This document shows, in pieces, positions 1 through 32,517 of a DNA stretch of 32,517 nt; position 1 is the stretch's first letter; every line of letters starts with the position of its first letter. This DNA comes from Deltaproteobacteria bacterium. Its GTDB lineage: Bacteria > Desulfobacterota > Dissulfuribacteria > Dissulfuribacterales > UBA3076. The stretch lies in the NCBI GenBank assembly GCA_030605675.1, contig JAUWHV010000124.1, positions 1 through 32,517 on the forward strand. The letters are read 5' to 3'. Under the pieces are notes generated by a model. That model was not told the DNA's origin. It was given only the letters and a program-made list of their open reading frames with translations, and did no database searches. The position numbers were made by a program, and so were the translations under genes.

Positions 1-267
1 GAACCGAACCGACTGCCAGAATCCAGGATCGCGAAGAAGCCAGTCATAATTCTCAAGACCGAGGAATTTCTTTGGCAGATATGTGACGTCCAGGAAAAAA
101 CTGTCCATCAGTGTGCCCAGGACCGGAATCAGAATGAACAACACCACGAACAGAAGAAGCGGGACCATAAACCCAAAGGCAATCCAACGCTCCCTGTCCA
201 GTGCAGGCATCCGGGCTGGGTTGCCCGGCAGATGGAAAGAGGATTTCTTAAGGCCCTTTGCTTTCAT
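1..267 (-). CDS. Sugar-type ABC transporter permease (MalF/UgpA-like), N-terminal part, runs off the window
   Basis: The minus-strand translation begins MKAKGLKKSSFHLPGNPARMPALDRERWIAFGFMVPLLLFVVLFILIPVLGTLMDSFF, a basic N-terminus followed by a first TM helix. Its ATG (265-267) overlaps the stop of the upstream binding-protein gene (ATGA). Confidence 0.6.
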   Translation of the reverse strand, partial: MKAKGLKKSSFHLPGNPARMPALDRERWIAFGFMVPLLLFVVLFILIPVLGTLMDSFFLDVTYLPKKFLGLENYDWLLRDPGFWQSVRF

Positions 268-1538
268 TTGGTGCCATAGCGCTTCAGGAGGGCTGCAATC
301 TCTTGCTCCGCTACGGCAAGCGCCTCTTCAGGCGCATATTTCCCGGCCAGGACGCCGTTTATGCGCGGCTGGACGATTTCCGATATCTGGGTGTAGTACG
401 GCAGGATGGGTCTTGGCCTAGCGTTTTGAAAAACAGCTCTCAACTGTCTTAAATGCGGCGCTACTTCAAGCACTTCCGGGTCTGAGTAAAGGTCTTTGCG
501 TCCCGGATTCCAGCCGAGATGGAGAACGAGCTTCTTCTGCGTTTCATACGAGGTGATGAATTCTACGAACTTTAGAGCCTGGGGCTTGACATCGGAGAAT
601 TTGGAGATGCCGATATGCCAACCGCCCAGCGTGGAGACGCTCTCACCATCCCGCAGCGCTGGAAGCGGCGCTACTGCGATTTTGCCCCGGACCTCTGATT
701 CCGGGCCTTGATGCAGCGCCCAGGCATACGGCCAGTTACGCTCGAACAAGGCATTGCCTGACTGGAAGTAGGTGCGGGTCTCTTCCTCTTTCATTTCAGT
801 GTAGGTGCTTGGCGGCGAGATGCCGTGCGTCCGGATGAGATCATGCATAAAGGCCAGTGCTCTGCGGTTTTCAAGGGTGTTGAGGCAAATCCGGTCCCCT
901 TGATTGATGAACCCGCCGTTTGAGCCGGCGAATTCCAGGAAGTTACAGATGAGTCCCTCATATTGGGCACCCTGCCAGACAAAACCGTAAAAGTCCGGAT
1001 TGATTTTACGCATCTTGCTTTGAACCGTTCGGGCATAGGAGAGAAGCTGCTCCCAGGTCCTGGGCGGACCGGGAAGGTCGAATTGTTCGAAGAGATCCTT
1101 GCGGTAGTATAAAAGCCCGCCGTCCAGGTAAACGGGCAGCGCCATGAGCTTTTCCTGGTGGATATCGACAAGTTGGAGGACCCTGGCAAAAAAAGGGCTC
1201 TGGTCAATATCGCTTCCAAGCGGCTCCAGCCACCCTGAGGCGGTAAACAACCCAAGCCAGGCTACGTCCAACAAGAACACATCAGGGTTGCTCTTGCCGG
1301 CGCTCAGGGCGACGACCAGCCCCTGCCGCCGCTGGTCTGTGTCGGTGGGCTGGCGCAATAGCTCGACCGGAATTCCGGACTGCTTTTCAAAATCCCGGAT
1401 GAGTTCTTCCCAGAAAGCCAATTCAGCAGGCGCGCCACCTACCGAGAAGACAACCGCATCCTTCTCCGGACCGCAGCAGCATGCGGCCGAAAGGGCAGTA
1501 AGTAGAACGAGCCAGGCGATTCTTTTAGGCATAATCAC
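264..1538 (-). CDS. ABC transporter extracellular solute-binding protein (family 1, sugar type)
   Basis: 424-aa ORF with an N-terminal signal peptide and Cys cluster (LLTALSAACCCG). Sequence resembles maltose/trehalose-type binding proteins throughout (e.g. LLDVAWLGLF, ALFERNWPYAW). Translationally coupled to the permease. Confidence 0.85.
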   Translation of the reverse strand: MIMPKRIAWLVLLTALSAACCCGPEKDAVVFSVGGAPAELAFWEELIRDFEKQSGIPVELLRQPTDTDQRRQGLVVALSAGKSNPDVFLLDVAWLGLFTASGWLEPLGSDIDQSPFFARVLQLVDIHQEKLMALPVYLDGGLLYYRKDLFEQFDLPGPPRTWEQLLSYARTVQSKMRKINPDFYGFVWQGAQYEGLICNFLEFAGSNGGFINQGDRICLNTLENRRALAFMHDLIRTHGISPPSTYTEMKEEETRTYFQSGNALFERNWPYAWALHQGPESEVRGKIAVAPLPALRDGESVSTLGGWHIGISKFSDVKPQALKFVEFITSYETQKKLVLHLGWNPGRKDLYSDPEVLEVAPHLRQLRAVFQNARPRPILPYYTQISEIVQPRINGVLAGKYAPEEALAVAEQEIAALLKRYGTK

Positions 1539-1695
1539 ACCGGGGTTGAGCAGGACATTTCGTAAACTGGTTAGCTAATACCTACGATTAGGGTTTTCAT
1601 GATTATCCTTCGAGCTATAATAACATGCTTGATTACAATGCAAAAATTCTAATCCGGACAAGCCGGAACAAAACAGGTTTGAAGATAAAAAAATG

Positions 1696-1779
1696 ATCGC
1701 GAAAGCACGAAAATACGAAGACACGAAAGCTTGAATGTGGTTTTATTTCGTGATTTAAATCTTTCGTGTTTTCGTGATT
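1696..1779. repeat. Inverted arms of CACGAAA-type short tandem repeats
   Basis: The left arm (1696-1730) carries gcacgaaaa, tacgaag and acacgaaag. The right arm (1745-1778) carries atttcgtga, ctttcgtgt and tttcgtga. acacgaaag and ctttcgtgt are perfect complements. Confidence 0.7.
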
Positions 1780-1861
1780 GTGTTTCAGAATTTTTTCCAA
1801 GAAAAAACACGAATTTTAGAACTAAGGTACTAATAAAGTCGACTGCTTTTGCCAATGCCGT

Positions 1862-2132
1862 GATGGAAGAATATATGATGGAAGAATACATAAAGGTCGC
1901 TGCCATTGAAAATGGGATTGAAGCCCAGCTGTTGGGATTTATACTAACTGAGCGGAATATCCCTCATCGGATGAGATCGTATTATGACACAGCATACGAT
2001 GGTCTTTTCCAGGTTCAGAAAGGGTGGGGTTTTGTCTATGCCCCGGAATCCTTCAAAGACGAGATAAGGGAGATAATCTCTGACTTGAGAAAATATCAGG
2101 CTTCTATCGAAGATGCTCCGGAATCTGCTTGA
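1862..2132 (+). CDS. Small hypothetical protein, possibly DUF2007-like
   Basis: The ORF track begins at 1731 inside the repeat tract. The first ATG after the repeats is 1862 (MEEYMMEEYIKVAAIENGIEAQLLGFIL...). The family assignment is pattern resemblance only. Confidence 0.45.
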
Positions 2133-2177
2133 TCTCGGTAAATCGAAGGAAGCCCGTCTCCGTCATGAGACTCCTTT

Positions 2178-3026
2178 TCAAGGGAATGAAACAGTGGGTC
2201 CCCATTCCCCTTTGATCTTGTTGATTGTCCGGGGATCTGCCCTGAATGGTATGTCCGGAGCTTCCGGAACAGGTAAGCGGTGACTTTGAGAAAATGGCGT
2301 TTTCTGTAAATTCAAATTGTAGGCAAGGACCATCAGAAATTCCAGATTGACTGTATCCATAATATTATAGGCAAGTAACGTTTCCAGGGCATTCCGGCTG
2401 TTGGTTCTTTTGAACTCTTCCCAGAGCAGAACGGCGAAATAACCGTCAACCCCATCAAGTTCCCCTCTGTGTAATCCCAATTGTCTCTCACATCCCTTCA
2501 GCCCTCCTGAGTATCCGAGTCTTTTCAAGACATATCGCAGATCAATATGGACCTGCTCGATTTTAATCCCCAGATAGCTTTCAATAAACGGGATATCAAA
2601 ACATTTCCCATTATAAGTCACAATGACCTGGTAATTCTGTATATTCTCTCTGAATGCCTCGAGGTTGTCACCCTGGACATAATGAAAAATGGACTTGCCG
2701 TCATACAAGGCAATGGTCGTGATGGAGTCTCCCCATTTATCCAGTCCGGTTGTCTCTATATCCAAAAATGCAGTGGAGTGACGAAAATGCGGAAATAGCC
2801 GCCAATGTTGATCCGGGGCCAGTAAGCCGGCAAAATATTCCGGCTGATAAGCCAGATGCTTTTGGGACAAATCTATGTGATTTTTGATTGATGCTATCTT
2901 TTCGGACGATAACTTAACTGGATAGGGTTCAACAAAATCATCCCAGGAACGTAAACCGGATTCCCAGAGGCGCTTTTCTGTTATCAAGCCTATACCGGGA
3001 ATATGAGAAAATGTATTTGTGAGCAT
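2178..3026 (-). CDS. RNase H-like (YprB/COG3359-type) predicted exonuclease with N-terminal helix-hairpin-helix
   Basis: 282 aa with an IPGIGLITEKRL HhH motif. Exonuclease-like acidic motifs follow: FLDIETTGL, VTYNGKCFDIPF and LAYNIMDT. Confidence 0.7.
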   Translation of the reverse strand: MLTNTFSHIPGIGLITEKRLWESGLRSWDDFVEPYPVKLSSEKIASIKNHIDLSQKHLAYQPEYFAGLLAPDQHWRLFPHFRHSTAFLDIETTGLDKWGDSITTIALYDGKSIFHYVQGDNLEAFRENIQNYQVIVTYNGKCFDIPFIESYLGIKIEQVHIDLRYVLKRLGYSGGLKGCERQLGLHRGELDGVDGYFAVLLWEEFKRTNSRNALETLLAYNIMDTVNLEFLMVLAYNLNLQKTPFSQSHRLPVPEAPDIPFRADPRTINKIKGEWGPTVSFP

Positions 3027-3071
3027 GTAGACTTATATCATAAACGCAAAAGCAAAATATAGTTATGATTT

Positions 3072-3276
3072 AGCATCCTTCATGGCAAGCCAAAAGTAGT
3101 TTACACTTTGTTCATCCTGTACTTTGGTAGTGAAATTTGAAATTAGAAACTTGAAATTAGAGCTGATTAATCCAGTTTTTATCCAATTTCCAATTTCCAG
3201 TTTCGGCATCCAGCATTCGATTTTATAATACACCCTTTTTGGGAATAAGTATAAACCGGCGAATGAAGGATGCCTA
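3072..3276. mobile_element. MITE-like non-coding element: inverted GCATCCTTCA boxes enclosing a GAAATT tandem-repeat hairpin
   Basis: Left box at 3072-3110, and an inverted diverged box at 3248-3276 (rc aggcatccttcattcgccggtttatactt). The repeat arms lie at 3131-3162 and 3181-3204. There is no ORF inside. Confidence 0.5.
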
Positions 3277-3352
3277 TGATTTTTTACTTTTGTTCAGTAA
3301 AATAGGGAGTACCTTGAAAATTTTAAAATAAAGAAATTTTGGAGGACACAAA

Positions 3353-4183
3353 ATGCAGAACTCTTTTTTGCAGAACACAACACATGCTTCGTGCCGGAAT
3401 TCCCCCTTGGAGAGAGAATCCATCCGACATCGATCTCGAAACGCGTATCGTGCAATAATCGTACTTTTACTTAGCCTGCTTGTCCTTGCCGGTTGCGCAA
3501 GTTACGGACATCGTGTTTCCCCTGTTCCCCTGCCTGGGGCTCAACCTGAACATGTGACGGTGGATGGGGTCGAAATGCTGGCCGTTGCGTTCCCGGATGC
3601 AAAGACCGCAGAGGATCGGTTTGGCTTTGACGTGCGAGGATCAGGGCTTTTGCCGGTCCAATTAGTCATTGATAATCAAGGTACACAGAAGGTGAGTATT
3701 AATTCCGGGCAGACATTCCTGATTGATCAAAGCGGCCAGGCCTGGCCTATTCTTTCAGCAGAGGAAGCCTATCAACGGGTGAAGGGACATGTGGAAATGG
3801 GCGAAACGGCAAAAGGCACTGTAAAACCCGCTGTTTTACTCGGGGCTGCAGGTGCCCTGGCAGGTTTTGCCGTCGGCATCCTTACAGGGGAAAATATCGG
3901 TGAAAGCGTGGGCAAAGGCGCTGTCCTTGGAGGTACGGTCGGGGCGCTGGCAGGTGGGACAGCAGCCTATGCCACTGCCCCGGAAAAAATCAGGACCGAC
4001 CTGGCACAGAGGACGCTGCGCAACCGGCCTGTCGAACCCGGACAACTGGCCCATGGATTTCTTTTCTTTCCTGGACTCAAAGAGGCCACATCTGCGCAAC
4101 AGCTCCGTTTGGCCGTTACCATCGGTGAAGAACCACACGTCCTGAATTTGCTCCTGGCAAATTCCCGTGTGCCGGAACTTTGA
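3353..4183 (+). CDS. Hypothetical lipoprotein with a glycine-zipper segment
   Basis: 276-aa ORF with a lipobox-like LLVLAGC after a hydrophobic stretch. It has a Gly/Ala-rich segment (LLGAAGALAGFAVGILTG...VLGGTVGALAGG). The exact start is uncertain. Confidence 0.6.
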   Translation: MQNSFLQNTTHASCRNSPLERESIRHRSRNAYRAIIVLLLSLLVLAGCASYGHRVSPVPLPGAQPEHVTVDGVEMLAVAFPDAKTAEDRFGFDVRGSGLLPVQLVIDNQGTQKVSINSGQTFLIDQSGQAWPILSAEEAYQRVKGHVEMGETAKGTVKPAVLLGAAGALAGFAVGILTGENIGESVGKGAVLGGTVGALAGGTAAYATAPEKIRTDLAQRTLRNRPVEPGQLAHGFLFFPGLKEATSAQQLRLAVTIGEEPHVLNLLLANSRVPEL

Positions 4184-4193
4184 GGTTTTGGGT

Positions 4194-5909
4194 ATGAATC
4201 CGACTTTAGATAAGATCATTCGTTATGGGCGAGGGGAGAAAACAGCAGACCTGTTGCTCAAGAACGGCAAGGTGGTCAATGTCTTCACCGGTGAAATACT
4301 CCGGGCCGACGTGGCCGTAGCTGAAGGAATCATCATAGGTGTTGGTGAAGGATACGAAGCAATTAAGGTCGTAGATCTTTCCGGTCAATATGTCTGCCCT
4401 GGCTTTATTGACGGCCACATTCATATCGAGAGCACAATGCTCTCACCTTATCAGTTCGCCAGAGCCGTGGTTCCCAGAGGCACGACTGCCGTTGTCTGTG
4501 ATCCCCACGAAATCGCGAATGTTCTGGGGCTTGAAGGTATTCGCTATATGCTTGAGGCCAGCGAAAAGCTGCCCCTTACAGTTTTTGTGATGGCATCTTC
4601 CTGTGTTCCTGCCACCCATCTGGAGACAGCAGGAGCAACACTCTCCGCCCAGGACCTGGCGCCTCTTTTTGACCATCCACGGGTATTAGGCCTGGCAGAG
4701 ATGATGAATTTCCCGGGCGTGCTCCACCGCCTACCGGATGTTCTGGCCAAGCTGGAAATTGCAGCTCAGCGAGGCCTGCCCATTGATGGACACTGTCCGG
4801 GGCTCACCGGCCGTGATCTACAGGCATACATAGCTTCCGGCATTAGCTCGGACCACGAATGTACCCGGCTTGAAGAGGCATTGGAAAAACTTCGCGCAGG
4901 GATGTATCTTTTTATCCGCGAGGGAACCACTGCGCACAACCTGGCTGAACTATTGCCGGTGGTTACGGCTGATAACGCCCGCCGATGTCTCCTTGTGACA
5001 GATGACAGGCATCCAAAAGATTTGATGGACCTCGGCCACATGGACTATTCTGTCCGTCTGGCAGTGCAGGAGGGATTGAATCCCGTTACTGCCATTCAGA
5101 TGGTAACCCTGAACCCGGCGGAACGATTCCGCCTTTATGACAGAGGCGCCGTGGCCCCTGGATACCGTGCCGATCTGGTGATCCTGAATGACTTGAAGGA
5201 CTTCTCTGTGGAAAAGGTCTTCAGCAGGGGTCGCCTGGTGGCTGAAAACAACATCCCTTTATTTGATGAACCGCAAAAGACATACGATATTTCCTCTTCT
5301 GTAAGTATAGTTTCAGAGGGCCTAAGCTTCGAGATCCCGGTCCAGGGAGAGCGGGTCCGCACCATCGGTGTGGTTGAAGGGCAGATCGTAACAGAGGCAT
5401 TGGAACTGCCTGTAAAACATAGAAACGGTCTTGCCGTGGCCGACGTGGATCGAGATATCCTCAAACTGGCGGTTATCGAAAGACATCACGCTACAGGCAA
5501 CATAGGTCTGGGTTTTGTTAAGGGCATAGGCCTGAAAAAGGGCGCTCTGGCCGGCACAGTAGCCCATGACTCTCACAATCTCATAGTAGTCGGCACAAAC
5601 GATGCGGACATGACTGCTGCTGCCCATGCGGTAATCAATGCAGGTGGCGGATTTGCGGCAATTGCTGACAAACAGTTGCTGGCAAGAATGTCCTTGCCGA
5701 TTGCAGGCCTCATGTCAGAGGCCCCATTTGAGATTGTGCGCAAAGAGATGGATGAACTTCTGTCAGCAGCCTCCGACCTGGGGAGTCCTTTGGAAAATCC
5801 CTTTATGACCCTGAGCTTTTTGGCCTTGCCTGTTATTCCTGCGTTGAAACTTACTGACCTCGGTCTGGTGGATGTAAATAAATTCGCATTTGTGTCGTTG
5901 TTCGTATAG
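4194..5909 (+). CDS. ade: Adenine deaminase
   Basis: About 571 aa. It carries an amidohydrolase metal motif (GFIDGHIHIESTML) and resembles Ade along its whole length. I prefer the ATG at 4194 (MNPTLDKII) to the 4167 start, which overlaps the upstream gene. Confidence 0.85.
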   Translation: MNPTLDKIIRYGRGEKTADLLLKNGKVVNVFTGEILRADVAVAEGIIIGVGEGYEAIKVVDLSGQYVCPGFIDGHIHIESTMLSPYQFARAVVPRGTTAVVCDPHEIANVLGLEGIRYMLEASEKLPLTVFVMASSCVPATHLETAGATLSAQDLAPLFDHPRVLGLAEMMNFPGVLHRLPDVLAKLEIAAQRGLPIDGHCPGLTGRDLQAYIASGISSDHECTRLEEALEKLRAGMYLFIREGTTAHNLAELLPVVTADNARRCLLVTDDRHPKDLMDLGHMDYSVRLAVQEGLNPVTAIQMVTLNPAERFRLYDRGAVAPGYRADLVILNDLKDFSVEKVFSRGRLVAENNIPLFDEPQKTYDISSSVSIVSEGLSFEIPVQGERVRTIGVVEGQIVTEALELPVKHRNGLAVADVDRDILKLAVIERHHATGNIGLGFVKGIGLKKGALAGTVAHDSHNLIVVGTNDADMTAAAHAVINAGGGFAAIADKQLLARMSLPIAGLMSEAPFEIVRKEMDELLSAASDLGSPLENPFMTLSFLALPVIPALKLTDLGLVDVNKFAFVSLFV

Positions 5910-6015
5910 CTGTGAAGCATGGTCCTTGACATGCTATGGCTATGACACTATTTTTATTAAAATTATGAGAGCCTCATAATAGATGTATTATTCTTTTACA
6001 TAGATCTGAGAGATT

Positions 6016-6534
6016 ATGCAGACAAGGTACTTCCATGCTGACCATGTCAAGATCCTGGACGAAGCGATATCTATCTCAGAGGATATAATAAGCGATTACT
6101 TTTCTATCTCCAGCGACCACTGGGTCAGGAATCCCTATGAAGTCAGGACCCTCAGGGAAGTTAGTCCATGGGAATACCCTGGCGAGGCCTTTGCACATCT
6201 TGTCCGTTATGGAAAAAACATAACGCAGAAACAAAGTGGCCGGGACAGCCGGAAGTTTTACAGGATTTGCCTTCATGATCACAATATCCTGGATCAGACA
6301 TCCGGTGGGAAGAGAGAGAGACTATTTCCTTTTTTAGTATATGTGATTACCCATGAATTTGTTCACATAATGAGGTTCAGTCGTTATTTTTGTCACCCTG
6401 AATTTGATGACCGTAATGAGGAAGAACAGAAGGTCCATCTGGCGACCCAGGACATATTGACACCTGTAAGAGTCAGGGGTCTGGATGCAGTCCTTGATCG
6501 ATTTCTTCCACATTCACAGTTGAATAAAAATTGA
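6016..6534 (+). CDS. Hypothetical protein with an HExxH motif
   Basis: 172-aa ORF containing VITHEFVHIMRF. I recognise no family. Confidence 0.5.
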   Translation: MQTRYFHADHVKILDEAISISEDIISDYFSISSDHWVRNPYEVRTLREVSPWEYPGEAFAHLVRYGKNITQKQSGRDSRKFYRICLHDHNILDQTSGGKRERLFPFLVYVITHEFVHIMRFSRYFCHPEFDDRNEEEQKVHLATQDILTPVRVRGLDAVLDRFLPHSQLNKN

Positions 6535-6607
6535 ATATCGATTATATGCCAATCTGATGCTTCGGCTTAAGCAGGGCATCTGACGTAGAATTATTGGAGG
6601 TTAGTTT

Positions 6608-6904
6608 ATGCCTATTTATGAGTATGAGTGCGAATCTTGTGGAGAAGTTATAGAGAACTGGCAGAAGTTTTCTGATGCCCCACTTAGTACATGCGAATCC
6701 TGTGGCGGCAATCTGCACAAACTTATTTCCCATTCCTCATTTCATTTGAAGGGGAGTGGCTGGTATGTAACCGATTATGCCGGGAAAAAGACCGGAATTG
6801 CGGATACAAAAAAGTCCGAGTCAAGCCCTGACAAAAAAAGCAAAAAGGACACAGGTTCTTCTTCAGACTCACCGTCCAGCAGTTCCTCCGACACTACTTC
6901 CTAA
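6608..6904 (+). CDS. FmdB-family zinc-ribbon protein with a Ser/Lys-rich tail
   Basis: MPIYEYECESCG...CESCGG is the characteristic paired-CxxC zinc ribbon. A GGAGG Shine-Dalgarno lies upstream. Confidence 0.8.
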   Translation: MPIYEYECESCGEVIENWQKFSDAPLSTCESCGGNLHKLISHSSFHLKGSGWYVTDYAGKKTGIADTKKSESSPDKKSKKDTGSSSDSPSSSSSDTTS

Positions 6905-6927
6905 TCAATCTTTATAAGGGACATATG

Positions 6928-6958
6928 AGGTGGCGGCCCAGGGCCGCCACCTTTTTTA
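6928..6958 (+). terminator. Rho-independent terminator after the zinc-ribbon gene
   Basis: A GC-rich perfect stem (aggtggcggcc / ggccgccacct) is followed by a T-run (tttttt). Confidence 0.75.
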
Positions 6959-7020
6959 TTTCCGCGCCTTGCCCTCGAACAAAATCTTGAGTCTTGTAAA
7001 TGATTCTAATTGTGATATAG

Positions 7021-7055
7021 CCGCAAAAAGGCACAAAATACGCAAAAATAAAAAG
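7021..7055. repeat. CRCAAAA-type short repeat tract
   Basis: The tract reads ccgcaaaaaggcacaaaatacgcaaaaataaaaagc. It resembles the 1703-1730 tract (gcacgaaaatacgaagacacgaaagc). Confidence 0.4.
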
Positions 7056-7211
7056 CAGCTCTCAGTAATGTTAGGTGATTATAATCATTAACAATTCGAC
7101 ATTCGATTTTTTATGAGATTAAAAGAAAATAACCATGAACCTGTGAACGCCTACGATGTTTTTTTGTCATGGTTCTGTTATTATTGACCGAATATAAGAA
7201 TAAGAAGAGGT

Positions 7212-7354
7212 AGGCATCCTTCATTTTGTAGTTTACACTTTTTCAACATAGACGGATACCACCATTAGCTGTTAGCTGTTAGCTATTAGGTAAAAACTTT
7301 GTATAAAAACGGACTGTTAAGCTAAAAGCTAACGGCTAAAAGCTAATAGCTAAT
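7212..7354. repeat. Conserved box plus inverted TTAGCTG / GCTAA tandem-repeat arms
   Basis: The box aggcatccttcattttgtagtttacacttttt lies at 7212-7243. The left arm (7264-7289) is attagctgttagctgttagctattag. The right arm (7318-7354) is its imperfect complement, with 22 of 26 positions pairing. Confidence 0.6.
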
Positions 7355-7383
7355 CGCACGGGTCATATTTTTTGAGGTGTGCC

Positions 7384-8244
7384 ATGAAATGTTCGTGGCT
7401 GTCGATATCAGCCGTTTTTAGAGATGGAAACGATTCAGAACCTGCACGTACGTGCCGGTACCAGCGGTTTTTGAAGTTTCATAATAAAATCGGCTTTAGT
7501 GCCTTTTTTCTTGTTTTTTCCCTCTTTTTTTATTTATCAGGTTGTGGGCATCGGCATATACCACCACCATCAACAACAAAGATACCTGTTCGGGAATTGC
7601 CTGCAACCCAGCGTCCCTACGAGGTGAATGGACACGTTTACTATCCCTTGCCGTCTGCCGAAGGTTTTGTGGAGGAAGGGTATGCATCCTGGTATGGAAA
7701 GAAATTTCATGGAAGGCCGACCGCCAGTGGTGAGCCATATGATATGTATGCTATAACTGCCGCCCATCGTACACTACCCATGAATACTTATGTAAGGGTC
7801 CTCAATCTTGAAAATGGGCGGGAAGTCGTAGCCAGAATCAGTGATCGCGGGCCTTTTGCCAAGAAGAGGATTATAGATCTCAGCTATGGAGCAGCCGGGA
7901 AGGTGGGGTTGATCGGGCCGGGGACGGCAAAGGTGAGGATAGAGGCCTTGGGAGAGGTCCGACTTGGAGTTGGAAGTCCCGCCGCATTTAAGCCACATCC
8001 TGATTTCAGAAGAGGAAAATTCTATATACAGGTAGGGGCCTTTCTGGAATCGGACAATGCCTATGCCCTGAGGCGAAAAATGATCAGATATTATAAGGAT
8101 GTGGTTGTTTCTCGCCAACCAGGAGGAGATCAGACCCTTTACAGGGTGCAGGTATTTGCATCCACTGAGTATAATACAGCCAAGAATTTTGAAGCCCGGC
8201 TTGAAAGCTCAGGTTTCCCAGAGGCCTTTATGGTTGCGAGATGA
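7384..8244 (+). CDS. rlpA: Septal-ring lytic transglycosylase RlpA family protein with a C-terminal SPOR domain
   Basis: A DPBB domain (GYASWYGKKFHGRPTASGEPYDMYAITAAHRTLPMNTYVRVLNLENGREVVARISDRGPF) is followed by a SPOR-like C-terminus (FYIQVGAF...). The lipobox YLSGC falls about 50 aa in, so the real start may be the TTG at 7471. Confidence 0.85.
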   Translation: MKCSWLSISAVFRDGNDSEPARTCRYQRFLKFHNKIGFSAFFLVFSLFFYLSGCGHRHIPPPSTTKIPVRELPATQRPYEVNGHVYYPLPSAEGFVEEGYASWYGKKFHGRPTASGEPYDMYAITAAHRTLPMNTYVRVLNLENGREVVARISDRGPFAKKRIIDLSYGAAGKVGLIGPGTAKVRIEALGEVRLGVGSPAAFKPHPDFRRGKFYIQVGAFLESDNAYALRRKMIRYYKDVVVSRQPGGDQTLYRVQVFASTEYNTAKNFEARLESSGFPEAFMVAR

Positions 8245-8305
8245 TGCGGAGAGGCCTGTATCTTGCTTGACAGGTATTTCTGTGGGCCGTAATTTAATAC
8301 TGATA

Positions 8306-8418
8306 ATTGAGGGATTGAGGGATTGAGGGATTGAATGTACTGTAATGATTATAAATTAGGAATTGCAAATTGAGAGATTGAAAATATTCATCGATTTAAA
8401 TTCCTCAATTCCTAAATC
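8306..8418. repeat. GAGGGATT x3 tandem octamers with degenerate copies and an inverted arm
   Basis: Three perfect GAGGGATT units at 8309-8332. Degenerate same-sense units follow at 8355-8386. The complementary arm aaattcctcaattcctaaatc is at 8398-8418. Confidence 0.6.
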
Positions 8419-8476
8419 TATTAGTAATAATTAAAGTATGATATTGCCGGAGGTATTATTCTTGAGGAAAAAAATT

Positions 8477-8911
8477 ATGGACCGCGGTTTTGCAAGGAGC
8501 CTTGAGAGGAATTCGGGTTTTACCCTGATTGAACTCCTTGTGGTGGTAATTATCATCGGGCTTTTGGCTTCCCTGGTAGCACCAAAATTTTTCGGAAAGC
8601 TGGGAGGAAGCAAACAAAAGATTACAAAGGCCCAAATCGAGCTCTTTGGTGCCGCTCTTGACGAGTTCCGCCTGGATAACGGCCGTTATCCCAGTACTGA
8701 GGAGGGCCTCTTGGCCTTGCGGGACAAGCCGGACGATCTTGAAAATTGGGCTGGACCTTACCTGCCCAAGGCCATTCCAAAGGATTCATGGGGACACGAA
8801 TATGTCTACAGTTCTCCCGGAGAACACTATGACTATGATCTTATTAGTTACGGCCGTGACGGCGAGCCGGGCGGAGAGGATGAAGACTCAGACATAGTAA
8901 GTTGGGAGTGA
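8477..8911 (+). CDS. gspG: Type II secretion major pseudopilin GspG
   Basis: The prepilin leader ends G|FTLIELLVVVIIIG. The C-terminus is GspG-like (DSWGHEYVYSSPGEHYDYDLISYGRDGEPGGEDEDSDIVSW). The ATG at 8477 has GAGGA upstream. Confidence 0.9.
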   Translation: MDRGFARSLERNSGFTLIELLVVVIIIGLLASLVAPKFFGKLGGSKQKITKAQIELFGAALDEFRLDNGRYPSTEEGLLALRDKPDDLENWAGPYLPKAIPKDSWGHEYVYSSPGEHYDYDLISYGRDGEPGGEDEDSDIVSWE

Positions 8912-8915
8912 GGGA

Positions 8916-8951
8916 ATTTGGTGATTTGGTGAATGGGTGAATGGGTGAATG
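8916..8951. repeat. Tandem octamers ATTTGGTG x2 plus AATGGGTG x2.5 spanning the gspG-gspE junction
   Basis: Read directly from the sequence. Each AATGGGTG unit contains an ATG. The tract overlaps the annotated gspE start at 8933. Confidence 0.8.
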
Positions 8952-10585
8952 TCCAAAACGTAGGGTCTTTCCTGGGGTTTTTGCTCAAGAGGAAAGACAA
9001 AAACGAACTCCAAAACGCAAGTGGGGATCAGGTTTCTGAGGCCGAATCAAATTCAGCTGAGGTGCCGGGGTCTGGATTTCCCCAAATAGGCGTGGCTGAT
9101 TTTCCTGACAAGCCGCCTATGATAAATGGGCTGTCTCCGCAGCTAATGCGGCAGTGGAAGGTCGTCACATTATCTATGGATGATTCTGAAGCCAGGGTGG
9201 CTATGGCCACGCCCCAGGACCTGTACCTGAGAGAACTCCTTGAAAGTATTTATCAGAAGCCGGTTCGTCCCTTTCTTGCCAGTGAAGAGGATATCCTTGC
9301 TGCTGTTTACAGATGGTATGAGGCCGATATAGACCTGGGAGGGGAGGAGTCCGGGGACGAATCCCGTACTGTTGATGAGCTATGGGAAGATCCTGAACAA
9401 CTGCGGGATCTTGCCTCCGAGGCACCTGTGATACGTCTTGTAAACCATATTATCAGTCAGGCACTTGAGGTAAAGGCTTCAGACATACATTTTGAGCCAT
9501 TCAGGGATCACTTTAAGGTAAGGTTCCGTATAGATGGAGTCCTTCACGACATTGAGACAGTTGCAAAAAAGCTCCAACCCGCAATTACTTCCCGGCTAAA
9601 ACTGATGGCCAAGATGAACATCGCTGAGATGCGCTTGCCTCAGGATGGGCGCATTAAGGTCCGCGAGGGGCAAAGAGAGATAGACATCAGGGTCTCTTCT
9701 CTGCCGACCCTTTTTGGGGAGAGTATAGTGCTCAGGCTCCTCAACCGGGAGGAGGTCCGGCTGGAATTGGAAACTTTGGGGATTTCAGCCGACATATTGG
9801 GGGATTTTGAAAAGATAATTTCAAGGCCCTATGGGTTGATCCTGGTCACCGGTCCGACCGGCAGCGGGAAGACCACTACTCTTTATGGGGCTATGAACCG
9901 CATCAATGCCCCGGACAAGAAAATTGTAACAGTTGAAGACCCGGTTGAGTATCAGTTGGATGGGATAAACCAGATCCAGATCCGTCCTAAGATAGGGTTG
10001 GGCTTTGCCTCTGCCCTTCGCAACATCCTCAGACAGGATCCGGATGTGATACTTGTCGGAGAGATCCGGGACGCTGAGACTGCCGAGATTGCCATACAGT
10101 CCGCACTTACCGGACATCTTGTATTTTCTACCCTCCACACAAACGATGCTGCAAGCGCAATTACCAGGTTGCAGGAGATGGGCGTTGAGTCTTATCTTTT
10201 GTCCTCCTGTCTACTTGCAGTGATGGCCCAGAGGCTGGTCAGGAAGATCTGCCCGCATTGCGGGGCTGCTTACGATCTGCCGCCTGGTTTTTTCGAGGAG
10301 GTAGTCCAGGCCCTTGGGGTGGACAGCACTCAGGCTCCATCCGAGGTCTGGCGGGGTAAGGGTTGCGCTAATTGTGCCAATACAGGATTTTCCGGTCGTA
10401 CTGGTATATACGAGCTGATCCAGGTGGATGACGAAATAAGGCGACTGATAGTCAAGGGTGCTGATAGCGGCTCAATCCTTTCCAAGGCCCGATCTCTGGG
10501 CATGAGGACGCTTCGTCAAGACGGCCTTCAAAAGGTCCTTGCAGGTCAAACAACCTTTGAAGAGGTTATGAGAGTCACTAATTAG
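8933..10585 (+). CDS. gspE: Type II secretion ATPase GspE
   Basis: Walker A (GPTGSGKTTT), Asp and His boxes, and a CxxC...CxxC zinc motif (CPHC...CANC). The N-terminal domain is T2SSE-like. The start could also be the in-frame GTG at 8945. Confidence 0.9.
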   Translation: MGEWVNVQNVGSFLGFLLKRKDKNELQNASGDQVSEAESNSAEVPGSGFPQIGVADFPDKPPMINGLSPQLMRQWKVVTLSMDDSEARVAMATPQDLYLRELLESIYQKPVRPFLASEEDILAAVYRWYEADIDLGGEESGDESRTVDELWEDPEQLRDLASEAPVIRLVNHIISQALEVKASDIHFEPFRDHFKVRFRIDGVLHDIETVAKKLQPAITSRLKLMAKMNIAEMRLPQDGRIKVREGQREIDIRVSSLPTLFGESIVLRLLNREEVRLELETLGISADILGDFEKIISRPYGLILVTGPTGSGKTTTLYGAMNRINAPDKKIVTVEDPVEYQLDGINQIQIRPKIGLGFASALRNILRQDPDVILVGEIRDAETAEIAIQSALTGHLVFSTLHTNDAASAITRLQEMGVESYLLSSCLLAVMAQRLVRKICPHCGAAYDLPPGFFEEVVQALGVDSTQAPSEVWRGKGCANCANTGFSGRTGIYELIQVDDEIRRLIVKGADSGSILSKARSLGMRTLRQDGLQKVLAGQTTFEEVMRVTN

Positions 10586-10611
10586 AAGCTGAAGGCTGAA
10601 GGCTGAAGGCT
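10585..10611. repeat. GAAGGCT x3 tandem heptamers (plus one GAAGCT) between gspE and gspF
   Basis: The tract reads gaagct gaaggct gaaggct gaaggct and begins on the last base of the gspE stop codon. Confidence 0.8.
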
Positions 10612-10635
10612 TAGAGCTAGGAATTGGGTTTTTAA

Positions 10636-11841
10636 ATGTCTACTTTTGCTTATGAGGCCCTGGATGTTAAAGGGCAAAAGATTGAAGGGACCGACGAGGC
10701 TGCAAGCCAGGATCTCTTGATTTCCATGTTAATCTCCCAGGGCCTTCAACCTGTTAAGGTTAAGAGGTTAAAGCGGTTCTATGCTTTATGGAGCAGGAAA
10801 GGGGTCAGGTTCAGCCACGATGACCTTCTCTACTTCACCAGTGAATTGGCTGATCTTCTGGAAGCCGGTGTCCACTTGGAGCGGACCCTGGTCATCCTGG
10901 AAGATGCTGCTGAGCAGAAGACAATACGTGTGCTGATTAATACCATAAGGCAGGAGATCCACGGGGGTAAAAAGCTGTCAGAGGCATTATCTTCCTATCC
11001 GGACATCTTCAATCCCCTGTACATTAATATGGTGCGCGTAGGGGAGTTGGGAGGTGTCCTCCCTGTGGTTCTCAAGAAGCTGAGTGGTTTCATCAAGCGT
11101 TCAAGAGATATTCGAAAGTTTATTATTACTTCATCAATCTATCCAAGCATCCTGGCCCTTGTGGGCATTTTATCAGTCTTTATATTGGTAACCTTTGTTG
11201 TGCCGAAGTTTGGCCAGATCTTTGAGGATCTCAATCAGCCTATGCCCCTGGCCACCAAGTGCATCGTTGGGGCCAGCATGTTTCTACAGTCATGGTGGTG
11301 GTTGTTAGGCCTGGTTATTTTTGTGCTTAGTACTGGTTTGTACTCCTATATCAAGTCACCTGAAGGGAGGGCCTGGTGGGACAAGGTGGTGCTACGTTTG
11401 CCCTTGGCCGGCTCCATGTTGCTGAAGATAGAACTCGGTCGCCTGGCCCGCACTCTGGGCACTTTGCTTGAGAGTGGTATTCCCATACTCAAGGGTATTT
11501 CTCTTTCTGGAGAAGTGGTTTCTAACAGCGTTATACGGAGTGCTGTGGATGATCTGTATAAGGGAGTCCGTCAGGGAAAGAGTCTAAGCCAACTTATGAA
11601 ACAAGCAAAGGTCTTTCCCTCACTTATGGTACACCTGGTGGCTGTTGGAGAGGAAACAGGGGCTATGGGGCCTATGCTTTTAAAGATTGCGGATGATTTT
11701 GAAGAAAAGGTCCAGCACGACACCAAGGTCTATTTATCCCTGGTGGAACCTATAACTATAGTACTGATGGGAATTATAATCGGCGGGATTATCCTGTCTA
11801 TGCTCCTTGCTATATTTGGTATTAACGATGTGGCTTTATAA
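10636..11841 (+). CDS. gspF: Type II secretion inner-membrane platform protein GspF
   Basis: 401 aa with the duplicated T2SSF domain architecture and three TM segments. It resembles GspF/PilC throughout. Confidence 0.9.
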   Translation: MSTFAYEALDVKGQKIEGTDEAASQDLLISMLISQGLQPVKVKRLKRFYALWSRKGVRFSHDDLLYFTSELADLLEAGVHLERTLVILEDAAEQKTIRVLINTIRQEIHGGKKLSEALSSYPDIFNPLYINMVRVGELGGVLPVVLKKLSGFIKRSRDIRKFIITSSIYPSILALVGILSVFILVTFVVPKFGQIFEDLNQPMPLATKCIVGASMFLQSWWWLLGLVIFVLSTGLYSYIKSPEGRAWWDKVVLRLPLAGSMLLKIELGRLARTLGTLLESGIPILKGISLSGEVVSNSVIRSAVDDLYKGVRQGKSLSQLMKQAKVFPSLMVHLVAVGEETGAMGPMLLKIADDFEEKVQHDTKVYLSLVEPITIVLMGIIIGGIILSMLLAIFGINDVAL

Positions 11842-11873
11842 AGGTGGAAGGTTAAAGGTAGAAGGTTGAAGGG
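11841..11873. repeat. GAAGGT/AAAGGT-type repeat tract at the gspF-gspH junction
   Basis: The tract reads aaggtggaaggttaaaggtagaaggttgaaggg. It overlaps the TTG start proposed for gspH. Confidence 0.6.
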
Positions 11874-12351
11874 AGCAACGCAGCCATCGGGCAAAGGATT
11901 GGGTTTTGCGAGCCGCTCAAAGGGTTTTACGCTAATTGAGCTTCTTGTAGTGCTGGTACTGATAGGCATCTTTAGTTCTCTGGTTTTTGTGTCTGTTGCC
12001 GGCGGGATACTTCGGTCTGAAGAGAGGCGTTTTGTTCATTCCTTTACTCAGACCCTGGTCCGGGCCAGGTCCGCAAGCCTGGGTAGAGGCGAGGCAGTCA
12101 GGTTTTTTATTGATGGAGAGAGCAGGACCTATTGTGTTGAAGGCCTTAAATGGCAGAATATCCCAGAGTCCATAGAGGTAGAAGGCGAGGGAGTGGGGGA
12201 AGTGGAACCAGGTGTTCATGCCGTGACCTTTTATCCTGATGGAAGTTCAAGCGGTGGGGAAATTGATCTCAGATGGGAAGGAGGTCGTCTGGACCGGATA
12301 GTGATAGACAGGTTCCTGGGGCTGATACGCATGGAGCGCATTTCATCGTGA
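11866..12351 (+). CDS. gspH: Minor pseudopilin, GspH-like
   Basis: Prepilin motif KG|FTLIELLVVLVLIG, with size and operon position as expected for GspH. The start is uncertain: TTG at 11866 or TTG at 11899. Confidence 0.65.
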   Translation: MKGATQPSGKGLGFASRSKGFTLIELLVVLVLIGIFSSLVFVSVAGGILRSEERRFVHSFTQTLVRARSASLGRGEAVRFFIDGESRTYCVEGLKWQNIPESIEVEGEGVGEVEPGVHAVTFYPDGSSSGGEIDLRWEGGRLDRIVIDRFLGLIRMERISS

Positions 12352-12773
12352 CAATCACCAAATCACCAAATCACCAAATCACCAAATTCTCCTCAGGCTT
12401 TACCCTCATAGAGGTCCTGGTTGCCACGGCAATAATGGGTATTTCGCTCGGGGTGTTGCTTTCGGGCTTTGCACAGGGCCATAGGCAGGCATTTAGGGGC
12501 GATATGGCCAGACAGGCCGCAACCATAGCAGAGTCTGTGCTTTATGGAATGGCCAATGAGCTTGAATCCTTGTCTTCAAGTGAGGAGGACGTAGAGGACC
12601 ATCCCGGGTGGAGCTATAAGGTGGAGATTCAGGACCTGGTCTTGAAGATAACGGCCCAGGACCAGGAAGAGAAAGAGATCGAGGTGCCTGAGCTGAAGGA
12701 GCTTATTCTTACTATACAACCTCCGTATAATGCTCATCCCTTTGTATTGACCAGCTGGATACCGGCAGAGTAG
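12348..12773 (+). CDS. gspI: Minor pseudopilin, GspI-like
   Basis: Prepilin motif SG|FTLIEVLVATAIMG. The GTG at 12348 overlaps the gspH stop (GTGA). The ATG at 12273 would give an implausibly long 42-aa leader that overlaps gspH. Confidence 0.6.
   Translation: MTITKSPNHQITKFSSGFTLIEVLVATAIMGISLGVLLSGFAQGHRQAFRGDMARQAATIAESVLYGMANELESLSSSEEDVEDHPGWSYKVEIQDLVLKITAQDQEEKEIEVPELKELILTIQPPYNAHPFVLTSWIPAE
12353..12387. repeat. AATCACCA x4 perfect tandem octamers inside the gspI leader-peptide codons
   Basis: Four perfect 8-nt units at 12353-12384 plus AAT. The tract is translated as ITKSPNHQITK. Confidence 0.9.
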
Positions 12774-12775
12774 AT

Positions 12776-13462
12776 ATGAGGAAAAAAACAATCACCAAAT
12801 CTTCATCAGGCTTCACACTCCTTGAACTCTTGATTTCCGTCTCTCTTATTGCTGTTTTGGTTCTTATTCTTTCCATGTCTGTTCGTACAGGACTGAGGGC
12901 CTACAGCAGGGGAAAAGAGATCAACGAAGGTTTAATAGTTGTATCCGCTATTGAAGGACTTTTGGGCAGACAGCTCAGGGCCGTGGTGAGGAAGGATGAA
13001 CCTGATCTCAAGGATTTTTCTGAGTTTCATGGGGAAGAGAACGAAGTCTCCTTTGTGACTACCCACGTGCCATTAGGCTCTCAGGCAGGTGGTCTTTTCA
13101 AGGTAGTTTATCGTTTTGATGAGAGAGGGAAAAAACTTATCTATGCTCAGAAGGTCATTACCAGGCCTGAAGATCTGAAAGAGGCTCTTCCCGACAGCAT
13201 AGACCCGGAAGATAAAGAAGACCTGATGGAACAGGGCTGGGGCCTTTCGATCGTAGATGGGATAGATTCTCTGGCCTTTACATATCAGGGTACATTGCAG
13301 AATGAATCCGCCCCTGAGGATTGGCAGGATGGCTGGGATAAAAAGGGCAAGGTGCCCGAGGCAGTGGCCATGGGCTTGGCTTTTTCCGATGATGGTGAGG
13401 AGCCTGCAGCCACCTGGCGGATTTTTTATACAGACCCTCTTGTTCTGGTAAATGCAGAGTGA
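12776..13462 (+). CDS. gspJ: Minor pseudopilin, GspJ-like
   Basis: MRKKTITKSSSG|FTLLELLISVSLIAVLVL, with size and position as expected for GspJ. Confidence 0.6.
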   Translation: MRKKTITKSSSGFTLLELLISVSLIAVLVLILSMSVRTGLRAYSRGKEINEGLIVVSAIEGLLGRQLRAVVRKDEPDLKDFSEFHGEENEVSFVTTHVPLGSQAGGLFKVVYRFDERGKKLIYAQKVITRPEDLKEALPDSIDPEDKEDLMEQGWGLSIVDGIDSLAFTYQGTLQNESAPEDWQDGWDKKGKVPEAVAMGLAFSDDGEEPAATWRIFYTDPLVLVNAE

Positions 13463-14352
13463 AGTCACAGAAAGGTACGGTTCTTATATTGGTCCTCTGG
13501 GTGTTGACCCTGCTTACACTGGTCGGCGGTTTCTATGCGGTTGAGGCCAGAATTCGCAGGAATTTGGGACAATATGCCTGGGATGCCCTGCAGGGCCGGG
13601 AGGCTGCGAAGTCTTTACTGCTTCTTGCAGCGAGCAAACTGTCTCCTCCCGGAATCGACAAGGAAGAGGCAGAGGATGGTCTTTTTGCTGACGGAAGTGT
13701 GTATAAAGTGAGATTTGGGGGCAGAGAGGCCTTTTTTACCCTGCAAGATGAGAATGGAAAGCTCGATCTTAATAACAGTTCAGAGGATCAGATCAGGGAA
13801 GTAGTGAGGGCAATTCTGGGGGATGAGGAGCTTGAAGCCGCAGATACTATAGTGGATGGTATTTTGGACTGGAAAGATTCCGATAAGCTGGTGAGGCTGC
13901 ACGGGGCAGAGGATGATGTCTACCAAGACAGGTCTCCGCCGTACTATCCTGCTAATGGTCCATTTCATTTATTGGATGAACTGCTTTTGGTAAATGGGGT
14001 TGGCCAGGAGGCGTTTTACGGTCCTGTCAGCTGGTCATCCCAGGAGGAAGACGAAGACAGCGAGGTGGTGTGGCAGGGCGGTCTCTGGGATTTATTCACG
14101 GTTTACAACAAATCCGGTACTGTAAACAGGGAATGTGCGCCCTTACCTCTTGAGGAAATTCTAAGTGCCGAATTTGGTGATAACACTATATCAACCCGTG
14201 AGGTGGTGTGTCTCAGGGTTTGGTTCGGCAATCGTATATACCAGGTTTACTCGACTCCTCAGTCCGGGACAGAGGAGTCCAAGGTCAAGCATTGGACTGA
14301 GGCAATTTCTTTAGGAAGCAAAGGCTCAACGTGGTCAGAGAACGAGAAATAA
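13459..14352 (+). CDS. gspK: Minor pseudopilin GspK-like protein
   Basis: The N-terminus is hydrophobic (GTVLILVLWVLTLLTLVGG) and lacks Glu5, as in GspK. A helix-hairpin-helix-like segment is present (LLDELLLVNGVG). The GTG start overlaps the gspJ stop (GTGA). Confidence 0.65.
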   Translation: MKSQKGTVLILVLWVLTLLTLVGGFYAVEARIRRNLGQYAWDALQGREAAKSLLLLAASKLSPPGIDKEEAEDGLFADGSVYKVRFGGREAFFTLQDENGKLDLNNSSEDQIREVVRAILGDEELEAADTIVDGILDWKDSDKLVRLHGAEDDVYQDRSPPYYPANGPFHLLDELLLVNGVGQEAFYGPVSWSSQEEDEDSEVVWQGGLWDLFTVYNKSGTVNRECAPLPLEEILSAEFGDNTISTREVVCLRVWFGNRIYQVYSTPQSGTEESKVKHWTEAISLGSKGSTWSENEK

Positions 14353-15704
14353 CAGGTATTTATCTGGACGAGTCCAAGCTTGATGTCTTCTGTCTTAAGG
14401 GGCGGCTTGGAAAATGGTCTTCTGTTGAACTGCCCTATACGTTTGATGATACCGGGCGTTCCCTGGCGGAACAGGTAAAAGGCGTACTTAAGGCTATTCA
14501 TCCCTCGCGAAGGCGCAGAATATGTCTGGCCCTTCCTCGCAAGAATCTGTTTTTAAGGGAGTTAAGCTTTCCTCAGTTGGAGCCGGAAGAGGCTGCAAAT
14601 GCAGTCCGTATGGGCATAGGACTTCATATACATCTGAAACCGGATGAGATATATCATGATCAATGGGCCTTCAAGCGTGGAGATGAGACCGTGGTGCTTC
14701 TGGCCTATATCCCCAGAAGTTTTTTGGATCCGGTACTCCGTGTGGTTCGTGAGACAGGCCATGGCAAATCGCTTGGTCCTATATCACCTGCGACTTTGGG
14801 ACTGGATATCCTGCTGCGCAGCAGTGCGGAAGCCTCTCTTCCCTGCGTCAGTCTTGGCCGGCAGGGAGACGGATGGTGTGTTTCTCTCCACGGTGTTTAC
14901 GGGTGGGAAGGCTCACATTCCGTATCAGTTTCAGATGAAGAAGATGTCTCGATGGGCCTGCAAAAGCTTGCTCAACATCTTCCTTTTCCTTTTTCCAAGA
15001 TTGCAATGGCCCCTGTCTATGCAGTGGGGGATTCGGGTACAGCAATTCTGGATCCTCCTCCCAAAGATCCATGTAATGCCACAAAGGACCTTTTGAATAT
15101 TTGTGGACAGGAGGGCAAAGTCACCTGGGGGTTATGTGCTGCTTCACTGGGACTAAGTTCTTATCCTGCAATCTCTTTCCAGGAAGGTGTTCGTCGTAAA
15201 CCTTTCCGTTTGCGTGTAAAACCGTATCAATTTGTGGTTGGGGCTGCTGCTGCGGCAATGATATTGGTCACAGGTTTTCAGGGTTTACAGTTACAACAGC
15301 GTGTTCACTCTGTTCATAAGATGGAACAGGAGGTTGAGGATCTACAAGAACGTCTGTCACCCATGCTGGATATCCGGAAGCAGTTGGAACAGATTGAAAA
15401 TCAGCTCAAGGACCTGGGAGACTTCAAGGTTGAGAGGCCCTCTGAACTGAAGGTCTTAAAGGCTGTAGCTGAGCTTACGCCTCTACAGACCTGGATAAAA
15501 AACTTCAATATTAAAAAGGACAGGTTAAAGGTTACGGCCGAGGGTGGTTCAGCAGTAAAGACCATGGGAAAATGGCGTCAGAGTCCTCTTTTTTCAGAGG
15601 TCAAACTTATATCTCCTGTCACAAAGGACAGGCAGCAAAGAGAACGTTTTACAGTGGAGATGAAGCTGGTCAGCGGAAAAGGAGGGGCGAGTAATGGGAA
15701 TTAG
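14331..15704 (+). CDS. gspL: GspL-like (PilM/PilN-like) assembly protein
   Basis: 457 aa: a cytoplasmic N-domain, one TM helix (FVVGAAAAAMILVTGF), a coiled coil and a periplasmic C-domain. Called from position in the operon, with no strong motif. Confidence 0.5.
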   Translation: MVREREITGIYLDESKLDVFCLKGRLGKWSSVELPYTFDDTGRSLAEQVKGVLKAIHPSRRRRICLALPRKNLFLRELSFPQLEPEEAANAVRMGIGLHIHLKPDEIYHDQWAFKRGDETVVLLAYIPRSFLDPVLRVVRETGHGKSLGPISPATLGLDILLRSSAEASLPCVSLGRQGDGWCVSLHGVYGWEGSHSVSVSDEEDVSMGLQKLAQHLPFPFSKIAMAPVYAVGDSGTAILDPPPKDPCNATKDLLNICGQEGKVTWGLCAASLGLSSYPAISFQEGVRRKPFRLRVKPYQFVVGAAAAAMILVTGFQGLQLQQRVHSVHKMEQEVEDLQERLSPMLDIRKQLEQIENQLKDLGDFKVERPSELKVLKAVAELTPLQTWIKNFNIKKDRLKVTAEGGSAVKTMGKWRQSPLFSEVKLISPVTKDRQQRERFTVEMKLVSGKGGASNGN

Positions 15705-16257
15705 TCGTCAACTCTCCGGTAAAAGAAGTCCCTTATTACGTTATGGTTTATTGGTAATAGGACTTATATTCTGGTACAGCCTGGTATGGAACCCGCTGTC
15801 CGGCAAACTCGAGGAGTTAGATAGCAGGCTTGAGACCCAGGAGGCGAAAATCGGGCATTTGAAGCGGGACATCAAGCGCCATCGTGGTATAGATAAGCGC
15901 GTTATGCAGTCGGAGCAGAGACTCGCGACTGCTCTGAAGGGGCTTATGCCCGGTGATACCCCCCAGCTTGTAGCATCCAATTTACAGGATATTTTGCTCA
16001 AGATGGCCTCTGAAGCTGATCTCCAGGTAATCACTTATAAAACAGGCCGGGTCCGCAAATGGAGAGATTATCAACTAGCCGTAGCTACTTTTAGCGCCAG
16101 AACAGATATTGAGAAGCTGGTCAAGTTTCTGAAAATATTAGACGATGATCGCAGGGTATTTCGAATACAGAGTATAAGCGTGGTCAAGGTAAAGGGGCGG
16201 AATCCACATCTTAGGGTCAATCTCGAAGTGGAAGCTCTCTTTATGAAAGCTGCTTAA
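15694..16257 (+). CDS. gspM: GspM/PilO-like bitopic assembly protein
   Basis: 187 aa with an N-terminal TM helix, a coiled coil and a ferredoxin-like C-domain length. It overlaps gspL by 11 nt. Called from context. Confidence 0.5.
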   Translation: MGISRQLSGKRSPLLRYGLLVIGLIFWYSLVWNPLSGKLEELDSRLETQEAKIGHLKRDIKRHRGIDKRVMQSEQRLATALKGLMPGDTPQLVASNLQDILLKMASEADLQVITYKTGRVRKWRDYQLAVATFSARTDIEKLVKFLKILDDDRRVFRIQSISVVKVKGRNPHLRVNLEVEALFMKAA

Positions 16258-16271
16258 GGGGTAAGGTCAAG

Positions 16272-18368
16272 ATGAGAATGCAAAATTGGAGATGGATGGT
16301 CTGGAGTTTGGTTGTCATATGTTTTTTAGGATCCATTCAAGGCCTGGCGTTTGCCCAGGATCCCATTACGCAGGAGATCCAGTCAGACGAAGGTGAAAAT
16401 GCCTTGCCTGATCCTAACGCAACTGTAGTAAAGTCTCCCTTTTCAGGAGCCAAAGCTGGTGAACGTCGTCAAATAGACGTCACCCTGGATAATATGGATA
16501 TATATCCTGTCCTGGATCAGGTCCTGGGGCGCATTTTGGAGCTTAACTATGTTGTAGATCCAGCTATTAAGGGGACAATTTCACTCAATATCAAGGGCGA
16601 CTATACCAAGAGTGAATTCCTTGATCTTTTCAATTCCATATTACAGATACACAACCTGGCTATAACCCGCGGCGCCCAAGGTCTTTATAAGGTGGTTCGG
16701 AAGGCCAGCAGTGCCAGGGCCGGATCTGAAGTGGTGAATATCGGAGAACAGGTCCCCCATCCGGGAGACGTAATCAGTGTCTTTCAACTTCAATATCTCT
16801 CGGCAGCCCATGTAATCGCAAATCTCAGGAATTTTATTTCTCCAGGGGCGGTCATCGTGGCCGTGCCAAGCTCCAATGCCGTTATCTTGGTGGATACTGC
16901 GGAAAATGTGGCCAAGTTGTCCAAAATATTGGCTTTAATGGATACGGATCTTTTCAAGGATATACATTGGCGCTTCTATACTTTGGAGCACACCGATGTG
17001 GATGATCTGTCAAAAGATCTGGATAAGATATTCAAAACAAAGGGGCTTTATATAAGGCCGGGTATTGATCCTGGCGGTCTCCAGATCATGCCTTTAAAGA
17101 CCATAAACTCCTTACTCGTAGTGACAAAGTGGGAGGAAGTCCTGGATGTGGTGGGCGACTGGGTTTACGCCTTGGATAAGGGGCAGTCGGAGAAAGGGGC
17201 TCGTGTATATGTCTATTTTGTTAAAAATGGGTTGGCCAAGGACATAGCGGATTTACTTAAGCAGGTCTATGGCGGAAAGAAATCATCCAAGCCTTCTTCA
17301 ACTAAAAAGACTGTATTAGTGAGGCGCGAGAAGATAGCCGAGCAAGCAGAAACAACAGTCAGTGGCGAGCTTTCAGGCGAAGTGGAAATTATCGCGGATG
17401 AGGTAAACAACGCAATCCTTATAAAGGCCAGGCCCAAGGACTATGCCATTATGGCCGGTGTCCTGAAACAGATAGATGTTGTCCCGAGGCAGGTACTCAT
17501 AGATGTTATGGTTGTAGAAGTCTCACTGGATGAAGGCATTGAGTACGGTGTGGAGTGGTTTTTCAAGAGTAACATAGGGAACTACCCTGGAAATGTTGCA
17601 CTTACGGATAAAGATCTCGGGAACTTGGCTAAAGATACAGTGCTCGGTAAAGGCATCGGAGGATTTGCCTATAGCCTTTATGGCGCAGGTGGCGATCTTC
17701 GATCCTTAATTAACTTGTTAGCTACGGAAACTGATTTGAACATACTGTCTGCTCCCAACATCCTCGCTGTGGACAACAAGGAATCCAGTATCGAAGTAGT
17801 GAACGACGAACCTACCGTGACCAGTACGAGTTCGAGTACGGAGGGGGGACGCGATACCACGACCATTCAGTACAGGGAGGTTGGCATAAAACTCCATGTA
17901 ACTCCCTGTATTAACGAGAGCGGGCTAGTTCGGATGGAGATAACCCAAGAGGTCAGCTCTCTCCTTGGAGAAAAAGAGGTAGGTGGTGTCAAAACTCCTT
18001 CCTTCCAGAGTCGGAAGGCAACGACCAACCTGGTGGTGCAGGACAAGCATACTATTGTGATAGGCGGCTTAATGCAGACACATCAAGAGAAAAGCCACCG
18101 CGGGATTCCCCTCCTCAAAGACATTCCGATTCTGGGGTATCTGTTTGGAAGCAAAGGCTACACAACAAGGAAAACGGAACTTCTGTTTGTTATTACACCT
18201 CACGTGATTCAGTCCCAGGAGGATGCAGACGCCCTGACTGTGGAGTTTGCCAAAAAGGTGGAATCCCTGAGGAAAGTATTAGAGCAAAAAGGCGTGCTTC
18301 AGGAAGAGGATATATTAAAACAGGAAGGTGCGATTCAGGAAGAGGATGTGGTGAAGACGGAAGACTGA
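16272..18368 (+). CDS. gspD: Type II secretion outer-membrane secretin GspD
   Basis: Signal peptide, N0-N3-like repeats, and a secretin core with IPLLKDIPILGYLFGS and ELLFVITPHV. Confidence 0.9.
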   Translation: MRMQNWRWMVWSLVVICFLGSIQGLAFAQDPITQEIQSDEGENALPDPNATVVKSPFSGAKAGERRQIDVTLDNMDIYPVLDQVLGRILELNYVVDPAIKGTISLNIKGDYTKSEFLDLFNSILQIHNLAITRGAQGLYKVVRKASSARAGSEVVNIGEQVPHPGDVISVFQLQYLSAAHVIANLRNFISPGAVIVAVPSSNAVILVDTAENVAKLSKILALMDTDLFKDIHWRFYTLEHTDVDDLSKDLDKIFKTKGLYIRPGIDPGGLQIMPLKTINSLLVVTKWEEVLDVVGDWVYALDKGQSEKGARVYVYFVKNGLAKDIADLLKQVYGGKKSSKPSSTKKTVLVRREKIAEQAETTVSGELSGEVEIIADEVNNAILIKARPKDYAIMAGVLKQIDVVPRQVLIDVMVVEVSLDEGIEYGVEWFFKSNIGNYPGNVALTDKDLGNLAKDTVLGKGIGGFAYSLYGAGGDLRSLINLLATETDLNILSAPNILAVDNKESSIEVVNDEPTVTSTSSSTEGGRDTTTIQYREVGIKLHVTPCINESGLVRMEITQEVSSLLGEKEVGGVKTPSFQSRKATTNLVVQDKHTIVIGGLMQTHQEKSHRGIPLLKDIPILGYLFGSKGYTTRKTELLFVITPHVIQSQEDADALTVEFAKKVESLRKVLEQKGVLQEEDILKQEGAIQEEDVVKTED

Positions 18369-19201
18369 TGCCGGCAGACTACACACATAATAGAGCTTTT
18401 TTTGGGAATAGGTCGTTTTCCGCCCTAAGTGCTTCAATATTCAGGCCTGGTGATTCTAAAAGGCGTTGGGACGTTTTATTATTGGCTGTTATGTGGCTTT
18501 CTATTTCAATATTATCGCAATGCCTTGAACCCGGGGCTGTTCATGCCAAAGAATCTCAGGTTGAGCTTGGTCCCTATGAAGTCATTATCAGCAAGGATCC
18601 TTTTGATCCTGAGCGGGGCAAGAATCAAGCTTTACCCTCAGCAGTGGAGGGTGATTTGAAAGACCGGTACCAGGTCTATGGTACTATTATTGCCGGAGAA
18701 ATGCGACAGGCCTTCCTCATGGTTGCAACTTCCGAGTCTGTCTCCGGTCCGCGCAAAAAGGTAGCTGGTGGATCTCAAAAAGCCTTGCGTACCGTAAGTG
18801 TCGGGGACCTTGTTGATGGCTGGCGTGTAGCGGATATAACAGCTCAAGGTGTTAAGTTTGAATCGGATGGGAAATATGTTGAAGTTGGTATATTTGATGA
18901 GGCCAAGAAAGAGAGAAAGGCCACAGCTCCAGTTGCCTTGCAGACTCCCCGTCCAAGGCCACAGGTAATCCGGGCTCCTCAATCAACACCAGCAAAAAGG
19001 CCTTCCTCCGGCAAGCCGGGTTCTAGTTCTCAAAAAAGGCCTGACAAAAGGACTCTAAGGCACTCAAAGAAGTCTCCCACGAAGAAATCTAAAGAAATAA
19101 CCGGGGAGACAGGGAGTGGTAAGCACCTTGAGGTTGTTGTCCCGCCTGCACCCTCGGATCATCCTTTCCTGGAGCTAATCAAAAAGGCAAAGGGAGAGTA
19201 A
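18368..19201 (+). CDS. GspC/PilP-like secretin-associated protein with a Lys/Pro/Ser-rich tail
   Basis: A TM helix (LLLAVMWLSISIL) is followed by a small beta-domain pattern (YQVYGTIIAGEMRQAFLMV...VGDLVDGWRVADITAQGVKFE). The start overlaps the gspD stop (TGATG). The family call is tentative. Confidence 0.4.
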   Translation: MPADYTHNRAFFGNRSFSALSASIFRPGDSKRRWDVLLLAVMWLSISILSQCLEPGAVHAKESQVELGPYEVIISKDPFDPERGKNQALPSAVEGDLKDRYQVYGTIIAGEMRQAFLMVATSESVSGPRKKVAGGSQKALRTVSVGDLVDGWRVADITAQGVKFESDGKYVEVGIFDEAKKERKATAPVALQTPRPRPQVIRAPQSTPAKRPSSGKPGSSSQKRPDKRTLRHSKKSPTKKSKEITGETGSGKHLEVVVPPAPSDHPFLELIKKAKGE

Positions 19202-19214
19202 TTATTGAGCACAA

Positions 19215-20153
19215 TCAGGTGATTTCCCTGAGGCATACTTTAAGATTTTCAGGATCCTCTCCCTGAAATACTGAAGCAGATCCTTCAGGAAGACACTTCC
19301 TTATCAGGTTGCAGAGCACTTTTTTTGGGCCAAGCTCAATAAAGTTTGATATTCCGTCCCTGTCCATGTTGATTACGACTTCATACCACCTGACAGGCGA
19401 GCATATCTGTTTTTTCAGGAGGGTCTTAATTTTCTCCGGGTCTGATTCCGGCCTTGCCGTAACATTACTGTAAATCGGGATTTCAGGCTCACAAAAAGAG
19501 ACTTTATCCAAAATTTCAGAAAAGCGCCTTGATGCCTCCTCCATAAGGGGGCTGTGATAGGCACCGGAAACCTTCAAGGGAATAGCCCTTGCTCCTTTAG
19601 CCTTAGCTCCCTTACACAAATCGCCGACCATGTCTGTTTCTCCGGTGACTACGATCTGCTCCGGCGAATTGTGATTAGCCAGGACCAGGATGCCTTTTTT
19701 TGCAAGGGGCGCAATCAATTCCTCCAACTCTTTTCTGCTGAGACCGATCACAGCAGCCATGGCCCCGGGGTTTTTATCTCCTACCTCCTTCATAAGCCTG
19801 CCCCTGGCATGGACCAGCTTGAACGTGTCTTCAAGGCTAATGACCCCGGCGGCCCACAGTGCCGGATATTCTCCCAGACTGTGTCCTGCTGTTGCTGCCG
19901 CCTTTAATCCCGTGTTTTTGGCGGCCATGCAGCAAATGATCTCTACAGCGGTCAGACAAGGCTGAAGATTTTCAACCCGGGTGAGTTCTTCCAGGGGTCC
20001 TTCAATGCAGAGCTTCTTCAGGGGAAGCCCTGTCAACTCTTCTGCCACGGAAAAAACATGTGCCGCATCAGAAACTGTTTCCAATAAGGCCTTGCCCATT
20101 CCAACATATTGAGAACCCTGCCCCGGAAAGACAAAGGCCAGATTACTTTTCAT
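19215..20153 (-). CDS. fabD: Malonyl-CoA-ACP transacylase
   Basis: FVFPGQGSQYVGMG, an active-site GHSLGEY, and full-length FabD resemblance. Confidence 0.9.
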   Translation of the reverse strand: MKSNLAFVFPGQGSQYVGMGKALLETVSDAAHVFSVAEELTGLPLKKLCIEGPLEELTRVENLQPCLTAVEIICCMAAKNTGLKAAATAGHSLGEYPALWAAGVISLEDTFKLVHARGRLMKEVGDKNPGAMAAVIGLSRKELEELIAPLAKKGILVLANHNSPEQIVVTGETDMVGDLCKGAKAKGARAIPLKVSGAYHSPLMEEASRRFSEILDKVSFCEPEIPIYSNVTARPESDPEKIKTLLKKQICSPVRWYEVVINMDRDGISNFIELGPKKVLCNLIRKCLPEGSASVFQGEDPENLKVCLREIT

Positions 20154-20172
20154 TATTAGAAATCCTCCACGT

Positions 20173-20403
20173 GGCTAAAGTTTGAAGTGCCTAAAGTGCC
20201 TAAAGTGAGCTAAGGTTTGAAGTGATCTAAAGTGACTAAAGTTTTGGTATACTATCTGATTAGCTCTCGGGCCAACTACCATTCAGAACTCATGAATCAA
20301 CGGCTAAGATTTTCGGTGAACCCGTGAATGGTTACTGATTTTATAATAGATGGAGCGTAGCGATTCCTTAACTTTAGGCACTTTAGCTCACTTTAGGCAC
20401 TTC
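20173..20403. repeat. Inverted arms of GCCTAAAGT-type tandem repeats enclosing a conserved box
   Basis: Left arm at 20173-20243 and right arm at 20368-20403. Positions 20184-20198 (gaagtgcctaaagtg) are the perfect complement of 20389-20403. The internal box at 20283-20335 is homologous to 25707-25781. Confidence 0.75.
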
Positions 20404-20407
20404 TCTT

Positions 20408-21508
20408 TCATCCACCTATGCTGGACATGCTACGGGTGCAAGATAGTCTTTCTTTGTCCGAAAACTTTAATCCTTTTGGCTTTTTTAATACGGCCTGAAG
20501 GAAAAAAAGGGCCAGCTCCTCTGTGTTCAGTCCCCGGCGCAATGCCTTTTTGACATCTACCTCCTCGTCAGAGAACAGGCATAATCGAAGACGTCCCTCT
20601 GCAGTGAGACGCAGGCGGTTACAACTTTCGCAGAAATGGTGGCTTAAAGCGCCGATAAATCCCACACTTCCCAGGGCCTTATCCAGCACATATTCATTTG
20701 CCGGTCCCGCACTGTGCGATTTGGGCAATGGGCGCAGCTTTCCAAATGCGTCCTCTACCTGATTTCTGATCCTATCACAACCGACAAATCTGGCCGGACT
20801 CCAAAAAATATCATGGCCGACAGGCATGAACTCTATAAAACGAACCTGCACGGGATATTTCAAACTCAGTCCTGCCAGGGCTGTTATCTCGCTGTCATTT
20901 ATGCCTTTCATGATCACTGAGTTGATTTTTATGGGGGAAAATCCTTTTTCCAGGGCCTTTTCTATGCCCCGCCACACCTGCTCAAATAGATCAAAGCCGG
21001 TAATATAGGCAAATCGTTCCGGGTTCAGGGAATCAAGGCTGATGTTAATATGCCTGATGCCTGCTTTGAAGAGGCCATCTGCATAATCTTCCAGCAGGAC
21101 TCCATTTGTGGTGATGCAGATTTCTTCAAGCCCGTCAATCTCAGTCAGTCTTTCTGCAAGGCTTATAAGGTCCCGCCGGACCAATGGTTCGCCACCTGTA
21201 AGGCGCACTTTTGTGACACCAATGGCCGCCAGGGTGCGGCAAATTTTAAGAATTTCTTCATAAGTGAGGATTGAATCATGAGGCAACCAGGAAAAGTTAA
21301 TCTGAGGCATGCAGTACTGACATCGAAGATTGCATCTGTCTGTTACTGAGAGCCTGAGATAGGTCAACCGCCTGCCGTATAGGTCAACCAGGGTATTTTT
21401 TTCTTTTTTCACCGGATCAGCCAGCTTACCATAAAAGACTTTTTTATTAGCCACAGACCCACACAGACGAAATAGAGTTTCATGTGCAGGTGCGGAGAAA
21501 TACCTCAC
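20408..21508 (-). CDS. moaA: GTP 3',8-cyclase MoaA (radical SAM)
   Basis: CNLRCQYC radical-SAM cluster motif and a C-terminal CxxCxRLRLTAEGxLxxCL motif. The GTG at 21508 gives an unusually long N-terminus, so an internal GTG (MKKEKNTLVDLYGRR) is an alternative start. Confidence 0.85.
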   Translation of the reverse strand: MRYFSAPAHETLFRLCGSVANKKVFYGKLADPVKKEKNTLVDLYGRRLTYLRLSVTDRCNLRCQYCMPQINFSWLPHDSILTYEEILKICRTLAAIGVTKVRLTGGEPLVRRDLISLAERLTEIDGLEEICITTNGVLLEDYADGLFKAGIRHINISLDSLNPERFAYITGFDLFEQVWRGIEKALEKGFSPIKINSVIMKGINDSEITALAGLSLKYPVQVRFIEFMPVGHDIFWSPARFVGCDRIRNQVEDAFGKLRPLPKSHSAGPANEYVLDKALGSVGFIGALSHHFCESCNRLRLTAEGRLRLCLFSDEEVDVKKALRRGLNTEELALFFLQAVLKKPKGLKFSDKERLSCTRSMSSIGG

Positions 21509-21629
21509 TGCAACCCACCGAACTGTGAGCGTTTACAGGGTGCTGCAGATGCGAGGCGGAGGGTACGCAGACGTACTCCCTGTACTTCAAGTGCCCGACA
21601 ACAAAGCAGATGCGGTACCATGTGAACGC
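21509..21629 (-). promoter_or_regulatory. Structured moaA leader; candidate molybdenum-cofactor riboswitch
   Basis: The minus-strand RNA has an enclosing stem (AGCGUUCACA ... UGUAAACGCU) and an internal hairpin (GGGAGUACG-UCUG-CGUACCCUCC). It also has duplicated GCAUCUGC and a CCUCCGCCUC tract. I could not score it against the Moco covariance model. Confidence 0.3.
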
Positions 21630-22892
21630 TTACTTTTTTCTTTTGATCTTGGCCCCTACTGCTGCAAGCTTCTGTTCCAGGTGTTCATATCCGCGATCCA
21701 GGTGGTAAACTCTGGATATTGTTGTAGTCCCCTTGGCTGCAAGGCCGGCCAGCACCAGAGAGGCGCTGGCCCTGAGATCAGTGGCCATTACAGGGGCGCT
21801 GTTTAATCCCTTTACACCTTTGATGATGGCGCTCCTGCCTTCAACCTTTATGTCAGCTCCAAGCCGTCTTAACTCGGCAACGTGCATAAAACGGTTTTCA
21901 AATATGGTTTCAGTGATCACACTGAGGCCGCCGGCCAGGGCCATCAGCACCATGATCTGGGCCTGTAGATCAGTCGGAAAACCGGGATATGGCAGAGTCG
22001 TAACATCCACACTATGCAGAGCGCCTTTTTTCCTGACAGAAATTCCGGTATTATCTCCTTCAATCTGAAGTCCGATGCTCCTGAGTTTGGATATTACCGC
22101 CTCCAGGTGATCTGCCAAAACGTTTTCAATTATCAGCTCTCCGCCAACTGCCCCCACAGCCATCATGTACGTGCCGGCCTCTATGCGATCCGGGATTATT
22201 TTCCAGTCAACGGGTCTTAGTTCCTTGACGCCTTCTATCTTGATGGTATTTGAACCAAGGCCCTTGATTTTTGCCCCCATTTGGTTGAGCATCTGCCCCA
22301 GGGCAATCACCTCCGGTTCCCTTGCAGCATTTCCCAGTACAGTTGTCCCCTTGGCAAGAACCGCTGCCATCATCAGGTTTTCCGTACCTGTCACAGATGG
22401 CGTGTCAAAATAGATATGCGCTCCATTCAGTCTGCCGGCCTTTGCCTCTATATAGCCCTCTTTGAGCCGGAGTTTGGCCCCCATGAGCTCAAGCCCCTTT
22501 AAGTGAAGATTTATGGGACGGGCACCGATGGCACAGCCTCCGGGAAGGGAGACACGGGCCTTTCCAATGCGGGACATAAGAGGTCCAAGCACCAGAATTG
22601 AAGCCCGCATCTTGCGTACCAGGTCGTAGGGGGCTTCGTGGTCAGAGAGTCCTGAGGAGTCTATGTTTAAGAAATCAGAGTCATTATCTGCGCTGCAATC
22701 TACCGTAACGCCCAGGTCAGTCAGGAGATCAGTAAAGGTCCTTATGTCAACCAGCCTGGGGATATTCTGCAGCCTGAAGGTGTCGCCGGTAAGGAGCGTT
22801 GCCGCAAGAATAGGCAGGGCCGCGTTTTTGGCCCCGCTAATCCTGATGGTTCCCTTGAGCGGGTGCCTGCCTTCAATGACCAGTTGATCCAT
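21630..22892 (-). CDS. murA: UDP-N-acetylglucosamine 1-carboxyvinyltransferase
   Basis: 420 aa. It starts [29 protein letters not shown], contains the active-site region [11 protein letters not shown], and resembles MurA along its whole length. Confidence 0.92.
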
Positions 22893-22903
22893 GAGGAAAC
22901 CAA

Positions 22904-22982
22904 TTAAGGTAGAAGGTAGAAGGCTGAAGGCTGAAGTATGTTAGCCTTATCACCTTCTACCTTCCACCTTCAGCCTTCTACC
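22904..22982. repeat. GAAGGY tandem-repeat hairpin between secDF and murA
   Basis: The left arm (22904-22936) is ttaaggtagaaggtagaaggctgaaggctgaag. The right arm (22951-22982) is caccttctaccttccaccttcagccttctacc. Positions 22915-22930 pair perfectly (16 bp) with 22967-22982. The right arm touches the secDF stop codon. Confidence 0.85.
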
Positions 22983-25555
22983 TATCTAGGCACTTTGCCC
23001 TTGTGCCATAAGTACACTACAGGGCTGGCTACGAATACAGAGGAATAGGTCCCAACCAGCACTCCTAATAGCAGAGTAAAGGCAAAGTCATGTATTACCA
23101 CACCACCAAAGAAAAAGATGCACAAGACCACCATCATCGTGGTCATAGACGTAATAATTGTCCTGCTCAGCATCTCGTTGATGCTTCGATTTATGATCTC
23201 AGCAAAAGGCAATTTCTTGTAACGTTTGATATTTTCTCTGATTCTATCAAAGACTACTACTGTATCAGTGAGGGAGTAGCCGCCAAGTGTCAGAAGGGCG
23301 GTTATTGTCAGGAGTGTTATTTCCTTGTTCAGGATAAATAAAATGCCAAGTACTACCAGTACGTCATGGAAGGTGGCGGCAGTAGCTGCTATTCCAAAGC
23401 TCAAATTGAACCTGAAGGCCAGGTAACAGATTATGCCCGCAAATGATATGCATATTGCTATCAGTGCCTTACGCCTCAGCTCCTTGCTCACGGTTGAACC
23501 GATCTCGGCCTTGCTTTCTATTACAAAGCGGGTCTCGGGAAGGCTTTCTTTTAAGCCGTTGGTTATACGGGTCTCTATGTCTCCCACAGTAGCCACTGAT
23601 TTCTTGACGCGTACGATTAAGACGTGTTTCCCCGGCACTTCCTGAAGGGAGTAACCCTCGACACCTGTTTTTGTCAGGGCCTTTCTCACATTGTCCAGGG
23701 TAAAGGGCTTGTCCGCGCGGTACTGGACCATGGTCCCACCGGAAAAGTCTACGCCGAGGTTGGCTGCCCCCCTTACGACCTGTATGAAGCCTGCAAGACC
23801 TACGGTTACCATGATCACTGACAGTGCGAAGGCGAAATTCCTGCGTCCCATGAAGTCCAGGCTGGTTTTCTTGATTAACTGGAGGAACCTCAGGTTAGTC
23901 AGGGCATGCTTGGCCAGCAGCCCGTCATATACCATCCTGGTTCCAAAAATGGCAGTAAAGAGGTTGATGACAATACCGGCGGACAGGGTGACGGCAAAGC
24001 CCTTGATTGGGCCGGTTCCAAAGAGGAACAGGGCTACGGCGGTTATAAGAGTGGTAACATGGGCGTCTACAATGGTCCAGAAGGCCTTGTCATAACCCCC
24101 GTCAATAAATGCCTTAAGGGGCTTTCCAAGGGCCCTTTCCTCCCGCATGCGCTCAAAGATCAGCACGTTGGAGTCAACCCCCATACCAATGATGAGTATG
24201 ATGCCGGCTATGCCGGGAAGGGTCAGTGTGGCCTGGAAAAGCGCCAGAACAGCCATAAGAAAGAGCAGGTTCAGGACCATGGCTATGTTCGCTATGAAAC
24301 CTGAAAACGTGTAATATATGACCATGAAGACAACTACAAGGGCCGCTCCGAGCAGCCCCGAATACAGGCCGTGCTGTATGGAATCATGGCCGAGCGACGG
24401 ACCTACCGTGACGTTTTGAATAATGCTGATAGGTGCGGGCAGGGCCCCGGCTCTCAGCACAATGGCAAGGTCGGATGCCTCTTCAGTAGTAAATGAGCCG
24501 GTGATCTGGGCATGCCCTCCTCCTATACGTTCCCTTATTACCGGTGCAGAGCGGACTACTCCGTCCAGGACGATGGCAAGACGCTTGCCCACATTATCAC
24601 CGGTGATTTTCTCAAAGAGTCCTGCCCCCCGATCCGTAAACTCAAGGGCAACATAGGGCTCGTTGTAATTCCCGCCGATCCGGACATGGGCAGTCTTTAC
24701 AGTATCCCCTGTCATCAGCGTTTTGTCCTTGAGAAGAATCGGCGTCTTTCGGGGTTTGCCGGTGCGATCATCGACCTCCTTAAGGAAGTAGATGGAATCG
24801 TCTCTGGGTATCTGGCCCTTCAGTACAGAGTTAAGGGCCTTAATGTTATAGCCGGCTGGAAGGCGACCGCTATCTATGGCCTGGCGGATAAGCCTTCCAA
24901 GATCTACTCCTGCCTCGTCATCCACCAGCTTGAACGCCAGTTGCGCGGTCTGCCCTATGAGCTTGAGTGCCCGTTCAGGGTCCTGTATCCCCGGAAGCTG
25001 GACTACTATTTCTTCCTCGCCTTGACGGACGATTACAGGTTCTGTAACACCAAACTGGTCTATCCGGTTACGAATGATCTCCAGGGACTGATCAACCGTA
25101 TTTTCTCTTATGAATTTTTCTTCTTCCGGGGAGAGTCTTAATACCAGGCTGGGGAATTTCCCCTCTTCTTTTACCTTTACGAGTTCGAGGCTGGGGAATT
25201 CATCTTCCAGAACGGCCTTTACCCTTCCCACTGCGTCCTTGTTAGGAAGAAAGAACAGTATTTCGTCAGGGTTCGGACTCTGGCGGCGCACCAATGTTAT
25301 CTGTCTGCGCCCCAGGGACTCCTTAAGGTCCGTAGCGGCAAGATCTGCAGCGTTTCTAACTGCCTGGTCCACGTCTACCTTGAGGATGAGGTGCATTCCC
25401 CCCTGGAGGTCCAGACCAAGTTTCAGACCCTCGCTGTAGATATACTTTTTGAACCAGTCAGGCGTATCTTTATAGAAAGAGGGCAGTACAAAAATCACAG
25501 ACAAGGCAATAAGTGCTGCCATCAAGATAAATTTCCAGCGCAGACCTGTGGGCAT
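22982..25555 (-). CDS. secDF: Fused protein translocase subunit SecDF
   Basis: 857 aa. A SecD-like periplasmic domain and six TM segments are followed by a SecF-like half with six more TM segments. Confidence 0.9.
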   Translation of the reverse strand: MPTGLRWKFILMAALIALSVIFVLPSFYKDTPDWFKKYIYSEGLKLGLDLQGGMHLILKVDVDQAVRNAADLAATDLKESLGRRQITLVRRQSPNPDEILFFLPNKDAVGRVKAVLEDEFPSLELVKVKEEGKFPSLVLRLSPEEEKFIRENTVDQSLEIIRNRIDQFGVTEPVIVRQGEEEIVVQLPGIQDPERALKLIGQTAQLAFKLVDDEAGVDLGRLIRQAIDSGRLPAGYNIKALNSVLKGQIPRDDSIYFLKEVDDRTGKPRKTPILLKDKTLMTGDTVKTAHVRIGGNYNEPYVALEFTDRGAGLFEKITGDNVGKRLAIVLDGVVRSAPVIRERIGGGHAQITGSFTTEEASDLAIVLRAGALPAPISIIQNVTVGPSLGHDSIQHGLYSGLLGAALVVVFMVIYYTFSGFIANIAMVLNLLFLMAVLALFQATLTLPGIAGIILIIGMGVDSNVLIFERMREERALGKPLKAFIDGGYDKAFWTIVDAHVTTLITAVALFLFGTGPIKGFAVTLSAGIVINLFTAIFGTRMVYDGLLAKHALTNLRFLQLIKKTSLDFMGRRNFAFALSVIMVTVGLAGFIQVVRGAANLGVDFSGGTMVQYRADKPFTLDNVRKALTKTGVEGYSLQEVPGKHVLIVRVKKSVATVGDIETRITNGLKESLPETRFVIESKAEIGSTVSKELRRKALIAICISFAGIICYLAFRFNLSFGIAATAATFHDVLVVLGILFILNKEITLLTITALLTLGGYSLTDTVVVFDRIRENIKRYKKLPFAEIINRSINEMLSRTIITSMTTMMVVLCIFFFGGVVIHDFAFTLLLGVLVGTYSSVFVASPVVYLWHKGKVPR

Positions 25556-25706
25556 AGTCAGAAGTCTCCCATCTTAATTTATTTGTTGAAGCGACAACTC
25601 TCACAACTAACCGCAAGAGCGGCTGGCGAGAGCCAATTTATAATTCTATTTTAAGGACATGGAATTCTTAGCCAAATAAAGGGTTTTTTGCAAGAAGATT
25701 GTGGGC

Positions 25707-25781
25707 TCAGAATTCACGAATCAACGGTTCAGATTTTCAGTGAACCCTGAACCTCTGAACCTGTGAACTCTGAACGGTTAC
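25707..25781. repeat. Conserved box plus TGAACC-type tandem repeats overlapping the cbiA 3' end
   Basis: tcagaattcacgaatcaacggttcagattttcagtgaacc aligns with 20283-20322. Here it is followed by an expanded ctgaacctctgaacctgtgaactctgaac tract and then ggttac. Confidence 0.65.
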
Positions 25782-27222
25782 GAACAGAATGCTGTTGCGC
25801 TTCAGCTACGAAGTTCCCGGCAGCATCAGGGCAACTTCCAAAATGTAGATGTATATAGCCGGCAAGCGTGTTGTACCACGTATAACCTTCAGGGGGAAGA
25901 AGGCTGTTGCCGGCATTTCTGACCTCGTAGGCAAGGATTATTGATTTATCCTGAGAAATTGGCTCGAGTAAATTGGAATAATGGAATTCGTGTCCTCTAA
26001 TTCTTGTGCCGGCCGGCCCGAGTATAGTATTCTTTTTTAAAATGATTTCCCTGTAGCCAAGGGCACAGCGCCTTTTCTGCATATTCACCATAAAAGGGAA
26101 CAGGCCGACCCAGGGATGTTCCTGCCCTGGCTCTTCTTTTTGAACCAGGCCCCGGCACAGGTAGAGAAATCCTCCGCATTCTGCATAGATAGGGAGATTT
26201 CCCTGGGCCTTGGTCAATATTTCTTCTCGAAGGTCCCTGTTTTTTGAAAGGGCTTTGGCGTGCAGTTCAGGGTATCCGCCTCCAAGATAAAGCCCCTGTA
26301 TTCCAGGAGGCAGGGAATGATCTCTAAGGGGCGAGAAAAATACGATTTCCGCACCGAATTTTTCAAGAATGTCAAGATTTGCCTGGTAATAGAAACAAAA
26401 GGCCTCATCCTTTGCCACTGCAATACGTACCGGACGCGGATGGGAAATGCCGGGGCGTTTTATTACCCTGCTTTGATCAGCCGGACGTATGTCTTTCCTG
26501 TTTTGCCGGATCGCTTTTAGCAATGAATTTAAATCGCAGTCCTTTTCAAACCAGGTTCTAAAGAGGTCTGCTTGCTTTGTTTCAAGACCGCCTTCCTCAG
26601 CAGTTATGAGTCCCAGATGCCTTGATGGAAGCTGCAGGTCCTGATTACGAAACAGAGTGCCGGTCCATGACAGTCCCAGAGGAGACAGTGCCTCTTTCAA
26701 AAGCGCAGCATGCCTTTTACTACCCGTTTTATTAAGGATTACTCCGGCAAAGCGTAAGCTGCTATCGAATTTAAGATAGCCATTAACCAGTGCGGCCACA
26801 CTCCTTGCCATACCAATGACATCCACTATCAATAGAACAGGCAGATCCAACCACTTTGCAATTTCTGCAGTAGAACCTGATTCAGAAGTTCCGCCGGCAC
26901 CATCAAAGAGGCCCATTACCCCCTCAATAACTGAAACATCCGCCCCGGTACAATACTGCGAGTACAACTCTTGCACTGAAGACTTACTTAAAATCCACCC
27001 GTCAAGGTTGTGAGAAGGGCATCCGCACACTGAGGCGTGGTGTCCGGGATCAATAAAGTCAGGGCCCACCTTAAAAGGAGCCACCTTAAGGCCCCTTTTA
27101 TTCAGTGCTGCCATTATGGCAAGGGTCACAGTTGTTTTCCCGCAGCCGCTATGTGTACCGGCAATTACAATACCCGGAAGGGGAGAATCGGGAGTAGATC
27201 GTTGTGCAAAAGGCCCTAGCAT
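25729..27222 (-). CDS. cbiA: Cobyrinate a,c-diamide synthase family amidotransferase
   Basis: N-terminal P-loop (GTHSGCGKTT) and a C-terminal glutamine amidotransferase domain (YAECGGFLYL, GHEFHYS). The last 20 or so codons lie in a repeat element. Confidence 0.85.
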   Translation of the reverse strand: MLGPFAQRSTPDSPLPGIVIAGTHSGCGKTTVTLAIMAALNKRGLKVAPFKVGPDFIDPGHHASVCGCPSHNLDGWILSKSSVQELYSQYCTGADVSVIEGVMGLFDGAGGTSESGSTAEIAKWLDLPVLLIVDVIGMARSVAALVNGYLKFDSSLRFAGVILNKTGSKRHAALLKEALSPLGLSWTGTLFRNQDLQLPSRHLGLITAEEGGLETKQADLFRTWFEKDCDLNSLLKAIRQNRKDIRPADQSRVIKRPGISHPRPVRIAVAKDEAFCFYYQANLDILEKFGAEIVFFSPLRDHSLPPGIQGLYLGGGYPELHAKALSKNRDLREEILTKAQGNLPIYAECGGFLYLCRGLVQKEEPGQEHPWVGLFPFMVNMQKRRCALGYREIILKKNTILGPAGTRIRGHEFHYSNLLEPISQDKSIILAYEVRNAGNSLLPPEGYTWYNTLAGYIHLHFGSCPDAAGNFVAEAQQHSVRNRSEFTGSEVQGSLKI

Positions 27223-27377
27223 GTGAGGTGAACTGCAAAGGCAACAGCCTCGTGTCCAAGCTGCGATGCCAGTTTATTGAACCTCTGTATGGCCGGTTCG
27301 GTGGGAAGGGCCTCTATACGGATGCCCTTGGACTCGAGTATTACGATTTCACCAAAGCGATATGACTCAATCTTCAT
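27216..27377 (-). CDS. Small hypothetical protein (53 aa) coupled to cbiA
   Basis: An ATG at 27377 (MKIESYRFGEIV...) is preceded by AAGGAG at good spacing. The stop overlaps the cbiA start (ATGCTAG). I recognise no family. Confidence 0.4.
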   Translation of the reverse strand: MKIESYRFGEIVILESKGIRIEALPTEPAIQRFNKLASQLGHEAVAFAVHLTC

Positions 27378-27491
27378 AAGCCTCGTCTCCTTCATGGCCA
27401 CAAAAAAACCGCTCCGCTTTATGGAAAAGCATAGATTGCTCCCAGTGCGTGTAGTATAGTTAGTGTCTGAATGGAAAGGCCGTTCAGACAC

Positions 27492-27523
27492 AATTTTGAA
27501 TTCTAAATTTTGAATTCTGAATT
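27492..27523. repeat. AATTTTGAATTCTR x2 tandem 14-mers
   Basis: The tract reads aattttgaattcta aattttgaattctg aatt. Confidence 0.6.
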
Positions 27524-27645
27524 AAAAAAGGAAATAACCTTAATATATTAATTGTCCCTGGCCTAAATTGAGAAAACAAAATTTGGAGTTTCCGTTTAGG
27601 CACTATTTAAGATATTTATTATCCTGATATCAGTAGATGCTCCTG

Positions 27646-27674
27646 TTGACAAGGTCTGGCTTGGCGAATATATG
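27646..27674 (+). promoter_or_regulatory. Sigma-70-like promoter for tRNA-Pro
   Basis: TTGACA (27646-27651), a 17-nt spacer, then TATATG (27669-27674), about 15 nt upstream of the mature tRNA 5' end. Confidence 0.45.
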
Positions 27675-27689
27675 GAATAGATCTTCGGT

Positions 27690-27766
27690 CGGGACGTGGC
27701 TCAGTCTGGTAGAGCACAGCGTTCGGGACGCTGGGGTCGGAGGTTCAAATCCTCTCGTCCCGACCA
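27690..27766 (+). tRNA. tRNA-Pro (anticodon CGG)
   Basis: The cloverleaf was folded by hand. Acceptor CGGGACG/CGTCCCG, D arm GCTC-AGTCTGGTA-GAGC and anticodon arm CAGCG-TTCGGGA-CGCTG. T arm GGAGG-TTCAAAT-CCTCT, with an encoded CCA. Confidence 0.9.
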
Positions 27767-27827
27767 TTTTATTTCCGTTTTGTTAATATCTTTTTTTGAA
27801 TCCAAACAAAAAAGGCGGCCGATACGT

Positions 27828-28445
27828 ATGACAAACATAAAAAGGGCACTTATTAGCGTAACCGATAAGACAGGTGTGGCAGAACTGGCTAAAGAACTTG
27901 AGGATATGGGTGTAGAGATCGTATCTACCGGCGGTACGGCGCGGGTAATAAGAGAGGCGGATGTTTCTGTAAAGGATGTTTCAGATCTTACTGGTTTTCC
28001 GGAGATGATGGATGGCAGGGTGAAGACTTTACACCCTATGGTCCATGGGGGCATCCTGGCCCTTCGTGACAATGCCGGCCACATGCAACAGATGGAAGAC
28101 CATGCTATTCCACCTATTGATATGGTAGTGGTAAATCTTTATGCCTTTGAAAAGACAGTGGCCAAAGAAGGTGTGAGTTTGGCTGATGCCATTGAGAATA
28201 TTGATATTGGGGGACCAACTCTGCTTCGTTCTTCTGCGAAGAACTTCCGGTATGTGACTGTGGTTGTAGATCCATCTGATTATTCAAAGGTGCTTGGAGA
28301 AATGAAGGCCAATGACGGAGCCACTACCCTGACCACACGTTTTGAACTGGCCAGAAAGGTCTTTATTACAACAAATAAGTATGATAGGGCCATTGCCGGC
28401 TATCTGGAGGGAATCGATCCCCGGAAGGACACATATTTTATTTAG
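27828..28445 (+). CDS. Stand-alone IMP cyclohydrolase (PurH N-terminal MGS-like domain only)
   Basis: [17 protein letters not shown]...STGGTA...[14 protein letters not shown]...VVVNLY.F matches the PurH N-domain. It ends after about 205 aa with no AICAR transformylase domain downstream. The ORF-track start at 27696 overlaps the tRNA. Confidence 0.8.
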
Positions 28446-28465
28446 TGATTTGGTGATTGTCTCGC

Positions 28466-29152
28466 ATGATCTGTGTCTCCCTGGCTGAACCTACCTGTGA
28501 CGCCCTGCTGAAGCGTCTGCAACAGGTGGCAGCAAAAGCCGATATGGCAGAAGTCCGTCTGGATGCTCTTGCAGATGTGGAATCCCTGGATTTTGTGAGT
28601 TTAATAAAAGACCGCCCCTGCCCCTTTATTTTTACTAATAGATCTTCTGCAGAAGGGGGTCTTTTTTCAGGTTCAGAAGAGCAGCGAATCAGCATTTTGG
28701 AAAAGGCCATATCTGCAGGGGCGGATTATGTTGATATTGAACTCAGAACAGATCCGGCCTTAAGGGATGCCATAGTAAAAAAGGTTCGTGAAACCGGGAC
28801 AAAGCTCATCATTTCCTATCATGATTTTTCTTGCACTCCTGAGAAGGAAAAACTGATCGAAGTGTTTGATTCGGAAAGGCGGGCCGGGGCAGACATTGGG
28901 AAGATAGTCACCATGGCTGAGGGTCCACAGGATGTCTTGAAAGTTTTTTCGCTGTATTTTAAGGCCCTGGATGAGGGGTTCCCTTTAATAGCTTTCTGTA
29001 TGGGGCCTTTTGGAAAGATGAGCAGGCTGGCCTGCCTGGCGATGGGGGCTTATCTGACCTATGCGTCTACAGCCAGGGGTCATGAGGCCGCTCCAGGGCA
29101 AATACCTCTTGATGACTTGAGGGCTATGGTTGATTGCTTGAACGATACGTAA
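28466..29152 (+). CDS. aroD: Type I 3-dehydroquinate dehydratase
   Basis: MICVSL..., AEVRLD, ISYHDF and a catalytic Lys region (GADIGKIVTMA) are typical of AroD. Confidence 0.85.
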   Translation: MICVSLAEPTCDALLKRLQQVAAKADMAEVRLDALADVESLDFVSLIKDRPCPFIFTNRSSAEGGLFSGSEEQRISILEKAISAGADYVDIELRTDPALRDAIVKKVRETGTKLIISYHDFSCTPEKEKLIEVFDSERRAGADIGKIVTMAEGPQDVLKVFSLYFKALDEGFPLIAFCMGPFGKMSRLACLAMGAYLTYASTARGHEAAPGQIPLDDLRAMVDCLNDT

Positions 29153-29195
29153 TAAAAGAATTTTGGAGATATCTTTTTTAGGGGCGCTTATCTTC

Positions 29196-29224
29196 TTGAC
29201 TTAATGGGTTTTTTTCTTTATCAT
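29196..29224 (+). promoter_or_regulatory. Sigma-70-like promoter upstream of ihfA
   Basis: TTGACT (29196-29201), a 17-nt spacer, then TATCAT (29219-29224). Confidence 0.4.
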
Positions 29225-29298
29225 AATTAATGTTTTGGGATTTGTAACAGCTCCCCCTGAGATTTATTTTATGTGTTTGGAGAGGAGGGTGTCTCAAT

Positions 29299-29592
29299 AT
29301 GACCTTAACTAAGGCAGATCTTGTAAGTCGTATATATAGAAGTAAAAAACTGAGTAAAATAGAGTCTGCTCAAGCCGTAGAGAGCTTGCTCAAGATCATT
29401 AAAGATCGTCTTGAGGCAGGGGAGAACGTCCTTGTTAGCGGTTTTGGTAAATTTTCTGTCAAGGATAAGAGGTCCAGACGTGGCAGAAACCCGCATACAG
29501 GAGAGGATCTGATCCTTGCTCCTCGAAGAGTCGTGACTTTCCGGCCTTCAGGAGTGTTGCGTCAAAAGATAAACGGAAAGACCGGAAAGTAA
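29299..29592 (+). CDS. ihfA: Integration host factor alpha-like DNA-binding protein (HU/IHF family)
   Basis: MTLTKADL...SGFGKF.V..K..R.GRNPHTGE...RRVVTFRPS follows the IHF-alpha pattern. Confidence 0.8.
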   Translation: MTLTKADLVSRIYRSKKLSKIESAQAVESLLKIIKDRLEAGENVLVSGFGKFSVKDKRSRRGRNPHTGEDLILAPRRVVTFRPSGVLRQKINGKTGK

Positions 29593-29636
29593 TTCCGCTC
29601 AAAATCAGCAATCCTAAATCCAAAATCATATTACAA

Positions 29637-29724
29637 TGGTGCCGAAGGGGAGATTCGAACTCCCACGGATATACTGTCCACTAGATCCTGAATCTAGCGC
29701 GTCTACCAATTCCGCCACTTCGGC
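29637..29724 (-). tRNA. tRNA-Leu (anticodon CAG)
   Basis: The reverse complement reads GCCGAAGTGGCGGAATTGGTAGACGCG-CTAGA-TTCAGGA-TCTAG, then a long variable arm, then GGGAG-TTCGAAT-CTCCC-CTTCGGC-A-CCA. Confidence 0.9.
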
Positions 29725-29736
29725 TGAGCGAAAGCC

Positions 29737-29765
29737 ATTAAATAGACAGTGCTTGCACTTGTCAA
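29737..29765 (-). promoter_or_regulatory. Sigma-70-like promoter for tRNA-Leu
   Basis: On the minus strand: TTGACA (rc of 29760-29765), a 17-nt spacer, then TTTAAT (rc of 29737-29742), 12 nt upstream of the tRNA 5' end. Confidence 0.5.
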
Positions 29766-29848
29766 GGGGCCATTGTAGTGTCTGCTGGCCAAATAGTAAA
29801 TGAATGTCTGCAGCAAAGGCTGCAACTACAAACTGAAGAAGATTTGAA

Positions 29849-30787
29849 ATGAATGTTTACAAAGGCCTGCACGAGATTAAAAAACCATTTTATCGGCCTG
29901 CACTGACCATAGGTAACTTTGACGGAGTACATCTGGGGCATCAGGCCCTTTTCCGCCGGGTAGTGGAGCTTGCAGGGCCAAGAAATGGGGCCACGGCAGC
30001 CCTTACCTTTGAACCTCATCCCATGAAGGTCTTAAGGCCTCAAAATCCACCAAAACTTATTTCAACAATGGACCATAAGGTGGAGCTGATAGCTGAGGCC
30101 GGAATTGAACACCTGATCTGCTTACCCTTTACCAAAGAGCTTGCGGGCACGTCCGCCCACGATTTTGTCAATAAAATACTTTACCGGATCATAGGGGTGG
30201 AGGACCTGGTCGTGGGTTATGATTATGCCTTTGGCAAGGGCCGGCAGGGAAATATATCTTTACTCCAGGCCATGGGCTCCAAGCTTGGATTTAACGTACA
30301 TGTTATCTCCCCTGTTTCTGTGGAAGGCATGGTAGTCAGCAGCACTAATGTCAGGGAACATGTAACCCGGGGCGAGATGAAAAAGGTCCGGCTCCTCCTT
30401 GGAAGGTATTACCAGATTCATGGAATTGTACAGGAAGGAATACGTCGAGGCGGTCCGGTCGTAGGCTTTCCCACAGCAAACCTGCGCATTGACAAGGAGG
30501 ACCTATGCCCCAAACCGGGGGTCTATGTAGTTCAGGTTATTCATCAAGACCAGTGCTATGGAGGGGTGATGAATATCGGGTACAATCCCACCTTTGGCGG
30601 GCAGGATCTGGGGGCTGAGGTCCATATATTCGACTTTGAAAAGGATATCTACGGTCACCCGATTAAATTGGATTTTATTCAGCGATTGAGGGATGAAAAG
30701 AAATTTTCCGGGCCAAAGGAACTGGCCGGACAGATCACAAAGGATGCGGAGGCAGCGCGTCTCGTCCTTGCCAAAGGCAATATGTAG
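29849..30787 (+). CDS. ribF: Bifunctional riboflavin kinase / FMN adenylyltransferase
   Basis: 312 aa with an N-terminal GNFDGVHLGHQ nucleotidyltransferase motif and a C-terminal riboflavin kinase domain (GFPTANL, MNIGYNPTF). Confidence 0.9.
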   Translation: MNVYKGLHEIKKPFYRPALTIGNFDGVHLGHQALFRRVVELAGPRNGATAALTFEPHPMKVLRPQNPPKLISTMDHKVELIAEAGIEHLICLPFTKELAGTSAHDFVNKILYRIIGVEDLVVGYDYAFGKGRQGNISLLQAMGSKLGFNVHVISPVSVEGMVVSSTNVREHVTRGEMKKVRLLLGRYYQIHGIVQEGIRRGGPVVGFPTANLRIDKEDLCPKPGVYVVQVIHQDQCYGGVMNIGYNPTFGGQDLGAEVHIFDFEKDIYGHPIKLDFIQRLRDEKKFSGPKELAGQITKDAEAARLVLAKGNM

Positions 30788-30824
30788 GGGCAAGGCCCCC
30801 GTGCCTGCCCAATCACTATCCAAC

Positions 30825-30858
30825 AAAAAAAAGAGATAGCCATCGGCTATCCCTTTTT
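30825..30858. terminator. Bidirectional rho-independent terminator shared by ribF and the ferredoxin gene
   Basis: The stem agagatagcc / ggctatccct (9 of 10 bp) has an A-run on its 5' side and a T-run on its 3' side. It lies between convergent genes. Confidence 0.6.
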
Positions 30859-30887
30859 GTTTGATAAGATTTGATGTTTAGATTGCG

Positions 30888-31079
30888 CTAGACTTCCTCA
30901 ACGGTGATGGCGCCCGCTTCACAGACCTCTACACAGGTCTCACAGCCCAAACAGTCTTCCATCCTGGCGATTATTGGCCTTTCAGCCTCTTCGTCCCAGT
31001 CAAATACTTCAGACGGACAGTTGCCCACACACTCCTCGTCGCCTTGGCATTTATCAAAATCAATGGTAATCTCAAACAT
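30888..31079 (-). CDS. Small 4Fe-4S ferredoxin
   Basis: 63 aa, acidic, with the Cys motifs CQGDEECVGNCP and CLGCETCVEVCE. Confidence 0.85.
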   Translation of the reverse strand: MFEITIDFDKCQGDEECVGNCPSEVFDWDEEAERPIIARMEDCLGCETCVEVCEAGAITVEEV

Positions 31080-31184
31080 AACTTCCTCCTTTTTATGATA
31101 ATCAGTAAACCCACATATCTTGGCATTTAATTGCTTGGTTGTTCATATAGACGATGGGCATTCTTTTTGTCAACCCTGTTTACA

Positions 31185-31459
31185 AAATATTCGGCATCCT
31201 TCATTTTGTAGGTTACACTTTTTTCAAAGGTAACTATTCAGGTTGAAGGTTGAAGGCTGAAGACTGAAGTACTTCAACCATCTCGCAATGATCGAACAGA
31301 GATGAATCCCCCAAACTAATACTGCAATCTCGTCAGCCAACTCAAATGCCCGCAGTTATGTGTGATTCACGCATGATTTGTCCCTATTGGCCTTCTACCT
31401 TCAGTCTATTCACCTGATTACAACTACTTTTGACTTGTCGTGAAGGATGCCCGATATTC
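31185..31459. mobile_element. MITE-like element: inverted GGCATCCTTCA boxes enclosing GAAGGY repeat arms, overlapping a gene 3' end
   Basis: The left end (31185-31224) includes ggcatccttcattttgtaggttacactttttt. The repeat arms lie at 31240-31279 and 31389-31407. The right end (31424-31459) is an inverted box (rc ggcatccttcacgacaagtcaaaagtag), and its 28-nt box core (31424-31451) matches 24 of 28 nt of 3072-3099. Confidence 0.55.
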
Positions 31460-32517
31460 GATAGCGATCTTAACCAGGCGGGTGGCCCATTCAGGGCGCT
31501 CAAGGGCGTGGATGTGGGTATAGGTTCCAAAGATATTTTTAAACACTATTCCTTCAAGTTGTCCGTCAAAGCCATGCCCCCTTACTACACGGCAGCTTAG
31601 TTTGCCTGATTTTTCTTTGTCCACCAGGACCGGTCTGGAGTAATGAAATTCATGGCCCCGTAATATTGTCCCTACATCATAAAAGGGATTCTGAGAGATA
31701 ACTTCAAGGGCGCTGTAACCGTGACCGACCGGCTTTTCACCAACAACAAAATCCCAACCAATGGCCCCTGCCATAGGATAGGTCCGTCCTTGCCAGACAA
31801 GTTGCCTGCCCAGATACATCAGGCCTCCGCACTCTGCATAGACAGGAAGTCCCTGATGTATAGCCTGATAGAGATCCCTTCTCATGGCTTCATTAGCTGA
31901 GAGGCGGGCAGCCTGTGTTTCAGGGAACCCCCCTCCTATATATAGTGCATCGAGTTCCGGCAATCCGCCACCTTGAAGGGAATCCAGGAATATGAGTTTT
32001 GCCCCGGCTTTCTCTAGGGCTTCAAGGTTTTCAGGGTAATAGAATTGAAAGGCCCCATCCTGGAGCACTCCTACAAGAGGCGTTTGTGACAAAGGGATTT
32101 CTTCTGCACCAGGAAATAATTCCATGGCATCCATACTGCCGAACTTCCATTCCCCGCTCTGATCAGCGATCTTTGCTAATGTATGGATATCCACTGACTC
32201 TGTCACCATCCGGCCTAGCCGGTCCAGGGCTTCGGCGGCCTGTGGGTGTTCTTCCCACGGAGTTACACCAAGATGGCGCATGGGGATAGGATCACCTTTC
32301 ATCCTTGGCAGGGCACCGAGTACGGAAATGCCTGTGTACTTTTCCACAGATTGCCTGACAATTGTTTCATGGCGCGATCCGGCTACATGGTTGAGTATCA
32401 CTCCCTCAATACGAAGTTCCGGATCAAGCCTCTGACAGCCCAGGACAAGGGCCGCGGCTGTCCTTGTCATTTTGGTGCAGTCCAAAACCAGAACAACAGG
32501 GGCATCTATCCACTTGG
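31424..32517 (-). CDS. Second cobyrinate a,c-diamide synthase-family amidotransferase (CbiA/DsrN-like), N-terminus off the window
   Basis: The reading frame stays open to the window edge (...KWIDAPVVLVLDCTKMTRTAAA...). It has a GATase domain (YAECGGLMYL, GHEFHYS). It is a paralogue of the gene at 25729-27222. Confidence 0.8.
   Translation of the reverse strand, partial: KWIDAPVVLVLDCTKMTRTAAALVLGCQRLDPELRIEGVILNHVAGSRHETIVRQSVEKYTGISVLGALPRMKGDPIPMRHLGVTPWEEHPQAAEALDRLGRMVTESVDIHTLAKIADQSGEWKFGSMDAMELFPGAEEIPLSQTPLVGVLQDGAFQFYYPENLEALEKAGAKLIFLDSLQGGGLPELDALYIGGGFPETQAARLSANEAMRRDLYQAIHQGLPVYAECGGLMYLGRQLVWQGRTYPMAGAIGWDFVVGEKPVGHGYSALEVISQNPFYDVGTILRGHEFHYSRPVLVDKEKSGKLSCRVVRGHGFDGQLEGIVFKNIFGTYTHIHALERPEWATRLVKIAIEYRASFTTSQK

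Follow-up and report, generated by a model that had tools for sequence, protein, structure and literature searches.

We analyzed a 32,517-nt stretch of DNA from a member of the Deltaproteobacteria (contig JAUWHV010000124.1 of assembly GCA_030605675.1; here called the window) and found that it carries members of a dispersed family of short elements that are very probably true MITEs. On this interpretation, the elements are non-coding, are bounded by unequal inverted ends, and would be moved in trans by a transposase that cuts with an 8-bp stagger, with the core traveling as cargo. A MITE-like, non-autonomous transposon family was one of two readings offered by the original prediction, and it was borne out by terminal inverted repeats (TIRs), target-site duplications (TSDs) of a fixed 8-bp length, many dispersed copies, and the comparison of a filled site with empty ones.

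The original prediction placed a conserved box at one end of an element at 3072-3276 and an inverted copy of it at the other, with recurrences at 7212 and 31192 and a further inverted one at 31424. Ten-mer matches and profile searches showed these coordinates to be right to within a few bases. The 10-mer GCATCCTTCA matched the window exactly at 3073 (+), 3264-3273 (-), 7214 (+), 31194 (+), and 31441-31450 (-). When one mismatch or fewer was allowed, there were 8 matches, compared with 3.0 ± 1.6 in shuffled sequences, none of which reached 8. Profile HMMs of the two ends, built for nhmmer from 49 validated copies outside the window, recovered just these five ends and nothing further. The box occurs in a short form, GGCATCCTTCA-N7-GKTTAYAC, at 3274 (-), 7213 (+), and 31193 (+), and in a long form, in which 16 nt separate the same two motifs, at 3072 (+) and 31451 (-). 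The pairs 3072...3274 and 31193...31451 each combine one long and one short form, and the box at 7213 is unpartnered. Of the three elements that these five ends delimit, those at 3072-3274 and 31193-31451 are complete and the one from 7213 to approximately 7379 is truncated; their features are as follows.

3064-3071, no strand: left TSD of element 1, 8 bp, TATGATTT; identical to 3275-3282.
3072-3114, + strand: end B (long-form TIR) of element 1, aGCATCCTTCATggcaagccAAAAGTAGTTTACACTTTg; match to the nhmmer end-B profile at 3073-3113, E=6.9e-12; GTTTACAC at offset 27.
3131-3162, + strand: left hairpin arm of the element 1 core, about four tandem TGAAATT-type heptamers; TRF (3131-3161).
3181-3204, + strand: right hairpin arm of the element 1 core, TCCAATT units complementary to the left arm; TRF (3182-3204).
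3242-3274, - strand: end A (short-form TIR) of element 1, GGCATCCTTCATtcgccgGTTTAtACTTa; match to the nhmmer end-A profile at 3274-3245, E=3.8e-08; GTTTACAC at offset 18.
3275-3282, no strand: right TSD of element 1, 8 bp, TATGATTT; identical to 3064-3071.
7213-7245, + strand: end A of element 2 (truncated), GGCATCCTTCATTTTGTAGTTTACACTTTTT; nhmmer E=7.3e-09; same end at the orthologous site in L105.
7246-7379, + strand: core of element 2, TTAGCTG arrays at 7265-7289, their complement at 7319-7353, and a conserved tail, gctaatcgcacgggtcatattttttgaggt; TRF and alignment with L105, L106, and L012.
31185-31192, no strand: decayed TSD to the left of element 3, AAATATTC; 6/8 match to 31452-31459.
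31193-31225, + strand: end A of element 3, GGCATCCTTCATTTTGTAGGTTACACTTTTTT; nhmmer E=2e-06.
31236-31415, + strand: core of element 3, GGTTGAA/GGCTGAA heptamers at 31240-31269 paired with their complement at about 31390-31407 across a spacer of about 120 nt; TRF (AGGTTGA/TGAAGAC).
31421-31451, - strand: end B of element 3, GGCATCCTTCAcgacaagtcAAAAGTAGTTgtaa; nhmmer match at 31451-31422, E=5.2e-07; 90% complementary to 3073-3101.
31452-31459, no strand: decayed TSD to the right of element 3, CGATATTC.

Element 1 (203 bp) opens at end B with an A where the family consensus has a G, and the DNA fold of the full element reached -25.2 kcal/mol (z=-3.0). The corresponding values were -48 kcal/mol (z=-3.8) for element 2 and -38.2 kcal/mol (z=-4.75) for element 3 (259 bp). 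Element 2 lacks end B, and a complete version that includes it is present in L106. The decay of the TSD of element 3 to 6/8 and the loss of an end from element 2 mark both of these window copies, out of three, as old or damaged. TRF agreed with the GAAATT-type arrays and complement that had been described between the boxes of element 1. The description of a different repeat unit beside each box held for TTAGCTG and GAAGGY but not for CACGAAA, which had been named only as a possibility and belongs to a hairpin with no detectable box at nhmmer E≤50. The interval 3072-3274 contains no credible ORF, only unsupported ones of 30 to 56 aa, in agreement with the earlier statement that it holds no ORF, and the interiors of the elements matched no Rfam family. 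At the gathering threshold, Rfam reported only two tRNAs in the window, and an E-value search of 3040-3300 returned noise; a known RNA family was therefore discarded as a candidate. The identity of the box as a sigma-54 or sigma-70 promoter was likewise rejected, given unfit spacing and scans at background. The surroundings consist of ordinary chromosomal genes, including a type II secretion operon, secDF, moaA, cobQ-like genes, ribF, and a ferredoxin gene, and no transposase genes were found in the window.

The short and long boxes are two distinct ends rather than products of random divergence. End A reads GGCATCCTTCAT-N6-GTTTACACTTT and end B reads GGCATCCTTCAT-N15-(AAAGTA)GTTTACACTTT, with the consensus sequences GGCATCCTTCATttntcnGTTTACACTTT and GGCATCCTTCATannancnnaAAAgTAgTTtACACTTT, respectively, each derived from 49 copies. 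Among 50 TSD-validated copies, 46 had GTTTACAC at an offset of about 18 in end A and about 27 in end B; in the remaining four, the motif of one end was missed or differently placed. The window copy at 3072-3274 obeys this rule. What had been taken for a diverged copy of the box is hence a second end type, and both types occur in every validated element.

Target duplication was directly observed. Element 1 is flanked on either side by a perfect 8-bp direct repeat, TATGATTT, and among the matches listed, the flanks of box pairs less than 600 bp apart were identical at 8/8 positions in 43 of 82 cases and at 7/8 positions in a further 9. None of the 62 pairs more than 600 bp apart exceeded 5/8 among these matches. 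The check for TSDs proposed in the original prediction thus gave 8-bp duplications both at 3072-3274 and at 43 of the 82 short pairs listed. The duplicated targets are 71% A+T and show a weakly palindromic position bias (~nAWWWTTs).

For an empty-site test, the pre-insertion site of each copy was rebuilt and searched for in all retrieved loci (about 0.9 Mb). A 113-bp element in L005 (5516-5628) interrupts another repeat, of which L071, L023, and L041 have unbroken copies, and L005 differs from these three loci only by the element itself and an additional GACTATTC. This filled site and its three empty counterparts supply the insertion polymorphism whose absence the original prediction had named as evidence against a transposon. 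For element 1, the empty target before insertion would have read ...AGTTATGATTTTTTAC... The genome nearest to the window among the matches listed, L105, shares 84 to 92% nucleotide identity with it across 3.4 to 12.8 kb and has the truncated 7213 copy in the same place. In L105, no MITE was found in the 236 nt that lie upstream of the gene orthologous to that at 3353, and the intergenic DNA there is too diverged for a clean empty site.

The family extends far beyond the window. We ran the box pattern GGCATCCTTCANNNNNNNGKTTAYAC, for which about 17 chance matches were expected in 596 Gb, against a single representative genome for each GTDB species and obtained at least 118 loci in at least 59 assemblies. 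Occurrence of the box at only a few loci, the other outcome that had been named as counting against mobility, was thus not what we saw. Because 18 positions of the pattern were fixed, the apparent extreme conservation of the ends partly reflects the way in which the copies were detected. In the scanned loci, the box was usually followed 50 to 500 bp further on by ...AAAGTGTAAACTACTTTnnnnnnnnATGAAGGATGCC, and TSD-validated copies measured 101 to 420 bp. Hosts listed include many Desulfobacterales and "Deltaproteobacteria" MAGs (Seep-SRB2 and EthSRB1 among them), the isolates Desulfobacter latus, Desulfonema magnum, and Desulfamplus magnetovallimortis, and also Thermodesulfobacteriota, Methylococcales, "Ca. 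Achromatium," Mariprofundus, Nitrosomonas, and Cocleimonas. Complete genomes with the family include those of Desulfonema magnum (CP061800), OY764894, OY759599, and CAXXNM010000003.1. A single match in Verrucomicrobiota looks like chance, and one "archaeon" contig carries a Seep-SRB2-type subfamily, which suggests that it is a mis-binned bacterial contig. No cyanobacterial genomes were among the matches listed from the 59 or more assemblies. The densest block among these matches, in L051, holds up to 6 copies within 8 kb. The genes adjoining the copies are unrelated housekeeping genes, and elements lie in both orientations.

The original prediction proposed that the core of each copy is regenerated by slippage. 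Comparison across genomes did not support this: the GAAATT, TTAGCTG, and GAAGGY core types recur at unrelated loci of other genomes with 75 to 92% identity, and to judge from these alignments the cores are inherited as subfamilies rather than rebuilt in each copy, with slippage apparently altering only the number of units. Element 1 aligns end to end, at 75 to 80%, with copies in E20 Seep-SRB2, FWG174 Seep-SRB2, Thermodesulfobacteriota MAGs, and others. Relatives of the TTAGCTG type occur in L106, L012, L026, and L084, and the 31193 element has a core similar to the one in L022. Copies inside one subfamily differ by entire 7-nt units, as do those related to element 1, whose left arm is kept across its subfamily with indels of whole units. 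In the L092 copy, the loop is inverted. These unit indels and the inverted loop point to slippage and hairpin recombination as processes that modify inherited cores. Downstream of ...tcatattttttgaggt, L106 continues into a normal end B, and the window and L105 continue into the start of an RlpA-like gene. Over the whole family, 66% of cores folded with z<-2 (median z, -3.7), and three or more tandem units were present in only 13 of 47. Other cores contain REP-like palindromes, and the smallest copies (101 to 113 bp) are nearly empty and have no significant fold. The tandem hairpin therefore belongs to some subfamilies and not to the family.

Tandem arrays are also common in the window outside the elements. 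TRF identified about 15 arrays of 7- to 9-nt units in its intergenic DNA, with units including TGAAATT, TTAGCTG, AGGTTGA, ATTGAGGG, AATCACCA, GCTGAAG, and others. Complementary array pairs with no box nearby lie at 1695-1790, 8306-8420, 20174-20402, and 22906-22983. The first of these is the CACGAAA hairpin (approximately 1695-1790), for which no box was detectable even at nhmmer E≤50; degenerate boxes near 1610 and 1850, suggested by a weak likeness to the eye, were dismissed after nhmmer found nothing there. The arms at 20174-20402 have the same sequence as those of a TSD-flanked MITE in another genome (L100), and the window copy lacks ends. Similarly, the array of the 31193 element is 80% identical to a box-less array at 22903-22951. 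Relative to L105, 8299-8421 is a 123-nt palindromic insertion without an 8-bp duplication, and the spacer 11842-11872 has been replaced outright. Because box-less tandem hairpins are so common in the window, the MITE cores appear to carry a type of repeat that the host produces anyway. The simplest reading would be that this lineage makes and turns over such hairpins between genes everywhere, and that some entered MITE cores and spread with them.

A bolder combination, which we put forward tentatively and think rather unlikely to hold as a whole, is that the family acts as a cross-phylum "hairpin carrier" and that the box-less heptamer hairpins form an undescribed class of element. Under this proposal, the transposase would read only the 30/40-nt ends, and the core would serve as a sink for hairpin repeats of the host that are then spread: a heptamer-array hairpin in this genome and related Desulfobacterota, and a REP-like palindrome elsewhere. 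The box-less class would be insertion-polymorphic without TSDs or TIRs, as exemplified by 8299-8421, which is absent from L105, and would be comparable to the STRR repeats of cyanobacteria and the TAACTGA repeats of Beggiatoaceae.

For the MITE interpretation, inverted ends combined with a fixed 8-bp duplication point to a trans-acting transposase that makes 8-bp staggered cuts, which typify DDE enzymes, including members of the ISL3, IS1595, IS256, and IS6 families. We infer that such an enzyme, encoded elsewhere, would bind the ends and excise or copy the element, which would then insert into AT-rich, weakly palindromic 8-bp targets (~nAWWWTTs); repair of the staggered cut would leave an 8-bp direct repeat on either side. 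The core would be cargo whose hairpin sequences vary by subfamily, namely, 7-nt-unit hairpins here and in Desulfobacterota with the same subfamilies, REP-like palindromes in other hosts, and almost nothing in the smallest copies. It may have originated by capture or insertion of host repeats, and replication slippage would let array length drift. Being two-part and unequal, ends A and B resemble the left and right termini of a parent IS. Duplications of 8 bp together with GG(C) termini are found in the ISL3, IS1595, IS256, IS6, and ISH6 families, which the elements resemble in their AT-rich 8-bp TSD and GGC-starting ends, although an 8-bp length does not discriminate among these families.

The original prediction had proposed a search for a transposase with TIRs matching the box, but none was found in the retrieved loci, PLSDB, or IMG/VR, and the transposase family and chemistry are accordingly proposed from TSD length alone. 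Within the approximately 0.9 Mb of retrieved loci, no autonomous partner had these ends. All-versus-all clustering of the 558 ORFs of these loci turned up no transposase that recurs, apart from a Y1_Tnp family present at three of them, and a generic search for TIRs with perfect 8-bp TSDs 0.6 to 4 kb apart returned nothing. Pairs of A and B ends 0.6 to 5 kb apart were only neighboring MITEs, and the ORFs beside unpaired ends are housekeeping genes. In PLSDB, a 105-nt copy used as the query found just one further MITE, on a Desulfosarcina BuS5 plasmid; the IS4, IS3, and Tn3 transposases of this plasmid were considered as partners and rejected, as these ends are absent from them. A scan of IMG/VR gave no matches. 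We also considered a Methylococcales repeat, which shares the same sequence past end A and inside which contigs break, as a long IS. A metagenome scan and a 45-aa ORF fragment yielded only fragments of 45 to 78 aa that diverge past the repeat; the repeat is therefore non-coding, about 270 bp long, and has end A only.

Some of these observations would also suit a REP/BIME-like element or an IS200/IS605-type PATE, for which a Y1 (HUH) transposase, for example a RAYT, would recognize the hairpin core and move the element in single-stranded form. The hairpin cores in 66% of copies (z<-2) and the REP-like palindromes in some of them fit this idea, as do the GTAG in end B, since REP heads read GT[AG]G, and the 329-aa ORFs with Y1_Tnp (PF01797) and HTH domains that lie 0.1 to 4 kb from copies in L029, L035, and L043. 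However, Y1 transposition gives no target duplication and requires no TIRs, whereas 52 of the 82 pairs among the matches listed have a TSD of at least 7/8. It is the termini that are conserved, the hairpin differs wholly between subfamilies, and the cores of the smallest copies (101 to 113 bp) show no significant fold. The conserved unit of REP/BIME is a palindrome of 20 to 40 nt with no TIR or TSD; here the pair of termini is conserved and TSDs are present, which upholds the earlier view that the layout is not that of REP/BIME. PATEs of the IS200/IS605 type have no TSD, conserved subterminal hairpins, and a fixed tetra- or pentanucleotide 5' of the insertion; the present elements have an 8-bp TSD and variable targets. 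We consider movement by a Y1 enzyme extremely improbable. Equally far-fetched is the proposal that the copies are not MITEs proper but scattered single ends and internally deleted derivatives of a full-length IS that is still the main active form. Solo ends do exist, at 7213 and, upstream of ordinary genes, as several unpaired ends, and many MAG contigs break off 120 to 175 nt into the element, a pattern expected of a long repeat, but short multicopy repeats break contigs too. Moreover, TSD-validated lengths range only from 101 to 420 bp, no pair 0.6 to 5 kb apart had matching flanks or enclosed a transposase, and the only lead to a long repeat, in Methylococcales, ended in another non-coding repeat of about 270 bp.

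Related to the second reading offered by the original prediction, a structured RNA/DNA element selected for its stem, is the idea of a cis-regulatory or structured-RNA element (a promoter or operator, leader, sRNA, or terminator) with selected ends and stem that is inherited vertically and is not mobile; it is very unlikely in our view. It accords with the intergenic location of the elements, with folds that beat those of shuffled sequences (z=-3.0 to -4.75), and with the retention of the 7213 copy, which contributes GAGG 5 to 6 nt ahead of an ATG, at the orthologous site in L105. Against it, copies lie beside unrelated genes, in both orientations, in at least 59 assemblies from several phyla, and the TSDs and filled and empty sites indicate insertion. 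Promoter and terminator scans were at background and there was no Rfam match, and a structured RNA is superfluous for explaining the spread. Individual copies may nonetheless have been co-opted.

Having thus retained the MITE interpretation, we compared the family with known elements. As in type II prokaryotic MITEs, in which sequence conservation is restricted to the TIRs, the elements are under 500 bp and non-coding, with TIRs, flanking direct repeats, AT-rich intergenic targets, stable stem-loops, variable size, and decayed copies without direct repeats or TIRs (PMC10969869). Unlike type II MITEs in general, this family has long (~30 and ~40 nt), two-part, unequal ends that differ by 9 nt in their spacer and are the same across several bacterial phyla. 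Chunjie, a MITE from Geobacter uraniireducens Rf4 (178 to 235 bp, with 21-bp TIRs and 9-bp direct repeats), is similar in its deltaproteobacterial lineage, AT richness, very stable hairpins, and intergenic location, at times overlapping gene ends (PMC3184786, PMC10969869). The 8-bp TSDs and 30/40-nt ends of the present family set it apart from Chunjie as described in PMC3184786. Nezha and other cyanobacterial MITEs likewise have TIRs and direct repeats, filled and empty sites, and signs of transfer between distant taxa, but Nezha has TIRs in common with a known IS, ISNpu3 (PMC3184786), and for this family the retrieved loci, PLSDB, and IMG/VR yielded no IS partner.

The STRR repeats of cyanobacteria have consensus units such as CCCCAGT and others, and these are not matched by the units in the window. 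Within the elements, only the cores resemble STRR, as intergenic arrays of 7-nt units. The analogy with STRR drawn in the original prediction is apt for the tandem arrays, but such arrays are widespread in the genome and also occur without a box, and they do not define the MITE, since most cores lack three or more units. Both the STRR of filamentous cyanobacteria and the TAACTGA repeats of marine Beggiatoaceae share with the window arrays two to six tandem 7-nt units in intergenic DNA, often just ahead of start codons (PMC4679880). In contrast to these, the window units are many and unrelated, usually form a hairpin from two complementary arrays, and in some cases lie inside a transposon; TAACTGA repeats are arranged almost exclusively in direct orientation (PMC4679880). 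The family is like REP/BIME in being intergenic, palindromic, and multicopy, with REP-like palindromes in some cores, but REPs are 20 to 40 nt long, lack the combined architecture of TIRs and TSDs, and depend for movement on Y1 enzymes, which do not duplicate the target. Our literature search, which was incomplete in coverage, found no paper that gives the end sequences or links MITEs to these taxa, and the family provisionally appears to be undescribed.

Copies of the family change gene ends and leaders. Reconstruction of the C terminus showed that the final 9 codons and the stop codon of a CobQ-like ORF (31424-32485, - strand) come from end B of element 3. In the core of element 2, a GAGGT at about 7375-7379 lies 5 to 6 nt ahead of the ATG at 7385 of an RlpA-like gene, and the core provides the Shine-Dalgarno region of the gene. 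The model of the ends, together with the TSD rule, allows the element to be annotated precisely, and the family accounts for a prominent repeat at which metagenome assemblies of Seep-SRB2, Desulfobacterales, Methylococcales, Achromatium, and Mariprofundus break. Because there are cultured hosts (Desulfobacter latus, Desulfonema magnum, Desulfamplus magnetovallimortis, and Desulfosarcina BuS5), mobility and the missing transposase are open to study. The phenomenon itself is an ordinary MITE, and its more unusual traits are the cross-phylum reach, the unequal ends, and the host-specific hairpin cores. The family marks recent exchange of DNA between sediment bacteria of different phyla, including the syntrophic partners of methane-oxidizing archaea.

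The intergenic DNA of the window is very dense in tandem arrays with units of 7 to 9 nt, at about 15 per 32.5 kb, and the array units are highly diverse. Several arrays occur as complementary partners that make a hairpin where no MITE box is close by. Some arrays occupy the spacers separating the genes for type II secretion or overlap with a start codon.

Tandem arrays with 7- to 9-nt units in the window
1700-1728
8306-8334
8397-8417
8920-8951
10588-10611
11839-11872
12353-12387
20174-20242
20371-20402
22906-22988
25741-25775
27492-27523
28440-28458

The window was also compared with L105, the closest genome. A 123-nt palindromic insertion at 8299-8421, consisting of a ATTGAGGG/CCTCAAT hairpin, is absent from L105 (at ~3536-3548). 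In this comparison, the insertion showed neither an 8-bp duplication of the target site nor the conserved MITE end motif, indicating that the agent adding or removing such hairpins is distinct from the transposase of this MITE. Between gspF and the gene that follows it, the spacer (11842-11872) consists of a 28-nt GAAGG-rich heptamer array in the window, whereas its counterpart in L105 (6934-7045) is an unrelated 110-nt sequence, showing that the entire spacer has been replaced. Separately, the adenine deaminase gene (4167..5909) is absent from L105, which is otherwise syntenic (window 4200-5743 versus L105 1030-1112).

Arrays built from GGTGATTT/GGTGAATG were found to be 88% complementary across 40 nt to AATCACCA arrays located 3.4 kb away (8914-8953 and 12350-12389), with further arrays of these types at 12790-12805 and 28440-28459. 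The complementary pair encloses gspE, gspF, and a pseudopilin gene, and it is conceivable that the operon transcript pairs over a long range through these two arrays.

Another intergenic feature is a 125-nt stretch at 21507-21633, immediately upstream of a moaA-like gene on the minus strand. It is 86 to 94% identical in Seep-SRB2 and Thermodesulfobacteriaceae MAGs (L019, L112, and L053), a conservation far above that of the adjoining DNA, and it had no Rfam match at an E value of ≤1. The stretch may be a variant of a Moco-type leader or riboswitch, or else another mobile repeat.

Further repeats were detected in loci retrieved from other genomes. Methylococcales MAGs contain a multicopy noncoding repeat of about 270 bp (L127:1228-1488, L128:1030-1290, L013, L028, L047, L050, L060, L109, and L110) that has a normal end A at its start, a different terminus (...CTGCATGCCCTATTAA) at its other side, and no end B; contigs are regularly broken inside it. 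Several Desulfobacterota MAGs have in common a second, distinct interspersed repeat, about 190 nt long (L005:5416-5730, L071:5534-5730, L023:7870-8000, L041:2660-2818, L006:1-131, and L082:2425-2578), and one of its copies is the target of a MITE insertion. In three distant taxa, related 329-amino-acid ORFs encoding both an IS200-like Y1 transposase domain and an HTH lie 0.1 to 4 kb from MITE copies (L029:4052-5038, L035:2-649, and L043:3359-4345). These are probably RAYT-like genes tied to the REP-like palindromes of some MITE cores.

At L092:4969-5185, a MITE copy of the GAAATT subfamily has its central hairpin loop inverted relative to nine other copies. In Desulfobacterales bacterium HSG2 (L051), at least six copies lie within an 8-kb block and flank a DNA methylase gene and an ApaLI-like restriction enzyme gene; here, left ends at 1896, 2175, and 2302 all use the single right end at 2428, with the identical flank CAAATTTG. 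A contig binned as “archaeon” (L072, JAIWFS010000180.1) carries a GAAATT-type copy that shares about 77% identity with the one in the window. This subfamily is also present in Seep-SRB2 and related Desulfobacterota MAGs, and L072 is probably a misbinned bacterial contig of an ANME/SRB consortium, although the copy may instead have arrived by transfer into an archaeon.

Two window copies of the MITE touch genes.

31424..32485, minus strand, CobQ-like ORF terminating within MITE end B (31424-31451)
7370-7387, GAGG from the truncated MITE's conserved core tail, ahead of the ATG (7385) of an RlpA-like (DPBB+SPOR) gene

The last 9 codons and the stop of the CobQ-like ORF come from the MITE; on the reconstructed empty site, the ORF would have a different tail of 19 residues. 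The core-tail sequence containing GAGG is also present in the complete L106 copy, a full-length relative of the truncated element, and thus the ribosome-binding site of the RlpA-like gene may be MITE derived.

Follow-up and report, generated by a model that had tools for sequence, protein, structure and literature searches.

An in-frame octamer array in the GspI leader of a Seep-SRB2 bacterium is probably a tolerated member of a lineage-specific repeat family

Introduction

In a genome of the genus Seep-SRB2, sulfate-reducing partners of methane-oxidizing archaea, the minor pseudopilin gene gspI opens with four perfect tandem copies of an octamer. As eight is not divisible by three, the locus raises the question of whether the tract switches the gene on and off, or whether the gene simply carries it. 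The original prediction was made from the window, the whole stretch of 32,517 nt analyzed here, which is contig C79 of a 1.66-Mb, 179-contig MAG (G000; 88% complete). It favored a slipped-strand phase-variation switch, and named as an alternative that a leader which is cleaved off tolerates the insertion. We address the question with the structure of the locus, the distribution of the octamer in the genome and genus, the copy numbers found in relatives and the way in which arrays differ between orthologous sites.

Results

The octamer array is part of the GspI leader

On the forward strand of the window, positions 12348–12410 read GTG AC (AATCACCA)x4 AAT TCTCC TCA GGC TTT ACC CTC ATA GAG. Tandem Repeats Finder (TRF) delimits a perfect array of AATCACCA at 12353–12387 (period 8, 4.4 copies, 100% matches, score 70), in agreement with the four perfect octamers first noticed in the leader. 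The array sets in 2 nt after the gspI start codon and one base after the stop codon of gspH (11866–12351, forward strand). When the window was searched for four units (32 nt) with up to three mismatches, the gspI array was the single site found, and 100 dinucleotide-preserving shuffles of the window yielded no match within the same limit. Four units are present at this position in 9 congeneric genomes and 10 metagenome contigs. As the array was found again in independent MAGs and in metagenome contigs of different studies, an assembly artefact is ruled out.

The gene that contains the array (12348–12773, forward strand, 141 aa) lies in an operon with the gene order gspE (8933)-F-H-I-J-K-L/PilN-M. 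Matches to the GspI family models are weak and fall below the cut-offs (24.1 against 44.35 for TIGR01707, 35.9 against 150 for XpsI NF047828), and the name GspI is given because of the gene order E-F-H-I-J-K-L-M. The open reading frame does match the N_methyl family PF07963 (E = 2.9e-7; 30.2 bits, cut-off 21.2) and TIGR02532 (E = 6.7e-6; 25.7 bits, cut-off 16.3), and contains the G↓FTLxE motif for N-methylation and cleavage (the arrow marks the cleavage site) followed by a hydrophobic helix. Its class III (prepilin) leader comprises 17 codons (12348–12398, forward strand), with cleavage predicted after the glycine at 12396–12398 and before FTLIE. A prepilin peptidase is encoded in the genome (Peptidase_A24, PF01478, contig C68, 79.4 bits). 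From the class III motif and the presence of this gene we infer that the leader is cleaved off.

The downstream gene gspJ (12776–13462, forward strand) starts with ATG AGG AAA AAA ACA ATC ACC AAA TCT TCA TCA GGC TTC (ATG at 12776). Its leader contains a one-unit 'seed', AATCACCAAAT (1.4 units; 12790–12800, forward strand), which is expanded to four units in six congeneric genomes. The two leaders, V/MTITKSPNHQITKFSSG↓FTLIE in gspI (17 aa) and MRKKTITKSSSG↓FTLLE in gspJ (12 aa), had been described as three octamers apart. Direct reading confirms this, as gspI exceeds the one-copy form of gspJ by exactly 24 nt, equivalent to three units or eight codons. The gspI tract had further been taken to derive, by an in-frame gain of three units, from a motif that gspJ also has, a reading that is strengthened because the congeners G013 and G015 have the exact one-unit gspI leader VTITKSSSG.

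Both candidate start codons of gspI, at 12273 and 12348, are situated upstream of the tract, as predicted. The GTG at 12348–12350 overlaps the gspH stop codon TGA (12349–12351) as GTGA. This overlap is common to all congeners; it is kept in 13 further congeneric genomes, including the array-less G012, where gspI begins GTG ATA GTA AAA AGA TCT TCA TCA GGT (VIVKRSSSG↓F), and G008 (VIITRSSSG↓F). Across alleles the start codon is mostly GTG, with ATG in G002 and the metagenome alleles L019 and L048 and TTG in the metagenome allele L045, and in the outgroup genus (G022) the overlap takes the form ATGA and is followed by a 6-aa leader, MKRSSG↓F. Because the GTGA/ATGA overlap is conserved in array-less species and in the outgroup, the start at 12348 is preferred over the ATG at 12273, which falls within gspH and implies a leader of 42 aa.

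A start downstream of the array was rejected as well. None of the 25 gspI alleles has an in-frame ATG, GTG or TTG between the array and G↓FTLIE, so the earlier remark that no internal start is visible there extends to all of them. The only in-frame near-cognate codon, ATC at 12378, is unneeded given the conserved upstream GTG/ATG. As no in-frame start occurs downstream and the upstream start is conserved, the array is translated within the leader (..TKSPNHQITK..). With an 8-nt unit and no downstream start, a change of one or two units frameshifts gspI, and the architecture of the original prediction therefore stands. Orthologues of gspI from the same order without any array have leaders of 6–21 aa, and since the 21-aa leader, from another genus of the order, is free of repeats, the 17-aa leader falls within the range of the order.

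The octamer belongs to a dispersed repeat family of the genus

Perfect arrays of at least three copies in the G000 genome are mainly heptamers (86 arrays) and octamers (49 arrays), with 1–4 arrays for each of the periods 5, 6 and 9. The commonest unit is AAATCACC, which is AATCACCA rotated. It forms 24 arrays of at least three copies and 33 arrays of at least two copies, whereas the reversed unit, taken as a control, gave none. The modal length of the arrays is 4.4–4.5 copies (approximately 35 nt), and their right edge is usually ...CACCAAAT followed by TC. Across the genus (18 genomes), 22 loci have five or more consensus units, with a maximum of six; one array of a variant unit, in G003, reaches seven. 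The three-unit pattern was found in 16 of the 17 other congeneric genomes and in none of 13 genomes that represent other genera of the family or order, and the deep-branching G012 and G008 have few or no perfect arrays genome-wide. A single unit in the 5–11-nt range is thus present at many loci and restricted to one lineage, as in dispersed simple-sequence repeats (SSRs).

The unit AATCACCA contains no stop codon in any frame of the sense strand, and TGA in every frame of the other strand. As three units of 8 nt make 24 nt, every sense frame encodes a circular permutation of the peptide NHQITKSP. Some 30 of the 33 arrays lie in sense orientation inside long open reading frames that continue through them. 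Ten of these are located in the first ~15 codons, one third of the in-gene arrays, and about 19 are mid-gene. By longest-ORF calls, which are crude compared with a trained gene finder and were made on an incomplete MAG, 22 of the 24 arrays of the AATCACCA unit lie in open reading frames, whereas of the 111 arrays built from the other 39 units 93 are intergenic. Predominantly intergenic placement upstream of starts is accordingly a property of the other 39 units and not of this one.

Placement by Pfam shows arrays in DnaE, ValRS, ProRS, LeuRS, MurG (twice), KdsB, MiaA and SelB. The array of DnaE occupies residues 2–14, ahead of the PHP domain, that of ProRS directly precedes the editing domain and that of LeuRS lies within the editing-domain match. 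Since the same array stands in frame in essential genes (those listed being dnaE, valS, proS, leuS, murG, kdsB and selB), it is not specific to gspI. At miaA and mpl the array ends 3–5 nt upstream of the likely true start, and no Shine-Dalgarno sequence is present. Within the 5' half of the gsp operon a repeat tract is found at each junction (gspG-E, E-F, F-H and H-I), and one unit at I-J. The tract at the gspG/gspE junction consists of 2.1 antisense units of the AATCACCA octamer (8916–8932, reverse strand; 23586–23602 of the C79 minus strand) and is non-coding in its orientation because of the TGA in every frame.

gspI and gspJ carry one or four units across relatives

Whole-genome searches and a single metagenome scan supplied the gspI and gspJ leaders of 14 congeneric genomes, which are non-independent samples, and 16 metagenome contigs. 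Four units are present in gspI of G000, G004, G010, G005 (with one substitution), G007, G001, G017 (with two substitutions), G002 and G009. A variant array, also of four units but built of AATCGTCA and with a leader 3 nt shorter, is found in G003. Those of G013 and G015 have one unit, and G012 and G008 none. For gspJ, four units occur in G004, G010, G005, G007, G013 and G009, one unit in G000, G001, G017, G002, G015 and G003, and none in G012 and G008; no genome has a four-unit array of a variant unit in this gene. All four combinations of long and short states at the two genes are represented, and the 16 metagenome contigs show only the same two states, short (one unit) and long (four units).

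All 50 distinct alleles (25 of gspI, 25 of gspJ) are in frame and form complete open reading frames; no allele with two, three or five units and none out of frame was found among them. Leader lengths are 17, 16 or 9 aa for gspI and 20, 12 or 11 aa for gspJ. As the array lies between the start codon and the G↓FTLIE site, only the leader of gspI is lengthened, from 9 to 17 aa. On a maximum-likelihood tree of the locus, from which the leader columns were excluded, each gene requires at least three changes between long and short. Those of gspI include two contractions from four units to one nested in a long clade, one in G013 and one in a metagenome lineage. Among the same species, the intergenic junction between gspF and gspH ranges in length from 52 to 157 nt. 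Because the point-mutated gspI arrays of G005 and G017 have been kept at four units, turnover of the tract is not rapid.

Arrays differ by three units and are probably homogenized locally

We aligned the 24 arrays of G000 to the orthologous sites of array-poor congeners and could distinguish two classes. At loci of the first class, G000 is exactly 24 nt longer than congeners with a seed of 1.4–1.5 units. This was seen at no fewer than nine loci other than gspI: valS, dnaE (compared with G003) and sites on C49, C84, C120, C17, C13, C175 and C12. The seed forms at the valS site are GAATCACCAAAT in G015 and AGGACACTGAGT in G012. Loci of the second class have an ortholog that is equal in length but degenerate in G012 or G015 (proS, selB, dnaE, kdsB and sites on C28, C130 and C74). 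Of 34 loci in G000 within six mismatches of four units, 19 are perfect. Perfect arrays in G000 opposite degenerate orthologs in G012 would fit homogenization, and selection on the sequence would match them as well.

Several arrays consist of variant units that are specific to a locus and perfectly repeated. In G015 these are AATTACCA, AATTATCA, AATCAACA, AATCCCCA and AATCAGCA, and in G003 the variant AATCGTCA is homogeneous within the array at three loci, one of which is gspI. As the variant units are homogeneous within arrays, local contraction and re-expansion is indicated, that is, concerted evolution, probably by slippage. In essential genes the jump from 1.4 to 4.4 units must have been a single event because the intermediates, at +8 and +16 nt, are non-viable; the route in that one event would have been reiterative slippage or copying from another array. 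Ectopic gene conversion as the only source of the 24-nt gains is weakened by the locus-specific homogeneous variants, yet AATCGTCA does occur at three loci of G003.

Discussion

The gspI tract as a probable tolerated passenger

We consider the gspI tract likely to be a tolerated passenger, one array of a dispersed simple-sequence repeat that is specific to the lineage, rather than an evolved switch. The octamer is one of a family, it stands in frame in every allele sampled, gspI and gspJ are dimorphic for one and four units with recurrent gains and losses, and the start codon of gspI is conserved whether or not an array follows. These observations turn against the switch of the original prediction. 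Only one or four units were found (none in two deep branches, and one four-unit variant), with 50 of 50 alleles in frame, and the array is shared with essential genes. The alternative put forward at the time, tolerance of the insertion by a leader that is cleaved off, is the better supported of the two, given that the one- and four-unit alleles are all in frame and that the array is not specific to gspI.

Three traits may allow the repeat to persist in coding DNA: one strand is free of stops, three units amount to eight codons, and the encoded permutations of NHQITKSP give a hydrophilic peptide that is presumably innocuous. Between the conserved start codon and the G↓FTLIE site of the prepilin peptidase, the array would occupy a highly permissive coding position, and the repeat-encoded peptide would be removed with the leader on maturation. 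Replication slippage probably changes the arrays, and in coding DNA selection would pass only steps of 24 nt, between one and four units; the surviving steps would produce the short and long leaders found in gspI and gspJ of different species. Slips that break the frame presumably occur and are then purged, none of them being the consensus in the 50 alleles. The array itself may well be neutral, and the gspI tract a small mutational liability.

Alternative explanations

A further-reaching reading ascribes to the family a process of its own. The arrays would be actively renewed in quanta of three units by a reiterative or templated mechanism that acts in one event and keeps dozens of them perfect, and arrays at gene starts, including the leaders of gspI and gspJ, may tune translation or give a low-frequency heritable OFF state of secretion in the consortia with methane-oxidizing archaea. 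The enrichment at 5' ends, together with the repeat tract at every gsp junction, could reflect a function. We regard this combination as unlikely.

The position of the arrays could also be explained at the level of the mRNA. The tract, in its RNA form AAUCACCA, would then be a functional junction element, either bound by a post-transcriptional regulator or acting as an unstructured enhancer of translation initiation, and the overlap of gspH and gspI would have placed it within coding sequence. The repeat tracts at the gspG-E, E-F, F-H and H-I junctions with the single unit at I-J, the position of a third of the in-gene AATCACCA arrays in the first ~15 codons, and the arrays of miaA and mpl that stop 3–5 nt ahead of the likely start with no Shine-Dalgarno sequence are all in line with such an element. 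So are the lack of G in the unit and the similar placement of the TAACTGA repeats (MacGregor, 2015; PMC4679880). However, about 19 arrays are mid-gene, short and long leaders are interchangeable between sister species, and G012 and G008 have no leader arrays in gspI or gspJ and few or no perfect arrays genome-wide. The probability of being unpaired, calculated with ViennaRNA for positions −18 to +12, did not differ between the natural long and short alleles (0.45 versus 0.44 for gspI, 0.45 versus 0.41 for gspJ). We therefore hold an RNA-level role for quite improbable.

For a contingency switch, in which frequent changes of one or two units switch gspI, and thereby the priming of the T2SS pseudopilus, between off and on, the best comparison is the neuO gene on the E. 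coli K1 prophage CUS-3. Its poly-psi VNTR is a heptanucleotide phase-variation switch with 2–93 copies, in which OFF alleles are common (PMC3046976). In both genes a repeat with a unit that is no multiple of three begins 2 nt after the start codon (PMC3046976), is in frame at particular copy numbers and adds a fixed N-terminal peptide with each three units. In gspI, moreover, rescue of a frameshift by an internal start is impossible, and the locus does slip over evolutionary time, as seen from the changes on the tree and the homogenized variants. The resemblance ends with the allele spectrum. In neuO single-unit changes are the commonest (PMC3046976), whereas gspI and gspJ have one or four units, and among their 50 alleles none is OFF. 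Mutated arrays that stay at four units in G005 and G017 point to slow turnover, and the arrays of the genus are short, with six consensus units at most and seven in one variant array, lacking a broad range of lengths. The same array is present in dnaE, valS, proS, leuS and murG, whose OFF state would be lethal. The products would differ as well, as the peptide of neuO modulates activity and that of gspI is probably cleaved off with the leader. A switch is thus very improbable, although out-of-frame variants may exist in small subpopulations. With it falls the tempting but unsupported notion that type II secretion is phase-variable in this syntrophic sulfate reducer, an uncultured organism.

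That the tract is non-coding, gspI starting downstream and the array serving as an intergenic spacer in the manner of the remaining junction repeats, is hardly credible: the array does begin one base past the gspH stop and the other repeat families of the genome are mostly intergenic, but none of the 25 alleles offers an in-frame ATG, GTG or TTG before G↓FTLIE, the GTG/ATG/TTG at the gspH stop is conserved even without an array, and only frame-preserving lengths are seen, which a spacer does not require (compare the 52 to 157 nt between gspF and gspH).

Comparison with known repeats

The tract finds its closest described counterparts among dispersed long SSRs, to which the cyanobacterial STRR heptamers belong. 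This class has units of 5–11 nt (Mrazek et al., 2007, as summarized in PMC4679880). Within it, direct repeats of TAACTGA are found in marine Beggiatoaceae, some Cyanobacteria and Bacteroidetes (MacGregor, 2015; PMC4679880), and a post-transcriptional role has been proposed for those of the Beggiatoaceae (PMC4679880). The octamer resembles TAACTGA and the long SSRs in that one short unit, repeated 2–6 times, occupies very many dispersed loci in a restricted lineage. As with TAACTGA, arrays frequently sit at operon junctions and at start codons or immediately ahead of them, and a few copies are in frame at the periphery of proteins, MurG being an example. TAACTGA contains stops in all frames of one strand and is overwhelmingly intergenic, whereas AATCACCA is open in all frames of one strand and approximately 90% of its arrays are inside open reading frames, many of them mid-gene in essential enzymes.

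Geobacter metallireducens carries 49 elements, each made up of four heptanucleotides in tandem (GGGACCG), at sites inside genes and between them (PMC2700814). Like the octamer arrays, these elements are dispersed, comprise four copies of a unit whose length is not divisible by three and are found both in genes and outside them, and their host is another member of the former Deltaproteobacteria. The Geobacter element differs in being GC-rich and in its unit, length and composition, and has been interpreted as a regulatory RNA element (PMC2700814); the text consulted reports neither a frame analysis nor a behavior in 24-nt steps. In our literature searches this was the only paper that surfaced for in-frame octanucleotide repeats in bacteria, and none was found on tandem repeats in Seep-SRB2. 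What is distinct here, compared with the known long SSRs, is an 8-nt unit that lies mostly within open reading frames and changes in steps of three units.

Rickettsia palindromic elements are reported to occur in frame in protein-coding genes as well. They are said to share with the octamer arrays that short selfish or neutral DNA is accommodated at permissive positions of many unrelated, even essential, genes, and reportedly differ in being palindromes of ~100–150 bp rather than tandem octamers. We know of no copy-number steps in these elements.

The leaders of gspI and gspJ amount to a natural experiment, in which a repeat that is not a multiple of three persists in coding DNA and changes in three-unit steps only. 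Two neighboring genes have each seen repeated gains and losses of it, and its family extends into essential enzymes. The locus can thereby inform the understanding of how dispersed SSRs spread and how selection filters them. For annotation it carries a warning, as odd N-terminal extensions or insertions in the proteins of Seep-SRB2 MAGs stem from a DNA repeat and are no evolved protein feature. The octamer tracts are also possible strain markers.

Leader sequences of gspI and gspJ, and variant repeat units

The 8 nt immediately 3' of the octamer array co-vary between the gspI and gspJ leaders of one and the same genome (loci L002, L003, L005, and L020). The array is followed in both genes by AATTCTCC in the congeneric genome G004, by AATCCTCC in G010 and by AATCCTCA in G007. 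The two leaders lie 435 nt apart, and the 8 nt that they share after the array hint at gene conversion between them.

In G003 the variant unit AATCGTCA is found at at least three loci (G003:C33:72700–72755, G003:C3:15050–15089, and gspI, locus L011), in arrays of 4, 5, and 7 units. The arrays of G015 are built of AATTACCA, AATTATCA, AATCAACA, AATCCCCA, and AATCAGCA, each array being perfect inside its own locus.

In the metagenome contig L051 (NKAJ01001138.1), the segment spanning the end of gspH and the gspI leader is present twice, 235 nt apart (matches at 372–404 and 607–639), and a truncated ORF of 37 aa follows the first copy. The segment was either duplicated locally or doubled by an assembly error at the repeat.

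Repeat tracts elsewhere in the gsp operon and ahead of other genes

Within the gsp operon, every junction of the 5' half (window positions 8306–11872) has its own hepta- or octamer tract: ATTGAGGG (3.6 copies, 8306–8334), GGTGAATG (4 copies, 8920–8951), GCTGAAG (3.4 copies, 10588–10611), and an AAGGT-type repeat (4.6 copies, 11839–11872). Across the congeners, the gspF–gspH spacer ranges from 52 to 157 nt. The true start of gspE is uncertain, because the ATG called as such (8933) is enclosed by the GGTGAATG array. A perfect inverted match of 19 nt between 12371–12389 and 8914–8932 is simply two members of the octamer family to which the gspI array belongs, with their usual AAATTC edge, in opposite orientation.

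Outside the window, on contigs C142 and C175 of the source MAG, AATCACCA arrays stop 3–5 nt upstream of the likely true start codons of miaA (ATG GTT GCC CTT GTC GGT..) and of an mpl/murC-like gene (ATG ATC GGC ATT TGC GGC..). Neither gap between array and likely start contains a Shine-Dalgarno sequence. The placement of these arrays is the same as that reported for the TAACTGA repeats before start codons in Beggiatoaceae (MacGregor, 2015; PMC4679880).

Follow-up and report, generated by a model that had tools for sequence, protein, structure and literature searches.

A probable nested insertion of two genus-specific repeat families between moaA and fabD in a Dissulfuribacterales genome

Pneumococcal BOX elements and the BIMEs of E. 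coli are modular, mosaic intergenic hairpins with variable internal units, and they are often co-transcribed with operons. The REP/BIME hairpins of E. coli can uncouple genes within an operon. The Correia elements of Neisseria are small inverted repeats located at gene junctions. They carry a defined 26-bp end and TA duplications, are transcribed as long hairpins, and can affect mRNA processing. A simpler kind of intergenic repeat is the cyanobacterial STRR, which consists of tandem heptamers. Seep-SRB2 bacteria are uncultured sulfate-reducing partners of methane-oxidising archaea at methane seeps, and to our knowledge their genomes are known solely as fragmented metagenome bins.

Three further systems are relevant to the present locus. 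Guaymas Beggiatoaceae contain intergenic heptamer repeats of a single unit, TAACTGA, which are arranged as direct repeats (PMC4679880). MITEPsy1 is a MITE that is mobilised in trans by the insertion sequence ISPsy2, with which it has only the terminal inverted repeats in common (PMC3189936). Elements of the IS66 family have ends GTAAGCG... and GTAACCG... (PMC12888890), and their target duplication is 8 nt long (PMC10017437).

Here we analysed a DNA stretch of 32,517 nt (the window) from a draft genome of 1.66 Mb, which is 88%-complete and consists of 179 contigs (G000). In the window, an element of 236 nt lies between moaA and fabD. Our results suggested, with a probability of about 80%, that this element is a lineage-specific, non-coding mobile or repeat insertion in which two genus-specific dispersed families (family A and family B) are nested, rather than a dedicated regulatory signal. 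Both repeat families are undescribed, but they are conventional kinds of small mobile or palindromic repeat.

The moaA gene (21508..20408 on the minus strand) encodes the domains Radical_SAM and Mob_synth_C, and fabD (20153..19215, minus strand; domain Acyl_transf_1) is located downstream of it in the same direction. The element is thus found within a co-directional gene pair, as the first-pass annotation had described. The moaA-fabD spacer in the window is 254 nt, with a gap of 4 nt between the end of the element and the moaA stop codon. The pieces of the element and the features around it are listed in Table 1.

Table 1. Positions of the moaA-fabD insertion, its component parts and related features in the window
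Feature	Position	Strand	Evidence
fabD start codon (20151-20153) and kept ribosome-binding region CGTGGAGGATTTCTAATA, GGAGG at 20164-20168	20151..20171	-	Conserved in the empty sites of relatives
Whole lineage-specific insertion, 236 nt	20172..20407	.	Alignment breaks against relatives; stands in place of about 12 nt of ancestral spacer
fabD-side arm, 35-nt unit 1 GCTAAAGTTTGAAGTGCCTAAAGTGCCTAAAGTGA, polymorphic	20174..20208	+	TRF period 35; absent from Logan contig SRR14876850_142682
fabD-side arm, 35-nt unit 2 GCTAAGGTTTGAAGTGATCTAAAGTGACTAAAGTT = family-A left arm	20209..20242	+	Pairs with 20363-20393; homologous to family-A arms
A-type loop, left part TTTGGTATACTATC; last bases TGATT (20257-20261) = left target copy	20243..20261	+	Uninterrupted loop ...GGCATGCTATCTGATTTTATAATAGATGGAGCGTAGCGATTCC... 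in G002:C49 (L106) and G015:C71 (L027)
17 nt AGCTCTCGGGCCAACTA where the nested element is truncated on its left	20262..20278	+	No other match in genome or genus
Family-B right-hand 57 nt: core positions 26-70 and right terminal repeat GTGAATGGTTAC (20324-20335)	20279..20335	+	nhmmer HMM 26-70, E = 8e-11
A-type loop, right part: second TGATT (20336-20340), then TTATAATAGATGGAGCGTAGCGATTCCTT	20336..20369	+	Matches to family-A copies
moaA-side arm AACTTTAGGCACTTTAGCTCACTTTAGGCACTTC	20370..20403	+	100% identity to family-A arms in G000 (C138, C142), G002, G004, G010, G013, G014
moaA stop codon TGA	20408..20410	-	ORF 20408..21508 (-)
Second family-B copy in the window, short form, about 4.6 TGAACCY heptamers, right end GAACGGTTAC	25707..25781	+	Overlaps the 3' end of a CobB/CobQ-type ORF

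The start of moaA is uncertain. There is no ATG among the candidate starts in the first 50 codons (window 21412-21508), and the candidates are GTG at 21508, 21454 and 21412 and TTG at 21367. The MoaA proteins of relatives can be aligned only from residue 13-29, which also makes the annotated start uncertain. An exact-protein database look-up of MoaA with three candidate starts gave no match.

The anatomy of the hairpin was determined piece by piece. The arms had been described as built from 9-mers, and TRF detected period-9 arrays on either side of the loop (20185-20242, 6.4 copies; 20371-20402, 3.4 copies). The perfect 15-bp pairing between 20184-20198 and 20389-20403 was also reproduced (15/15). 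Two longer inverted pairings were observed, one of 23 nt at 96% (20194-20216 with 20380-20402) and one of 31 nt at 84% (20220-20250 with 20363-20393). The heptamer CTAAAGT occurs 10 times in the window, and 8 of these occurrences fall in 20175-20396. The expectation from shuffles was 3.66 ± 1.92, and none of 100 shuffles reached 10, so the repeat content is above chance. The left arm is longer than the right one, as had been noticed, but its extra unit is a 35-nt tandem duplication (TRF period 35, 20174-20242, 1.9 copies, 88% matches, score 110) and not a single 9-mer. The minus-strand RNA is predicted to fold at -71.6 kcal/mol (z = -3.5).

The same spacer was compared among relatives. In 11 congeners, about 30-43 nt separate moaA from fabD, which directly follows it, and the spacer reads TGA-GGTTGGCTAATT-CGTGGAGGAATTCTAATA-ATG. 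The site is also empty on a JGI metagenome contig that represents a further species of the genus (90-93% identity). When aligned to the window, all 12 relatives show the breaks exactly at 20171 and 20408. No clean target duplication was found at the outer junctions of the 236-nt insertion, where 12 ancestral bases were replaced and not split. In G010 (L013, G010:C121:59214-60700) moaA does not stand before fabD; the sequence diverges past TGAGGTTAGCCACG, where repeat-like DNA of about 300 nt and another ORF are found.

A heptamer, TGGCTAA, is present at the fabD-side junction (window 20172-20178), and it is also present, in the opposite orientation, within the 12 nt replaced by the insertion (GGTTGGCTAATT; TTAGCTAA in L143). 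Its occurrence both at the junction and in the empty sites may be a coincidence or may reflect a palindromic target. As a clue to the insertion mechanism it was considered and set aside; TGGCTAAAG is also a mere variant of the 9-mer unit.

The outer part of the element belongs to family A, a palindromic repeat whose typical copies are about 110-165 nt long with arms of 34-40 nt. When the whole element was searched against the genus, exact copies of the 34-nt arm (100% identity) turned up at many loci, in G000 as well as in other species, and they usually form inverted pairs separated by about 30-60 nt. Window positions 20345-20403, the end of the loop (ATGGAGCGTAGCGATTCCTTA) plus the 34-nt arm, are a dispersed repeat with 97% identity to G002:C209:987-1045, and many other family-A copies match them. 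A typical A copy of about 163 nt has asymmetric outer ends (CCTAAyCCGGAyAArCCGGAACAGTGCC... and ...GGCACTTCAAACTCAATTAA), 9-mer-periodic arms and a 55-nt centre (GTGGTGCGCGCTTTCAGCGCGGTTAATATAAATAGATGGAGCGAAGCGATACCTTA). Family A gave matches in 17 of 17 congeners, up to 25 in a single genome, and in 0 of 43 genomes of other genera.

These matches bear on whether the palindrome was made locally, by replication slippage of the 9-mer-built arms in situ. Such an origin would agree with the period-9 substructure, with the unequal arms, with the one-unit and two-unit forms described below, and with the varying order and number of units among family-A copies. However, many unrelated loci in many species share the 34-nt arm and the adjoining 25 nt in identical or near-identical form, and therefore the arm arrived ready-made. 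Local slippage as the source of the palindrome is largely refuted by this and is highly improbable; it accounts solely for the 35-nt change in copy number. The slippage proposed by the first-pass annotation consequently holds for this change in copy number, but not for the arms, which were inherited from the dispersed family.

The 55-nt centre of family A can be found in both orientations. It is inverted between the orthologous loci G004:C187:6580-7110 (L087) and G002:C209:718-1246 (L026), whose flanks match at 88% over 530 nt, and among 32 unique copies it lies one way in 19 and is flipped in 4. Together with the polymorphic arm length, this is what an invertible (inverton-like) or phase-variable cassette would produce, in which recombination between the arms flips the loop and the arm length switches a property of the operon. 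However, the flips are a minority and lie between species, with none seen within a population. The loop has no promoter consensus, and no recombinase is linked to it. In the window copy both arms are of one type, so that an orientation cannot be defined. A switching cassette of this kind is very unlikely at the present locus, and we return to the insertion of dispersed families as the preferred reading.

No target duplication was seen at the canonical family-A copies inspected. The composite A copy at C167 lies at a TTATA site with a TATA/TTATA duplication, and other copies are without duplication. No mobilising enzyme or partner element was found for family A. The 'empty sites' of the C138 copy in G004 and G007 were rejected as evidence because both element ends are kept there, so they may be deletion scars and not virgin sites. 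A RAYT/IS200 link was also rejected for family A: across 12 genomes, the surroundings of the 12 Y1_Tnp loci inspected contain neither A arms nor B ends.

Y1-transposase (RAYT-like) ORFs of about 320-340 aa occur in the genus at 1-3 per genome (G004:C155, G001:C4, G006:C115, G017:C9, G016:C60; L120-L125). The flanks of six long Y1 genes were read, and GGGGACG-type repeats flank these instead. The GGGGACG.../...CGTCCCC inverted motifs around the Y1 ORFs are a separate REP-like system in the genus.

The loop of the element contains the right-hand part of family B. A box in the loop had been reported to recur at 25707-25781, and this was confirmed: 20283-20323 is 87.8% identical to 25707-25747 over 41 nt, and GGTTAC closes both copies. 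Searching the genome for the box, as the first-pass annotation had proposed, revealed a genome-wide repeat and not a pair of loci, with 29 copies at E<1e-3 in G000 (BLAST and nhmmer, HMM from full copies), several of them at contig ends. The family-B consensus consists, in order, of the left end GTAACCGTTCAC, (GGTTCAR)n, the core GTTGTTTTCTATTCTCATGCCTTCTCCATTCAGAACTCACGAATCAACGGTTCAGATTTTCGGTRAACCC, (TGAACCY)n and the right end GTGAACGGTTAC. The core of about 70 nt is conserved, and the copies are non-coding and 127-237 bp long. A CobB/CobQ-type ORF (25729..27222, minus strand) stops inside the second B copy of the window, so its last ~17 codons are element sequence.

Family B was found in 17 of 17 congeners searched (genus UBA3076), with 1-25 copies each among the matches listed. 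Outside the genus, it was found in 0 of 23 genomes that belong to the same family and order. A 27-nt core pattern was searched in 185,579 species genomes (one per species) and gave 32 loci. Most of these loci come from MAGs that carry the label Deltaproteobacteria or Thermodesulfobacteriota; E20SeepSRB2, UBA3076 and the Guaymas bin B4_G9 are among them. Those accessions are Seep-SRB2/'Ca. Desulfomithrium', which is GTDB genus UBA3076 of the order Dissulfuribacterales (Murali et al. 2023, PMC10553843). The text of that paper is without any word starting with 'transpos' or 'mobile'.

Three contigs with the box (L046, L051 and L054; JAIWHJ01, JAIWFS01 and JAIWEZ01) are in low-coverage MAGs labelled Promethearchaeota, 'archaeon' and Gammaproteobacteria. 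The L051 contig looks like mis-binned Seep-SRB2 DNA, as judged from its 93-96% identity to contig C10 of G000. A GC-rich palindrome, CCGCCTGCCTCGCAAGCTTGGCGAGCGGGCAGG, was observed at one same position (CCATTC|AGAAC) in three B copies, namely G000 C10:8258-8292, G000 C127 at about 410-445, and L051. This palindrome may represent a third nested repeat of very small size.

The nesting of one element in another explains why the conserved box lies inside the repeat arms. The uninterrupted A-type loop is preserved in two congeners (Table 1). In the window, the loop reads ...ACTATCTGATT + (AGCTCTCGGGCCAACTA + 57 nt of B ending GTGAATGGTTAC) + TGATTTTATAATAG..., which is a 74-nt insert with TGATT on either side. 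The statement that two different conserved modules combine with repeat-built arms in this genome therefore stands. The B fragment (20279-20335) has the right end only, its left half is replaced by 17 unique nt, and the duplicated TGATT provides 5 of the 8 expected bases, so the window copy is not a full MITE. With one terminal repeat and 5/8 duplicated bases, transposition of this fragment itself is putative. Searches of the genome and the genus gave no further match for the 17 nt at 20262-20278. No other copy of the A/B composite was found in the genus, and an exact 26-mer across the A/B junction gave no match in a metagenome scan.

A composite of this kind could be produced by a chimeric join at the repeated arms of a metagenome-assembled genome. 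The genome is a 179-contig draft, repeats break its contigs, and several B copies lie at contig ends, as such an artefact would lead one to expect. However, an independent single-run assembly, in which Logan contig SRR14876850_142682 carries an identical FabD, agrees with the window from the fabD flank through one arm, the loop and the B fragment into the far arm. This contig lacks exactly one 35-nt arm unit (20174-20208) and is identical through the loop in a 184-nt alignment. Over a further 1993 nt the Logan contig and the window are 99.8% identical. The moaA-fabD adjacency is also as in relatives. The probability that the element is an assembly artefact is close to negligible.

The Logan contig also showed that the arm length varies, as the first-pass annotation had anticipated, with one 35-nt unit in the contig and two in the window. 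Its junction CAAACCTTAGCCACGTGG is absent from the window. Since every word in a de Bruijn contig comes from reads, we assume that the reads contain CAAACCTTAGCCACGTGG. On the basis of the two assemblies, two arm-length alleles appear to exist.

The ends and target sites of family B point to a known class of element. Both 12-bp ends (GTAACCGTTCAC ... GTGAACGGTTAC) are present in 19 of 72 hits from G000 and related genomes. Clean 8-bp AT-rich target duplications were found at the B copies L005, L052, L055, L066 and G000 C32, and near-perfect 8-bp duplications at L006, L009, L062 and L068. The duplicated sequences include AAATATTT (G000 C32), GAATGATC, CTTTTATT, AATTCTTC and GAATAATA, in addition to others. 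The ends GTAA(C/G)CG and the 8-bp duplications of family B fit the features of the IS66 family.

Of the 18 genomes of the genus, 9 have the IS66 transposase domain (PF03050), whereas the 88%-complete assembly of G000 contains none. In G010:C60, a 519-aa ORF with PF03050 at 110 bits is located between GTAACCGTTCACTCCCCCC and an imperfect inverted copy, GTAATCATTCACTCCCCCC. In a longer view, these ends are GGGTAACCGTTCACTCCCCCC and inverted AGGTAATCATTCACTCCCCCC, which match at 17 of 19 positions. Compared with the family-B end, the left copy agrees at 12 of 12 outer bases and the right copy at 10 of 12. A second copy, 79%-identical, is on G010:C95, and this contig begins exactly with GTAACCGTTCACTCCCC. 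A 94%-identical fragment of the IS66-family element was found on G002:C602. Judged by these sequence features, that is, inverted terminal repeats, a duplication of fixed length, small non-coding copies in large number and an IS66-family element with like ends, family B is a MITE. Since the IS66-family element and B share ends only, B would be a MITE that borrows its transposase in trans. We found no description in the literature of family B or of an IS66-derived MITE like it.

The position of the element right behind moaA had raised the idea of a terminator, an attenuator or an mRNA-stability hairpin. A selected RNA hairpin in the moaA-fabD operon could act in any of these ways, or as an RNase target or a 3'-exonuclease barrier which uncouples the two genes. 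It would account for the strong stem 4 nt past the moaA stop, for the intact ribosome-binding site of fabD, and for the many similar hairpins at gene junctions in the window. Comparative support is absent, however, as the insertion is missing from 12 of 12 orthologous sites examined. No intrinsic (Rho-independent) terminator, with a GC-rich stem and a U-run, was found in 19900-20700, where the stem is followed by AAACUUUAGCCACG and by no U-run, and the same interval has no promoter consensus. Rfam 15 at the gathering score gave no match at the element and two tRNAs only in the window. The fabD gene is single-copy in the assembled genome, and for this reason strong termination or polarity before it would probably be costly and is unlikely.

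The copies of family B were also analysed for signs of a regulatory role. Of the 29 copies, 25 lie between genes; a crude ORF map puts the coding share of the genome at about 86%. Those between co-directional genes are in the opposite orientation in 10 cases and in the same orientation in 5, so there is no orientation bias relative to the genes. In 33 unique copies the B core is conserved at 90% or more per column at most positions, with no stable consensus fold (alifold -1 to -2.7 kcal/mol) and no compensatory pairs. A structured RNA in the B core was rejected because of the weak alifold energy and the absence of such pairs. Copies of B are about 90-99% like the consensus across species, while the MoaA proteins of the same species are only 80-96% identical. 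This high conservation could reflect selection instead of recent spread.

Taken together, a selected RNA hairpin is unlikely, and the negative function tests and the empty sites favour a passive, recent insertion of what looks like selfish DNA. On an mRNA spanning moaA and fabD, pairing of the arms would produce a stem of about 30 bp immediately behind the moaA stop. An effect on mRNA stability or polarity is possible as an incidental by-product of the insertion.

The history of the locus may be described in the following steps. The AT-rich loop of an A copy would have received a family-B copy at TGATTTTA, and the left end, left arm and first 25 core positions of this B copy would have been lost later. 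The composite, or A before B, would have settled behind the moaA stop and ahead of the ribosome-binding site of fabD; comparison with relatives places this event after the species split from the sampled congeners. The long inverted arms would then destabilise the locus. One arm would have come to exist in one-unit and two-unit (35-nt) forms, as the two differing assemblies suggest.

Hairpin elements at a shared position are not limited to the moaA-fabD spacer. At two further loci, different hairpin elements were observed at one intergenic spot in different species. The first is the TTATA site (G000 C167:2530-2747, L128 q631-847; orthologues L148-L154), which is empty in G010, G005 and G009. 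G000, G013, G002 and G003 each have a different hairpin element there, 199-504 nt long and flanked by a TTATA/TATA duplication. The elements in these four species have the ends ...TTGAGCG/CGCTCAA..., and the TTATA site is an insertion hot spot common to several element types. The second is G000 C87:5777-5976, where an unrelated GAAGGCT-heptamer hairpin lies in the spacer orthologous to the L087/L026 inverted-centre locus. A more active role could be proposed for the hairpin cassettes (family A and its relatives), as recombination-active modules whose loop inversions and arm-length changes heritably and reversibly vary operon coupling, and which are spread and exchanged by transposition that repeatedly hits one and the same set of intergenic sites. 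We consider this quite unlikely.

The whole genome of 1.66 Mb contains 873 short tandem arrays, mainly with periods of 7 (330), 14 (138), 8 (109) and 9 (69), and 54 distinct heptamer units were counted in them. This load is unusually high for a genome of about 2 Mb. The genus-wide repeat system is of somewhat more interest than the moaA-fabD element itself. The two families are undescribed and genus-specific, and their nested copies and unstable arms help to explain breaks in the Seep-SRB2 assemblies. The repeats mark recent genome change, and both families could be used as strain markers for the genus. They also give a caution to annotators, as many 'regulatory-looking' hairpins and odd gene tails are mobile DNA. 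The IS66-family link provides a directly testable pair of MITE and transposase.

In comparison with the described systems, G000 resembles the Beggiatoaceae and the cyanobacteria with STRRs in its abundant short tandem arrays. In contrast to both, it has 54 heptamers and not one, and its arrays at the loci examined are inverted pairs inside dispersed elements and not direct repeats upstream of starts. As in BOX elements and BIMEs, the present elements are modular, hairpin-forming and intergenic with a variable number of units, but there is no sequence relation, family A has 9-mer arms and a 55-nt loop in both orientations, and no RAYT link was found. Like a Correia element, the present element is a small inverted repeat at a gene junction; the TA duplications and the 26-bp end set Correia elements apart. 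Family B is similar to the MITEPsy1/ISPsy2 type in being small, non-coding, multi-copy and mostly intergenic with 12-bp ends, and its partner here is of the IS66 family. It differs from this type by the variable-number TGAACCY arrays between its ends and core, and by the one-ended copy in the window.

Follow-up and report, generated by a model that had tools for sequence, protein, structure and literature searches.

Genes and repeats at the locus

The window, i.e. the whole stretch of 32,517 nt analysed here, is contig C79 of G000, a MAG of 1.66 Mb in 179 contigs that belongs to Seep-SRB2 (Ca. Desulfomithrium, GTDB g__UBA3076, order Dissulfuribacterales; PMC10553843). Genomes, contigs and loci are cited below by G, C and L numbers, respectively. 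A cbiA/cobB-family gene runs on the minus strand off the right edge of the window, with the C-terminus ...IAIEYRASFTTSQK / ...LVKIAIEYRASFTTSQK before the stop codon, and is followed by a 4Fe-4S ferredoxin gene and, between the two, by the repeat element under study (Table 1). The order radical-SAM gene, cbiA, ferredoxin, ribF is syntenic, also around alleles that carry no element. On profile score the product is assigned to the CbiA/CobB cobyrinate a,c-diamide synthase family: it matched TIGR00379 with 304.3 bits against a cut-off of 261.4 (residues 1–351 of 363; model positions 107–447 of 449), and the PF07685 GATase_3 domain covers residues 148–340 (E 1e-36). A search for a solved structure of a close CbiA returned distant GATase domains only.

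The conserved block that lies between the element and the ferredoxin gene probably serves as promoter region for the latter, and it was not flagged by the promoter consensus scan. In the element-free allele L010, a different repeat (GTAACCGTTCACG...) occupies the cbiA-ferredoxin spacer (L010:3544-3727), and this spacer seems to have received insertions more than once.

Table 1. Features of the window, listed by position, and PF05635 genes elsewhere in G000.
Feature	Position	Strand	Remarks
Second complete MITE copy	3072–3274		GAAATTN-type hairpin core; perfect 8-bp duplication TATGATTT
One-ended copy	7213–7354	+	a-type box, then TTAGCTG-type hairpin; no second box
Ferredoxin gene, 4Fe-4S, 63 aa	30888–31079	-	3′ of cbiA; syntenic in all related loci; Fer4 Pfam on orthologues
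Conserved block GGGTTGACAAAAAGAATGCCCATCGTCTATATGAAC	31141–31176	-	just past the MITE; invariant in a five-locus alignment; holds TTGACA
Distal flank AAATATTC (gene orientation GAATATTT)	31185–31192	+	6/8 direct-repeat match to gene-side flank
MITE, whole	31193–31451		259 bp repeat to repeat; only ORF trace a 10-codon frameshifted remnant
Distal terminal inverted repeat GGCATCCTTCA	31193–31203	+	exact complement at 31441–31451
a-type end, subterminal segment TTTTGTAGGTTACACTTTTTTCAAAG	31204–31229	+	matches window 7224–7243 and many a-type ends genome-wide
Nested core, gutted PF05635 cassette	31230–31423	-	own inverted termini GTAACTATTCAGG / CCTGATTACAAC
GAAGGY heptamer arms of the core	31240–31279 and 31389–31407		frameshifted ORF remnant from ATG at 31374
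c-type end, subterminal segment CGACAAGTCAAAAGTAG	31424–31440	-	encodes ..TTSQK and TAG (31424–31426)
Gene-side terminal inverted repeat GGCATCCTTCA	31441–31451	-	read (CG)G GCA TCC TTC A..
Native codons GAA TAT CG- (E, Y, first two bases of R)	31452–31459	-	gene-side flank; target-duplication-like copy GAATATCG
cbiA/cobB-family gene (cobyrinate a,c-diamide synthase family)	31424–32517	-	5′ part lost at contig end; terminus ...IAIEYR followed by ASFTTSQK and stop
PF05635 (23S-rRNA-IVS / bAvd-like) genes	G000:C147:11884-12198, C173:6608-6712, C146:10565-10774, C1:5-300		

Structure of the element

The initial annotation placed the ends of the element at two 19-nt inverted repeats (31185–31203 and 31441–31459), with GAAGGY repeats and a complementary distal arm between them. 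The two 19-nt ends do form inverted repeats, with 16 of 19 positions matching, which none of 100 shuffles of the window reproduced; the conserved terminus, in turn, is limited to the 11 nt on the inner side, GGCATCCTTCA. The remaining 8 nt on the outside (AAATATTC / CGATATTC) are flanking target DNA, matching at 6/8 as a direct repeat versus 5/8 as an inverted repeat. The right end lies inside the coding sequence; its inner 11 nt (31441–31451) belong to the element, and its outer 8 nt are native codons. The DNA that follows the distal flank is homologous to the native spacer found in element-free alleles, (C)AATATTTCAT..AAAC.

The internal repeats were recovered as GAAGGTT, GAAGGCT and GAAGACT units at 31245–31265, and the distal arm at 31389–31407 pairs with the GAAGGY arm at -31 kcal/mol. 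The RNA of the whole element has a predicted fold of -88 kcal/mol (z = -4.5) and would form a long hairpin between cbiA and the ferredoxin gene; a scan of the element for terminator and promoter consensus sequences found no intrinsic terminator and no minus-strand promoter. The c-type end, GGCATCCTTCAcgacaagtcaaaagtag(tttacac), from which the cbiA stop codon is read, occurs at seven other sites of the genome outside cbiA, with close variants at about six more.

A genus-restricted MITE family

In the 1.66-Mb G000, GGCATCCTTCA is present in 60 exact copies, against 0.8 expected, and these run into a few recurring subterminal types, mostly with GTTTACAC. When 21 inverted pairs, 69–580 bp apart, were compared for target duplications, the 8-bp flanks were identical at 6/8 or more positions in 13 and perfect in seven, while shuffled partners (2000 trials) averaged 1.3 and never exceeded 6; the flanks of the cbiA copy itself match at 6/8. 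The terminus-plus-GTTTACAC pattern was found in 17/17 genomes of the genus (1–85 hits each); 13 genomes representing other genera of the same family and order had no hit, and the reversed control pattern gave zero hits. Copy number, 8-bp duplications and distribution thus make the element a MITE that is confined to one genus, has terminal inverted repeats of 11 bp and duplicates 8 bp of its target.

The 8-bp duplications rule out a REP/BIME/REPIN (RAYT) reading, and no GGCATCCTTCA lies closer than 600 nt to the only Y1_Tnp hit (C179). Rfam returned no family match, only sroH at 15 bits versus a gathering score of 80. No autonomous IS was found in G000 among inverted pairs 0.6–4 kb apart, MAGs being often without assembled IS copies, and none of thirteen ISL3, IS1595 and DDE_Tnp_1 loci from G010, G002 and G016, in a neighbourhood check for terminal repeats that covered five genomes, was flanked by GGCATCCTTCA repeats. 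A 711-bp '+/-' pair in G002, considered as a composite element, proved to consist of two distinct elements, one on either side of a gene for a small membrane protein; at this locus (L095, G002:C44:3983-4693) the gene is VanZ-like and lies between an a-type one-ended box and a complete MITE. The literature search found no paper joining Seep-SRB2 with a transposase.

Many contigs of the MAG start or end less than about 200 nt from a MITE copy (C24:193, C40:209, C42:92, C65:186, C87:10, C92:9, C146:124), and the family is probably the cause of much of the fragmentation of the G000 assembly.

The core of the element

Three core types were distinguished at the cbiA site: a GAAATTN-hairpin (L019, L006, L022, L023), a diverged form of this hairpin (L003, L004, L018), and the type of the window, shared with L007 and L009. 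In the last, all that lies between ...AAAAGTAGTT and CTTTGAAAAAAGTG is a different repeat, bounded by GTAACTATTCAGG and CCTGAATAGTTAC and with GAAGGY arms. The core of L007 and L009 reads MRDHTKL(Q/R)AFELADEIAVLV followed by stop, and at this place the window carries one inserted nucleotide. In G017, which belongs to the same genus, a full-length copy of 118 aa (L058:1511-1867) shares the start and the arms and matches PF05635 with an E-value of 1.1e-33; about 25–30 gutted copies of this cassette were counted in G000. Of the cassette, the window core retains the arms and both ends of the ORF, and the 20-aa ORF remnant had no Pfam hit by itself. On these similarities, the window core is a nested, gutted copy of a cassette for a PF05635 (23S-rRNA-IVS four-helix-bundle) protein.

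The other PF05635 genes of G000 each lie between inverted tandem arrays of their own 7–8-mer, the flanking units being GATTGAGG, GGTTAGC, GAGTTAAGA and GAAATTG-type, with GAAGGY at L058. This bracketing by inverted heptamer or octamer arrays suggests that the hairpin cores of the MITE family in general may be remnants of PF05635 cassettes. Heptamer and octamer hairpins elsewhere in the window (e.g. at 8306, 12353 and 22903) may likewise be such remnants.

The junction of gene and element

According to the initial annotation, the element supplied the last 11 codons and the stop of the cbiA-family gene. This stands for the eight codons of ASFTTSQK and the TAG, and the element also gives the third base of the Arg codon. 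The preceding E-Y-R is native, since element-free orthologues have it too: GAATATCG(C) is present in the element-free alleles L001, L008, L012, L015 and L084.

When the protein was aligned with its orthologues, as the initial annotation had proposed, similarity stopped directly after ...IAIEYR. Beyond this point the element-free orthologues (86–96% identity) continue into unrelated native tails. After ...IAIEY(R) these are HVKLQGRCQNLRRLF in L001/L002, RVKSQGKYQNIRKLF in L015, the RTKSQGTC type in L008, L012 and L084/85, HLKSHIGLWK in L079/80/86, longer variants in L011 and L078, and other tails in L020 and more distant proteins. The tails of the ASFTTSQK type, in turn, are those of the window, L006, L022, L007/L076, L009/L077, L019, L023, L018, L003/L017/L082/L083 and L004/L005/L016/L081. 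Each of these loci has the element in its DNA, with GGCATCCTTCA directly after GAATATCG, and no orthologue without the element ends in EYRASFTTSQK. The earlier suggestion that an insertion replaced the native 3′ end was thus right.

The element-free allele that was sought at the same syntenic locus was found. It reads GAATATCGC, then CAC GTA AAA ... TTA TTT TGA and GCAATTTATCAAAACGGGGTTGACA, and the filled allele reads GAATATCG, the element (GGCATCCTTCACGACAAGTCAAAAGTAG ... TGAAGGATGCC), and GAATATTTTGTAAACAGGGTTGACA. The insertion point falls exactly where conservation of the CbiA family ends, as the TIGR00379 match stops at residue 351 of 363.

The lost native tail and the probable order of events

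In filled alleles, the DNA past the distal repeat, (A/G)AATATTT(C/T).., aligns with the native spacer ...AAGC, AATATTTCATGAAAAC of the empty alleles. About 52 nt, comprising the native tail, its stop and a few bases of spacer, are missing from every filled allele.

It is very probable that insertion of the MITE made the new tail and stop of cbiA, in an old event followed by the deletion of about 52 nt and an exchange of the core, with a neutral tail as the outcome. The 259-bp element would have inserted directly after the ...IAIEYR codons, at the end of the conserved core of the enzyme, so that a ribosome reading its c-type end adds A-S-F-T-T-S-Q-K and stops at the TAG of the element, and the native tail of 8–21 residues would thereby be cut off from translation. 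Two steps would account for the filled allele: first cut-and-paste insertion of the ordinary kind, in which the 8 bp GAATATCG were duplicated, and later a deletion running from the AATAT of the duplicate to the native AATAT 52 nt downstream. Later, in the subgroup of the window, the core would have been swapped for the gutted PF05635 cassette. Insertion followed by deletion is the most likely order, which we infer indirectly because an intermediate allele, with the element and a retained native cbiA tail, was found at none of 32 loci (21 from genomes and 11 from metagenomes).

A second gene offers a parallel. The V-ATPase subunit D genes (loci L087, L093) of G000 (C41:7112-7771, minus strand; PF01813 at residues 12–202 of 212) and of G017 end in ...KKS followed by ASFIAGQK and stop, read from the same frame of the c-type end, and the DNA of the native tail (ATGAGGACAT..GACGAT.AAGG) is retained behind the element. 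In element-free relatives the protein ends in ...KKSRKMRTYRR. Judged from these sequences, V-ATPase D is a model of the first step, the insertion, without the second, the deletion. The V-ATPase D genes of G005 and G010 have a possible short in-frame scar (ATSNPKKGH...). Other ORFs that run into element ends (C8, C91, C108, C112, C153) have odd composition and look spurious; those of C8, C91 and C108 had no Pfam hit.

Both junctions at cbiA, from gene to element and from element to ferredoxin, are identical in numerous assemblies made independently, from different samples and with different pipelines (L003, L004, L007, L009, L016–L019, L023, L076, L077, L081–L083). A misjoin of the MAG contig at a repeat is accordingly a most improbable explanation of the window, even though repeats do break the G000 assembly, several contigs end in element copies, and two loci, L006 and L022, both in assemblies of about 1x coverage, lose synteny directly after the element. 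The locus may have been rearranged there, or the assembly may be chimeric at the repeat. The same two contigs, labelled 'Promethearchaeota archaeon' (L006, JAIWHJ010000310.1) and 'archaeon' (L022, JAIWFS010000031.1), carry a cbiA 98% identical to the Seep-SRB2 gene and are for that reason probably mis-binned bacterial contigs.

Age of the insertion and history of the alleles

The same junctions are common to at least ten distinct related Seep-SRB2 genomes. Identities for the upstream flank, the MITE and the downstream flank were 95.3, 94.8 and 94.5% between the window and L007, 92.6, 91.1 and 93.9% between the window and L009, 92.7, 90.4 and 93.1% between L007 and L009, and 82.7, 73 and 85.3% between L019 and L003. 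Since the element diverges in step with its flanks, the cbiA insertion is old and the copy long inherited at its site.

Polarity is given by the basal L001, L015 and L020 and by more distant homologues, all of which are without the element, and by the many occurrences of the c-type end at other sites of the genome. In the upstream tree (1065 nt, rooted on L020), the empty L001 and L015 are at the base, and a clade of the filled alleles plus the scar allele L013 is not rejected (p-AU 0.11). The tree of the 1.4-kb downstream flank rejects a single clade of element-bearing alleles (p-AU 2.7e-5), and therefore one insertion with purely vertical descent is insufficient. The window is also 96–97% identical to the empty L008 on both flanks. 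As the filled alleles share identical junctions, orientation and deletion, there was probably one founding event, after which the filled or the empty allele moved between close species by homologous recombination.

The conflict of the trees and the closeness of the window to the element-free L008 could also be read as repeated insertion of the MITE into a hot spot, independently in separate Seep-SRB2 lineages, in place of one old event; the three core types at the cbiA site and the different repeat in the same spacer of L010 point in the same direction. Recurrent insertion is unlikely, however, in the light of what the filled alleles have in common: all share the left junction, the orientation, the c-type end, the right flank (A/G)AATATTT and the 52-nt loss. 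Moreover, divergence of the MITE tracks that of the flanks, one clade is not rejected by the upstream tree, and homologous recombination between close species is the simpler account of the tree conflict. Recurrent insertion is thus the weaker alternative to a founding event with recombination.

A broader reading, which we regard as tentative, takes the MITE-made and the native tail as two alleles of an old presence/absence polymorphism that homologous recombination spreads among Seep-SRB2 species, and the hairpin cores as gutted PF05635 cassettes that can be exchanged in place; if true, it would link two classes of mobile DNA.

Variation of the tail

Next to ASFTTSQK, the variants SSFTTSQK, ASFTTGQK, ASLTTGQK and ESFTTS followed by stop were seen, which correspond to the changes A>S, S>G, F>L, A>E and Q>stop. 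At L013 a deletion scar (GAATAT, AAGGATGAC, AAATATTTCAT) retains a remnant of the distal repeat only, and the ORF therefore reads 26 codons into the spacer. In an AlphaFold model of a full-length, tail-bearing homologue (P0002; mean pLDDT 92), the last helix (453–474) extends through A-S-F at high confidence, and the last five residues drop to 62. As the predicted helix reaches A-S-F, the tail may not be wholly disordered.

This helix, the persistence of the tail through species-level divergence and the use of the same frame of the same end by V-ATPase D would fit a selected, functional C-terminus, with the element domesticated as coding sequence. The record of changes makes such a role distinctly improbable: most of those in the eight codons are non-synonymous, one creates a premature stop, in one case the tail is lost altogether, and the native tails of relatives are likewise unconserved in both length and sequence. 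In addition, each of the three frames that can be read from the c-type end meets a stop after at most about 22 codons, which makes a short tail the default expectation. The other option of the initial annotation, that the box is tolerated as coding sequence, found no support if selected coding sequence is meant, as the tail drifts and one lineage has lost it. Because the native tail that it replaced is naturally variable and non-conserved, the new tail is probably neutral.

Comparison with known systems

The event at cbiA is real, well supported and of an ordinary kind. No new mechanism is called for, as MITE-derived gene ends are already documented, e.g. in Coxiella (PMC5896051). What the locus provides is a clean natural series of a mobile repeat rewriting a C-terminus, with empty, filled, core-swapped and scarred states, across an uncultured genus of methane-seep syntrophs (sulfate reducers). 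For annotators, the point is that in some Seep-SRB2 genomes the element supplies the last residues of two proteins, the cbiA-family protein and V-ATPase subunit D; copies of the repeat are also shown to break these MAG assemblies.

With prokaryotic MITEs the element shares its short, non-coding sequence, terminal inverted repeats, target duplications, a copy number in the tens per genome and its restriction to one genus. It differs in that conservation is confined to the ends, the cores being interchangeable hairpin modules, in the presence of several subterminal types (a–d) and one-ended copies, and in that no parent IS with matching ends was found. Like PF05635 cassettes, the core of the window retains heptamer arms, the first 20 codons and the last codons; unlike them, it is gutted and frameshifted and lies inside another MITE instead of in rRNA.

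Rickettsia palindromic elements (RPEs) are translated in full inside ORFs. As in these, a palindromic repeat here enters a coding frame and the gene is not destroyed, but translation passes through only eight codons of the element before the TAG, and a new end takes the place of the native one, so that the element falls outside the RPE class, in which the whole element is translated.

The QMITE1 and QMITE2 elements of Coxiella burnetii overlap the 3′ ends of genes, e.g. pntAA (42 bp) and nagZ (50 bp), and form stable stems in mRNA (PMC5896051); in strain Dugway the last 33 residues of enhC come from QMITE2 (Wachter et al. 2018, PMC5896051). On the level of the phenomenon the Seep-SRB2 element is comparable, since in both cases a small element bounded by inverted repeats reaches into the 3′ end of a working gene, whereas host phylum and terminal repeats are unrelated. 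Unlike in Coxiella, the empty, filled and scar alleles across species here directly show the polarity and age of the insertion and the loss of the native tail.
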